From contig CBFFRP010000218.1 in the NCBI GenBank assembly GCA_965644295.1, positions 1-64,000 on the forward strand: a stretch of DNA of 64,000 nt. The letters are read 5' to 3'. Below the pieces are notes generated by a model. That model saw only the letters and a program-made list of their open reading frames with translations. It was not told where the DNA came from and did not search any database. Source of the stretch: Paraphysomonas bandaiensis (lineage: Eukaryota > Protista > Chrysophyceae). The first letter of the stretch is position 1. Each line of letters starts with the position of its first letter. Positions 1 to 64,000 of the stretch are shown one piece after another. Made by a program: the position numbers and the translations under genes.

Positions 1-1540
1 ATGTCTATATTATATGATGTACAAAGGTCATCGTGTGTACTTAACCATATACGTTGATGATATAGTAATCGCTTGTGCGGATCTGACTATTTTGACAGAA
101 ATCAAGAAACGGTTTTGTGAAAGATTTGACATGTCAGACATGGGAGAATTAGAGCATTTTCTCAACGTTCGAGTTACAAGGACCAAGAATTATATTCAAC
201 TTGACCAATCGACATACGCTGAAAAAATTCTCACCAAATATGCAGCATTCCTTGGACCTTCAAACAAAGTTCGCAAATCCCCACTACCTGTAGATGCCAT
301 GGACAGGATTAATTGCACTGATAGTGAGAACTCATCTCAGGAGGAAGAGGGAGTCGACAATTATCCCTATCGTAGCTTACTAGGTGCCATGCTATATCTA
401 TCAATGAATACGCGTCCAGATATTGCGTATGCTGTTGGCCTATTGTCACGATATGCTTCGAAACCAACAAAGGCTACATGCAAGTTGATGACTTATTTGT
501 TACAATACATCAGGGGTACTGTGCGGAAAGGTATTCGGTTCAGTGGTAAGAGCTTTGACATGCATATTTTCACAGACGCTGACTGGGCAGGCGATACTGT
601 GTCACGAAGGTCGACAACTGGATACATTGTGTTTGCAGCAGGTGGACCACTCACCTGGCAATCAATCTTACAAGTTACTGTGTCTACGTCTTCAATGCAG
701 AGTGAGTACCAAGCTATGTACGCTGGCATGCAAGAACTGGTGTGGCTTCGGGGGGTGTTGGCCGAATTGGGACTTCGACTGTACGAACCCACTCCATTTT
801 TTTTAGATAGCCAGAGTGCTCGTGATCTAGCATTAAATCCAGTGTTCCACAAAAGATCAAAACACATTGAAATCAAATACCACTGGGTGCGTGAACATGT
901 AGATCCAGAAGGACGTTTTAACACTGCGATATTGTATCACGTTGGAACTGATAACCAGACTGCAGACATATTTACGAAATCTTTGTGTGGCGTTATATAC
1001 GAGAAGCATAGAAAGAGATGTCTAGGAGAAGATCAGAAGTCATCTGTGGATGTCATCAGAGAGAATTCATACAAACGAAACAGAGGCTCATAAACGTGTT
1101 GTCTACGGAGAGGCTAGCTGAAACGTCGGAGCCATACGTCCACCGGTTTGTCCTATACGGTTTCGGTGGTTGCGTATCCGTCAGTTATGCCATGTTTTAC
1201 AGCTTTGAATTGAGAGGGAGTGTTGAGTTTTGCTGTTTGTGAGCAATTAAAAGCTGTAGTTTCCAAGATATTAGAATTATATCCGTTACTCAAAGAATAC
1301 AGTAGTAGCTAGCTGTAGTATGAGAACCAATAATATGATAGCCATTGTAGTGATAAAACTGAAATATACTGACTGTACAAGATAGTGACGATGTAAGATC
1401 GTACTAGAAATGGTTGGTGTAGTAGAGATAGAAAGAGTTGGTGAACGTCAATGAATGAAGTATGGTATCTCTTATAATTATATAATATTCCATATAAGTG
1501 TTAACAAAGGTCTTATTACTAAAAATGTCTATTTCTAACA
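1..1540 (+). mobile_element. Ty1/Copia LTR retrotransposon, 3' portion (runs off the window start)
   Basis: RT/RNase H ORF, polypurine tract TGAGAGGGAG at 1211-1220, then LTR from TGTTGAG at 1221 to CTAACA at 1540. The LTR end is placed by similarity to the related LTR of the 15928-20103 element. Confidence 0.88.
2..1093 (+). CDS. Copia Pol C-terminus (reverse transcriptase + RNase H), 5' partial
   Basis: YVDDI, TRPDIAYAVG, FTDADWAG, SRRSTTG and KHIEIKYHWVRE motifs. Confidence 0.93.
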   Translation, partial: CLYYMMYKGHRVYLTIYVDDIVIACADLTILTEIKKRFCERFDMSDMGELEHFLNVRVTRTKNYIQLDQSTYAEKILTKYAAFLGPSNKVRKSPLPVDAMDRINCTDSENSSQEEEGVDNYPYRSLLGAMLYLSMNTRPDIAYAVGLLSRYASKPTKATCKLMTYLLQYIRGTVRKGIRFSGKSFDMHIFTDADWAGDTVSRRSTTGYIVFAAGGPLTWQSILQVTVSTSSMQSEYQAMYAGMQELVWLRGVLAELGLRLYEPTPFFLDSQSARDLALNPVFHKRSKHIEIKYHWVREHVDPEGRFNTAILYHVGTDNQTADIFTKSLCGVIYEKHRKRCLGEDQKSSVDVIRENSYKRNRGS

Positions 1541-1876
1541 TTGGATTTGTTCTTCACTGGCATTAGCGATGGAAGGGTCCAACCCTCCAAGCATAAGCCT
1601 GAGGGTCGTTCTCACTGACTCGAATATAGTAGACTCTTGTCCGCTATCAAGAGTCTCCTCTTCCATAATGATAACAATATAAATGAACAACAATGAATAT
1701 AAATATGTATGTCTACAACTACAATGCTATCTACAAGCAGCAATTTCAAGAGTAAGGAAATTGCATCTTATTATCAATAATTAATATATATACTACCTAC
1801 GATTCCGTGATCAATGGAATGAACATAATTCATATTCAATACCAAACACATCAGTCTAACACAGTTGATCATAATA

Positions 1877-2042
1877 GGGATGTATTTTTCGACCTAGTCA
1901 ATTTGGTGGAATTTCCTAGTCACACCAAAATTGGTGTATAATAACCTAGTCAAAAGGTTTAAAACCCTAGTCATTAAATAATTAGATTTTTAACTTTACA
2001 ATGACTAGGTTGACTAGGTGGAATTGAGTATTCACCTAGTCA
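1877..2042. repeat. Cluster of seven CCTAGTCA motifs; probable DNA-transposon terminal/subterminal region
   Basis: Forward copies at 1893, 1915, 1945, 1966, 2035; reverse copies (TGACTAGG) at 2002, 2011. Lies just 3' of the SWIM-containing ORF. Confidence 0.6.
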
Positions 2043-2086
2043 AACAGGGGAGCATACTATAGCCATAAATTAAAATTCTATATGCC

Positions 2087-2660
2087 TCACACTTCGTCTT
2101 CACAGTCGAATGCAAATTGGGCTGTTTCTGATGACCAAGTCCGGTGTAGCTCCACAGCAATCTTCATTTCATGGGCATCGAACCCCACAATCTTCGGATG
2201 AGCAAGGATGTCATCTGGAGCATCAGAAAACCGACACTGCCAGCGAAGAATTTTTTTATTTCTGTGGTTCGGCACCACGCGGTAATCCACGCACATACCA
2301 TTCAGGTACTGTGGGTGGCGAACATACGCGTTCTTCCAGTCCCCTGGCTTAAGGGCCTCCACATCTATGGGGTCATCGTTGATAAGTGCCCTAGCTGCAT
2401 TGCGAGGCCGGCCGCGTTTCCTTGCAGGCCTGATAGTGCTCGCCATGTGCTTTACATCAATGTCCCCTAAGGACATAATTAATATATGTAAGGGTGTGTA
2501 AGTGACATACACATACCTCGCAAGTGATGTACGGCTAGGGAGTGGGAGCAGTAACGACCATTGTCCCAAAACCGCGGACAGCTGCAAATAAGAGAGGTAT
2601 AGGTCCTACGCTTTATTTTGTAAGGAACCTCTCGAACAACAAACATACTGAGGAATCTGT
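2087..2660 (-). pseudogene. Mutator/MULE-like transposase C-terminal fragment (SWIM zinc finger + AT-hook), intron-containing
   Basis: CSCPRFWDNGRYCSH (SWIM CxC...CxH) joined through a short GT-AG intron to ...RPARKRGRPR. No catalytic core is visible. Confidence 0.6.
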
Positions 2661-3087
2661 TATATAGAATGATTAGTACATAAATAAAGAAGTACAATAT
2701 TTATTTCACCTCTCCCTACATTCCTCTACTTGATATGTGTCTCTTCCTTTAACGCAATGGAACATTGTGACCACGTGGCATTTCCTATGCCCTATCTACG
2801 TGGCTATAGTACCAGAACTGCATGCACTGCCCACTCAGGACCCTATAATATTAGTTTAGGACCCTATATCAAGAACATTACATCATCAGGACCCCATACC
2901 ATGTCTAGGATGCATATTCTATGTTATACTTATTTAGATGATGGATGGGTTAATGAGCTATGATGTACCTACACACGGAATCAACGTTCAGGTGTGATGT
3001 TATCTGCTGATGATGATGTACACTATGTTCTGCTGATGGTGACTTCACGCAATGTGAAATGTGCCACAAATTTATAATAAAGTTCTT

Positions 3088-6000
3088 CGTAGAGAAATAC
3101 GTACTTGGATCGAAAATACAACACTGATACTACAGATCAATCAAACACTCACGGATCCAGTTCGCCCGTTGTCCTCCGTTCAAACTACACTACAGGTAGG
3201 CAAAAGACAAGTCTCTTTGCAAATACTACAGAAATCGTTAGTGATAGGAAATTATGGTGTCTCCCTACAACACAATAATACTACAGCTGATCATGTTCTA
3301 CTGTACACTCTCACTCGTATCCTACAGAGTCACACATGTACAATAACTGAAAACATAATCACTGTGACAAAAACGAATGTGCACGTTGACTTTCATTTCC
3401 ATCACTCGAAGACTTCTATACCGAATCATCATTTAGCTCTACGCACCCCTGTGGCATGTGTATTGTTTCCCACGATACCACATGTCATAAACTTGTACAG
3501 AGTACCTTGGAGGGGCTTCGTCAATGCATCAGCCAGCATCATCTTTGTGGGTAAGTACTCCAATTGAATGCTTCCTTCATCTGCCCTTTCCCTGATGAAT
3601 TCACGCCTCACACGCAGGTATTTTGTACGATATTTGCCTCCGCCTTTCGTTACAAGAGATAGAGTCGAGGTATTGTCTTGCAACACTCGAGGTGCGTCAA
3701 TACTGTATCCTTGTTCCTTTATGAATTCTGCACATTGCACAATCATCATTAACATATCTGATAGACCTACCAACTCTGATTCCGTCGAGTCACGTGTCAC
3801 AATGCGCTGTTTCGACGATTTGCAGAGTACTGTTGCATCCCCCACCTTTACGACCAGACCCGAATGACCCTTTCCATCGTCATGAGTCCCAAATGCCGCA
3901 TCGACGTATCCAGTAACGGTAAGATTCTTTCCAATGCACAGCAACAAGTCCTGCCCCTTAGTCGCGTTCAGGTAGCGGGTCACCCTGCCAAGTTTCTCCA
4001 TGTCAGCATGCGTCGGATTCTTGACTCTCGTGCTAAGGTAAGCGACTGCAAGCAGTATGTCTGGTCTAACCCTTTTGGCCAGGTACAGCAACTGAGCCAC
4101 CATCTTGTGAAACTTCCTTCTATCACTCTTACTAGTGGGTTTGTCCATGGTGTTCTTAAATAGAGTAGCTGTAGCAGGTGATGTAGCAGTTCCTGTCACT
4201 CCGTGTTCTCGTAGAAAATTCTCGATGTACGATCTCATGGACACTGTCACCTTATCTCCCTCTGCTCTAATGTGCATTCCGAGATATGACAGATCTTTCC
4301 CATCGTCGTGCTTTACATCCCCAAACTTCTCTTTCAGTTTCTTAAGCAACTCTAGGTAGTCGCCCTTATGGCTTGACATGACCAGTATGTCATCCACGAA
4401 TATCACCACTGTACACTTTCGCCCGCCAGCTACTTTGTTCATTACACATGGGTCGACCGCGTTGTGCTCGAATCCCAAACTTCTCAAATATCCTGTAAGC
4501 GTGTTGTACCAGAGTTTTGCACTCTGGATGCACCCGTATAGCGCCTTGTCCAGCCGCACTAGTAGTTTACCAGTCTCATCAACATACGGTGATACTTCAG
4601 GAGCCACTTTCTTCAATATCGTCGTTAACATTGGCTCTAATTCCATTATGACTTCTTCGCCAGACATCTCGGCGTTCAGGTAAGCGCCTCCTATATCCAT
4701 GGTACCTATGTGACGTCCCTCTTTAGCAGCTATCGCCAGACACATCATAATCGACTGCATTGCTGCTGTTGGTGACGATGTGTCTACGTACACCTTCCTA
4801 TCTTGTTGTGCGCCATTAGCTACCAGTCTTGCTTTTATCTTTTCGAAGCGCCCTAAGCCATCATACTTAGTCTTGAGAAACATCAGAGATCGAATAGCTC
4901 TCTTCAACTGTGTTGCCGATAAGTCTTTGCGGTGTACTGGACGCATAGCCTTCTTGTCATGCAAAAGTTGTTTCAGCTCCGATATGATAGCGTTATATGC
5001 CGGTGGACCATACTCACGCAGTCCCTTCATCGCACTCGTGTGAAAGGCCCTGTACTCTACTGGTTTCGACTTCGCATCCGGCGACCTGTCGTTCTCAACG
5101 CCTGTCTCGTCACTGCTTGTAATGCTGCTGCCGGACTTTATAGTTGGGACATCGTCATCCAGCTCCTCATCAACAAGTTCTGGCACTTCACCTTCATTAT
5201 CACCGTCATCTCCTAGTGGGTCTCCGCTATGCTCTACATCAACCACAGTAGTAGATACATCTTCCACTATTTTTTCTGCAACTGGAGTCTGTTTAACGTC
5301 CTCTGGCGTACTCTCCTTCATGTCTTCGCCTTTCTGCTGCTCTTCTGCTTCTATCGACTGTAGGAGTGGGTTCGGAATCTGACTCTTCCTAGTCGTATCA
5401 CCCATCTTCGCCATCTGATTCATCGCATCAATTATGAGCTGTGTTGTCTTCATTTTCACCCAGTGTGTCCTTCTCACTCGCTTGTGTGTCTTCGCATTCA
5501 TGAAAAACCAGCTACCGTTGGCATTTCCAGTAGGGTACAATGCAATACACGGCTCAGTGCGACTTTGCTCGGCATCGTTGCTTCGCACCTTTGGGTTGTA
5601 GCACTCCACGTAGTCACCAAATGCTAGCTCTAGTTCCTTTCGGTAGTTAGGCTTTCTCCCAGTGAACGCTACTCGTGGCGCTACTATGGATGTGCCTGTA
5701 GACGGCCTTCTGATATTTAGGCGACTGTTTGAGTACTTCACCAGATCTCTGACCATGTTATCAGGCAGTGACCAGGGTAATCCTGCCTGCACAGATCTAA
5801 TAGTCTCTTTCAGTCTCCGTATCTTGAGATCTACCTTGTCCATGTGATCCCCTGCTCCACACACATCCACTTCCACCCCTGTAATCTGTCCTCTGAGGGG
5901 TTGGAAACCAGGCTGCGGATCCAGATAGGCTACAGTTGGTGCGAAACCATGACTTCTTAGTAGAGATACTTGCTCCTGAAAAGCTAGACCTAGATCATCA

Positions 6001-8185
6001 GTCTTCTCACTAGCTACCGGAGATACAAGAGTCAACCCCAGTGGCTCGGACAGTGTTATCAGGAACGGTTGTTTTCTCACACTGAATATATCGGTATACA
6101 AACGTTGCGGCTTGGGCTGATCTGCTTTGATTCCCACGTCCACGTACTGCCTACCGCTCTTACGTTTAGTGGTCTTCCCCCTAACCGCTTCATAAGGCTT
6201 CCCGTATATGTCGAAAGCTCGCCTCACGTCTTGCGCCGTCAACGGCACGTCTGTTACATTTCCGTCGCTCACAAGGTTCATGGCTCCCTGCTCTGAGTCG
6301 AAACCCGCGTTCCGTACAAGTTCCAGCGCCCTCCGAGCTCTCACCACTTCGCTTTTAGTGTATTCTTGTTCTTTCATTCTTGTTGTCGTAATATTTACCC
6401 TGCCTTGTGTCACCCAATCCCTCATATCAGCTATATACATTTTGTTCCGTCTGTAGAACACTAGCTCTCTATTAGGTAGACACACGGTGTATGACACTCC
6501 TGGCTCGTACACAATAGGGTATAGATCTTCGACATCAGCTTGGCACAGCACACTGACTCGTAGGTTGTCGGCAGTTTTGCATGTGAAAAATTGTGGCAGC
6601 TCTCCCACATTGGGCAATTCTACTGCGTGACCAGACAAGCCAGCTACTTTACACTTACGATCGGCAGGTCTCACATCTGTCAGTAGCCACGGGTGCACAA
6701 CGGACACATCCGCCTGATTGTCTAGTAGAACTTCGTACCATTCGAAACACTCTCCTCCCGATGTGAACGCACTCTGCATAGTCACTGAGCATTGTTTCTC
6801 CTCTGGTTCGACGTTCTCTTGACACTGGTTTAGCTTGTGTCCAGTCTTTCCACAACCCCAACATACAATAGGGCCTCTATGCTTTCGCACGCCTCCTTTC
6901 GACTCGTCGGTCCCATTCGACTTCGTCTTGTCATCAGCATCACCTGTGCGACGCTGTTGTTTAGTCGAGGTGTCCTTCCTGCTCACAAACGCAACACCAC
7001 CATTAGGTTTCGCTCCTCTCTTCGGGGTGATATACTTCGAAGCTTTAGTGTAGATCTCGTTCACGTGCTTGGGTGGCTTCTGGGTACCCATCATTAAGTC
7101 GTTCATAAAACTGGTCTTAAACTCCTCATATCTGGTGTCGTCCAGACCCCTGAAGAAGTCCATAGCTATATCTTCTTCTTCCATCTTCGGATTCTCCATA
7201 TCATTGTACGCTTCCAAAAGAAAATCGAAACGCTCCTTATAGGCCACGATACTCTCAAATGGACCCTGACGCACGTCTTGGTACTTCTTTCTCGTTTCTG
7301 CACGCATGATGGTCCCTACATTGGAGTTCGTCGCTGTTTTGTGAGTCTGCTTGATAGCAAGCCACAACAGTAGAGGGTCCTTGGAGGAGTTAATCTCTTC
7401 GTATTCCTCCAATTGCTTAATCGCGTCCACGGACTCGTTGCTCAGTCTGTCATACATGAACGCATAGAAAGCTGATCGGTTGTCACGCATTTGGTCAATC
7501 TTCCTTTGGCGTGTCTTTCTCGCATCCTTAAGTTCTTCCAGGTTCAGACCGTGGGGGTCATTATCGAGATCGTAGTCCTCAATCTTTATCTTGGGTGGTT
7601 CATAATACTCATCGGTCTCCACGAGCCTCGCTAGGTCACCAAATAGCATCATGGCGGCCACTGTGAGCTTCTGCTTAAATACCGCCAGGTTGGTGTTCGT
7701 CCCATACTTCAGAATCGGCACCGTTGGGGTCAATGCCTCTGCCCCTTGGCCCCTGGACCGCTGGTCCAACGCCTTGTTCCTAAACTTCTTGAGCTTCTCG
7801 TTACTCGACTTCTTCATAATTTCCTATCACGTAGAGAAATACGTACTTGGATCGAAAATACAACACTGATACTACAGATCAATCAAACACTCACGGATCC
7901 AGTTCGCCCGTTGTCCTCCGTTCAAACTACACTACAGGTAGGCAAAAGACAAGTCTCTTTGCAAATACTACAGAAATCGTTAGTGATAGGAAATTATGGT
8001 GTCTCCCTACAACACAATAATACTACAGCTGATCATGTTCTACTGTACACTCTCACTCGTATCCTACAGAGTCACACATGTACAATAACTGAAAACATAA
8101 TCACTGTGACAAAAACGAATGTGCACGTTGACTTTCATTTCCATCACTCGAAGACTTCTATACCGAATCATCATTTAGCTCTACG
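3088..8185 (-). mobile_element. Intact Ty1/Copia LTR retrotransposon with non-canonical CG...CG termini
   Basis: 356-bp LTRs at 3088-3443 and 7830-8185, identical by eye. TSD TTCTT at 3083-3087 and 8186-8190. PPT AGGGGTG next to the 3' LTR. Single gag-pol ORF. Confidence 0.96.
3429..7817 (-). CDS. Copia Gag-Pol polyprotein (1462 aa)
   Basis: Zinc knuckle CWGCGKTGHKLNQC, protease LLDNQA, integrase core, RT (KARLVA, LYGCIQSA, FVDD), RNase H (YVDAAF, STESELV, ADALTKPL) in Copia order. Confidence 0.96.
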   Translation of the reverse strand: MKKSSNEKLKKFRNKALDQRSRGQGAEALTPTVPILKYGTNTNLAVFKQKLTVAAMMLFGDLARLVETDEYYEPPKIKIEDYDLDNDPHGLNLEELKDARKTRQRKIDQMRDNRSAFYAFMYDRLSNESVDAIKQLEEYEEINSSKDPLLLWLAIKQTHKTATNSNVGTIMRAETRKKYQDVRQGPFESIVAYKERFDFLLEAYNDMENPKMEEEDIAMDFFRGLDDTRYEEFKTSFMNDLMMGTQKPPKHVNEIYTKASKYITPKRGAKPNGGVAFVSRKDTSTKQQRRTGDADDKTKSNGTDESKGGVRKHRGPIVCWGCGKTGHKLNQCQENVEPEEKQCSVTMQSAFTSGGECFEWYEVLLDNQADVSVVHPWLLTDVRPADRKCKVAGLSGHAVELPNVGELPQFFTCKTADNLRVSVLCQADVEDLYPIVYEPGVSYTVCLPNRELVFYRRNKMYIADMRDWVTQGRVNITTTRMKEQEYTKSEVVRARRALELVRNAGFDSEQGAMNLVSDGNVTDVPLTAQDVRRAFDIYGKPYEAVRGKTTKRKSGRQYVDVGIKADQPKPQRLYTDIFSVRKQPFLITLSEPLGLTLVSPVASEKTDDLGLAFQEQVSLLRSHGFAPTVAYLDPQPGFQPLRGQITGVEVDVCGAGDHMDKVDLKIRRLKETIRSVQAGLPWSLPDNMVRDLVKYSNSRLNIRRPSTGTSIVAPRVAFTGRKPNYRKELELAFGDYVECYNPKVRSNDAEQSRTEPCIALYPTGNANGSWFFMNAKTHKRVRRTHWVKMKTTQLIIDAMNQMAKMGDTTRKSQIPNPLLQSIEAEEQQKGEDMKESTPEDVKQTPVAEKIVEDVSTTVVDVEHSGDPLGDDGDNEGEVPELVDEELDDDVPTIKSGSSITSSDETGVENDRSPDAKSKPVEYRAFHTSAMKGLREYGPPAYNAIISELKQLLHDKKAMRPVHRKDLSATQLKRAIRSLMFLKTKYDGLGRFEKIKARLVANGAQQDRKVYVDTSSPTAAMQSIMMCLAIAAKEGRHIGTMDIGGAYLNAEMSGEEVIMELEPMLTTILKKVAPEVSPYVDETGKLLVRLDKALYGCIQSAKLWYNTLTGYLRSLGFEHNAVDPCVMNKVAGGRKCTVVIFVDDILVMSSHKGDYLELLKKLKEKFGDVKHDDGKDLSYLGMHIRAEGDKVTVSMRSYIENFLREHGVTGTATSPATATLFKNTMDKPTSKSDRRKFHKMVAQLLYLAKRVRPDILLAVAYLSTRVKNPTHADMEKLGRVTRYLNATKGQDLLLCIGKNLTVTGYVDAAFGTHDDGKGHSGLVVKVGDATVLCKSSKQRIVTRDSTESELVGLSDMLMMIVQCAEFIKEQGYSIDAPRVLQDNTSTLSLVTKGGGKYRTKYLRVRREFIRERADEGSIQLEYLPTKMMLADALTKPLQGTLYKFMTCGIVGNNTHATGVRRAK

Positions 8186-10172
8186 TTCTTGGTCCAGAAG
8201 TGAGATCGCGATATATCGCGAGTACGTTGATTTTCATAGCATTTGAATGTTTTTTTCTCTCTCGGAAGTTGTCCGAAAATAATGACAAAAGGGGTTCAAA
8301 AAGGTCTATTTGCCAGAACTATCCATTTGGTCATTCATGACTCTAATTTATAGTAAATATCACCACATCTTTTGAGATCATCTTCCTGAATCATTCATCT
8401 TGCACTGTGTCAAAGGATTATCGCCAAAGAGCTCTTTGCTTCAATATGGAAGAGGTTGAAGATGGCCTGCTTTGCTTGCTATCTCAGAGTGTCTAATGGA
8501 CTTTTCTGAACTTAATAGTATACAATTGCTTACGTTTTCCCATAATGGAAAACAGTTTTGTGCGTTTAATGGGATTTTTTCTTTTCTCACTGCCATTTTC
8601 AAGTCTCATGAGAATATCCCTTGCTCGGAGCCGAAACAGTTATACCAGTACCCACAAATCCTCGTCCTGATGCCGTTTCTTTCGGAGACATGACATATTT
8701 ACAGTTCAGGGACGCATTGGTAAAGACCTTTGTGGAAAATCCTATAGACTTCAGGGGAAACATGTTGTCATTAGGATTTAACTCCGATAAACATTTGAAT
8801 GAGTTGCAGGATCTGTGCCGTGGATTATTTCTGGCAGAATTGCACGCCAATACTCACTGGTTCGGTGGGAGACAATATTCAGAGCTTCTGGTCTTTGTAG
8901 TGTCAACACTTTCCATGTCTTATGAAAGCAATTGAGTTTGGTTATTCGGCAAGTTCATTGACTGGCACATCAGCGGAGCAGATGTTTTCCTACGCTGATC
9001 GACAATGCAAAGCAAATAGTAGGGTCCAGGCCAATATGTCCCTCAGAGGTTCATGTCAAGGTAACACTCCTAAACAACCTCTTCGACATAAGCAAAATTT
9101 CAATCAATGCGAATCTTGGTGTTCATTTCAAGTACCCCATTTCTTGCTATTATACTATTAGGCCTTATTCTTCATAATAATCAAGCATTACCTTTTAACA
9201 ATACAAAGTGTATCTTTCATTAAACACTAAGAGATAAAGAATACAAGTAAGTTTACTACGAGTGATGCAGCAGATGATTACGTTAATTTAGTAGATGTGA
9301 TGATATCTCATTTGCAAATGCTTGAAGCAGCTGTTATTGAAAATAACATCTAGCCACTATACCGTAATAATATATACCAACTATTTTTTCATTGTTGAAC
9401 CGTTTCTAGTTTTATTAAGTAATATGATAATAATTATTATATCAGCACAAAATATAATAGTGAATTTATAAATGTACTGTTATTGCGGTCGGTGAAAACT
9501 AACCAGCAAATCATGGATACAAATGAAAAACATACGTCAAAGCAGCACATATATATCAAACATTATAAATAATATATCACACATCATGCAAGGGATATAT
9601 CATCAAAAGTTCGTGCATCGCTGCAGTTCCTGTTGGAAACAACATAAACAAACAAACGCTCAAAATTTGAAGGTTTAACATTTTCACCTGATTGATAATT
9701 CTTATTCCAAAGGCCAGTAATGTGTTTCTGGAAGTGAAAAATGATGTCAAGAAAATAAATGCCAATGTAGCCTAGAGAGGCTTAGAAACACAACGCCACA
9801 GGTAAAAAGCAATAACATGCAATTACTGTAGGACTATCCACTTACATATAGAATATAATATATACGTGTACATGTCCTGTATTATATGATTAGTAGTACA
9901 GTACTGTATTGTATACGTGTACCATGTAGTTAGGAATACAAACTGTAGGGAATGTGATTGTTGTTGGGATTAGCAATAGCCGTTGATATTGTAGACAGTA
10001 TAATTAGCCGTTGATATTGTAGACAGTATTATTCATGATTCATTATACGATAATAATCATTATTTTGTACTTCTGTACTTGGGTATTGCTTTGCACACAT
10101 ACACATATGTATGCAAGCCCACAGTAATATTACTTAATAAGTAGTACTCAATCTCTGTGATATAACAATATT

Positions 10173-13100
10173 ATGGGGGAAAGTAAGAGAAGCAAAATAA
10201 AAGCAGCTCCTCAAATAGAGGAATTGTTAGCTGCTTCGGGTTCTTCGTCTAAAAAGACGAAAAGAGAGAGAGAATCCTCTCGAAAACGAGCAAGAGATGC
10301 AACAACATCATCTCAAATGCAATCTTCTCCTCAAACTGAAACATCAGTAGAGGCGGAAGGAGAATTGAGTGGAGTATCATTTCGTGAGCTCTCTTCTTCT
10401 CAACCAAAGAGAAAGAAGCAAAGGAGTGGAGATCCGCACCCCAACAGGAGTGAGCGCATTGACTTGAATGAAGTCATTGCAACGGAATCCACTCCACATG
10501 AAGTAATCAATACCGACTCTATTCCCTACTTAGGTAGTGTGCAAGATGAGGATATCATCGAATTTTGTGAAAATCTCTCGAAAAGAGATCCTAAAGGGAC
10601 AAAATTCATAAGGTCAGAAATCATGGCACCAACAGTGCGTGATATGCTTCAGTTTCAGCGACAGCAGGATTTTGGAGATGAGTCTGACGAGGACTGGCTA
10701 GATCCTAACATTGTAACTACTGAGGAATTGATTCAGTGGTTAAAGCAAGCCTTTCTAGAGGAAGAGGAGCGATACTCTGATACATTGGAGCCTCTTCCTA
10801 GGTTCATAGATAATATCATTGGACCAAAAGTTAAGGTGGATATTCATGTTCCTAAAGTATTCTTAAAAGAATATGGACGTCTGAATGAGCTTTATAAGCT
10901 CATTCCGGAGGCAAGTCTCACAGAGGTAGCCTCGGATACCATAGTCAAAACCCTCAAGAAAAACATCAAACTTGTGGGCGGACATTCCTTCAGAAAGGAT
11001 GCCAAAGAGAAATTTATAGCGGATATAGGCCAAGGTCAATCTGCACCAAAAGATTTCGGAGCATTCTGTAGAAAGGTGCGAGAGCTTAACAATGACTATA
11101 GTCAAGCTGTGAGAAAAGTAAAGAGGATGGAAACTAAATTGGATTCCAAAGAAACGTCTAAGTCTAACAAGTCTAAGACTACAAAAACTTCATCCTCCAG
11201 CTCATCCTCAAGTACTAAAGCAACAACTGATACTAAGGAAGCATGTTGGATATGCGGTAATCTTCATAAAGGTGACTGCACCCGCAAAACCTGTGCATGG
11301 GCTAACCATGAAAAGAAGCCATGGAAAGATTCCACACAGGGCAAAAAATATGCGGCTATGGGTTGGAGTACCTGCCCTTATGTGGAGAATCCTGATGGTC
11401 CTCCGAGATCGAGAACAAGTAAGTTATCATGCCCTAAGTGTTTATATATAAATGCTATTGACATGAATAATGATATGCTCGATGTCTTTGTATGTCCTAA
11501 AGCTGATGTCAATGTACAACAGGTAAAGGAAAATCTAAGGGCTAAAGCCTTATTGGACACGGGGGCTACTGGGAATAATTTCATTAACCAAGAACTTGCT
11601 GATATGTTAGTTGCTAGGTATAATATTCCATTGCACGAGTGTAACATTAAAATTTGTAGTGCGCTTGATAATGCTTGTTGTAGTAGCAAGCAATATATGA
11701 TAATAACTATAAGATTAACTGATGAGTATAACAATACTCTTGATATTGAGTTGCAATGTTTGATAATAGATAGCACCTTTGATATCATAATTGGTAGAGA
11801 AACTATCAAGAAATATAGATTAGTTGATCATTTTCCATCTCACTTTATGGAAAGAGAGTTAGCAGGGAAAATGCTAGCTACGGCCGCGGGCCATGCTGAG
11901 AAGACTCAGCTTCTCTCGGAACATATTAGTGAGAGAGCCACATGTTATAATAACATGGAAACATTAAGGCGCCAAGCTAAGGAACACCTTAGTTATAATA
12001 ATAATTTACTTACAAGTAATAGCTTGGTTAGTACTATGTATTCACCTCCAATATCATCCATGCGTATAAGTGCATATGAAAAGGAAGATATAGGCGAGAT
12101 TAGAGATAACTATCTGGAGTCAATCCCAGAAGAAATAGTTACAAATACTCAGGAAAAAGTAGAAGGTACTACGTTACCAAATAAAATCTCTGGTCCCGAA
12201 TCTTTACAAAGGAGGGTGAGAGAAATCCATGAAATCTATAAGGATAGATTTAAAACCACAGTGTCGGAGATGCCAATGGATGTTCCACCTTCTTTTGAAT
12301 TAGAGGTAGATAGGGATGCCTGGGAACAACCAAAACATTGTGGTCCGCCACGAAAGATGGATCGAGTACGACAGTATGCTTGTAAAAAGCAAATCGATAC
12401 ATTTGTGGAGCATGGAATAATACAACCAAGTACGGCTCCTTATTATAGCCAGGTATTATTAGTTCCCAAACCAAATGATAAATGGCGATTCTGTGTAGAC
12501 TATAAAGGTCTAAACAAGCACACACAGAGGGAACGTTGGCCAATACCTAACATCAAAGAAATGTTAGAACGTATTGGGTCTAAGAAACCCAAATACTTCA
12601 TAATTCTGGATTTAGTATCTGGTTATTACCAGGCTAAAATTTCAGAGTACTCGAGGAAGTGGACGGCATTTATAACCTTCTGGGGAGTATTCGAATGGCT
12701 CCGACTACCCATGGGTTTGAGTGGTGCTCCATCATACTTTCAACGAGTATTAACAACAATTGTGCTTGCCGGGTTGATTATGTTCATATGTGAATTATAT
12801 CTAGATGACCTGATTATATATGCTTCTACAGAAGATGAACTAATTGAAAATTACGTTAAAGTTCTAGAACGCTTCAGGAAATACAATGTTTACATTAATC
12901 CTGAGAAAGTGAAAATAGGAGAGTCCGAAGTACAATATGTAGGACATACTCTAAATGAGGAAGGGTTACACTTTACTAGAGAACGTCTGGATAGTGTATT
13001 AAATTTCCCAAAGCCTGAAACTATGAAGGGTCTAAAATCTTTCCTCGGATTGGCAAATTATTTTCGGGATCACGTGCACAACCACTCCTTAGTGGTGAGA

Positions 13101-13646
13101 CCGTTAAATAAAATGCTTCTCAACTATCATAGACGTAAACGTCTACAATGGACAGAGGATGCCAATGAAGCATTTGAAAAGATCAAATTGATGATCCATG
13201 AATGTCCAACATTATTTTTCATTGATGACGAGTCACCAATATATTTATTGACCGATGCATCTGATTATGGAATAGGAGCATACCTCTACCAAGTAGTAGA
13301 TGGTGTAGAACGTCCAATAGGATTTCTCAGTAAAACATTCGATGAAAGAATGATGAATTGGGATACACCTCAGAAAGAAGGATATGCTATATACTATGCC
13401 TTAGATAAATGGGACTACCTATTAAGGTATAGATACTTTACGATCAAAACAGATCATAAAAATATTACTCAGTTGAGAACTGATTACGCTAAGGATAAGA
13501 AAGTTCAGCGATGGTTGAAATGTTTCCAAGCATATGATTATGATCTATGTGATATTAAAGGATCTGATAATGTTGTTGCTGATGCATTTAGTAGACTATG
13601 TGCATTAGAATCTAAAATGGAAACAAAAATTAATGTGCTTCCCTAA
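10173..13646 (+). CDS. Gypsy Gag-protease-RT-RNase H
   Basis: CWICGNLHKGDC knuckle, LLDTGA protease, WRFCVDY, YLDD, RNase H TDASDYGIGA and ADAFSR. Confidence 0.94.
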   Translation: MGESKRSKIKAAPQIEELLAASGSSSKKTKRERESSRKRARDATTSSQMQSSPQTETSVEAEGELSGVSFRELSSSQPKRKKQRSGDPHPNRSERIDLNEVIATESTPHEVINTDSIPYLGSVQDEDIIEFCENLSKRDPKGTKFIRSEIMAPTVRDMLQFQRQQDFGDESDEDWLDPNIVTTEELIQWLKQAFLEEEERYSDTLEPLPRFIDNIIGPKVKVDIHVPKVFLKEYGRLNELYKLIPEASLTEVASDTIVKTLKKNIKLVGGHSFRKDAKEKFIADIGQGQSAPKDFGAFCRKVRELNNDYSQAVRKVKRMETKLDSKETSKSNKSKTTKTSSSSSSSSTKATTDTKEACWICGNLHKGDCTRKTCAWANHEKKPWKDSTQGKKYAAMGWSTCPYVENPDGPPRSRTSKLSCPKCLYINAIDMNNDMLDVFVCPKADVNVQQVKENLRAKALLDTGATGNNFINQELADMLVARYNIPLHECNIKICSALDNACCSSKQYMIITIRLTDEYNNTLDIELQCLIIDSTFDIIIGRETIKKYRLVDHFPSHFMERELAGKMLATAAGHAEKTQLLSEHISERATCYNNMETLRRQAKEHLSYNNNLLTSNSLVSTMYSPPISSMRISAYEKEDIGEIRDNYLESIPEEIVTNTQEKVEGTTLPNKISGPESLQRRVREIHEIYKDRFKTTVSEMPMDVPPSFELEVDRDAWEQPKHCGPPRKMDRVRQYACKKQIDTFVEHGIIQPSTAPYYSQVLLVPKPNDKWRFCVDYKGLNKHTQRERWPIPNIKEMLERIGSKKPKYFIILDLVSGYYQAKISEYSRKWTAFITFWGVFEWLRLPMGLSGAPSYFQRVLTTIVLAGLIMFICELYLDDLIIYASTEDELIENYVKVLERFRKYNVYINPEKVKIGESEVQYVGHTLNEEGLHFTRERLDSVLNFPKPETMKGLKSFLGLANYFRDHVHNHSLVVRPLNKMLLNYHRRKRLQWTEDANEAFEKIKLMIHECPTLFFIDDESPIYLLTDASDYGIGAYLYQVVDGVERPIGFLSKTFDERMMNWDTPQKEGYAIYYALDKWDYLLRYRYFTIKTDHKNITQLRTDYAKDKKVQRWLKCFQAYDYDLCDIKGSDNVVADAFSRLCALESKMETKINVLP

Positions 13647-15013
13647 TTCCCGATATTAAAGTTCCAAACAAGGAATGGGAAATTATTAAAAGATTTCATA
13701 ACAATGTTACAGGTCATCATGGTATTGATCGTACAATACAAAAATTACGAGACAATGGTCATAAATGGTCAAAGCAAGGGGCACATGTGACAAAATTTAT
13801 TAAAACTTGTCCTTGTTGTCAAAAGATGAGTAGAATTAAACCAATAATTAATGCTCATCCCTTTACTGTCTCAACATATGGCCCGATGCAAAGAATAGCA
13901 GTGGATTTTATTCAGAGTCTGCATCCAGATGAGGATGGATACACTAATATATTAGTGATTATCGATTCTTTTTCTAGGTGGGTAGAATTAATCCCTACTA
14001 AGAATCTCACTGCCATGGCGGCGGCAAAGGGATTGCTTCAACACCTGGGTAGATATGGAGCACCTATTGAGATTCATTCGGATCTTGGACCAGCATTTGT
14101 GGATGATTTAACAAAATCATTGATAGAAATGGTTGGAAGTAATCAATCATTTTCGATGGCGTATTCTAAAGAAGAAAATGCTATAGTTGAACGTGCTAAT
14201 AAAGAAATTTTAAGGCACTTAAGGAATATTATATTTGATAAAAATGTACTAAATAATTGGTCAATGTATCTACCTTTAGTACAAAGAATTATGAATTCTT
14301 CTAAACATAGAAGCACCGGCGTTACTCCCGCTAGTATTCTATTTGGGAATGCAGTAGATTTAGATAAAAGTTTATTCATTGAACACAATGAGTACTTGGA
14401 CGGGAATGAACAAAAGCTATCACATTGGATAGATAGAATACAAAAGGTTCAGTCCACTATTATGGATATTGCAAGACGAAATCTTCGCAAACATGATGAA
14501 ATCCACATGGCAACTGCACCAAATATACAAACAAAAGAATTTCCAATAAATTCTTATGTGTTAGTTGAGCATAGACAAAATGCTTTACGTCCTGGACCGG
14601 CAAGTAAGTTATTACCATATCTTAAAGGTCCAATGCGAGTAGTCAATGTTATTGGAGATAAATATACTCTTCAAGATATTGTTACTAAACGTAATAAAGA
14701 CTATCATATAAAGAAATTAAGGGAATTTAATTACGATCCCTCTACTATTGACCCCTTACAAGTGGCATGTAAAGATGGTGGAAACTTTTATGCTATTGAC
14801 CATATTTCAAAAATAAAAGGTCGAGCTAAAGGTCCGAAAAGTCAAATAAAATTTCTAGTACATTGGATAGGGTATGAAAAACCTACATGGGAACCATGGG
14901 CTAACGTTAGAAAAACGTATGCTCTACAAAATTTCCTAACTCAACATCCTGATGAAAATGTAAGAAATTTACTACCTCGAAATGTTGTTTATTCTTCTGA
15001 TGAAGAAGATTAA
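13643..15013 (+). CDS. Gypsy integrase + chromodomain, in the -1 frame relative to the upstream ORF
   Basis: The frame is open upstream of the listed ORF and includes the HHCC finger (FHNNVTGHHG...CPCC). Also DDE core (AVDF, HSDLG, VERAN), GPM motif and chromodomain FLVHWIGY...TWEP. Confidence 0.9.
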   Translation, partial: LIPDIKVPNKEWEIIKRFHNNVTGHHGIDRTIQKLRDNGHKWSKQGAHVTKFIKTCPCCQKMSRIKPIINAHPFTVSTYGPMQRIAVDFIQSLHPDEDGYTNILVIIDSFSRWVELIPTKNLTAMAAAKGLLQHLGRYGAPIEIHSDLGPAFVDDLTKSLIEMVGSNQSFSMAYSKEENAIVERANKEILRHLRNIIFDKNVLNNWSMYLPLVQRIMNSSKHRSTGVTPASILFGNAVDLDKSLFIEHNEYLDGNEQKLSHWIDRIQKVQSTIMDIARRNLRKHDEIHMATAPNIQTKEFPINSYVLVEHRQNALRPGPASKLLPYLKGPMRVVNVIGDKYTLQDIVTKRNKDYHIKKLREFNYDPSTIDPLQVACKDGGNFYAIDHISKIKGRAKGPKSQIKFLVHWIGYEKPTWEPWANVRKTYALQNFLTQHPDENVRNLLPRNVVYSSDEED

Positions 15014-15927
15014 TAACAAAGTTTACAGAATTGAGTGTCAATATAACACATTAACACATCAATTATAAGGGGAGGTAGTGTAGGACTATCCACTTACATA
15101 TAGAATATAATATATACGTGTACATGTCCTGTATTATATGATTAGTAGTACAGTACTGTATTGTATACGTGTACCATGTAGTTAGGAATACAAACTGTAG
15201 GGAATGTGATTGTTGTTGGGATTAGCAATAGCCGTTGATATTGTAGACAGTATAATTAGCCGTTGATATTGTAGACAGTATTATTCATGATTCATTATAC
15301 GATAATAATCATTATTTTGTACTTCTGTACTTGGGTATTGCTTTGCACACATACACATATGTATGCAAGCCCACATTACTTTTGTTAACTCATTAGGAAA
15401 CCGCATATAGACCAGTTCCTGGGCCTTCATCTCTGCAGTAGTAGCCTTGCAGCGGCTACGCCCACCCTTCAATTTACTATACGAGGTGATGTAATATATA
15501 CATATAAGTTTTATATATGAAGGCTATGTATGATATTGTTATTCCACATTAGCTATCAAGTCGCTGGAAGTCTAGCTCTGGATGGGGCACCACCGTTGGC
15601 CAGTGTTGGCTACATGCGCATTACACCCTAAGAGCACTACTCTCAATCCAAAAACAATAACACAAGTCACTCTGCGGTATGTGATGACCTTAAACCGAGA
15701 CAACTACTGATGACAAAGATACACAAGGCATATATGGGAACTAGTTTACCTAAATATATATTGATAAGAACAGCGTAATGAACCTGCATCTGAACTCTCT
15801 CCTTCATACTCCTGTCCGGATGGATACTGTATCCAGATATGCATCATATCATCTCGTGTAGTACAGTATTACTGACGGTAGTACAACAGACACCGAAATG
15901 AAACCTCCAAAAAGCCTTTTTTTGCAG

Positions 15928-18900
15928 TGTTAGCTTTGGACATTTCACTGAAGTTAACTTTGCTCTACACGTAAACCGTAACCTTGCTGTTGAACACAAT
16001 GCACTTTCAAGTAAGAAATTATAATTATTATTCTGAACACTTCACTACATATTCGTGTAACATATGTTGAAACATCTGTTCCCAGCAACACCTGTTTATC
16101 ATATGTTCATCAGTCAGTTCTATATCTTGTATAGTCACACATCAGTAACTGAATTTAATTCCTTTGTAACTATAATCACCCGTTACACCTATGAGTTGAC
16201 TTTACCTATTGCACACTGTTAACTCACTTCAATTGCACAATATATATCACATCATATTGCAGAACTCAACACTCCCACTCAATTGGATGTAGTTAACCAT
16301 TCTAAAATATGTGAAGAACATTGCTATCGGATACGCAACCACCGAACCTCATAGGACACTGGTGGACGTATGACTCCGCTGGTATAGCTAGCTCCCACCA
16401 TTCAGTAACACCTAACTAGGTACGACGAGCTCTCTTTACCTTGGGTACCTCTGCGATAATTTGTTCAGTAGTCTTAAATTTTTCCCCAAGATTTCGCTCC
16501 CTCTGTTCAATGAATATTGGACCTCTCAAAGCCTTGGTATATATATCAGCCATCTGTTGTCGACTGCTCACATGAATTAATTTCGCTGTATTAAACTGTT
16601 CGGGATCCACATGCTCTCTAATCATATGATACTTAATCTCAATATGTTTCGATCGTTGATGTTGCACTGGATTTTCCGATATATCCTGAGCACTTTGACT
16701 ATCCAGGAATAATGGTGTGGGCTCGTCAATTTTCAATCCTACTTCACCAGTCACCCCCCGAGACCATATCATTTCCTGTAATCCATTATATAAGCATTGA
16801 TACTCTGCTTGCATAGTCGATGTAGCTACAGTAGACTGAAGTTTGGAACCCCACGATAGTGGTCCACCAGCTCCAAACATAACATAACCTGAAGTTGATC
16901 TCCTCGTCAACGGATCGCCTGCCCAGTCAGCATCAGTGAACATATGAAGATCAAAATCTCTCCCTCTATAATGAATGCCTTTATCTGTAGTACCTCGTAC
17001 ATACTGCATTAAATACATCAGGAGCTTACATACAGTGATATTAACTTTCGTTGAGAATCGTGACAATACTCCCACTGCATATGAGATATCCGGCCTTGTA
17101 TTCATAGATAAATAGAGTAACGCTCCTAGGAGTGGACGATAGGGAAAATTATCAACTAACTTCTGCTCCTCAGCTGAATGCACATGTTCCACTCCCACTT
17201 TGACATCACTAGGTAGTGGGTATAGCCGCGTCTTGTCCCTTGCACCCAGAAAATCCACATACTTCACCAATATCTTTTTGATGAACACTGTCTGGTCAAG
17301 TTTGAGACAATTCGGAGTTCTCGTCACTCTCACGTTCAAAAAAACTGGCCACTCTCATTCATATCTGTAATATCAAACCTTTCACATACTCGTCGCTTAA
17401 TTTCCAAAATAATATTCGTATCTCGACATGCTCTCAGCATATTATCATCATGACTGTGGTGAGCTTCGAAGACCATATAAACTTTTCTTCAGTTTAAAGC
17501 AATATCCTGGTGGCAATTTGAAATCTGCTGGTGTTGCATACTTATACACACATCTCCTTTTATATCTGCATATACAAGAATGCATTAGATACGTCGAGTT
17601 GATGCACCACCATATTCATAACAAACGCGATAGCTAATAGCAATCTTACTGTTACCGCTTTTACCCCTGGAGTATAATTGTTGGCTCTACCAACCTCATG
17701 GCCTCCGCATCCAAGTACCACAAGTCTTGCTTTCTATCGTGGAATCGCACCCTCCTTGTTGCGTTTCAAAGCAAAGACATACTCAGGATTCCAATTGCAG
17801 TGACACTGGGGTAGGGATGATGGGCTTAACTTCCATTACTTCCCTTCGTTCCAGTCTGTCACGCTCAGCCTGTCTTGCTGTCAATGGAGTGACACTGGGG
17901 TAGGTATGGGCTTAACTTCCATTACTTCCCTTCGTTCCAGTTCGTCACATTCAGCCTGGCTGAACTCCATTGCTTCCGTTCCGGCAACTCCAAGGATTCG
18001 GAATATGTCTGAGGCACCTTAGGTCCCGCTGACGAGCACCAGATGGAATCTGCCTCCTCTAGTAGGCTGCACTCCACTTCGTCACACGAAGGTAATACGT
18101 GCTTCTCCCCTACTACTGACACATTCGTCACCACCCTTGGAGCCCTTGTGCGCCTGCCCCTAGTTGAGCGATCTGATGGAGCTTCCTCTCCCGGAGCACT
18201 TACGAAGTCAGAAGGGGATGGAACCGTCCCAGTCAACTGCTGTAATAAATGTCCGCTGGTCCCGTCGTCACGAGATCCAGAACTAGCAGATACTCTTGTC
18301 ACAAGGTCTTCACTCATCCGCGATGATGTGAATAGGAGTCTTAACTTCCAGTTGCTCCTCACCACCTGACATCAGGGATCTATATCCCACAGTTAGACCT
18401 CTTTCCGAATCTATATTCGCGTGGTCTTGTTGTACAGTTGGCCGCCATCTTCACATGGGTTTTGTCGATAACACTCCTCCCTGAGGAACCACTGCCACCG
18501 TGGCTTAGTCCATTTCTCGGTAGTAATCAGCCGATCTCTAGGGCACTGATACATCAAACAGGGCATGAACAGACGTGACTATTGTATCTCCTACTATCAA
18601 CACTTGATACCCCATCTGCTCGTTGGGAAACCCACAAAATATCCTGTTTGTGCCTTTTCCTCCCAGTCTTTCCGTCTATCGGCCTTCGGGACTAATACAT
18701 ACGCCTTGCACCCCCATTTCCTCTCAACCAGGATAACTCGGGCACCTTTCCTCCCAGGAACACACTCATAAGGCAACATCCACTAACTTTACTGTCCTCC
18801 TTGGCATTTTCCTCCATTACATGATGGCATGATGACGTAATAATAGGCTAATTCAAAACGTCATAATATTATATAGTGCCTCCCATGGCATTCCTCCATG

Positions 18901-20103
18901 CTCATCATAGTCTCCAGCCAGCACCTCTCTACCAGTGTTTAACTCTACAATTCTCGGTACTCTAAGTAGTTCCAATCCACACACCAGTGCCCGCAGCATT
19001 CCGCCTGAGACAATATTCTTCACCGCATCTTCACATACTTTGATGCCTTCTCTTTTGCCAGTGTTGAAAGCTTCCTACTCCTTGAGTCTCCATTGCTGAC
19101 CCCTTCTTCGTCAGAGATATGACTCCTGGCTCTGCTTCATAATATTTCTCTAGCACTCTATGAACTTTAACAACAATGAATAGCTGCTTTCCGGCACAAC
19201 TGTCTAGATACACTCGTTGGTCTACTGTTTCAGTCATAAGCACTTCACCATCAGATTCTATCTTATTGGACTCCCCTCCAGATGAGACATCATCATCTAC
19301 ATATTAGCACCATTCCGCCGATGAACTCTGTCTCTGTCTCTGTTCATGTGTATGTTCAGCACTCCTGCTCGTTATCTATGAACAGCTGCACTGCTCTGCT
19401 GCTCTGCTCAGTGTAGAAGGCAGTTTTAGTAGAAAATACATTTCAGCCTATCAATCTCTATTTCGTCCATATCATTGGCCAATATTTACAAGCTGGTATT
19501 TCGCTGTAGTCTTTTGGAGTACTACTCCCAACTCACTCCTAGACCTATCCACCAGCGTTTGAAGCATATGATTGGACAAAGCTTCCTTATTGGGATCATC
19601 ATGTGGGAGTCGCCTCCATGTATATGTTGGCACCCTCCAATACATCTGCGTCATGTTCACATGCCTCCCAAATCGTTACAACACACGTGTCGTTTCACTT
19701 GTCAAACTTCAGCACCTTGCTGTCCTCCATCGCCTCATCAGAGCTACCACTCGCTACCATGTTAGCTTTGGACATTTCACTGAAGTTAACTTTGCTCTAC
19801 ACGTAAACCGTAACCTTGCTGTTGAACACAATGCACTTTCAAGTAAGAAATTATAATTATTATTCTGAACACTTCACTACATATTCGTGTAACATATGTT
19901 GAAACATCTGTTCCCAGCAACACCTGTTTATCATATGTTCATCAGTCAGTTCTATATCTTGTATAGTCACACATCAGTAACTGAATTTAATTCCTTTGTA
20001 ACTATAATCACCCGTTACACCTATGAGTTGACTTTACCTATTGCACACTGTTAACTCACTTCAATTGCACAATATATATCACATCATATTGCAGAACTCA
20101 ACA
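15928..20103 (-). mobile_element. Non-autonomous (internally decayed) Copia element
   Basis: 344-bp TG...CA LTRs at 15928-16271 and 19760-20103, identical by eye. TSD TGCAG. PBS TGGTAGCGAG and PPT present. Gag/PR/IN/RT are fragmented (YLDSCAG, WGCKAYV remnants). Confidence 0.93.
16416..17339 (-). pseudogene. Uninterrupted Copia RT-C-terminal/RNase H frame inside the decayed element
   Basis: 307 open codons with TRPDISYAVG, FTDADWAG and KHIEIKYH. Closely similar to ORF 14-1093. Confidence 0.85.
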
Positions 20104-23100
20104 TGCAGTGATTTTTGGGATTTCATTTCTGGACCAAGAAGTTATGTGGGTCAGTATTCCAGTGTAGCAGTTGCAGTGTATACTTCCATAGGAATACGTA
20201 CTGGCATTACCCATGCTACCCTATAGGGGGGCAGTACATATCACATCAACGGAGAATGGATATTATTATATACTCGAGGTGCACGAGTGTTCATACCAGA
20301 CTCAGTGGGGAATCAATTGTGACGTGCAATACCTGGTATGCAGGGTGGTATTTACGTATACGTATATTGGATATTAGGGGTTTTGGGTTCTTGAATGCTA
20401 AAATACACTAAAGTGGCGGTATACTGTTTTTGTAATTTCTTGTCCATCACAAGAAACTGACAAACAACACATGCTGCATACTGCTTCAACAAGAGAATCA
20501 AAAAATCTCCAATAAATTTTCTCAAAACAGAATAATGCCTTAACAGCATTGTAAACATGTGCAGGTTTAAAGCAGGTTTATAATCATCAGCACTATCTTC
20601 TATTCTATATGCTGGGCTGTGATATATAATTCTTTTGAAGAGTTATTATTATTACAGTTTGGATGTATACATATATATATGCGTACATACTAACCTAGTT
20701 TCTCTCTTTCACCCACACATATATGTATAGGTTGTGACCCTTCTACAGAATATATATATATGTTGTATCCTTACCCTAATATATGGTATATATGTGTACA
20801 TGGCTCTATATTCAACCAGTGGCCTGTAAATGCACATATGTAGCTTCTACAATCACCTATAGTACGTAAACAGTGTATACGTGCTTTTCCTGCAGTCAGT
20901 GGATGTGTCTGCGGCTTCTTTACCGTTATTCTATGCCTCTGTGTGGTTCATATATCCATTTCCAATTAATGGTGACTAAGGGTTGCCATAGACCGTCTCT
21001 GTCTAGAAGAAGGACCTATATATCACCTGTCATGACTGTACGTACTGATTACATGATTTTACGGTACCTTCCATTTGATCATCACACTGTGTGGGCCCTC
21101 GTACTGATGCTGAACAGTCAATATACTATATCGCCTCGTACTCGATATCGGCGATTGAAGAAGCAGTGGTCTTTAGCGAGTACAATGGTATTGCATCTCT
21201 GGACATATTGTTCAATTTTCACGATAATCTGCTCGCTTATAAGTATGTTCGGTATGTGTGCTGCAATCACATTAAGATGGCAGTTGAGCGAGCTGCATCT
21301 CCTCTCAGCAACCGCACTGTATACCGTATACACTGTATATGATGTATTTGCAGTATTCCTCTATCGTATGTATGCGTCTATATCACTCGTAGGTATGCAG
21401 TATCAGTATACTGTACCCTACAATGTATAAATACAGGAAGCGAATACTGAACCAATGCTTTCCCTATTCTCAATGCTGATTGGTCGAGTGCCCATTATCG
21501 TTTAGATGAGCAGCAGTTGAGAGTGTATACGGCAGAGACCATACATTAATGTGTAGAGTATGAAGAAGAAGAATTCTCCAAGAATATTCATAAATATCGT
21601 CACTCCTTCGCAGAAAATTTGGATTTAGTCACTGTGTGGCTGTCAACGCCCAAGCGCATCGTCATTCTTTTTAGTTAAGCTTGTTCTCTCTTTGTTGGTT
21701 GTTGTAGCTCGTCACTTTTCTGTTTAGTACTGAACTGCATAGCTGGTGAGTTGTGCTTTAGTTTCTTGGGGTGCCGAGAAGCATTTAGTACTGCAGAAGT
21801 AGTATAGGTTAATAATAAGCAACATTCTCTCTGTTAAAGCGAGTTTTAGCTTATTTAGAGTTTGGCTCTCAGGTCCCAACCTGAGTTCCATTGCAGCTTG
21901 AGGAGGTAGGAATTTGTAGTCCTTCTATGGATTCTGTTGTGTTTAGGACTGTTCGATTGGAACGCTGTACGTTTTCTAGAACTATTTTAGAAATTCTGGA
22001 GTTTCTATGAGCTTTCTTTGCACTCTAACAACATTGCGTACTTATATGTAGAGACTGGGTACAGACACACGGTGTGTATTCTAGCAGTACACAAACATGG
22101 ACACATACAGAGCTATAAAGCTCTTGCTACCTAGAAATTGTTGTGGTGCGACATATCTAGCCGTTAGATAGTTCAATAGCGAATGGTTTGTTACTAGTTA
22201 TCAACAATCTACACTCTATACTCATAATACATGTATATACAGAACATGCGTGAGGCTGCAAATATCTGCTATAAGTACATGAATACCATATCATGATGGA
22301 CAATATTGATGATGTAAGGGTGTATCTGAACATGCTTTATTGATGAGTAATCCTTCTGTTCGCAGATAAATAAGGACCAGTCCCATTGCAACACATGTAT
22401 GTTTTATATGGAGTGTATAGTATAAGTGCAGCAGTGGTGTTAGGCATATATATATTGGTATAGAATGAGTAGTACACACGCAGTAGCAAGGTGATGCTAG
22501 TGGAATGATAAGCACGTTACTAGTGTATTATAAGGCATTTACCAACATATAGGTAATATCGCATGCACACACCGCATGATGTCCTGAATACAGAGTCTTA
22601 GACGCTCTGGAGTAGCACTTTTGTGCATTGCTCACTCCCAGTCATACATATCCTACTACCATTACTACACCATAGCCCTATAAATAAAACCAGGCCAAAT
22701 AAACTATTATATTATTTTATGTGTCTAGATTCTTTCTAACATGTTTGTAGCTTGTTTCTACCGCTCAAAACATCATATGTGTTCATTATTTACAAAATAA
22801 AATTCGATACAAGCATTATAATTACCATAATATATAACTATTAACTATAGAATATATATTATACATAATATTATAACAATATTCAACAGTTAAGTCATAA
22901 AGTCATAATTTATATAGTTAATAATGCATTCAGAATTACTCAAACATACGAGCAGTACAACTAATCCAAGATACAAACATGATTACATAGGCTGGTACTG
23001 TGGGGGATAGTTAGGTGGTTGCGTGGGAGGCGTTACCACGTGTTGCTGTGGCTGCATACTCAAGATGAAGGCCTTATACGTCTGAACCTGCAGCTCAACT

Positions 23101-23861
23101 TCATTCTAGTGTGAAGTACGTTTACCTTGAATAAGCAGAGCTTGCGCATGCATGTATTGCAAAGGAGAGGAAAGGGCAGAAGAGCAGGACCCAAGTGTCA
23201 TTTGTTGTGCCGTTGGCTGCACGTGAGGAGTGTATGTGGGTGTCACCCACCAGTGAAGTGTTGAGAAGGAGTCCCAACAACTTGAGGTACGTCTACGTTG
23301 ATTAAGCAGAGCTTGTGCCCGCATATACTGCAAACGAGAGCAGGGTATAGATGAGGGTGGCCTAATTGTCATGTGTTGGCCCGCTGGTTACAATATACTA
23401 CGATGTTGATATAACTATCGCCTTCAACCAATATATTTAAATGTTATAGGTTATTATGATAATGTCAGTTAAGAGTTGATGATATCGAATGTCACTAGTT
23501 TACAAAGATCTACCCATTGAAATTAAGTTTTGACAAACAGAAATATAATTTACAACTCTCAAATAATATATTCATGCAATTGTAGTAATGGATACAAAAC
23601 CCTCCAGGAGTAGGTTGGACATCTAATTGTATATATGGTTGCGAGTGAAGCCCACCTTGCTGCCCTGCCGGCACGTACCCCGGCGGCCGACATTGTAGTA
23701 GACTGCGTCGTAGGAGCGTATCCTGACGTATGTTTTGGTTGTTGATATTACATTGGATGACAGGATGGAGCTGGCGCTATCTAAGCTATATCTGGTTGGC
23801 CAGGATGAGCGCTCTGCGGTGTCACAACATTCATTCTTGCACCGTTTTGTAACATCTGCTC

Positions 23862-24649
23862 TCATATCAACTTACGATAATACAGTCGCATAAGAATGAC
23901 CTGAATAGTTGACCCTTGGTTTTGCAGTTGACGAGTCTGCACAACACCTGGATGAGTGGAATCTGTTGAATTGATACCAGGACCCAAACTGGTAGCAACA
24001 GGAGATCTATCAAACTCCACACTCGCATATTGAAAATTTTCCTCCGGCTCAAGACTATCCTCCTGTCGCACGTAAACGGGAGTCTAGGGGTAAATTACAC
24101 AATCACTTACATTGATAAAGGCATCACTTTCACGAAAATTAGTATCATTGACAGCATCAGCATTTTCTGGATCAGTTAGTTTAATTTGCAGCCTAGTCCT
24201 GGCGTATCGTCCCCCATAGAAATACTGCACCTACACACCTCATACATTAAACAACATTTCAAATCACGAAATCATATACATACACGTATCCCTCTCGGTC
24301 TAAATAATGTTGTATTATAGTTTTCTATCACAGTAAGAGCTTTCGTGTGTACTCTAACAGACATAAAACAACATGCAAGAGCTGGTAAAACCCATATAGC
24401 AAATCCAGCCATATGTACAAGTACACCAATCATAAAACCACAATAAAGTAATATCATAATACTACCATAATAAAGTATACGATGATAATATAATCTAGAC
24501 AACTCATGAGTCATATGGTTCCATTCTATTCTACTTATACGTTGTTGAAACTCTGAATGATGAGGATAAGAGAAGGAACAGAAACTGAGATATACAAAGA
24601 TTTCAGAAGAATCAGAAGTTTGAGCTGAAGATGATTTGAAAGATACCAT
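23862..24649 (-). CDS. Putative multi-exon membrane protein (weakly Erf4/golgin-A7-like); 3' end uncertain
   Basis: ATG at 24649, two hydrophobic segments followed by YNTTLFRPRGI. In-frame GT-AG introns at 24231-24283 and 24084-24110. Confidence 0.45.
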
Positions 24650-24690
24650 AATAACAATACCATGTAACAGGATCCAACTACTATATGAGA

Positions 24691-24694
<4 letters not shown>

Positions 24695-24723
<29 letters not shown>

Positions 24724-25105
24724 TGTATGTATGTATGTATGTATGTATGTATGTATGTATGTATGTATGTATGTATGTATGTACGTATGTATGTATGTAT
24801 GTATGTATGTATGTATGTATGTATGTATGTATGTATGTATGTATGTATGTATGTATGTATGTATGTATGTATGTATGTATGTATGTATGTATGTATGTAT
24901 GTATGTATGTATGTATGTATGTATGTATGTATGTATGTATGTATGTATGTATGTATGTATGTATGTATGTATGTACAGTAACAGTTATAGTATGTATGTG
25001 TGTGTATGTGTGTGTGTATACATGTGTATGTATGTATGTATGTATGTATGTATGTACAGTAACAGTTATAGTATGTATGTGTGTGTGTGTATACATGTGT
25101 ATGTA
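24695..25105 (+). repeat. (TATG)n microsatellite, degenerate at the right end
   Basis: Direct reading of the sequence. Confidence 0.98.
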
Positions 25106-25182
25106 TTCTCTCTATTCTGCTCATATTCAAAGTGGGTTATTCAGAGCTCTTTTTTAGCTGCGTCATAGTTTCCCAGACTAAC

Positions 25183-26827
25183 ATGCAACCCGGGAAGCGA
25201 AGACAAGTGGTGGATGTGACCTCTGTGGAGCATGCTCGTGCAGTTATACGAGCGATGCGGTCAACGTCTCTCTCTCATGTATGTATATCAGCCATATGAT
25301 CAATACACAAGCTATGTATGTATGGTATGTGTATATGTTATGTGTGTATATGTTTTGTATATATGGCATGTGTATATATCGTATATGTGTATATGTTATG
25401 GGTGTATATATGTATATATGCTGTGTATATATGTTAAGTCTCTATATGATATTCGTGTATATGTTATGTGTGTAAATGTAATGTCTCTATATGGTATGTG
25501 TGTATGTATGATATGCATGTATATGTTATATGTATATATGTTATGTGTATACATATATATATATATATATTATTTTTAGTTGCATAACTCTATGATATGT
25601 ATAATAGATAAGATATCACCGATCCGCTGTTCGAGACGATCGTATTATCGAAGGTATTCGGGAGTTTGATGATATGGTTGTCAAGAAAGCATTTGAGGTT
25701 GAAGAGGCAAAGCGGGTTGATGGTATGATAGATGTTCTTCCTTGTCATACAGAAGGGGAGGGGAGCTTTGGGGTACCTTCTGGTGTATCAATTTCACGTA
25801 CTGGCGTGAATCGACATACGGGGGAGGAAACAGATTCCAGTGATGATGAACCGGTGAGTGAGATTAGGAAGATGTGTTAGCGGTCATGATGCCTCTGACA
25901 CTGCTATATGAGGCTATATTACTCTTGTAGAGTTTTTTGTGGATTGCAAAACAGTCTTTACTTGGTTGGCATTATTGCTCTGCTATAACATATCATGCTT
26001 TCAGATTAGTAGTGCAAAGAAGGACCGACAATCTATTCCTGACGAGCTTAGTGAAGATATATGGGAGAGAGAGGTAGTGTTTGCCTTTATTGTACTGTCA
26101 TGTCTGAGGCAGCTTGACTTTTCATCTCTTTTATTTCGACGCACAATATTCTTCAGTAAAAATTTCTTGCTGTAGATTGCATGTGGAACTCGAGATTCAG
26201 CGGAATCTTCTGATGGTTTGGAAGGTCTCAGTGATAGCGATGATGACATGAAAGAGCTGCTCAAGGGATTTGTGGGCCCACGTATATCTACTCCCAATAA
26301 AACTAAGAAAAGGTAAGTAGTTATGTGATAGTTGAGTACCCTCATGTCTATGGTATTGTGTGAATTGTGTTTCTTGCAGGCAATCCTCCTCTGCTGTATA
26401 TGATCTTGATCACCCGGACATGACTAGCACTAGCCCTCCAGCCCCTCCAGTAGGGCAATCCTTGCATTCTAATACTTCCCATTCACTGCCTCAGGGTACG
26501 TCCTTAAAGGCCCCTAATTCTGCCGGCAGTATGCGAGTGGTACGATAATATATATCTCTTGATGCTTAGGGTTGATGTTAATTGGTACACAGAGTGGAAA
26601 TATAGCTAAAAGAGACACGGCTGGAAGCCACATACTAACAAGCTCGAGCCGTGAGGACTATCAAAAGTAGGGATCAGATATAAGAATTTACTTATCTGAT
26701 TCACGTTTTTTGCGTTGTAGGCCAATAGCAACAGGAAGGCATAAGGTTATGATGGCACCTGGGCAACGGATTCGTGTAAAACCTTCCAGAAAATCCACGT
26801 CCCAACGTCAGGAGCAGCAGATTAGAT
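25183..26827 (+). CDS. Putative multi-exon hypothetical protein (acidic/low complexity); exon structure tentative
   Basis: Coding-like blocks (MQPGKRRQVV..., IRYHRSAVRDD...DSSDDEP, ...KTKK) bounded by GT/AG sites. Confidence 0.4.
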
Positions 26828-27036
26828 AATGACTAAGCTATAAATCAACTGGAGTGTGATCAGCTTTCATACTTCTTGAGCTAATGTAGATAGTAGGATC
26901 ATAGTACTATAGTTCAGTGTGTGCAATGTGTTGTTTGATGTATGTAACTATTATATATTTTACTATTTACATCCTATACTGGTTGTCCATTTCGATCGAC
27001 GGACGCTTTACTTATTACTACCTAATGGGTTGTCAG

Positions 27037-27230
27037 TAGTGAATGTCTGATTGTTAGCAATTGGCAAACTTGAAGTCAACAGATGTCAGGTATACGTTTA
27101 CATTCTGCTTGCTCACCGTGTTTGATATGAGTGATAAGAAGGCGAAGTGGTTGCACGTTGGTGCTTGGTTCTTGCGGTGACACACAAGCAGCTTTCGTAG
27201 CGTTAAGTAGTAGGATATCAGAGTTAAGCA
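27037..27230. mobile_element. Degenerate copy of the TIR-bounded element family; target of the Copia insertion
   Basis: Shares ATGTCTGATT(G)TTAGCAAT and TTGGTGCTTG...CGTAGCGTTAAGTAGTAGGAT with copies at 34.6, 41.3 and 49.6 kb. Confidence 0.6.
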
Positions 27231-30200
27231 AAATAAGATTTAAGGTTAGTCTTAATATTTAGTAAGAATATACTTGATATTATTAGAGATAAAGATTGAA
27301 CGATAAGGCCTAATAGTATAATAGCAAGACACGTTTGAGCAGAGCGTTAGCACCACACACATGTGCGTATCTTGTACAGTCGCGTATCATGTATAGTTTG
27401 GTAATTATTCAGTCTATTTGGTATTTCATTGTATATGTGTGTTGTATTCACGCGTTAAGAGATATACGTGAATCAATGACTCCTAATACTCCCCCTCAAT
27501 GAAATAATCATATGGCGTATACATAGATATATGGATATAGGTGTATATATTTGGAGATAGTTCTACTGAGGGTAAAACCCACGAGTGCAATCACAGATTG
27601 TGGATTACACTGATGTCAACATACAGCATACTCGTGGGAAACTCCGTAGATCTCTAAGTCATCCATCGTGGTCTCTTGGTTGAGTTCTCTGCCGGTGGGA
27701 TAGATACTTTTGTTCTTTTATTGCTAGCAGGTATGTTGATACCTCCCCCCCATTAGTGAATCCCGCAATCTGTGGAACGTGTTTGATGTGAGGGGTTTAG
27801 TTAGAATGTCGGCCAGCATCTCGTTTGTAGGCATGTAATCAACAATAATAGAGTGCGATGCGACTTGTTCTCTTATGAAGTGATATCTGATGGCAATATG
27901 TTTTGTTCGTCGGTGGTGTACGGGGTTTAGGCATAGTTGAATTGCACCTTTGTTGTCACACCATATGGTTGTTGAGTATGGCATGTGGAAGCCCAATTCC
28001 GAGAGTAGTGACCGTAGCCAAATAGCTTCTTGACATGCTGTTGATAGTGCCATGTACTCCGCTTCTGTAGAGGATAGAGCTACAGTGGTCTGGAGTCGTG
28101 ATTGCCAGGAAATGAGACAATTTCCAATAAAGAAGCAAAACGCTGTGGTCGACCTGCGAGTTAAGTTACAGCGTGCCCAATCACTGTCAGCGAATCCAGT
28201 TAAAGTAACAGACTTCCCGGAGTACTGTAGACCTTGATCGATAGTGCCTTTGAGGTACCTAAGTATGTTTAATGCGGCTTTGCATGTAGTTAGATTTGGA
28301 TTAGTACTGAAACGAGCAAGGGTGTTTACAGCATATGCAATATCAGGTCTAGTGCACACAGCAATATACATAAGTGAACCTATGAGCTCCTTGTAAGGAA
28401 AATTTTGGACAAATTCTTGATTTTCTTGAGATAGTTGTTTCTTTTCGAGAATGTCTATATGAAAATTTGTTGTCATGGGGTGACTACGTGGCTTGCAATC
28501 TTCCATGTTGAATCTGTGGAGTAGGTTCCGTATGTATTGAGATTGATTTAGTGTCGTAGTTCGATTCTGTATATCCTGTTTGACGAATATGCCGAGGTAG
28601 TAATCTAGGAGGCCGAGATCATGAATGTCGAATTTTTCAGCTAACGAATTCTTGATTTGGATGATGTCAGTCCTACTTTTACCGGCGATAATGATGTCAT
28701 CGACGTAAACTGCCAGAATTATGGGTCGACCATTGATTGATTTCGTGAATATGCACGGGTCGGACACTAATCTGGTAAAACCACAGTCTAACAAATAATT
28801 AGTACAACATTTATACCAATTTAACCCGGACTGTTTGAGTCCGTATATACTCTTTAGAAGTCTGAGGACTTTACCGTTTGGAACATTGAGACCAGCGGGT
28901 GGATACATGTAAATTTCCTCTTGGAGGTCTGCATTGATGTAAGCAGTGGAGAAATCTACCTGGTGAAGCTCCAACCCAAGTATAGTTGCTAGTGCTATGA
29001 CTGTTCTCATTGATGTGGCCTTTGCGACTGGGCTGTAGGTTTCGTTGTAGTCTTTACCCTCGACCTGGGAGAAACCTTGAGCCACTAACCTCGCCTTGAA
29101 GGTAACCTCATCTCGCTTGACCTTTACCCTAAACACGAATTTTCCCCTTATAATGTTGGAATTTGCTGGTGGTGTCGTTATCCTCCAACAGCCTTTGCTC
29201 TCTAGAGACTTGATTTCTTTGTTGATGGCTTTCAGCCATTGTTCCTTGTACCTGCCTGATAGTGCCTCGCCAACATTGTTAGGTGTGTTAGGTACATCAT
29301 TGCTACATGTGTCATTTGCATGCATAATGATGTCAACATCATTCATGTATAATGTTCTGTAACTATCATGTTTATCAGGTGTTTTGTGGTTGTACAAATA
29401 TCTTTTATCAACATCACAGTGGTATATATTATCACCGAATTTGTGTACATTCATGATTACCCTTTTCCTGGTCTGCCTCTTGCTGTGGAGACTTTTCTTT
29501 ACGCAACGGCTCACCTTGTGTCGGTGGGGTGTCCTTACACCCGTAATTGTGCCATCCGGGCTTTGCCGGCTCCTGTCACCCTGGGAATTCACAGTCTTGA
29601 TAGCTCGTTTGACCTTACGAGCAGGGTGATCACGCTTGTTGTCACCCCGTGCCTCCTTCGGCACTGTATTCCGCTGAGCTTCTGCTGTGCGGCGAGGCCT
29701 TGCCTCCTTTTCATTTGAGTAGGGTCCTCTCAAATGGCTGTGACTCCCGCCCCGTGTGGCGTCATGACGGCTGTCGGTTGAACTGCTCCTCCCTGGAGCT
29801 GTTCCTTCCACGGGGCATCCTGGTTCCTCTTGCGGGGGTGATACCGCGTTCTGATAACTGAAGTGCTCGGCGGTGTATCTTTCGATGTCCGCAGCGTGTA
29901 TTGGGTCATTTAACTCGATGACTCGCCCTTCATTTTCTCGTGGGGCCAATCCTCTGTAAGCAGCCACGTGGCCTTTGATGACTGTGATTCTTGTCGTGAT
30001 GTATTGGAGGCCATCCTGTGGATCTGTGTGGGTCATTCCAACGAGGTATTGGAAGCTCTCGGTTGTTCGATTCTCTGAATTTTCTTCTCTCAGTGATGAT
30101 TCGATTTCAGCGTAGTAGTTTTCCTTGACGTCGGGGATGCACTCATTGAAAAAGACGTGACTTGAGATTACGAAGTCCTTGAGTGAAGGTACATATATGA

Positions 30201-32856
30201 CGTACCCTGGTCCATCTTCTCGGTATCCCATGAAGTACCCAATATGGCTATGTGGAGACCAATCGTTTCTTCTCTGAGACTTGTCTATGAATGTATGGCA
30301 TTTGCAGCCCCAAATCCTGGCGTAAGATAAATCGGGGGCCTCGTCGTGGATGAACTGATACGGTGATATGAATCCCTTTGCAGTGGCGCATGGCAGGCGA
30401 TTTTTCATATGCGTGACGGTGGACATAGCCTGTTCCCAGAAGTTGGGTGGTAGGCCCGAGTTGCAAATGGATGCAAGCGTTCTTTCCTTGGTCGTGCGCC
30501 ATGGTCGTTCTTGTATGGGGTTGTCTTCTGGCGTGTACGGAGCGTTGAAGGTCCAGGTTGATCCTAATTTTCTCAGCAAGTTCAGTACACGATGTGATAC
30601 TAGCTCACGGCCACCATCAGCATGATAGTGTATTAGCCGTTTGCCTTTCGAATGCAGATAATCCACAATTTTCTGAATGCACTCAATGACAAAATCCTCG
30701 GTTCTGTGTTTTCCATAGAATGTCCAACTGAATCTTGAAGCTGCATCGGTAGCTCCAAAGACTACGGTGTTTCCTGTGACTATTGCTGGAGGTGAAAATG
30801 GTCCAGTAAAATCAACTGCTATAAGTCCTCCAAGCTCCTGCGATCTTCTGGTTTTTGTCGGTATCATTTGCCTTGTCTCGCGCCTATGTTTCCTCCTGTG
30901 AGCCTTGCCTTGTGCGCAGCCATCACAAAGGCCTTCTGGTAGCTGTGGCGAGCTCAGGTCGGATTTTGAAATAGTGATTCCTTTCACAAGATTCAACTTT
31001 AGTGCTTTTTGAATTAAGCCAATGGATGCGTGGGTCAACCTTCGATGTGCCAGGGAGATCGAGGAACCGCTTGATGTAGATGCCAAGTTGCACTGGTCTT
31101 GGATGTAACCTAAATCGGATAATTTGATCTCGTATAGACCGTTTTGTTTCCTGGCTGTGGTTAACAAAATTCCATCGTGGTATACGCGTGCCTCGTTTGG
31201 TCCGAATATGATATTGCAGTTGGCGTCTGTTGTCAACTGGCTGATAGAAATTAAAGTCTTTGACGCGTCTGGAACTAGCCTGCACTTGCTAATCAGTCCA
31301 AGCTTGCCGTATCCCAATGCCTGCATTTCTGATCCTGATTTGGCGGTGTAAATTGTGGTTTGATCGTAAGTGAATTCGGAGAGTAAGCTTCGTGCTGCTG
31401 TAATTGATATTGTGCAGCCAGAGTCTAGAATGCCAAATTCCTGCTTCTCGTGTTCCGTATGTAGGACGTGGTTGTCTGTGATCATCCCAGAGAATGCACT
31501 GTAGTCATTGTCATCGTTTGGCCCCTCATCGTCATAGTCTTCCAGTCTTAAGTTCGAATCCCGATGACTGTTTCTTGGGTATTTTGATGATGTGTTCTTG
31601 GAGTGATGCCCTTTCCCTCTTTTGTCGTCGTTTCGTTTGTTTGTGGACTTCTGCATCTGTTGTATGTGTTCCCACGAGTGCTTGCACTCTGCTGCAATGT
31701 GGTTGGATCCATTGCATCTGAAGCACTTAACTTCGCGCGAGGCTCTTGTGACTTTGCTGGGCTTGTTGGATTTCTTCTGTTTTCGCTGCCCGTTGTTGTG
31801 CTTCTGCTTCTTCGGTAGACGGGGGTTAAACGGCTGTTTGCCTGTTGAGCTGTAGTTTGCGCTGTCCCGTTTGGTTTCCGTATTTTGTGATAGTAGGGAG
31901 CCTACAGTGGAATGCTCGAATGCTCTCAATCTTCTTATCAGCGTTTTATAATCATCAATTGGGTTCATTTGGAGGTTGATTGCCAGGTCCTTATAGGTCT
32001 GGTTCTCATTTGAGACCATCCCTTGTCGTATTCTTGAAATAAGGTCTTGTTCAGAGACTTTGTGGCCATGTGTAGCGAGCTTTAATCGCAATTTTTCGAC
32101 TTCGTCCAGGAATTGATTGATTGTTTGAGCTTGCTTGATTTTGATTGATTGCAGTTGGCCAATGAGGTCGGTTATCGTATCATTTGAGGTCTTGTCTTTG
32201 AAATGCTTTTCGATCTCTGACCATGCCCTTTTTCCATCTCCTTCAGGGACTGTTTCGATAATACCCTCTGCTTCCTCGTTTTGGCCAATCACCGCGCTGG
32301 ATAGAAGTGACCATAGGTAATTGTTGCCCTCCTCGAAATACTGCATATTTTCGTCGTAGGCGTTTTTCCTGTATAGGTAGTCCTCTTCTGTTTCTTCCTC
32401 TTGACGTATAGGCTCCTCTGGCGCATCGTTTCTTAGGATGTATACTATCTTAGGCTTACGAAAGAACCAGGCTCTACTTTTCTTCTGCCATTTTGAGAAG
32501 TTCTTGGCGTCGAAGGGTGGCATGGAATCCTTCCTCTTGTCCGATGAGTCGGAGTCGGAGTTATCGTAACTGTTAGTCTTAGAACTCATCCGCTGCCAAA
32601 ATAAGATTTAAGGTTAGTCTTAATATTTAGTAAGAATATACTTGATATTATTAGAGATAAAGATTGAACGATAAGGCCTAATAGTATAATAGCAAGACAC
32701 GTTTGAGCAGAGCGTTAGCACCACACACATGTGCGTATCTTGTACAGTCGCGTATCATGTATAGTTTGGTAATTATTCAGTCTATTTGGTATTTCATTGT
32801 ATATGTGTGTTGTATTCACGCGTTAAGAGATATACGTGAATCAATGACTCCTAATA
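27231..32856 (-). mobile_element. Intact Ty1/Copia LTR retrotransposon with non-canonical TA...TT termini
   Basis: 258-bp LTRs at 27231-27488 and 32599-32856, identical by eye. TSD AAGCA. PBS TGGCAGCGG. PPT TTGAGGGGGAG. Confidence 0.95.
27724..32589 (-). CDS. Copia Gag-Pol polyprotein (1621 aa)
   Basis: CFRCNGSNHIAAEC, ILDSGC, HHCC and DDE integrase, KARLVAQG, YVDD, FADSDW, ADILTKPL. Confidence 0.97.
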   Translation of the reverse strand: MSSKTNSYDNSDSDSSDKRKDSMPPFDAKNFSKWQKKSRAWFFRKPKIVYILRNDAPEEPIRQEEETEEDYLYRKNAYDENMQYFEEGNNYLWSLLSSAVIGQNEEAEGIIETVPEGDGKRAWSEIEKHFKDKTSNDTITDLIGQLQSIKIKQAQTINQFLDEVEKLRLKLATHGHKVSEQDLISRIRQGMVSNENQTYKDLAINLQMNPIDDYKTLIRRLRAFEHSTVGSLLSQNTETKRDSANYSSTGKQPFNPRLPKKQKHNNGQRKQKKSNKPSKVTRASREVKCFRCNGSNHIAAECKHSWEHIQQMQKSTNKRNDDKRGKGHHSKNTSSKYPRNSHRDSNLRLEDYDDEGPNDDNDYSAFSGMITDNHVLHTEHEKQEFGILDSGCTISITAARSLLSEFTYDQTTIYTAKSGSEMQALGYGKLGLISKCRLVPDASKTLISISQLTTDANCNIIFGPNEARVYHDGILLTTARKQNGLYEIKLSDLGYIQDQCNLASTSSGSSISLAHRRLTHASIGLIQKALKLNLVKGITISKSDLSSPQLPEGLCDGCAQGKAHRRKHRRETRQMIPTKTRRSQELGGLIAVDFTGPFSPPAIVTGNTVVFGATDAASRFSWTFYGKHRTEDFVIECIQKIVDYLHSKGKRLIHYHADGGRELVSHRVLNLLRKLGSTWTFNAPYTPEDNPIQERPWRTTKERTLASICNSGLPPNFWEQAMSTVTHMKNRLPCATAKGFISPYQFIHDEAPDLSYARIWGCKCHTFIDKSQRRNDWSPHSHIGYFMGYREDGPGYVIYVPSLKDFVISSHVFFNECIPDVKENYYAEIESSLREENSENRTTESFQYLVGMTHTDPQDGLQYITTRITVIKGHVAAYRGLAPRENEGRVIELNDPIHAADIERYTAEHFSYQNAVSPPQEEPGCPVEGTAPGRSSSTDSRHDATRGGSHSHLRGPYSNEKEARPRRTAEAQRNTVPKEARGDNKRDHPARKVKRAIKTVNSQGDRSRQSPDGTITGVRTPHRHKVSRCVKKSLHSKRQTRKRVIMNVHKFGDNIYHCDVDKRYLYNHKTPDKHDSYRTLYMNDVDIIMHANDTCSNDVPNTPNNVGEALSGRYKEQWLKAINKEIKSLESKGCWRITTPPANSNIIRGKFVFRVKVKRDEVTFKARLVAQGFSQVEGKDYNETYSPVAKATSMRTVIALATILGLELHQVDFSTAYINADLQEEIYMYPPAGLNVPNGKVLRLLKSIYGLKQSGLNWYKCCTNYLLDCGFTRLVSDPCIFTKSINGRPIILAVYVDDIIIAGKSRTDIIQIKNSLAEKFDIHDLGLLDYYLGIFVKQDIQNRTTTLNQSQYIRNLLHRFNMEDCKPRSHPMTTNFHIDILEKKQLSQENQEFVQNFPYKELIGSLMYIAVCTRPDIAYAVNTLARFSTNPNLTTCKAALNILRYLKGTIDQGLQYSGKSVTLTGFADSDWARCNLTRRSTTAFCFFIGNCLISWQSRLQTTVALSSTEAEYMALSTACQEAIWLRSLLSELGFHMPYSTTIWCDNKGAIQLCLNPVHHRRTKHIAIRYHFIREQVASHSIIVDYMPTNEMLADILTKPLTSNTFHRLRDSLMGGRYQHTC

Positions 32857-33910
32857 AAGCACTCTGCCTGGTTCTTGTCAAACCATAGCTTCTTGTCATC
32901 TTCCCCATCCCTACAACTATCATTCGCTACCATAATTTGCTAGGTTTGCTATTCTCAATTCATAAGATGAAATTATTACATGAAAAAGAACAGCACCTAA
33001 GTTATATTGGAAATTGCTCATTTTAAGCTAGATCTCAGAGAGAATATGTCGTTAGACAAGATAGATTTATTAATATCGTTTACACGAAGTTGTGATAAAC
33101 AACACAAACACATACATTTTGTTCCATGCATAATCTTCTACATATATGTTAACCTCTCGTTACTAAACATATCTTGAAGGATGAAACTATTTCAGTTTCT
33201 CAATATCATCATAGCATTTGTACATCACTATATTTCACTGTATTCTCGTACATTGTCTTCAAGAGACATACTTAATATACTCGAATAAGATCATATTCTA
33301 ATAAGTTGTATTCGATGTGTTATTTTACTACTATATTATAGAGTGTACAAACCACACACTCAGTAATCGTATCCTGTATTTAGTCACCAACTTCTACTTC
33401 AGTTTCATACTACACAATATAATCTACTAATTACATAATATATATATCTTTCGATCCTTTTATCTCACATAATGCTGCACTCAATTGCAAGTATATAGAA
33501 TCTTCAGATCTCAACACTGACACTTAAACAGATATTGTGACGACTTTTTCTATTTGAGAGCATTGAAAGCTGTAGTTCAAGAATATTTGAATTCTGATTG
33601 ATAATGGAAGAATACAGAAAAGTGGTTAACTGTATTATGAGGACTAATGTCATAATAGCAATCGTGATATCTAAAAGTGTATGGAAATGATTGGTAGTTG
33701 GCAATATGAGTTTGGCGATTGACAGTGAATGACAAGTGATATTGATCATGAATTTATGCTGACTATATATGCCGCTCACGTTTGTGTCCCGGGAATATAT
33801 CCCCGGTACTTATCCCCCAGATCAGCAATGCATGAGAAGGTGCGAGTCCAACAACTTTGTTGAAGGACTTCACAACATATTCATCTACCATCTGGTAAAC
33901 ATCTTTTTCA

Positions 33911-34109
33911 GAAACATCTGTTTATCATAATATGTTCACCAGTCACTCCTATACCTTACACAGTCACAACATATCAGTAACTGGATGATGGACTTCCTTT
34001 GTAACTGTATTCTCCCATTACACCTACTATGAGTTGATAGTACTTGTTGCACACTATTTAATCACTTTCATAGCACAATATATATTGAAACATACTGCAG
34101 AACTTAACA
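33911..34109 (-). mobile_element. Truncated, diverged LTR of the 15928-20103 family
   Basis: Collinear similarity to the right half of LTR 15928-16271, ending GCAGAACTTAACA. Confidence 0.75.
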
Positions 34110-34168
34110 AAACTGAGATATTCACAGGTCACATCTAAAATCTCGGAGTATTCTTTGTGTGTGGCGAC

Positions 34169-35095
34169 TGTTGAGTTCTGCGATATACCCCTATCCAGAT
34201 ATATACTCTCTTGCATGTGCTCTCTACCGCTGGCTAAGACAGCAAAAGAGTCGAGTTCGACGCTTCTTCAAAGTAGGCCATAACCTTTTGCAAGACCTTC
34301 ATCCACATACCTCCGAGCTACGTGGCACAATGCCTCTAAAGGAAGGTCACCAGATCGCCAATCTCAGCAGGGTATAGTACTGTTTCCCCTGGTTGCCGTG
34401 AAGTACATTAGGCAGTCCCCGATGCAAATTTCACACAATGTATGTGTAGTCTTAAGCGTTCCAGACTTAGATCACTGCTTTCACTTGTCATGCTGTACGT
34501 TGCACAACGTGTCCCCTACATACACATCTATCATATAGCGCCGGTGAGTCCTAGGACACACGACAATGGCGAAACTCGCAATCAACATCAAGAACGGAAG
34601 TGGTCGCACCTTGGTGCTTGCGGCAACGCACAAGCAACTTCTGTAGCGTTAAATAGTAGGATAATAGAATTTGCGCTGATTAGTCTAACTAGTATGTCTA
34701 GCATTCAACTAGTCACTATATTGGTACTGGTTTTTAACGCCTATTGCTAAATAAAAGACTTTCAATATATATATTGTGCAAATTGAAGTGAGTTAATAGG
34801 CAGTGTGAAATAGGTGAAGTCAACTCATAGGTGTAATGGATGATTACAGTTACAAAGGAATTAAATTCAGTTCCTGATGTGTGACTATATATAATATATA
34901 GGAGTGACTCGTGAACATTAGATAAACCGGTTTTGCTGAGAACAGATGTTTCAACATATGTTACACGAATATGTAGTGAAGTGTTCAGATTAATAATTAT
35001 AAAATCTTACTTGAAAGCGCATTGTGTTCAACAAAGTAAGGTTAAAGTTTACGTGTAGAGCAAAGTTAACTTCAGTGAAATGTCCAATTCTGACA
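34169..35095 (+). mobile_element. Solo LTR (15928-20103 family) interrupted by an insertion at about 34188-34763
   Basis: Starts TGTTGAGTTCTGC, resumes ATATATTGTGCA..., ends TGACA. TSD GCGAC at 34164-34168 and 35096-35100. Confidence 0.85.
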
Positions 35096-35317
35096 GCGAC
35101 AGCAAACTCTACACTATACTTGATTGTAGAGTGATATTGCTCCAGAGTAGCTACAATACCAATATAATTTGATCTCGTAAATGGCGTGTTAATGATGTTG
35201 CCACAAAAGCGTCCATATCCATATTCTTATCGTTAACACCAAGGGTACACTGCACTACAACATATTTTATATCTATTATAATCATCGCGACATCACAATC
35301 ACATTTACATACAGTTC

Positions 35318-37809
35318 CTATATATTATCAATTGATTCAACTATTATGTCAGGTCCTATACTTTTATTGGGTTGCCCTTCAGTGTGAATCTCTGTCCTTC
35401 GTCTTCTTTGTGCCTTGCTATCTTCACTGAGACACCTTCTCATTGCCCGTTGTGCTTCCTCAAGATACGCTTTCACTTCATTAGGCGCATGCTCGGACCA
35501 GTCACAATCCCCACTAAAGTCTGACCGCTGCCATCTAAATCCGACGTTGCTACTACCGCTATTACTACCTTGATCATTCTCACTACCACTGTTGAGAGTC
35601 TGCTGCTTATTCGTGGCTCGCGACACAACTACACTGCATGTAGCCAGAGAATAATTAACTCGCATTCCATCACTCCAGCGAATATAAAAGTCGGGAAGTG
35701 GTGTGTTACTCATGAGCATACACTTGCAGTATACACTTGTGTCCCCAGTGGTCTTGTGTTCATCCTTCGTGTGCGTGGTGGGCTTAGTGATGTATAATAT
35801 AAGTTTAGGAAGCCTTTTGCGAGCCTCCTGAATCATGTGATGGACCCTATTATATATTCTCCGAACTGCCACTGGAAGGTTATCAACTCTATAGCTAGTA
35901 ATCCACATGGAGTCATCGTACAGTATACTCTGCTTAACGTTGTCGACACTGGACGTACTGCTACCCACCGTATCTGTCGTGGTGTCAGCTACAAAACCCC
36001 TTTCGCCAGTACCCCGGCATATGTCTTGTATCTCCCTACACATGTCCTTGGTGACCCGACCCACGCGGACTCTAAGTGGTTCTGTTTTCTTTACACATAA
36101 CCTGCACGGCCTTTGTTTTCCCCGCTTATCCCGAATATAAGTGCAGAAAACAACATCTCCCCCCTTCATCATCAGCACTTCACCGGAGCTGGAAACATAC
36201 TGAAAATCCAGACCGGCTACATGCTCTGCCCCTGGCCTGACACGTGAGACCCACAAACGTACAACTGATGATCCCACGTATCCGCTGGACGGGGCAGACG
36301 CTGTAGATTTAATTCTGTATTGGTCTTGTGCGTGTGTTATGGGTGCACGAGGATAGCCGTTGGAAACACTACTTCCAAAGGAAAGCAAGGAATTGCCTTC
36401 ATTAGTCTGTAGAGTGGACAAGGAGTGCCGGCACAGCGATCCATCTAGGCTTAGCGAAAGCAAACCACTTCGGTTGACACCAATATCTATCCCGGCAGCA
36501 CTACGCGAACGTACACTTAAGTGTCTGAGTGATTGCAATGTATCCCGATATGAGGTAGGTTGTCTCTGCTGGTAACTTATTTGTTGAGGACTGGTGGATG
36601 AATATATACCATCATACGAATGCCTAAGTGGTGATTGGTAGCGACCGCCGACAGCTACTATCTGGCCATGTCGTTGCTGGTGAACCTTATCTGGGTGGTC
36701 ATAGAAACTACTTTCAGGTGTCCGTTCATATCTTCTGGCCGCTGGTGATGTGGCGTAGGCTTCTGTAACACCCTCCTCTCGTACCTTGTCCGGTTGACCC
36801 CTGAATGGGGTGGAGTCATATGATACCAAAGCAGTGGTTGCAAATGACGTGTGAACAGGAGAAACAGAGTTGTTGCCGTGAATTCGAAGAAAGGGATGAG
36901 ATAATATATCCGCAGATGTGGCTCTTGCCTGTGGGTCCTAATACACAACACATATGTGAGTTCAACATAATATCTGAGTCAACAAGTTCTGGTAAACACT
37001 TACCACATGAAGAAGACTTTGTATAAACCCAAGCGCCTCATTCGATAACCGCACTCCAGAAGGTATTCGATATTCTCCTTTCACAATACGCATTAGAGTG
37101 TCCTTCACATTACCTTCTTCAAAGGGTGGTTCACCCGTAAGCATAGAGTAGCAAAGACATCCTAATGACCATAAATCAGCCGGAAATCCATGTGACTGTT
37201 GTGTTGCTACTTCAGGTGCAATATAATTAGGTGTCCCACAAACAGTAAAATGTTCTTCATCAGGATGTTCTAAAGTTACTGCTAATCCAAAATCACATAA
37301 TTTAATATTAAAATTATCATCTAATAAAATATTTGATAATTTTAAATCACGATGTATGATTTTATTTTTTTGTAAGTATCTGATTGCTGATAATAATTGT
37401 ATACAATAATTTGAAACTTGATGTTCTTTAATTGGTCCATGTTTTTTTAAATATCTGTATATATATAACAATATGTTAGTGATGTTATATAGTGTATATA
37501 TATGTATATTTACTTATAAAGATTGCCGTGATTACATGCTTCTAGTAAGATATAGAAATAGACATGATCTTCCCAATATTTAAAGCATTTGACAATATGT
37601 GAATGATTTAATTGTAAATGTATATGAATTTCATTATGAATACGTTTGATATCAATTGTTTGTAATGATTGTTTATATATACATTTACAGGCAAAGATTT
37701 GATGTGTATGTATGTGTTGAATGAGATACACGGTAGCAAATCCACCTGATCCAAGGAGATCAATAATATCATATTGTGGAAGTTGTGGAGATGGAAGAGA
37801 TGAGATCAT
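35318..37809 (-). CDS. PLK4: Polo-like kinase 4 (SAK); exons 37809-37514, 37454-37004, 36937-35318 (788 aa)
   Basis: Kinase motifs LGSGGFATV, HRDLKLSN, DFGLA, CGTPNYIAPE. C-terminal cryptic polo box (YRVDNLP...PKLILY; KCMLMSN...DF.IRWSDG). Both introns keep the frame. Confidence 0.88.
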
Positions 37810-37919
37810 GATAAAAGAGATTATGATTTCATTTATAGTGTGTGTGTAGAGTGAATGTGATGGATATATATGTATGTATGTAGAGAGAGAGGTGTGTATA
37901 TATATATATATGTGTATAT

Positions 37920-38370
37920 GTAGAGCAGGAGAGTGTAGTGGGTAAAGTATATGGACTGCTGTGTATAGTAGTATAGTGTACTCATGTGTAGTGTACTCAT
38001 GTGTAGTGTACTGGTGTATAGTGTACTGGTGTATGGTGTGTATATATCATATAGGTACGGCATACGGTGTTATGATCGTACAGGTAAAGTATATGGACTG
38101 CTGTAGAGAGTAGTATAGTGTACTGGTGTATAGTGGACTGCTGTATAGAGTAGTATAGTAGTATGGTGTACTGGTGTATAGTGGACTGCTGTATAGAGTA
38201 GTATAGTAGTATGGTGTACTGGTGTATGGTGTACTGATGTATAGTGTACTGGTGTATAGTGTACTGGTGTATATACAGTGTTATGTTCATACAGGTAAAG
38301 TATATGGACTGCTGTATAGAGTAGTAGAGTAGTATAGTGTACTGATGTACCGGTGTATGGTGTGTGTATC
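37920..38370. repeat. Degenerate minisatellite (GTATAGTGTACTG-like units) in the divergent intergenic region
   Basis: Direct reading of the sequence. Confidence 0.8.
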
Positions 38371-38868
38371 TATGTAAGTACATGACTGTTGCATCTAGCA
38401 GTATAATGTATATAGCAGCATGCAGAGTATCGTATGATACGTACTCTGTAGATATGTACTGCTGCACATAGCAGTGAAGTCTAGAAGTGTTTGAATACAT
38501 AAGTCAGTATACACTGTACAGAAGCTGTAGATATATACATATATAACACTGTAGAAACCTAATTTCTCCTAATTTTCAGTAATATTTCCCTACTTTTCAT
38601 ATATATCTCCTAATTTATAAAATTATTTTTGAATTTCTATTCTCGTACATATCGATTTTTTCAACTTATTTTATTGAAAAATCATCGTTTTTTCAGTGAA
38701 AAGTGTAAAAAAGTGACTTTTATATATTAAAACGATGACTTTTCAATGAAAAACCCATCAAATCGAATTTTGCATAACCTCCTACTGTGTCGTCGTGGTC
38801 TTCATATATACATACATACACACACAAGTCCTTCATACTTTAACACACTCATATATATATATACAAAC

Positions 38869-40730
38869 ATGTCACAAGATGATACTCATTCACTTGAACA
38901 ATCATATAATAATAAAATAGCAATCTCATCATTACGATCAGCTGCTCGTACCATTGAAAAAGAAGAATCATATGATGCAATGGAAGCAATTCAAGTAGCT
39001 GCTCATGAGATCTCGAATACATTCACAGATACACCATCATCACACCCTCAAACAACTTCAAATGATACACTTCATCCTCCTAAACCTTCTAATGAACCAC
39101 ATCAATCATCATCAAATCGTCGTGTCAGTATAACTGAAGATGCAAATGAATTAATTCAACAAATTAAAGCGAATCCAAGTGTATCATCAACAAACCATCA
39201 ACAAAAACATATTAAAGATGATATAAATGATGATGTTAATGATTTAATTCAAGCTGTTGATAAAAGTCAATTAGATGAAGATGTAGATGCTTTAATTACT
39301 GCAATGGATGAAACATCTACTAAACGACCTGTGAATGCACGTTATTTAAAGATGTTAGCCAAACAAAAACAAAAGAAATCACAACGAAACTATCAGTCTT
39401 CACAACGGAATGTTAAGACAGAATTGTGTAGATTATCACAAACATTACATGATTATGAAGATAGTCGATGGGTTCAACATGTTGCAAGTCAATCGTTTAA
39501 AAGTTATAATGAAGAGATACTCTTTAAGAGTATGAGAAAAGTTATAACTAATAAACAAAAAAAGAAATCAGGAAGTAAAAGTTTGAGTCGTAATACAATT
39601 AATCGGCTTGCACAATCACATGGACGCCTTGCAGGTGTGTATGTATGTAGATGTGTGTATGTTGCCTGTGTATATGTAGTGTATGTATGTGTATAGATGT
39701 ATGTAGCTCACTGTTTCTGAGTAGATATGATCTGTATATGTGGATAGTGTTTTATATGTATGTATATGCGTATGTAGCTGTTTATATGTATTTCGAAATG
39801 AACTCTGTAAGATTGATGGTGTGTGTTGCTGTGTAGGGTGGGATGATGTACTTCATACTCCGAAAGACCGCTCTAAGATATACTCTTCGTATGATGATGC
39901 AAAAAATTGTCGTTTCCGACCCAAGACTAACGTAAAGAGGTCAGCGAAAGGGGACGATGATGACGAGGGGGATAGCACGTTCATTGCCCGACAAGAAGCA
40001 TTAGAAAGGGCACGACGAGATGAGCAAGAGTTCAAGAAAGGAAAAGCGGTATGTAATAGTAGTAATAGATCAAAGTGTGAAAACAGTGGGGTACATGTAT
40101 GAAGTACTGTATAATATAATGTAACTGCAACCTTGTTTTCATTTGTGGTATTCATAGGATTATGAAGCCCTTGTCGACAAACGCTACTGTCCCAGTTGTG
40201 GTGCCAAGCAGAGCTATGATGAAGTGAAAGAGAAACGCAAGCGATGTCCCAATTGCAACGTTGAATATAAACGAAAAACTGCCTGGGGAGACGTTGAAGA
40301 AGAATTTTATAACCGCCAGAACAAGTCCTTCTTACATAAGAAAGAAATGATAGAAGAGATGAAGAAGCAACTGATGGAAGAGGAAAAGACAATGCGGAAA
40401 ACAATGGTTAGAACTTGTTTGAACTGTGGCCCTCTATATTCTTGTTTTCTGTTAGCGTTTCTGTGTATGTGTTGACGTGGTATATAATAGGTGGACCCCA
40501 AAACAGGCAGATTAATTGTGGAGGAAGTTTCTGACGATGGGTCGCTGATATGGACCGAAGAAGTTGAAAAAGATTTCTTTGATCGAATGAAACATAGCGA
40601 GGAGAAAAAAAGACAAAGACTGCAGCACGTAGAAGAAGAAATGTACGGGTGCTTGAACAGCACGAACAGTAAGTCCAGGAGTCAGGTGTTTACGCAATCC
40701 ACAGATGACGAATATATGTTTTATGCATAG
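38869..40730 (+). CDS. Hypothetical protein with C4 zinc ribbon; exons 38869-39634, 39837-40048, 40158-40406, 40491-40730
   Basis: Three in-frame GT-AG introns. CPSC...CPNC motif and charged helical segments. Confidence 0.7.
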
Positions 40731-41270
40731 AAATTGGGGACCTGGTATTCAATCTAGCGAATATATCACTGTGGTGTAATGCTACGGTGCAGTTAGTTGG
40801 TACACTATGCTCTGTGTATTGGTTTAGAAAGAGATAATATTTCTCATTTTGGGTGTATAGAGAGCTGCTTTAGGTTGCTGGATGTTGCTGAGCTGTTCAT
40901 TTATTATGAATTTTACTGTATAACTTGTAGAAATAAGAACATAAACGATATGTGACTTGATTTTTCAAGGTTTGGTTATTGCAGTTACGTGTATGTTGAG
41001 TTTTCTAAGACAGAGTTGCTAAATTGTAATGATGTGAGAATAATGTAGTTGTTGGAAAGCGTCAATGCCAATATTTTCTTTAGACATCGTATCTTCAATA
41101 GATGCTGTAATATTTTAGTTTATTGTGCATTTTATTCCTTCTCATATTGTTGTTGCTGTCTATTGCCTATTGTGGTGTTCCATTACAACAGAATGCAACC
41201 TATATAGTAGCGATGAGTTCCATAAACGTTCGTATGTAACAGGACATAGTACTAGAACTTGGAAAACATG

Positions 41271-44200
41271 AATATTGAAAGTCTTATTATAATATTAGCA
41301 ATAGGCGTTAAAAACCTGCACCAACTTAATAGCTAGATGAATGCTAGACAAACTAGTTAGACCTCTACCTGTAACTAATCAGTACACACTTTTTTTATCC
41401 TACTATTTAACGCTACGGAGGCTGCTTGTGCGTCGCCGCAAGCACCAAGGTGCGACTACTTCCGCTCTGAGTTCTTAAGGTGAACATCCCGGATGCTTGA
41501 CTTCAGCAGGCAGCCCAATACCCCAGTTACCCTTCAGCTGGGCCCATTCCCGGATGCCTGTTTATTCGTCAGGGCCGAAAGACGTCTACACAAGTGACAC
41601 TTCTTGGTGTCCCTTGTACCACACAAGCATCCGGCTATGATCGGGCAGAAGAATATCTGCTGACTATGTTTGCGGCTCACGTTTTAGTTTCCCAGAGAGA
41701 ATCTCTCCCTCAGTACACCACGAAAAGGCGCGAGTCCGACTTTGTTGAGGGAATTAATGGCAATTCAATTAAATGTTACTATTGGCTATTGACTCAAGAC
41801 AAGAATGTTACGAAACCTTCAATCCCAGGAGCCCCTCCATCCATGCTCGAACTTACCCCTTCCCCTACAACACAGACTACGACGTGCCCTCTGCACTAGA
41901 ATCAAACCAGCAATGGTGGACCTCCTAGAAAAGGCTCTGGAAAAGGACATTACACATGCCGAATTCTACTCCACCCTATACTCCCTCTCCTTCATTCGGG
42001 CCCCTAGGCCATCAATGGTCTTCTCCAACATGGTCAAATCCTGGCCGCCAGCCATACAACAGGAAGCATTCACCCTTATAAAAAGTCACTCTGGAAACAC
42101 AAGCACGTGCCTACTTGGTGGCGAGACACTTAAGAAACAAGGAGAACCCTCATTTTTCAACCTTCGACAATTGGTCTGCTCAAAATATCGCAGAAAATAC
42201 TGACAAGATTAATCTCTCGTAGGATACTTTTATAGTTAGTAGGGAGGAACAGCAGGTTCTACACCCGTTCCAACATGGATATCGCTGGAGAAACTGTACT
42301 GACACGGCCATCTTACGGGTACTTGCAGCCTCAGAAGCAGCCAGACGTAACAATGCACAACACATATGTACACTCTGGGACTTCAAAAAAGCCTTCGACT
42401 CCATCACACCTCTAACCTAATGAGACTAGCATGGGCACGGCTCGGAGTTCCCGCTGCTGTGTGGTCGAATGGTTTGGCAATTTAGACGCTGGAGAGGCCT
42501 CACATTCCCATGGACTCCGTTCATGGCGAATAATATTGAACCATGTTCACTGGCAGACCTCTTAGCTGCAGACGAACACTTCATTGCCCAGTTCGTCCTA
42601 GGATTTGAGGCCGCAAGAGGTATCACACAAGGGGGCACCGAATCCACATCATGTGCCTGGGTTGCGCTACACGATATCCTTCTTACATGGCCAGACATAG
42701 ATCTCAGAGCAATCTGTCTCACACCATCACCATTACTCCTCCAGACCCCAACTTCAGAGAAAAAAGTCTCCTTTGCGGAAGACATCACCACAATTGACGC
42801 GTCTATCTCTCAAGCCCAGGACACGGCTGTACGAATGTCAGTGTTCTGCGTCTTCTCGGGAATGGAGCTCTCGGCACCTAAAGTAATCTGCACTATATGT
42901 TCCCACGCTTACAGGAACCCCTCCCTCCGTCAACCCAACCGGACACATCGTCTTATATGACTGGGGGACTGGAGACCGCAATCTGTACCAATTCAAACGT
43001 CTCATGAATCGATACACTATCTAGGAGCAGATCTACCACTGACGCCTACTGACACAGACTCTTACAACTGGGTGCACAAAATACCTAAAGGCCGCAGGCA
43101 CACACCTTGGAATCAAGCAGGCCTTAGCTGGTTGTGCAAAGTCATGGTTATTGAGACCCAAATCATTCCCACCCTACTTTACAACGCCACCAAAGCATCA
43201 TGGCCCCTACAATATGGTACAAGGACATTGATTCCACCTGTGCATCTCTCTACAGGTAGGCACTAAGCCTGGGTCCTGGATACCCCACGGAACTGATCTA
43301 CCTCTCCCTCAAACATAATGGACTGGGAATGAAACGCTTTTCGGATTTCGCTCAAGAACAAAAATAGGGCTCACTATAGCGTGCCATCATCCTAAGTGGG
43401 GATGCAGGTGAAGCAGCGCACTTCCTCCTTACACAGGCAATTGCTCTGCAGCCAAACTACCACCACTTTGCCTTAAGCCTAAGGGAATGGGGTAACGAGG
43501 TCGGCCTCACACTCCAACAAACCGAGCCCCCTGAACCTCAAGATGCACACACCCTGACTAACAATATACGCACCCAAGGGCTTGATGATGCCGACTCTGA
43601 TACTTATCAAGCAATCTTCACAGACGGATCATACACGCCCGCAGCTCTTTCCCCACGCCGCATCATGCATGTACACCCACGCACAAGATGGACACATCAC
43701 GAAGGAGCGGCAGCTGTCTGGCTCCCCCCAGAGCATGAATGGGAGAACGGCACTACAAAAATCCTGCGTTTAGAGACACCCTTCAAAGACGTACCTGGAC
43801 TTGTCCCGTATGCGTATGAACTCATGGGAGCTGCGATAGCACTAATACTATCTGCGCGACTCCCTGCGCACTTACCGACTTACATGGACTGTAAAGTCGT
43901 ATGCATCCGCACTGACGAGGCACTTTCCACCAGACGTCGGGCCCTAGAGGGCATCGTGTAAAGGTGTACTGCTCGAAAGCATTGTGGCTAATAAAGCTTG
44001 TACAAGGAAAGTAGAATAGCACACTGAACGACGTACCACTGATGAATCTGAATGTGGACATATGAAGACAAAGGCATTTACGTTGCAGACGCAATAGCCG
44101 GAGAGGACTGGTTTGAAGTTGACCGACTACTGGGACGACAAAACTACACTGTGTGTACCATAGAAGTGGACCAAGCCATTGAGCGAATACTCACGGCGGG

Positions 44201-44404
44201 CTTATGGCACAGGCGCCTATCCGGGGAACGACGGCCGCATCGTACAAGCCCCCTACTCACGGATTTCCACTCCCTCTGCAGCCACGGACGCAAGAGGCCT
44301 ACAGTTCTGGGTAGCGGTCTAAATAGTATGTCTAGCATTCAACTAGCCACTACATTGGTGCAGGTTTTTAACGCCTATTGCTAAATAATAAGACGTTTAA
44401 TATT
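41271..44404 (+). mobile_element. TIR-bounded element carrying a degenerate LINE-type RT + RNase H
   Basis: About 105-bp imperfect inverted repeats at 41271-41376 and 44304-44404 flank the RT remnants. Confidence 0.8.
41805..44300 (+). pseudogene. Non-LTR (LINE-type) reverse transcriptase + RNase H with frameshifts and stops
   Basis: Ordered motifs across frames: RAPRPS, LHPFQHGYR, WDFKKAFDS, GITQGG, FAEDI, HYLG, then IFTDGS, AYELMG, YMDCK, GIYVADAIA. Confidence 0.88.
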
Positions 44405-44967
44405 TTATACCTCTTTTATATCAACCTCTGAATCTTGATATAGTTAGAAATGCATACTATATGCATTAAACCCTTTCATACCATTAAACGGAATGCATCA
44501 TCATACCATACGATACGATGCATTATAACAATAACATCATCATAGATAGTAGTAAACAATCATATAACCCTCATACGGTAATTCCACACGACTTGAAGGA
44601 GGGCAAACCCCATTCAGACTGGTGCTATGAATTTGTGAAAAAAGTGGACACTAACTTCAAAAAGACTCTAACTTATTGCATGCTTAAAATATAAGAAAAA
44701 ACTCTTTCCAGCAAAAGTAGGGGGGAGTGCAGTGCACATCCCGTTGTGATGAAAATCACAGGTGTAAATAAAGTCATGCAGATATAACATTGTGAAATAC
44801 ATGGATATAATAAATAAAAGCAGTAAATATATGCAAACATCACAGCAAGCACGCGCATATAAAACAAATGTAGCAAACAAATATAAAAAGTAGCATACAC
44901 AACGAAAACAAATTACATCACAAGCTTCTAGGTAGATGGATGTGGTGAACAAAAATACGTTTAAAAC

Positions 44968-47020
44968 TTACCTGAGAAGAAACCCTCCAAACGGACTAGC
45001 ACCACCGAGAAGAGGAGCAGGGCTACGCACTGGTGAGTCGGTAGATTTGTGCGAGGCATTTCCTGTTGAGGTAGCCATAAAGTAAGTGTACATTCAGATG
45101 ACAATAAAATGCTAATAATGCTGGAAACACATACAGTCACTTCTATACAGTTTTACTCTATGCAACTGAATATACAGGTCAGCTTCGTCGTTGAAATAGG
45201 AACCTGCAAATATGTCCCAAAAACGGAGTGTTTCGTCAGCGCCCGCAGATACAACTGAGCTCCCATCTGGACTTTTCGCCATATGGAGTACTCTGGCAGT
45301 GTGATCTTTGAACTCTCTATAGATAAAGTAAAACTACCTCATATCGTTATGACGTGTCATTTTTACCGAATTTTCACTAAATTATCTCCAGATGTCATCT
45401 TCCACAGGCAGAGCTGGTTGTCTGAGAACCCATGAGAAGAGACAAGTTCCCGATGCGTTTCTGACCACAGCATTGCGCATACTTGAGAACCCGTATCGAT
45501 GGTACTTAAGTTTGTTCCTAAAATAAAAATGAATAAGTTCATGAAGAAAAGCATAAAGCCACATGCACACCAGTACTCGTGTTCCATAGACGAATAGTTT
45601 TGTCAGCGGTGCCTCCCCCAGAAGCAAGAGTGTTGCGTTGGTAAGGACACCATGATAACGCTTTGACTGCGGCTTGGTGTTGCTCCAGCCTATATCTAGG
45701 TGTTGAAGAATTAGTGGAGAGCCCTCTTCGTGGAGTAGCTACAACATCCAAGTTAATGATAGGCTAATGAAGAATAAAACCCTACTCACACATTCCACCG
45801 ACGGACGATGACCTTCCGCCTCGAGCTCCACTCATAGCAGCATCCCATAAGCAAAGCTTGTTGCCGTTGCAACCAGAGGCGAGAGTAGTACCGTCAGGAG
45901 ACCAGCTAAGGCCACACACCTGCAACATTGCCATCCGTCACACATTGAAAAAGAGCGGTGGAATGTGTATGCATATTCACCTCTTGCTGATGCCCAAGAA
46001 AAGTAGATGTAAGGTGTCTGCTTTGACGGGTATCGTGATTTAGTATAGCACTGTCACGCCCTCCAGAGGTAAGGGTAAGCCCGTTCCAGGATAGTGATGA
46101 TACTCTGGAGGTATGTCCACTCATCTCGCGTACTTTAGTTAGTCGCTCTGTGTCCCATATCTATCGTACATATAAAAACAAATTACTCTCGTTGCACATA
46201 TATACCTGAATGGTGTTATTACTGGTCCCAATTGCAAGGGTATTCTCGCTTTCATTGCCACAAAACTGCACACTAGACACATGCTGATCTTCATCCAAGG
46301 AAAGAAGGTGGTCAATATGACCGTCAGATGCATGCCATAAGTACACAGAATCGTTAAGAGCTATAGCAATGCTGTTGTTAATTCCCCATGAAAGGAGATT
46401 CAAATAGTAGTCGTCAATTAGCCCTACTCACAACAGCAAACGTTTGAGATCTCAACTGAAGAAATTCATATACCTTACCCGGAGCATCAAGTATCTTAGA
46501 CGGAGCCACAGGAAGATATCGCACAGCTTTCTTCGAAGTAGATTTGCGAGGAGTGTAAGAAGCAGTCTGTAGAGGGCAATATTACAAATTCAAGTTAATA
46601 TCTATTGTTGATAAACAGCACAACACTCACTCGTAGAGTAACAGGTGTACTAGAACTGGATGAAGGAGTATCTGAATCGTCAAAACATTCCAACATTCTT
46701 TTTCCAGGTGTTTGATTAGTTACACGAAGTACACATGAGTTTAGTGTCATCTGTGTGTGGGTCGTGTGTCCCTTAAAGCTCTCTGAATTTTCTTTTTTTC
46801 CTAAATCACAAATAAGGTTATGATTACAATAATCAAAATCAATTTTTCGTCGATTAGGAATAAAACGATCCCCATCGCCTGATGGAGATTGTAGTTTTCT
46901 TCTACGAGGAGTACATGGTGATAAGCTGTTAGGATTGCATACTTTAATGCCTGAGCTGTTAGTTGTTTTGCAACTATTCGATGTTAGTTTGCTTGGAGTG
47001 CTTGGGGATAGATACTCCAT
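44968..47020 (-). CDS. CDC20: APC/C activator CDC20/Fizzy (multi-exon WD40 protein)
   Basis: C-box DRFIPNR, KEN box, [44 protein letters not shown] and a C-terminal LR tail. GT-AG introns. Confidence 0.92.
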
Positions 47021-47201
47021 TGGTAAGTTAGTTGATTGTTAGATTGTGAGAGTTGGTTACGGTTGTGGTTGATAGTTTAATAGTTGATGAAGTGAGTTCT
47101 ATACATAGATACGCTCCTCTATAACATCTACACACCCTCATAATACATATACATACATACACATATCCCAACGGTCACATCTTATGATCCTCACCATCAC
47201 C

Positions 47202-47817
47202 ACATACATACATACATACATACATACATACATACATACATACATACATACATACATACATACATACATACATACATACATACATACATACATACATACA
47301 TACATACATACATACATACATACATACATACATACATACATACATACATACATACATACATACATACATACATACATACATACATACATACATACATACA
47401 TACATACATACATACATACATACATACATACATACATACATACATACATACATACATACATACATACATACATACATACATACGTACATACATACATACA
47501 TACATACATACATACATACATACATACATACATACATACATACATACATACATACATACATACATACATACATACATACATACATACATACATACATACA
47601 TTCATACGTACATACATACATACATACATACATACATACATACATACATACATACATACATACATACATACATACATACATACATACATACATACATACA
47701 TACATACATACATACATACATACATACATACATACATACATACATACATACATACATACATACATACATACATACATACATACGTACATACATACATACA
47801 TACATACATACATACAT
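47202..47817 (+). repeat. (CATA)n microsatellite
   Basis: Direct reading of the sequence. Confidence 0.98.
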
Positions 47818-48720
47818 AATCATCTGACATTTCATGAATTACAAATTGCTGAATGGTATGATAACAATATGGCGAATACTCCTGTATCAAAACGAGTAAT
47901 GGCATTGACTCCAATCAGATAGTCGGCTCCTATATTACATTGTTGTGCCACATCAGTAAGAATGAGTGATATTTACACTGAACTGGTGCTACAGTGTAAT
48001 ATAGAAGCCGATTATATGATTGGAGTCAATGCTGTTACTCCTTTTGATTCGATGTTTGCCATATTGTTCTCATGGCATTCTTTGTTAGTATACAACTCCA
48101 TGTTGACCTCAGATACGATGCATGCAAGACGGCATTAGGAGCGTTGCAGCATAACATGGGCGAGATACTACGCAACCTAGAGGTGGTGCGAAATGATATG
48201 ACCGAGATGTAAAATTGTATGGCCGGGATAAAACGAAGCGTACTTCCCAATTAATGTATGGCAGTTATTGGATGAACCGACAACAGTGCTGAATTATAAG
48301 CCATTAGCATGTCGGTTATCCGCAAATGAGAGCATCAATTGCAATTCACTTATTGATTTTATGTTTGGAATATTATTTTTGGTAGCATTCGGTTTGGATT
48401 TTATTATGATGTGATAGGGTTAAGGTTAGTAACTGAATATCAAAGTTTGGCATCTTACGAGTAGAATTAACTGAACAACTGTAAACTTATTTACTCAGCT
48501 GAGAATCACTATATTCCTTTTCACTACTTTTCGTCATGATGCTAATTCTCATAATACGGTTCACAATAACTGTATATTCTCGTAACGGTCGTTATAATAT
48601 AAATACCTTGTAACTTGTAACGACAGCTCTCAATTGCTCTCAAACTGTTAAACTCAGCACTGAACACTTAATTATTCTTGACATTCGGTTGGTACTACAC
48701 TTATAAATAAGTAATAAAAC

Positions 48721-49762
48721 AGTAGGTATTGTTTGATTATATTAGCAATAGGCGTGTACGAATCAGAACTAAGGTGGCAAAACAATTTAACTAACTAGTG
48801 CTAAACTATTTACGTCAGTTATAGAATGTTGAAGCAATGTAATTAGATGTCTATGAATAATACTTGAAACAGCGATATGCGACTATAAATCCTCAGAGCC
48901 ACACCCTACTAATAGGAGAAGTACTTGAAGCTGTCTCTAGCAGCACACTACCAGCAAGTGTACCCCAGAAACAGGCTACAATAATACGGTGTCACCAACT
49001 CTTATCGCCGAGTTAATGCCTAGGTGGCATCTAATTTCTCATTCCATTCTGAACGTGAAGTGTACCACTCGCGCTTGATTTTTTTCATAGTCATTGCACT
49101 GATTGGGCCGGATCCAGAATTGTAAAAATAAATTAGAGACACAAAAAGTAGACATTATTCATAAACATTGTTATAACAAACATAAAATAACTACAATTAA
49201 CAATACTACATATAACTGCTCATATATACATGGCTATTGTAGTTTTTAATTTAGGTATATATGTACTGAGCTCCACAATTATATCCAGTGTGTATAATAT
49301 TAATATACATATAACTATATGTATATAACTGTATATATATAACTATATACGTATATATATATATCGAGATGACATCAATTTCTGCGTGCCTTAATATGAG
49401 TGTATTGATTCTACCCCTCCGAGATACCTGAGGTGCTAGATGCAGCCCTTATAACAGTATCGGACCCCATGCGAGGGGTGACTAAAGCATTATGTGTAAA
49501 TAATATAGTCAGGGACGCCTTTGGGGATTAACGAATAAACAAGCATCCGGGAATGCGCCCACCTCAAGGCATCCGGGGTATTAGACTGCCTGCTGAAGTC
49601 AAGCATCCGGGCTGTTTACCATTGGTGCTTGCGATGACGCACAAGGTGCTTTCGTAGTGCTAAATAGAGGATTGCAAAGTAAAGCATTAGTTAGTTAAAT
49701 TGTTTTGCTAAATTAGTTCTGACACTTAAACGCCTATTGCTAATAATCAGACATTACCTACT
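48721..49762 (-). mobile_element. Non-coding TIR-bounded element related to 41271-44404
   Basis: Inverted repeats at 48721-48805 and 49681-49762. 49510-49750 matches the reverse complement of about 41290-41590. Confidence 0.8.
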
Positions 49763-50169
49763 AATACACTAATACTATCAGCTGTATTTGCCATTGGTGA
49801 GGGGAGAAAGAATTAGGTGAAAGAACAAGACTTTCACACCTAGTATTTAGGAACAATTTCACAAGAACACCAGGATGGTGTTTTCTACTTTGTGATATAG
49901 TTGACATTTATGATGTTAAGACATCTAATTAATAAGAATAAGTGATGTGTGGATTTCCATATTATTTTGTTATTCAGATTGCGTCATGTGCTTAATCACG
50001 ATCAATGAACACAACACTCAGTTAAATGGAACTTTCATAATACATAATCGTATGCCATCGATTAGTTCATTTTAGAACATACGTATCATAACCCAACAAC
50101 GAATACTCCATGTAGACTTGAAAGTATTAATGTATAGCCTTGGTCCTTGGTTGTGGTGGATTAAACAAG

Positions 50170-51321
50170 TCAGCTTAAATTCCAAAAGCCTCGTCTAGTT
50201 GCCACACTGAAATCATTCTTCGCGTAAACCTTTTCTCCAAACTCTGTCACATTATCGAAATGCGACATCACCTTAACTACCTTAAGTAATTTCAACAAAT
50301 GATTATTTGGTCCTCTATTAGTGTACCACATGGGATGAGATAGCTGACCACCTGCTGTCGCTATGTCATCACGAATAGCAAACGCCAATGGGACACTCAC
50401 AAAAGCTAGTACAGGAGAAATTACCATTGTTGCACATACTCGCGCATTCACTTCCATGAACTTCAGATGCCCAGTACTGTTAGTCTTGAAATTTAAACAA
50501 AATAGCCCAGTGTAAGGCTCAAGGTTTGCAAACATTACGGATACTACTTTAGCAACATCTCGACCACAACTGACATATTGTGTTGAGTTTACAGCAACCC
50601 CTTGGGTGCGAATATAAACACCTTTATTCTTTGCTTTTAATGATCCTTCTCGATGAGTTATAATAGAGCACATCAGCACAAGAGGCTGACCCTTGTACGC
50701 AGATCCATACACACCACCTTCAGCCAGGCCCATTCCCGTGAGACTCTCCTCCATAATATACGGTTCATTTTCAGGTATAGCAGAGATTATACCACGCAAT
50801 CTTCCTTCGTTTACAGCTACAGTAATGCCGGTACCGTAATGGTGGTTTGTTTTCACAACACAGGGGTACTGTACTGTGCTTATAGAAGTATAGGATTTGG
50901 GTACAAATTCTCCTAATCCAATACTATGCATGAACTCTTTCCACTTTCCCTTATCATTGAAAAGACGAATGAGTTTCTCATCAGGTATAACGGCAGTTGA
51001 AAGATTATGTTCAAGTTTCTTCATATAACTGAAGTCTTTATTCCATGTTAACATATCCATATACTGATAGTGAGGGTCACTTAATGGAAACTCATTCGGT
51101 AAATAGCACATATTCACATAATCATCAGCCCATAAAGGAGCTCTTCTTGATTTACAACTTGCAACAGTTATACAATCAGAGTATTTCATACCTAAATTAA
51201 TCTTATCGTCTGATATGAGACAGTGTTCATGTTGATAGAGAACACTCCCATATACACATACATGGATATTCAGACAGATTATAGAGATGATTATACGGAG
51301 CATATGAACCTTTATATGCAT
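50170..51321 (-). CDS. Secreted ATP-grasp-fold protein, copy A (383 aa from the likely start)
   Basis: N-terminal hydrophobic signal, NDKGKW...P, YPCVVK, GTG loop, YIMEE, FMEVNAR. No introns. Confidence 0.75.
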   Translation of the reverse strand: MHIKVHMLRIIISIICLNIHVCVYGSVLYQHEHCLISDDKINLGMKYSDCITVASCKSRRAPLWADDYVNMCYLPNEFPLSDPHYQYMDMLTWNKDFSYMKKLEHNLSTAVIPDEKLIRLFNDKGKWKEFMHSIGLGEFVPKSYTSISTVQYPCVVKTNHHYGTGITVAVNEGRLRGIISAIPENEPYIMEESLTGMGLAEGGVYGSAYKGQPLVLMCSIITHREGSLKAKNKGVYIRTQGVAVNSTQYVSCGRDVAKVVSVMFANLEPYTGLFCLNFKTNSTGHLKFMEVNARVCATMVISPVLAFVSVPLAFAIRDDIATAGGQLSHPMWYTNRGPNNHLLKLLKVVKVMSHFDNVTEFGEKVYAKNDFSVATRRGFWNLS

Positions 51322-52077
51322 AATAGTTATGAGATTAAGTGAAAGATGAGAGTGAGAGGAGAGAGATATGAATGAATGGACATACATATATATACACTGG
51401 CGGTACATGCATATACATATATATACATATATATAGACAGTATATTTTAGTTCAAAAATGTCTTGTATATTGAGACAATAATTATCTGTATTCTAGCCGT
51501 AGTTGTATGTAGGTAATATAGAAATATTTGCTTCAATTTATTCCCGAAAAATAAGATATACGCTAGTACATATGTATACGAGTACGAAGTTGTGTACGAA
51601 CCAGTCGATAACTATATACAGAAAATACAGAGAAATAAGTCAGAGCATAAGATATCCGGATATCTAGATATCTGTGGGTGGGAAAATATGCTCATAAAAA
51701 AACAGGACACAGCTAAAAACCAGGGCTTTTTTCTTGTCGACTCTTTTCCACCGGGATGGATATACAAAATACCACATCGACTGAGAATTTTATGTATAGT
51801 TTTTTATTTGAAAAACATGGCAATTCGGCTATTCCTATTTGTCAAAATTCAAAATTTCCAAAATTTGTGGAAAAAATACTGAAATTATAACAAATTCATT
51901 CCCAAAATACTGAAATTTTTATCTACGAAGTTTCATATGTACAAATATGGCCCAATCAATTGCCTCAAGTGCGTATGTGATATTATGCATGTACCGCCAG
52001 TGTGTATATATATGTATGTCCATTCATTCATATCTCTCTCCTCTCACTCTCATCTTTCACTTAATCTCATAACTATT

Positions 52078-53229
52078 ATGCATATAAAGGTTCATATGCT
52101 CCGTATAATCATCTCTATAATCTGTCTGAATATCCATGTATGTGTATATGGGAGTGTTCTCTATCAACATGAACACTGTCTCATATCAGACGATAAGATT
52201 AATTTAGGTATGAAATACTCTGATTGTATAACTGTTGCAAGTTGTAAATCAAGAAGAGCTCCTTTATGGGCTGATGATTATGTGAATATGTGCTATTTAC
52301 CGAATGAGTTTCCATTAAGTGACCCTCACTATCAGTATATGGATATGCTAACATGGAATAAAGACTTCAGTTATATGAAGAAACTTGAACATAATCTTCC
52401 AACTGCCGTTATACCTGATGAGACACTTATTCATCTTTTCAATGATAAGGGAAAGTGGAAAGAGTTCATGCATAGTATTGGATTAGGAGAATTTGTACCC
52501 AAATCCTATACTTCTATAAGCACAGTACAGTACCCCTGTGTTGTGAAAACAAACCACCATTTCGGTAGTGGCGCTACTGTAGCTGTAAACGAAGGAAGAT
52601 TGCGTGGTATAATCTCTGCTATACCTGAAAATGAACCGTATATTATGGAGGAGAGTCTCACGGGAATGGGCCTGGCTGAAGGTGGTGTGTATGGATCTGC
52701 GTACAAGGGTCAGCCTCTTGTGCTGATGTGCTCTATTATAACTCATCGAGAAGAATCATTAAGAACAAAGAATAGAGGTGTTTATATTCACTCCCGAGAG
52801 GTTGTTGTGAACTCAACACAATATGTCAGTTGTGGTCGAGATGTTGCTAAAGTAGTATCCGTAATGTTTGCAAACCTTGAGCCTTACACTGGGCTATTTT
52901 GTTTAGATTTCAAGACTAACAGTACTGGGCATCTGAAGTTCATGGAAGTGAATGCTCGAGTATGTGCAACAATGGTAATTTCTCCTGTACTAGCTTTTGT
53001 GAGTGTCCCATTGGCGTTTGCTATTCGTGATGACATAGCGACAGCAGGTGGTCAGCTATCTCATCCCATGTGGTACACTAATAGAGGACCAAATAATCAT
53101 TTGTTGAAATTACTTAAGGTAGTTAAGATGATGTCTCATTTCGATAATGTGACAGAGTTTGGAGAAAAGGTTTACGCGAAGAATGATTTCAGTGTGGCTA
53201 CTAGACGAGGCTTTTGGAATTTAAGCTGA
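52078..53229 (+). CDS. Secreted ATP-grasp-fold protein, copy B (inverted paralog)
   Basis: Same motifs as copy A; 17 amino-acid differences by my count. Confidence 0.75.
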   Translation: MHIKVHMLRIIISIICLNIHVCVYGSVLYQHEHCLISDDKINLGMKYSDCITVASCKSRRAPLWADDYVNMCYLPNEFPLSDPHYQYMDMLTWNKDFSYMKKLEHNLPTAVIPDETLIHLFNDKGKWKEFMHSIGLGEFVPKSYTSISTVQYPCVVKTNHHFGSGATVAVNEGRLRGIISAIPENEPYIMEESLTGMGLAEGGVYGSAYKGQPLVLMCSIITHREESLRTKNRGVYIHSREVVVNSTQYVSCGRDVAKVVSVMFANLEPYTGLFCLDFKTNSTGHLKFMEVNARVCATMVISPVLAFVSVPLAFAIRDDIATAGGQLSHPMWYTNRGPNNHLLKLLKVVKMMSHFDNVTEFGEKVYAKNDFSVATRRGFWNLS

Positions 53230-53803
53230 CTTGTTTAATCCACCACAACCAAGGACCAAGGCTATACATTTAATACTTTGAAGTCTACATAGAGTATTTT
53301 TTATGGGGTTATGATACGTATGTTTTAAAACGAGGTAATCGATGGCATACGATTATGTATTATAACTGTTCCATTTAACTGAGTGTTGTGTTCATTAATT
53401 GTGGTTAAACACATGACGCAGTCCTAATATATAATATATAAAGTAATATAGAAATCTACACATCACTTATTCTTATTACTTTGATGTCTTAACATCATAA
53501 ATGTCAACTATATCAGTAGAAAACACCATCTTGGTGTTGTGAAATGGTTCCTAAATACTAGGTGTGAAAGTCTTGTTATTTGCAATAAGTATCGATAACA
53601 GCACCTTATAAGTAGCTAGATGACACCTAGTCAAGCTAGATAGACTTCCACCTACAACTAACTAACTTCTACCTAAATACTAAATACCAACATAATTCTT
53701 TCTCCCTATAGCAAATGTAGTAGCTATTATTATACAGCAATTAAGCAGTGGCCTGTTAATGGGTATATACAGTGATATAATACACCACATATATTCATAG
53801 TAT

Positions 53804-53980
53804 CATGGCCCGCTACAGCCTTATCCTATCACCCCTCAATACCCACACGCTCAGCATGGCCCGCTACAGCCTTATCCTATCACCCCTCAATACCCACACG
53901 CTCAGCATGGCCCGCTACAGCCTTATCCTATCACCCCTCAATACCCACACGCTCAGCATGGCCGTCTACAGCCTCATCCT
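53804..53980 (+). repeat. 51-bp tandem repeat, 3 copies plus a partial
   Basis: Unit CATGGCCCGCTACAGCCTTATCCTATCACCCCTCAATACCCACACGCTCAG. Confidence 0.95.
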
Positions 53981-54454
53981 GCCTCCACATACAGACAATA
54001 GTTGCTTTTAACCCTTTACACGTGATACATCTATACATGAGACTATCTCTATTATCCAATGACATAAATCGGTAAACAACAGTGTTGTTAGTGAAGCGCA
54101 TTAGTGGTGAACGCTTCTGGTTCAGTTGTATGGCTATTCAGGGTGCTCCATGCAGTCTATGCATGTATATGTGTGTGGGTGTTCTGTATGTATATGTGTG
54201 TATCTGCTGCGGTATTATTCATATGATCATACGAGTCTCTCTCCTCATGAGGAGCACACACCACTATACACCACTATGACCACACACTGTTGATAGTCCT
54301 CACTCGTGTCTGTGAGTAGAGGCAGCAGCAGAGCCTCTGAATCATGTACTCATATATGCATATATCCACATCACATTCACTTCGAAGTCACTCTCAGATA
54401 TACCCCAATATACGCACACGTATACCTATGTATACCATATCAATTACCAATCAG

Positions 54455-54912
54455 CATCCTTTGTATATTTTTGTTCCAAGATGCCTCTCATATTGAGTCA
54501 ACAATTATATGTATTCCAGTCGTAGTTGTATCACAGTAATATAGAGGAATTTTGTTTCAATTAATCTCCGAATAAATGATGCTGCACGTGGAGGAACACT
54601 ATGGAGGTTGGCGTATGCATCTTATTTTTCGGGAATAAATTGAAGCAAAAATACTCTATGGAACTGCAGTATAACTACGGCTGGAATACACATAATTGTT
54701 GTCTCAATATTAGAGGCATATTTGAACAAAAATAAACAAACGATAGTATGAATAACTCACCACATCGTATCGGCAGTCAGCATCTTATTTTTCGGGAATA
54801 TAATGAAGCAAATATACTCTATATAACTTCAGTATAACTACAGCTGAAATACAGATAATTGTTATCTCAGTATTAGAGGCTTATTAGAACAAAAATATAT
54901 CAAGGATGCCGA
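54455..54912. repeat. Three copies (+,-,-) of an about 125-bp repeat; a fourth copy lies at about 51436-51565
   Basis: Shared TATTGAG(A/T)CAA...GTATTC...CGTAGTTGTAT...CCGAAAAATAAGAT core. Confidence 0.75.
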
Positions 54913-57396
54913 TACAATCATCACACTATACTAACACAAGTACATGCAATAATATCATTCTTCTCTATGTCAAAGCATCAAATTAATGACTCATGAGATG
55001 AGATGATCTTATTCTACTCACTTTATCTCCATAGAACCATCAATTATACTAACAAATCAATGAGAATTCTGCCTGTAAATCTCCAACCCATTGAAACGAA
55101 GATGCATAATCTGATCATCATATCAGTTCAAAGGTTTCCACCATTGCATATTACATTCATGATTATCTTGGATATGATACTCTTCTTTATCATTGACTTT
55201 TATGTCCACTTTGTGTCCTTGAACAAGCATTGAATCATCTTTCCAGTCATAAAGTTCAATCATCAAGGAAGCTACTCATTAAATTCTACATCATTACAAA
55301 ATATGCCTACATGAACAAGATATCGGACCAACTGTCTGCAATGATACCATTAACATCATCTTCGTCGCTAAAATCGTGCAGTCATTCATTTTTAACGGAC
55401 TTTTAACCCCTTCTTCTTTCATGAGTTCTTTCTTCTTCAGTTCATTGATGTCTTTCTTGTAGCCATCTATTGCCTTTGCTTAGTTCTACATATGGCCAAA
55501 GTACTCAAGAGAGATGTCTTTCGGGAATGGAATCTTCAAATTTTCATCATCATCAGAGCTTCAGGGTACTCTGTTTTACATCACACTGCAATATGGCCAA
55601 CCTTTGCTTGTATGCTGCTTTCATTCCTGCTTCTGTTCATTTCTTCTTATAGTCAGATACATTATCAGCATTGGAGTCAACAGACACAACCGGCTGTCGG
55701 CGTATACGGCCACTTCCTCTTCCCCTTTGAGGTAACTCGTACTTCCTGTCTGAACATGTCTCACTCATGTTTGCAGTAACTATGATAGAATATTGATATG
55801 CCACTAACGGCTGTATGTTCAAGGAGAATAGTGGAGTATTCTAACAGTGTTTTGCAACTCATAAAGTGGCTATTTCCCTGTAAAATAGTATTTTTATTAT
55901 ATAAAAGTGCCGGGTTTTGTGTGAAGCCTAAAGCTTCACATATGCATTGAATATGATTATCTACTATATATTCGCCCATATTCGAGGCATATGTGAAGCT
56001 TTTGGCTTCACAGGTTTTTTTTTAGATGATTGTCAACTAAATTGTATGTTCTGAAGTTGAGCGACAAATGGATAATATGATGCTCCAGATGCAGGACATT
56101 AAGAGTAATATTCTACAACATGTCACCACCGTTCTGCAGTGATTGAATCTAGTCAAAACGATACGGTTTAAATAGGATGCTGCTCAAATTTATGGGGCCT
56201 AGTTTTGTCAAGATAATTAATTATTCAAACTAGTCAACACTTAGCTGATACTTTATTAAGTTACCGATCATGCTCGCCTATAGCGACGTTGTAATACAGA
56301 ACAATACGTATGTCAAACCAAAGCAGGTAGACCATCATACTTTTAGCGCTGTGCTCAATTGTCCTTCATAAAGATATGAACATTGCTAGCTGGGAGGTTA
56401 TTAGTGTCACAAGGCAGTCAACCATTATGACAAGGTGTGCACACACTTGTCGAAATAGCAAGCGGAAAAGTTGTAATAATATAACAATAAACATATATAA
56501 TGAACCACTGGTATAATCGTGTATAGATACAAAACAACATGATATTTTACTTGATGTAAACTCATGTCAATGAAAAAGATTGGTATCAATATGGTTGCTG
56601 CAGACACAAATATACGTTATAGCATTACGTAATATACGATAATATACATCTTTTATCTACGACAGCACCTTCATCTTCAACAATGATAATATAACCTCAA
56701 TCATATTTACAGGACACGCCAGATGAGAGTATTACGAGATACGAGATGATACGGTGTTAGGAGTCATATTGTCTGCAGTGTCGTCAGAGGAGTCCCTATA
56801 CCACATACATATACTCTCACCACTCCCACAACTGGTCCACAATCTTATAATAGTCAAATGTTATCCGTGTAGAGGAAGAAGTCATCATATTATAGATAGT
56901 TACCACCAGCTCGGCTAACAATAGTGTTACAGTCATTTGCTCAGAAGCCCATCAGTGGTGAACACTTCTGGTGCAGTTATGAGGTGGTACGGCACGGATG
57001 ACCACCAACCAACCAACCACCTTTCACTTATAGATAGAATAGCTACCAGAGGATAAAATATAGAGTCCGGTAGTGGTAGTGGGATTATAGCCAGAAGGAG
57101 GAATAGCAAGGAGGCACTATAAAGGTGTGTGTGATGCTTGTATCTATATACCTACCAGTGTATATGTATGGTATATCTGTGACCTAATTTTTGACGATAT
57201 GTAGAAATTGGAGGAAATTCTAATGAGCAATAATGGGGAGTCGGATCAAGATAGCTTTTTTTAGCACTTTACACAGATGCGTTATCATTTATGTTATTCA
57301 TTCTATTTTATTTAAATTTTCTAAATCTGGTGTTAGAAATAATTGACATACTTAGTAATAAGACTTTGATAAACACTTAAAGTCGACCTGTGCATG

Positions 57397-57447
57397 AAAC
57401 CTGGTGAAACGGTCAAAACCTGGTGAAACGGTCAAAACCTGGTGAAA
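57397..57447 (+). repeat. 19-bp tandem repeat AAACCTGGTGAAACGGTCA, about 2.6 copies
   Basis: Direct reading of the sequence. Confidence 0.85.
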
Positions 57448-58114
57448 TTTTGAAAATGTCAATTTCAATTGAGTTTTTGATGTGTTTTGCAAGAAATAAT
57501 GTAGTAGGTGTAAAGTGAACATTTTTTAAAAGACATTTAATAAAGTTTAAATTAATTATAGGTCAAAAACGTGAGAATTTAACGGCTACAGTTATACATA
57601 ATATGTACCTGCTATATATAGTGCTATGTATTACAAAGTGATTTCTATACTTACAAGCGATAATCAGCTGAACTTGTTCAGCTGAAAGCCCTCTTGTTCT
57701 TGTAAACAAGAGGGTAAGTACCAATACATAAGTTGGGTCTGTCTATCGTCATTGTATAATATGTATAGTATTATTTTTCGTGTTAACATTAATTTGAACA
57801 CATTTATGTAAAAATATAAATTGTATTATTTTGTAGAGTTTACTTTTTTAAAGAAAACTGTCAATACATATGTAATATATATTATTGTAAGTACATACAC
57901 TATAACACCATAGGGGCATAGTCAGTGTATATTAACAGTATTTACGGTCACGGTTACAGGGCACAGGGTCGAAGACCCCCCCCTCTCTCTGTGTGTGTAA
58001 AATAATCATGAGATTGATAGTATTTCTTGTCTGGTTTAGAATAAAAAACAGCAATAATGCATAATACAAACACCCTTACTATGAAGCAGAGTGGCATATC
58101 CTTCAAAAACGTGG

Positions 58115-61100
58115 TCATGGAGGTTCCTGTGAATCAAGCCACAGCAGAACATCCCCGCCCCTATACATAGCAGCAGCATCGATACAACCTTGTTCATTCC
58201 AGGGACATGGAGGGTCCTGTGAGCGAAGCCACCGCAATATACCCAAGTGCCCACCCTCAGCTGCAGCACGGCAAGTCCGTTCATTCCAGGGACATGGAGG
58301 GTCCTGTGAGCGAAGCCACTGCAGTACATCCAAGTGTCCATCTCTAGCAGCAGCACGGCAAGTCCGTTCATCCCAGGGACATGGAGGGTCCTGTGAACGA
58401 AGCCACTGTAGAACATCCAAGTGTCCATCTCTAGCAGCAGCACGGCAAGTCCCTACACCCCATGGACATGGAGGGTCCTGTGAGCGAAGCCACTGCAGTA
58501 CATCCAAGTGTCCATCTCTAGCAGCAGCATTGCAAGTCCGTTCATCCCAGGGACATGGAGGGTCCTGTGAACGAAGCCACTGCAGTACATCCAAGTGTCC
58601 ACCTCCTACAACGGCACGGCAAGTCCCTACACCCCATGGACATGGAGGGTCCTGTGAACGAAGCCACAGCAGTACCTCCAACTGTCCACCCTCAGCTGCA
58701 GCATTGCAAGTCCATTCATTCCAGGGACATGGAGGGTCCTGAGAGCGAAGCCACTGCAGAACATCCAAGTGTCCACCTTCTACAGCAGCATAGCAAGTCC
58801 GTTCATCCCAGGGACATGGAGGGTCCTGCGAACGAAGCCACTGTAGTACCTCCAAGTGTTCATATTTAGCAGCAGAATTGCAAGTATCTTCACTCCAGGG
58901 ACATGGAGGGTCCTGTGAACGAAGCCACTGCAGTACATCCAAGTGTCCACCCTCAGCTGCAGCACGGCAAGTCCGTTCATTCCAGGGACATGGAGGGTCC
59001 TGCGAACGAAGCCACTGTAGTACCTCCAAGTGTTCATATTTAGCAGCAGAATTGCAAGTATCTTCACTCCAGGGACATGGAGGGTCCTGTGAACGAAGCC
59101 ACTGCAGTACATCCAAGTGTCCATACCTAGCAGCAGCATTGCAAGTCCGTTCATCCCAGGGACATGGAGGGTCCTGTGAGCGAAGCCACTGCAGTACATC
59201 CAAGTGTCCATATCTAGCAGCAGCATTGCAAGTATTTTCACTCCTGGGACATGGAGGGTCCTGCGAACGAAGCAACTGTAGTACCTCCAAGTGTCCATCT
59301 CTAGCAGCAGCACGGCAAGTCCGTTCATCCCAGGGACATGGAGGGTCCTGTGAACGAAGCCACTGCAGTACATTCAAGTGTCCACCCTCAGCTGCAGCAC
59401 TGCAAGTCCGTTCATCCCAGGGACATGGAGGGTCCTGTGAACGAAGCCACTGCAGTACATCCAAGTGTCCATCCTCAGCTGCAGCACGGCAAGTCCGTTC
59501 ATCCCAGGGACATGGAGGGTCCTGTGAACGAAGCCACTGTAGAACATCCAAGTGTCCATATCTAGCGGGACCGAAAGGCCAAAACTTCCATCCATTTGAA
59601 AATTCCTGTGAACAAAGCCACCTCAGAACATCCAAGTGTCCATCTCTAGCAGCATTACGGCAAGTCCGTTCATCCCAGGGACATGGAGGGTCCTGTGAAC
59701 GAAGCCACTGCAGAACATCCAAGTGTCCATCCACAACTGCAGCACTGCAAGTCCGTTCATCCCAGGGACATGGAGGGTCCTGTGAACGAAGCCACTGCAG
59801 TACCTCCAACTGTCCATATCTAGCAGCATTACGGCAAGTACTTTCACTCCAAGGACACGAAGGGTTCTGTGAGCGAAGCCACTGCAGAACATCAAAGTGC
59901 CTATACGTAATAGCGACATCGATGCAACCTTGTTCATTCCAGGGACATGAAGGGTCCTGTGAACGAAGCCACTGCAGTACATCCAAGTGTCCATCTCTAG
60001 CAGCAGCACGGCAAGTATCTTCACTCCAGGGACATGGAGGGTCCTGTGAACGAAGCCACTGCAGTACATCCAAGTGTCCATCTCTAGCAGCAGCACTGCA
60101 AGTATCTTCATCCCATGGACATGGAGGGTCCTGTGAACGAAGCCACTGCAGTACATCCAAGTGTCCATATCTAGCAGCAGCATTGCAAGTTTGTTCATCC
60201 CAGGGACATGAAGGGTTCTGTGAGCGAAGCCACTGCAGAACATCAAAGTGCCTATAGGTAATAGCGGCAGCGATGCAACCTTCATTCCAGGGACATGAAG
60301 GGTCCTGTGAACGAAGCCACTGCAGTACATCCAAGTGTCCACCTTCTACAGCAGCATTCCATGTATCTTCACTCCAGGGACATGGAGGGTCCTGTGAGCG
60401 AAGCCACTGCAGTACATCCAAGTGTCCACCTTCTACAGCAGCACGGCATGTCCTTTCATTCCAGGGACATGGAGGGTCCTGTGAACGAAGCCACTGCAGT
60501 ACCTCCAACTGTCCATCTCTAGCAGCATTACAGCAAGTATTTTCACTCCAGGGACATGAAGGGTTCTGTGAGCGAAGCCACGGCAGAACATTAAAGTGCC
60601 TATACGTAATAGCGGCATCGATGCAACCTTCATTCCAGGGACATGGAGGGTCCTGTGAACGAAGCCACTGCAGTACATCCAAGTGTCCACCTTCTACAGC
60701 AGCACGGCAAGTCCGTTCATTCCAGGGACATGGAGGGTCCTGTGAGCGAAGCCACTGCAGTACACCCAACTGTCCATCTCTAGCAGCAGCATTGCAAGTA
60801 TTTTCACTCCAAGGACATGAAGGGTTCTGTGAGCGAAGCCACTGCAGAACATCAAAGTGCCAATACGTAATAGCGGCATCAATGCAATCTTGTTCATTCC
60901 AGGGACATGGAGGGTCCTGTGAGCGAAGCCACTGCAGTACATCCAAGTGTCCATCAACAGCTGCAGCATTGCAAGTCCGTTCATCCCAGGGACATGGAGG
61001 GTCCTGTGAACGAAGCCACTGCAGTACATCCAAGTGTCCACCTCCTACAACAGTATTGCAAGTATCTTCACTCCAGGGACATGGAGGGTCCTGTGAGCGA

Positions 61101-62803
61101 AGCCACTGCAGTACATCCCAGTGTCCACCCTCAGCTGCAGCATTGCAAGTCCGTTCATCCCAGGGACATGGAGGGTCCTGTGAACGAAGCCACTGCAGTA
61201 CATCCAAGTGTCCATATCTAGCGGGATAAATACAAGTCTGACTATCCCATGAACATGGAGGGTCCTGTGAACGAAGCCACCGCAATATATCCAAGTGTCC
61301 ATCTCTAGCAGCAGCATTGCAAGTCCGTTCATCCCAGGGACATGGAGGGTCCTGTGAGCGAAGCCACTGCAGTACATCCAAGTGTCCATCTCTAGCAGCA
61401 GCACGGCAAGTCCATTCATCCCATGGACATGGAGGGTCCTGTGAGCGAAGCCACTGCAGTACCTCCAAGTGTCCACCCTCAGCTGCAGCATTGCAAGTCC
61501 ATTCATTCCAGGGACATGGAGGGTCCTGTGAGCGAAGCCACTGTAGAACATCCAAGTGTCCATCTCTAGCAGCAGGACCGCAAGACCAAAACTTCCATCC
61601 ATTTGAAAATTCCTGTGAACAAAGCCACCGCAGAACATCCAAGTGTCCACGTTCTACAGCAGCACGGCAAGTCCATTCATCCCATGGACATGGAGGGTCC
61701 TGTGAACGAAGCCACTGCAGTACCTCCAACTGTCCACCCTCAGATGCAGCATTGCAAGTCCGTTCATCCCAGGGACATGGAGGGTCCTGTGAACGAAGCC
61801 ACTGCAGTACATCCAAGTGTCCATATCTAGCAGCAGCATTGCAAGTCTGGCTATCCCAGGGACATGGAGGGTCCTGTGAACGAAGCCACTGCAGAACATC
61901 CAAGTGTCCATCCACAACTGCAGCATTGCAAGTCCGTTCATCCCAGGGACATGGAGGGTCCTGTGAACGAAGCCACTGCAGTACATCCAAGTGTCCACCC
62001 TCAGCTGCAGCATTGCAAGTATCTTCATCCCATGGACATGGAGGGTCCTGCGAACGAAGCCACTGCAGAACATCCAAGTGTCCATATCTAGCAGCAGCAT
62101 AGCAAGTCTGGCTATCCCATGGACATGGAGGGTCCTGTGAACGAAGCCACTGCAGTACATCCAAGTGTCCACCTTCTACAGCAGCATAGCAAGTCCATTC
62201 ATCCCAGGGACATGGAGGGCCCTGTGAACGAAGCCACTGCAGTACATCCAAGTGTCCACCTTCTACAGCAGCATAGCAAGTCCATTCATCCCAGGGACAT
62301 GGAGGGCCCTGTGAACGAAGCCACTGCAGAACTTCCAAGTGTCCATCCTCAGCTGCAGCACGGCAAGTCCGTTCATTCCAGGGACATGGAGGGTCCTGTG
62401 AACGAAGCCACTGCAATACCTTCAAATGTCCACCCCTAGCAGCACACTCTGTGGGCCAATATTTTCTTTTGCTACCCCATATGTGTATAGGGTCCCTTGT
62501 GTCTGTATGTGTGCGTATATGGCTCATGAGATGTTTCAGCTGCTGTAGTCTGCCGTATAGTGCACATGCATTCACTAGATTCATATGTGGGCAGTCCATA
62601 GCCAGAGCCCATGAGACCATTGAGTTGGTCATACAGTAGTGAGATGCATGTGACTCAAGTCTCTCTCTGCTCTTATCAGTGTAGACTATATCGTGAAGTC
62701 TCTTACTAGTCATGACCACAGGAAGAAGAGCTGCGTGTGGGATCATCGAGATGATGATACGAAGAACATCATCATTAAGATCAGATAGAGTGATTTTATT
62801 CAT
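58115..62803 (-). CDS. F-box-like N-terminus + 50 tandem 29-aa ankyrin-like repeats (1562 aa)
   Basis: LSDLNDDVLRIIISMI (F-box-like), then repeats of xxxTCxAAxxxGHLDVLQWLRSQDPPCPW (87-bp unit). Intronless, frame intact. Confidence 0.9.
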   Translation of the reverse strand: MNKITLSDLNDDVLRIIISMIPHAALLPVVMTSKRLHDIVYTDKSRERLESHASHYCMTNSMVSWALAMDCPHMNLVNACALYGRLQQLKHLMSHIRTHTDTRDPIHIWGSKRKYWPTECAARGGHLKVLQWLRSQDPPCPWNERTCRAAAEDGHLEVLQWLRSQGPPCPWDEWTCYAAVEGGHLDVLQWLRSQGPPCPWDEWTCYAAVEGGHLDVLQWLRSQDPPCPWDSQTCYAAARYGHLDVLQWLRSQDPPCPWDEDTCNAAAEGGHLDVLQWLRSQDPPCPWDERTCNAAVVDGHLDVLQWLRSQDPPCPWDSQTCNAAARYGHLDVLQWLRSQDPPCPWDERTCNAASEGGQLEVLQWLRSQDPPCPWDEWTCRAAVERGHLDVLRWLCSQEFSNGWKFWSCGPAARDGHLDVLQWLRSQDPPCPWNEWTCNAAAEGGHLEVLQWLRSQDPPCPWDEWTCRAAARDGHLDVLQWLRSQDPPCPWDERTCNAAARDGHLDILRWLRSQDPPCSWDSQTCIYPARYGHLDVLQWLRSQDPPCPWDERTCNAAAEGGHWDVLQWLRSQDPPCPWSEDTCNTVVGGGHLDVLQWLRSQDPPCPWDERTCNAAAVDGHLDVLQWLRSQDPPCPWNEQDCIDAAITYWHFDVLQWLRSQNPSCPWSENTCNAAARDGQLGVLQWLRSQDPPCPWNERTCRAAVEGGHLDVLQWLRSQDPPCPWNEGCIDAAITYRHFNVLPWLRSQNPSCPWSENTCCNAARDGQLEVLQWLRSQDPPCPWNERTCRAAVEGGHLDVLQWLRSQDPPCPWSEDTWNAAVEGGHLDVLQWLRSQDPSCPWNEGCIAAAITYRHFDVLQWLRSQNPSCPWDEQTCNAAARYGHLDVLQWLRSQDPPCPWDEDTCSAAARDGHLDVLQWLRSQDPPCPWSEDTCRAAARDGHLDVLQWLRSQDPSCPWNEQGCIDVAITYRHFDVLQWLRSQNPSCPWSESTCRNAARYGQLEVLQWLRSQDPPCPWDERTCSAAVVDGHLDVLQWLRSQDPPCPWDERTCRNAARDGHLDVLRWLCSQEFSNGWKFWPFGPARYGHLDVLQWLRSQDPPCPWDERTCRAAAEDGHLDVLQWLRSQDPPCPWDERTCSAAAEGGHLNVLQWLRSQDPPCPWDERTCRAAARDGHLEVLQLLRSQDPPCPRSENTCNAAARYGHLDVLQWLRSQDPPCPWDERTCNAAARYGHLDVLQWLRSQDPPCPWSEDTCNSAAKYEHLEVLQWLRSQDPPCPWNERTCRAAAEGGHLDVLQWLRSQDPPCPWSEDTCNSAAKYEHLEVLQWLRSQDPPCPWDERTCYAAVEGGHLDVLQWLRSQDPPCPWNEWTCNAAAEGGQLEVLLWLRSQDPPCPWGVGTCRAVVGGGHLDVLQWLRSQDPPCPWDERTCNAAARDGHLDVLQWLRSQDPPCPWGVGTCRAAARDGHLDVLQWLRSQDPPCPWDERTCRAAARDGHLDVLQWLRSQDPPCPWNERTCRAAAEGGHLGILRWLRSQDPPCPWNEQGCIDAAAMYRGGDVLLWLDSQEPP

Positions 62804-62971
62804 AGTTTATATGAGGCTGATAGAGTGGCAACGCAGAGATAATAATGAGATGAGTGTGATATACACTATACACAATACAGTACTCTGCTGGGCATGCATA
62901 TATGCATATATGGGACAGACCACACAAAGAAATTTCCTCAACACAGACACAAACACCGTCACGTACGTACG

Positions 62972-63015
62972 TACATACCTACCTACCTACCTACCTACAT
63001 ACATACATACATACA

Positions 63016-63048
<33 letters not shown>

Positions 63049-63673
63049 GTACATACATACATACATACATACATACATACATACATACATACATACATAC
63101 ATACATACATACATACATACATACATACATACATACATACATACATACATACATACATACATACATACATACATACATACATACATACATACATACATAC
63201 ATACATACATACATACATACATACATACATACATACATACGTACATATATACATACATACATACATACATACATACATACATACATACATACATACATAC
63301 ATACATACATACATACATACATACATACATACATACATACATACATACATACACATACATACACATACATACCTACCTACATACCTACATACATACCTAC
63401 ATACATACATACATACATACATACATACATACATACATACATACATACATACATACATACATACATACATACATACATACATACATACATACATACATAC
63501 ATACATACATACATACATACATACATACATACATACACACATGCATACATACATACATACATACATACATACATACATACATACATACATACATACATAC
63601 ATACATACATACATACATACATACATACATACATACATACATACATACATACATACATACATACATACATACA

Positions 63674-63701
<28 letters not shown>
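62972..63701 (+). repeat. (CATA)n microsatellite
   Basis: Direct reading of the sequence. Confidence 0.98.
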
Positions 63702-63709
<8 letters not shown>

Positions 63710-64000
63710 TACTGACCAATGAAACACCTGTGAAAACATTTGATTAGCTAATTAGGATAGATATGGCTTCTTCACCTATACATACATTCATATATATATA
63801 TATTACTATCAGGTCATCAATACACACTCTCCCTATATAGAAGTAACCAACATAATCATCATTCAATTCACAACTATTTCATTTTCTTTCAAAATTTACA
63901 ATGTTTTCATCAACAAAAAAAAATAAAATCAATTTATTGGATCGTATTACACTGAAACATGATACAGTCTCCGATATCAGTTCAGATATTTCATATAATA

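Follow-up and report, generated by a model that had tools for sequence, protein, structure and literature searches.

A locus in Paraphysomonas bandaiensis raises the question of which 3′ end is joined to the target by the integrase of a Copia element whose LTRs begin and end with CG. It lies within a stretch of 64,000 nucleotides analysed here as a whole (the window; contig CBFFRP010000218.1, positions 1 to 64,000). A terminal CA is described as invariant for retroviral-type integration (PMC5329712), and the reason for its conservation is, according to 10.1101/137141, little understood. We regard it as quite probable that the locus holds a young, intact CG...CG Copia with an aspartate-bearing integrase that likely joins a G-3′ end with a 5-bp stagger, self-priming being predicted. 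Judged from the sequences compared, the lineage appears to depart from both textbook features, the CA-3′ end and the DDE triad.

Direct LTRs with a target-site duplication (TSD), an integrase encoded ahead of the reverse transcriptase (RT; residues 567–721 vs. 973–1212) and an RVT_2 domain identify the element as Ty1/copia (Table 1). Intact frame, identical LTRs and CG...CG termini were found as originally predicted: the minus-strand frame (1462 aa) runs from 7817 to 3429 without a stop, the LTRs (356 bp each) show 0 mismatches, and matching of the two copies stops at the first outside base on either side, the same boundaries being given by contig breaks in four independent runs. Seven more full-length copies are 99.0–99.6 % identical. 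To judge from identical LTRs and near-identical copies, the element is young and recently active despite its Asp integrase. A polypurine tract (PPT) motif of the RGGGGTG type is common to the relatives, and in four of them (L007, L020, L047 and L050) the LTR begins directly after it according to LTR-pair divergence.

Table 1 Coordinates of the CG-ended Copia and associated features in the window
Feature	Position	Strand	Evidence
TSD, left copy, TTCTT	3083..3087	.	LTR-pair comparison; flank repeats
3′ LTR (element sense), 356 bp, CGTAGAG...CTCTACG; contains the ORF stop codon	3088..3443	-	sequence
Polypurine tract, sense CACAGGGGTG, abuts LTR directly	3444..3453	-	sequence; relatives
gag-pol ORF, single, intact, 1462 aa, order gag-PR-IN-RT-RH	3429..7817	-	no stop; RVT_2; integrase fold
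Five short GT-AG introns of an RNA antisense to RT/RNaseH	3551..4726	+	polyA metatranscriptome contigs, one run, X15
Reverse transcriptase, Pfam RVT_2 (residues 973-1212), E=1.7e-30	4182..4901	-	Pfam
Integrase catalytic core (residues 567-721); D576, D633, D663	5655..6119	-	alignment; model; fold match
D663 codon; Asp in the catalytic Glu column (PFV E221)	5829..5831	-	alignments
Gag CCHC zinc knuckle, single (residues 319-332)	6822..6863	-	sequence; profile matches to nucleocapsid proteins
Primer-binding site (PBS), sense TGATAGGAAATTATG, ends in gag ATG; without TGG for tRNA CCA	7815..7829	-	sequence
5′ LTR (element sense), same as 3′ LTR	7830..8185	-	LTR comparison; contig breaks
Predicted self-primer, LTR nt 188-203; second copy 3241-3256	7983..7998	-	perfect complement of PBS + last G of the LTR
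TSD, right copy, TTCTT	8186..8190	.	LTR-pair comparison

Twelve contigs with differing flanks break behind 8185 (at most one per run possibly marking a PPT junction rather than the element end) and five before 7830, drawn from four runs of four studies, and no loose end at 7831–7832 or 8183–8184 was seen among the 24 of 50 rows listed. Since contigs of all four runs break at the same boundaries, CG is the end of the family. The 5-bp TTCTT duplication at this locus is real, because the flank repeats run on differently outside this insertion: on the left, the flank consists of a high-copy repeat, which proceeds with different letters beyond 3084 in three of four runs, and the right-flank repeat begins at about 8186 elsewhere. 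A 6-bp duplication GTTCTT was formally possible, both 3082 and 8185 being G (a coincidence overlooked in the original prediction), but is ruled out by the contigs breaking behind 8185 and before 7830. Shifted ends in general, i.e., such a duplication with a host G or a TG-CG start with the TG taken from the PPT, which does end in TG, are highly improbable, since the two LTR copies cease to match immediately beyond CG at either border, breaks in other copies fall at 8185 and 7830, GGGGTG likewise precedes the TG of TG-ended relatives, and a further element (L069) also ends in CG by pair divergence. An assembly error or post-insertion mutation, the latter already argued against when the termini were first noted, has a practically negligible probability: all four LTR termini in the window are identical, their boundaries recur in other copies from the four studies, and methyl-CpG decay would be expected to go the opposite way. 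Sequence comparison thus supports CG ends that are element-encoded and common to other copies and to a deep lineage; ends shared in this way imply an integrase that would have to join a G-3′ end, in support of the proposal that it acts on CG-3′ termini.

Both ends were readable in 34 relatives, of which 26 are TG..CA, six CG..CG, one TG..CG (L022) and one CG..CA (L064). This census admitted loci whose PPT score was 9 or more and whose duplex could be resolved (L006 excluded for a wrong duplex, L069 added by pair divergence), the U5 ends of most relatives being placed by the self-primer rule (C adjoining the duplex) and not by flanks. Among 15 clade loci with a PPT region, 12 start with CG, including four called by eye at low motif score; the other three (L051, L053 and L062) are ambiguous. 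A further two clade loci, L055 and L072, were unreadable. The LTR of L069, a member of an unrelated family (42 % RT identity), ends in TTCTACG.

FastTree unites all CG..CG loci in one clade (support 0.998 with 76 loci, 0.895 with 192 rows), within which RT-RNaseH sequences are ~40–56 % identical. In the unrooted IQ-TREE analysis of RT (LG+G4, no mixture model; 14 near-duplicate or unlabelled loci excluded), one branch (84/96; unstarred at a bootstrap of 84) separates 22 rows, comprising all CG..CG loci and every Asp-bearing row, from 48 others, the six CG..CG elements thus lying together to one side of it. Early-branching proteins with Asp include P0086, P0089 and P0109. On these trees, CG ends are a trait of a lineage and not the oddity of a single element. 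It is likely that CG ends and Asp became fixed a single time, in an ancestor shared by descendants in chrysophytes and diatoms. Relatives include proteins named Chaetoceros (P0060, within the Asp clade) and Fragilaria (Glu group); no named CoDi protein occurs among the 120 best matches listed. Contigs of prokaryote genomes yielded 10 related loci, those readable in motif or junction being of the Glu or TG type, and viral contigs yielded no relatives.

The third catalytic position of the integrase, at which the change from Glu to Asp had been overlooked in the original prediction, is occupied by Asp in 9/9 clade loci with integrase sequence and in 68 of the 69 clade proteins, as against Glu in 47/47 outside loci, 42 of 45 outside proteins and all 120 further outgroup proteins. 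The three Asp-bearing outside proteins group on the side of the clade in the IQ-TREE tree, and one protein inside it (P0037) carries Glu. Many other residues mark the clade too, but this column alone in the integrase alignment tells the two groups apart without exception (8/8 vs. 0/45). It maps to PFV E221 by profile alignment, not by coordinate superposition; hhalign related the integrase to two others encoded in the window, a canonical Copia integrase (E=5e-6) and a Gypsy integrase (E=0.005), the Glu of the latter aligning to PFV 'KVER'. Between D633 and D663 lie 29 residues (27–33 in Glu relatives), rather than a Glu some 35 residues past the second Asp as in DDE.

The modelled integrase core (pLDDT 94) matches retroviral integrase core folds at Z ~16 and rmsd 2.4–2.8 Å, including those of FIV and HIV-1 (Z 16.1, 140–141 aligned residues); a match to HIV residues 1–203 was seen only at rmsd 18 Å. 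No conserved His/Cys columns (HHCC) are present in the 331-aa integrase alignment, TG relatives included. The Pfam rve model did not match this integrase, a search with the integrase alone against sequences of solved structures found nothing useful, and an Atlas search led to unnamed clusters. The Asp column sits on what we take to be the helix contacting the DNA end, as established for HIV and PFV.

Mobilisation in trans of a crippled Asp integrase's element by the Glu integrase of another family is very unlikely. Canonical elements are present in the same genome, and Glu at this position is, to our knowledge, regarded as an invariant feature of retroviral and LTR integrases; however, the Asp recurs throughout a deep clade whose ORFs are intact and in which both the fold and the remaining two Asp residues are conserved.

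The PBS starts with TGA, not with the TGG of tRNA-primed elements (that a tRNA primer site is missing had likewise been overlooked); an LTR segment accounts for all of it. This segment is complementary over 16 nt to the site after the 5′ LTR (at least 10 nt being taken to denote self-priming), with a pairing probability of 0.88–1.0 and a longest duplex of 10 nt in 200 shuffles. Such LTR/post-LTR duplexes of 10–18 nt exist in most relatives carrying both junctions, TG relatives included, as well as in L073–L075, and comprise the terminal G in 5/5 CG loci tested. This complementarity suggests that the CG-ended Copia is likely self-primed in the style of Tf1. Around what was observed or computed (ends, duplication, ORF, 16-nt complement and the lineage-wide CG/Asp match), the following course may be envisaged. 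RNA synthesis would begin close to LTR nt 188; the leading ~15 nt of the transcript would then pair back with the PBS, to be freed as primer by RNase H, as in Tf1. The PPT would set the other end, and transfer of the two CG-3′ ends would fall to the D-D-D integrase with two metals bound.

Antisense to RT/RNaseH, the introns of Table 1 occupy 3551–3617, 3692–3764, 3919–3971, 4038–4082 and 4680–4726. An antisense protein was dismissed, the spliced RNA having no long ATG-led frame (the longest stop-free stretch, 183 aa, lacks Met), as were conserved antisense splice signals, GTAAG occurring 5 times in 1.27 kb on the antisense strand of RT/RH here vs. 0.54 per kb in the other loci of the clade.

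One may speculate that both invariants were replaced together (CA-3′ by CG-3′, Glu by Asp), the shorter Asp resetting the metal by the terminal base so that G is joined; we consider this rather less likely than not. The weakest step of the overall reading, Asp as an adaptation to terminal G, is conceivable but somewhat doubtful: CG and Asp both arise along a single branch and so provide one independent contrast, and the causal link would therefore derive from a single origin. Moreover, Glu integrases accompany a C start in L056 and L064 (the latter with an ambiguous junction) and a G end in L022, so Asp is not required for such ends. These mixed elements, together with the single origin seen, also favour a reading to which we accord not quite even chances, namely that CG ends and Asp are real but independent, integrases tolerating CR-3′ and one lineage having drifted to CG and, in an unrelated step, to Asp. 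Another Copia in the window has TA..TT ends inside an AAGCA duplication, which indicates that odd ends are not rare in this host and likewise agrees with independence. Drift, however, fits poorly with CG remaining fixed across the RT divergence of the lineage in spite of the scarcity of CpG in the window (observed/expected 0.66) and of deamination, which would convert CG..CG to TG..CA; against independence also stands the Asp column as the sharpest integrase marker. If true, the joint replacement of CA and Glu would represent a natural specificity switch in an LTR integrase, in a widespread and active lineage.

The fallback list of LTR_retriever comprises seven motifs, and the first base T is reported to be invariable (10.1101/137141). 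As all of these motifs start with T, CG ends would not be reported by motif in that tool, which for this list would bear out the expectation that motif-bound finders miss the family. Because finders are motif-bound and Pfam rve is blind to the integrase, members of the CG/Asp lineage have probably been annotated too rarely in protist genomes. This recently active lineage has matched TG/Glu relatives, mixed intermediates and an apparent reversion, which renders the CA question experimentally approachable. Literature titles and abstract openings, a scope outside which lie Repbase, GyDB, most subscription papers and the termini of CoDi3.2, 4.2 and 4.3, contained neither CG-ended LTRs nor a DDD LTR integrase.

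Asp as third metal ligand within an RNase H fold is shared with the DDD transposases of mariner (DD34D) and piggyBac, which are cut-and-paste DNA transposases; the present DDD triad, with its 29-residue spacing, belongs instead to the integrase of an LTR retroelement. Zam and other errantiviruses are tRNA-primed. Their LTRs (AGTTA...TAAYT; PMC3601003) represent a likewise lineage-wide departure from TG..CA, first base included. They differ from the present element in belonging to the Gypsy superfamily and in a T-3′ end. Among diatom Ty1/copia elements (CoDi), the CG-ended Copia may resemble CoDiII/CoDi5. CoDi elements are also stramenopile Copia of 5–8 kb with short LTRs, and the families CoDi3.2, 4.2 and 4.3 are described as lacking TG/CA (Maumus et al. 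2009, PMC2806351), a comparison by description, since the text as available gives neither their actual ends nor priming or integrase triad. Plant non-TGCA Copia (Tos17, TG..GA; AtRE1, TA..TA; TARE1, TA..CA) likewise combine short LTRs (~270–320 bp), a 5-bp duplication and non-canonical ends, but their first base is reported to be always T, with a last base A or T in lotus (10.1101/137141, PMC9804982). Here, in contrast, the first base is C and the last G, the perfect inverted repeat is kept and the trait is characteristic of an entire lineage. As in the self-priming elements Tf1/Sushi, Tcn1 and plant TAR (Houba, Osr-1; PMC7175516, PMC6317226), the complement of the PBS lies inside the LTR and not in a tRNA; compared with Tf1, a Gypsy element of an unrelated lineage, the duplex measures 16 instead of 11 nt and includes the last base of the LTR.

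The CG-ended element is real and represents a variant form of Copia. As the original prediction held, its LTRs run from CG to CG, a TTCTT duplication adjoins both ends and the reading frame is intact: the two LTRs (356 bp each) are identical, start with CGTAGAG, finish with CTCTACG and cease to match each other at the first outside base on the left as well as on the right, and the single, stop-free ORF (7817->3429, 1462 aa) encodes a Copia-type reverse transcriptase (RT). No second copy is present elsewhere in the window. Post-insertion decay, already argued against in that prediction, is ruled out as origin of the CG ends, since methyl-CpG deamination acts in the opposite direction, turning CG..CG into TG..CA.

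Bases 3082 and 8185 are both G, so that a 6-bp duplication would formally be possible. This question is settled by contig boundaries in public runs (24 listed; 20 of these, from 14 studies, contain all or part of the element stretch). In four runs, 12 contigs end behind 8185 and agree poorly with one another (0.52-0.67), which shows that their flanks differ, and five contigs end before 7830; two more end before 7829 and one each behind 8186 and 8187, as expected of chance flank matches. The break-offs at 8185 and 7830 rule out the 6-bp duplication, and no contig end inside the element termini was found among the 24 listed of 50 rows. The flanks are two different repeats: the left one runs on with other sequence beyond 3084 in three runs, and the right one begins at around 8186, which indicates insertion at a two-repeat junction with duplication of TTCTT. 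The left repeat (2978-3084) has very high depth; the right one (8186-8400) starts at about TTCTTGG and was met after varied flanks in several runs.

Features of the window
Feature	Position	Strand	Characteristics
CG-ended Copia element	3088-8185	minus	LTR pair, TTCTT at both ends
Gypsy	9824-15378	plus	303-bp LTRs, 99.3% alike
Copia with canonical TG...CA ends	15928-20103	minus	identical 344-bp LTRs, TGCAG duplication, long ORF absent
Intact canonical Copia	27231-32856	minus	1627-aa frame, Pfam rve + RVT_2
Host protein kinase gene, several exons	35318-38046	minus	Pkinase E=3e-43
Inverted duplication, 1269 bp, 98%	50129-53270		two paralogous frames, about 440 aa each
Ankyrin-like protein, 1563 aa	58118-62806	minus	~49 copies of an 87-bp unit

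Among related loci (80 kept of at least 355 confirmed; 78 taken from metagenomes), the LTR starts directly 3' of an RGGGGTG-type polypurine tract (PPT), as set by pair divergence in L007, L020, L047 and L050. Junctions with a score of at least 10, evaluated with no constraint on the first LTR base, have T or C only at that position. Both ends are readable in 34 loci including the window's element, comprising 26 TG..CA, six CG..CG, one TG..CG and one CG..CA; the end of locus L069 (TTCTACG) was determined by divergence between its two LTR copies. All CG..CG loci group together in RT-RNaseH trees: in FastTree at 0.998 with 76 loci and 0.895 with 192 rows, and in the unrooted IQ-TREE tree at 84/96 (unstarred) for the branch dividing 22 from 48 rows. 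Within this clade, 12 of the 15 loci with a PPT region have a CG start (four of them by eye), the starts of L051, L053 and L062 being ambiguous; a Chaetoceros protein (P0060) falls inside as sister to L069. Judged from these sequences, CG ends are a trait of a lineage. In the sub-branch of this clade that holds L051, L053, L062 and L029, CC, CA or CGA comes after the PPT motif, which means that a change has affected the second base as well or that the junction is to be placed elsewhere.

The element's integrase is not recognized by Pfam; its predicted structure (pLDDT 94) matches PFV intasomes (Foldseek E about 1e-10) and the integrase cores of FIV and HIV-1 (Z 16.1). D576 and D633 are invariant across 53 aligned integrase sequences. 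The third catalytic position is occupied by D663, which is matched by Glu in alignments to the integrases of the canonical Copia (E=5e-6) and the Gypsy (E=0.005) in the window; the Gypsy Glu is in turn aligned to PFV 'KVER', whose Glu is the catalytic E221. In the model, D663 occupies position 4 of the helix behind the active-site loop; seven residues further on stands an invariant Lys, in the register of HIV E152/K159. Asp was found at this position in 9/9 clade loci with integrase sequence and 68/69 clade proteins (P0037 carries Glu), versus Glu in 47/47 outside loci, 42/45 outside proteins and 120/120 further outgroup proteins; the three Asp-bearing outside proteins lie on the clade's side in the IQ-TREE tree. 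The D663 column is the sole one separating the groups fully, with many others nearly as sharp. Asp, of a single origin, may either have fixed the terminal G or merely travelled with it.

Apparent ends of Glu-integrase relatives include TG..TA (L017), TG..CG (L022), a C-start (L056) and CG..CA (L064), possibly representing intermediates. Since CG..CG takes two separate transitions and both intermediates occur with a Glu integrase, the family would appear to tolerate either purine at times.

Directly after the 5' LTR, TGG is absent and TGATAGGAAATTATG is found instead. LTR nt 188-203 can pair without a mismatch with this 15-base stretch together with the G that closes the LTR, whereas 200 shuffles gave duplexes of this kind of at most 10 nt. 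A transcript starting at nt 188 forms the duplex in the computed fold with a probability of 0.88-1.0. A duplex of 10-18 nt is present in the majority of relatives that have both junctions, whether TG- or CG-ended, and frequently follows a TCA word directly, suggesting self-priming to be ancestral to the wider family and independent of CG. The last primer base is C, paired with the terminal G, in all five CG loci tested. Proceeding from the ends, duplication, triad and duplex observed directly in the element, its RNA would begin near LTR nt 188, the 5' part would fold back on the primer-binding site (PBS) and RNase H cleavage would yield the primer; the PPT would define the other DNA end, and the integrase, with its DDD triad, would insert the two CG-3' ends, possibly after trimming, five bases apart.

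P0121, a protein in the element's 90% cluster, carries taxid 36769 (Paraphysomonas), and runs containing the element stretch are mostly marine samples; this genus of chrysophytes is thus the probable host. Seven more full-length cluster members (99.0-99.6% identical, all with Asp) are consistent with recent activity. In polyA contigs of one metatranscriptome run (X15, unstranded contigs), five GT-AG introns of 45-73 nt are spliced out opposite the ORF strand; of the five GTAAG sites on this antisense strand, four are in use. The spliced RNA, in which no long ATG-led frame was found, is likely a non-coding antisense RNA processed by the host; the antisense splice-signal density is not common to the clade.

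The TG...CA-ended Copia serves as in-window control for normal ends. The intact canonical Copia has identical LTRs reading TA...TT in element sense, an AAGCA duplication and a PBS starting with TGG. The Gypsy LTRs appear to read TA...TA, but these ends are tentative, since a duplication is absent at those boundaries; a near-palindromic stretch follows its 5' LTR where the tRNA site would be. The kinase is likely polo-like. The ~440-aa frames look ATP-grasp-like by eye, with no Pfam match for the one searched. Ankyrin-like repeat proteins of the present type occur in giant viruses and protists.

Among the papers listed in literature searches, no title or opening of an abstract describes LTRs ending in CG or a DDD triad in the integrase of an LTR element. 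Non-TGCA ends as such are already known: Zam elements end in AGTTA..TAAYT (PMC3601003), and three CoDi families of diatoms, described as devoid of TG/CA, may be prior art for CG ends (PMC2806351). In plant surveys of non-TGCA LTRs, the first base is reported to be invariably T (10.1101/137141; PMC9804982), in contrast to C in the present element. Its LTR/PBS duplex agrees with the LTR-complement test for self-priming applied in plants (PMC6317226) and with the Tf1 self-priming mechanism (PMC7175516). Fungal GalEa resembles the element in the absent tRNA site, but differs in that it is reported to have no LTR complement (PMC5445492).
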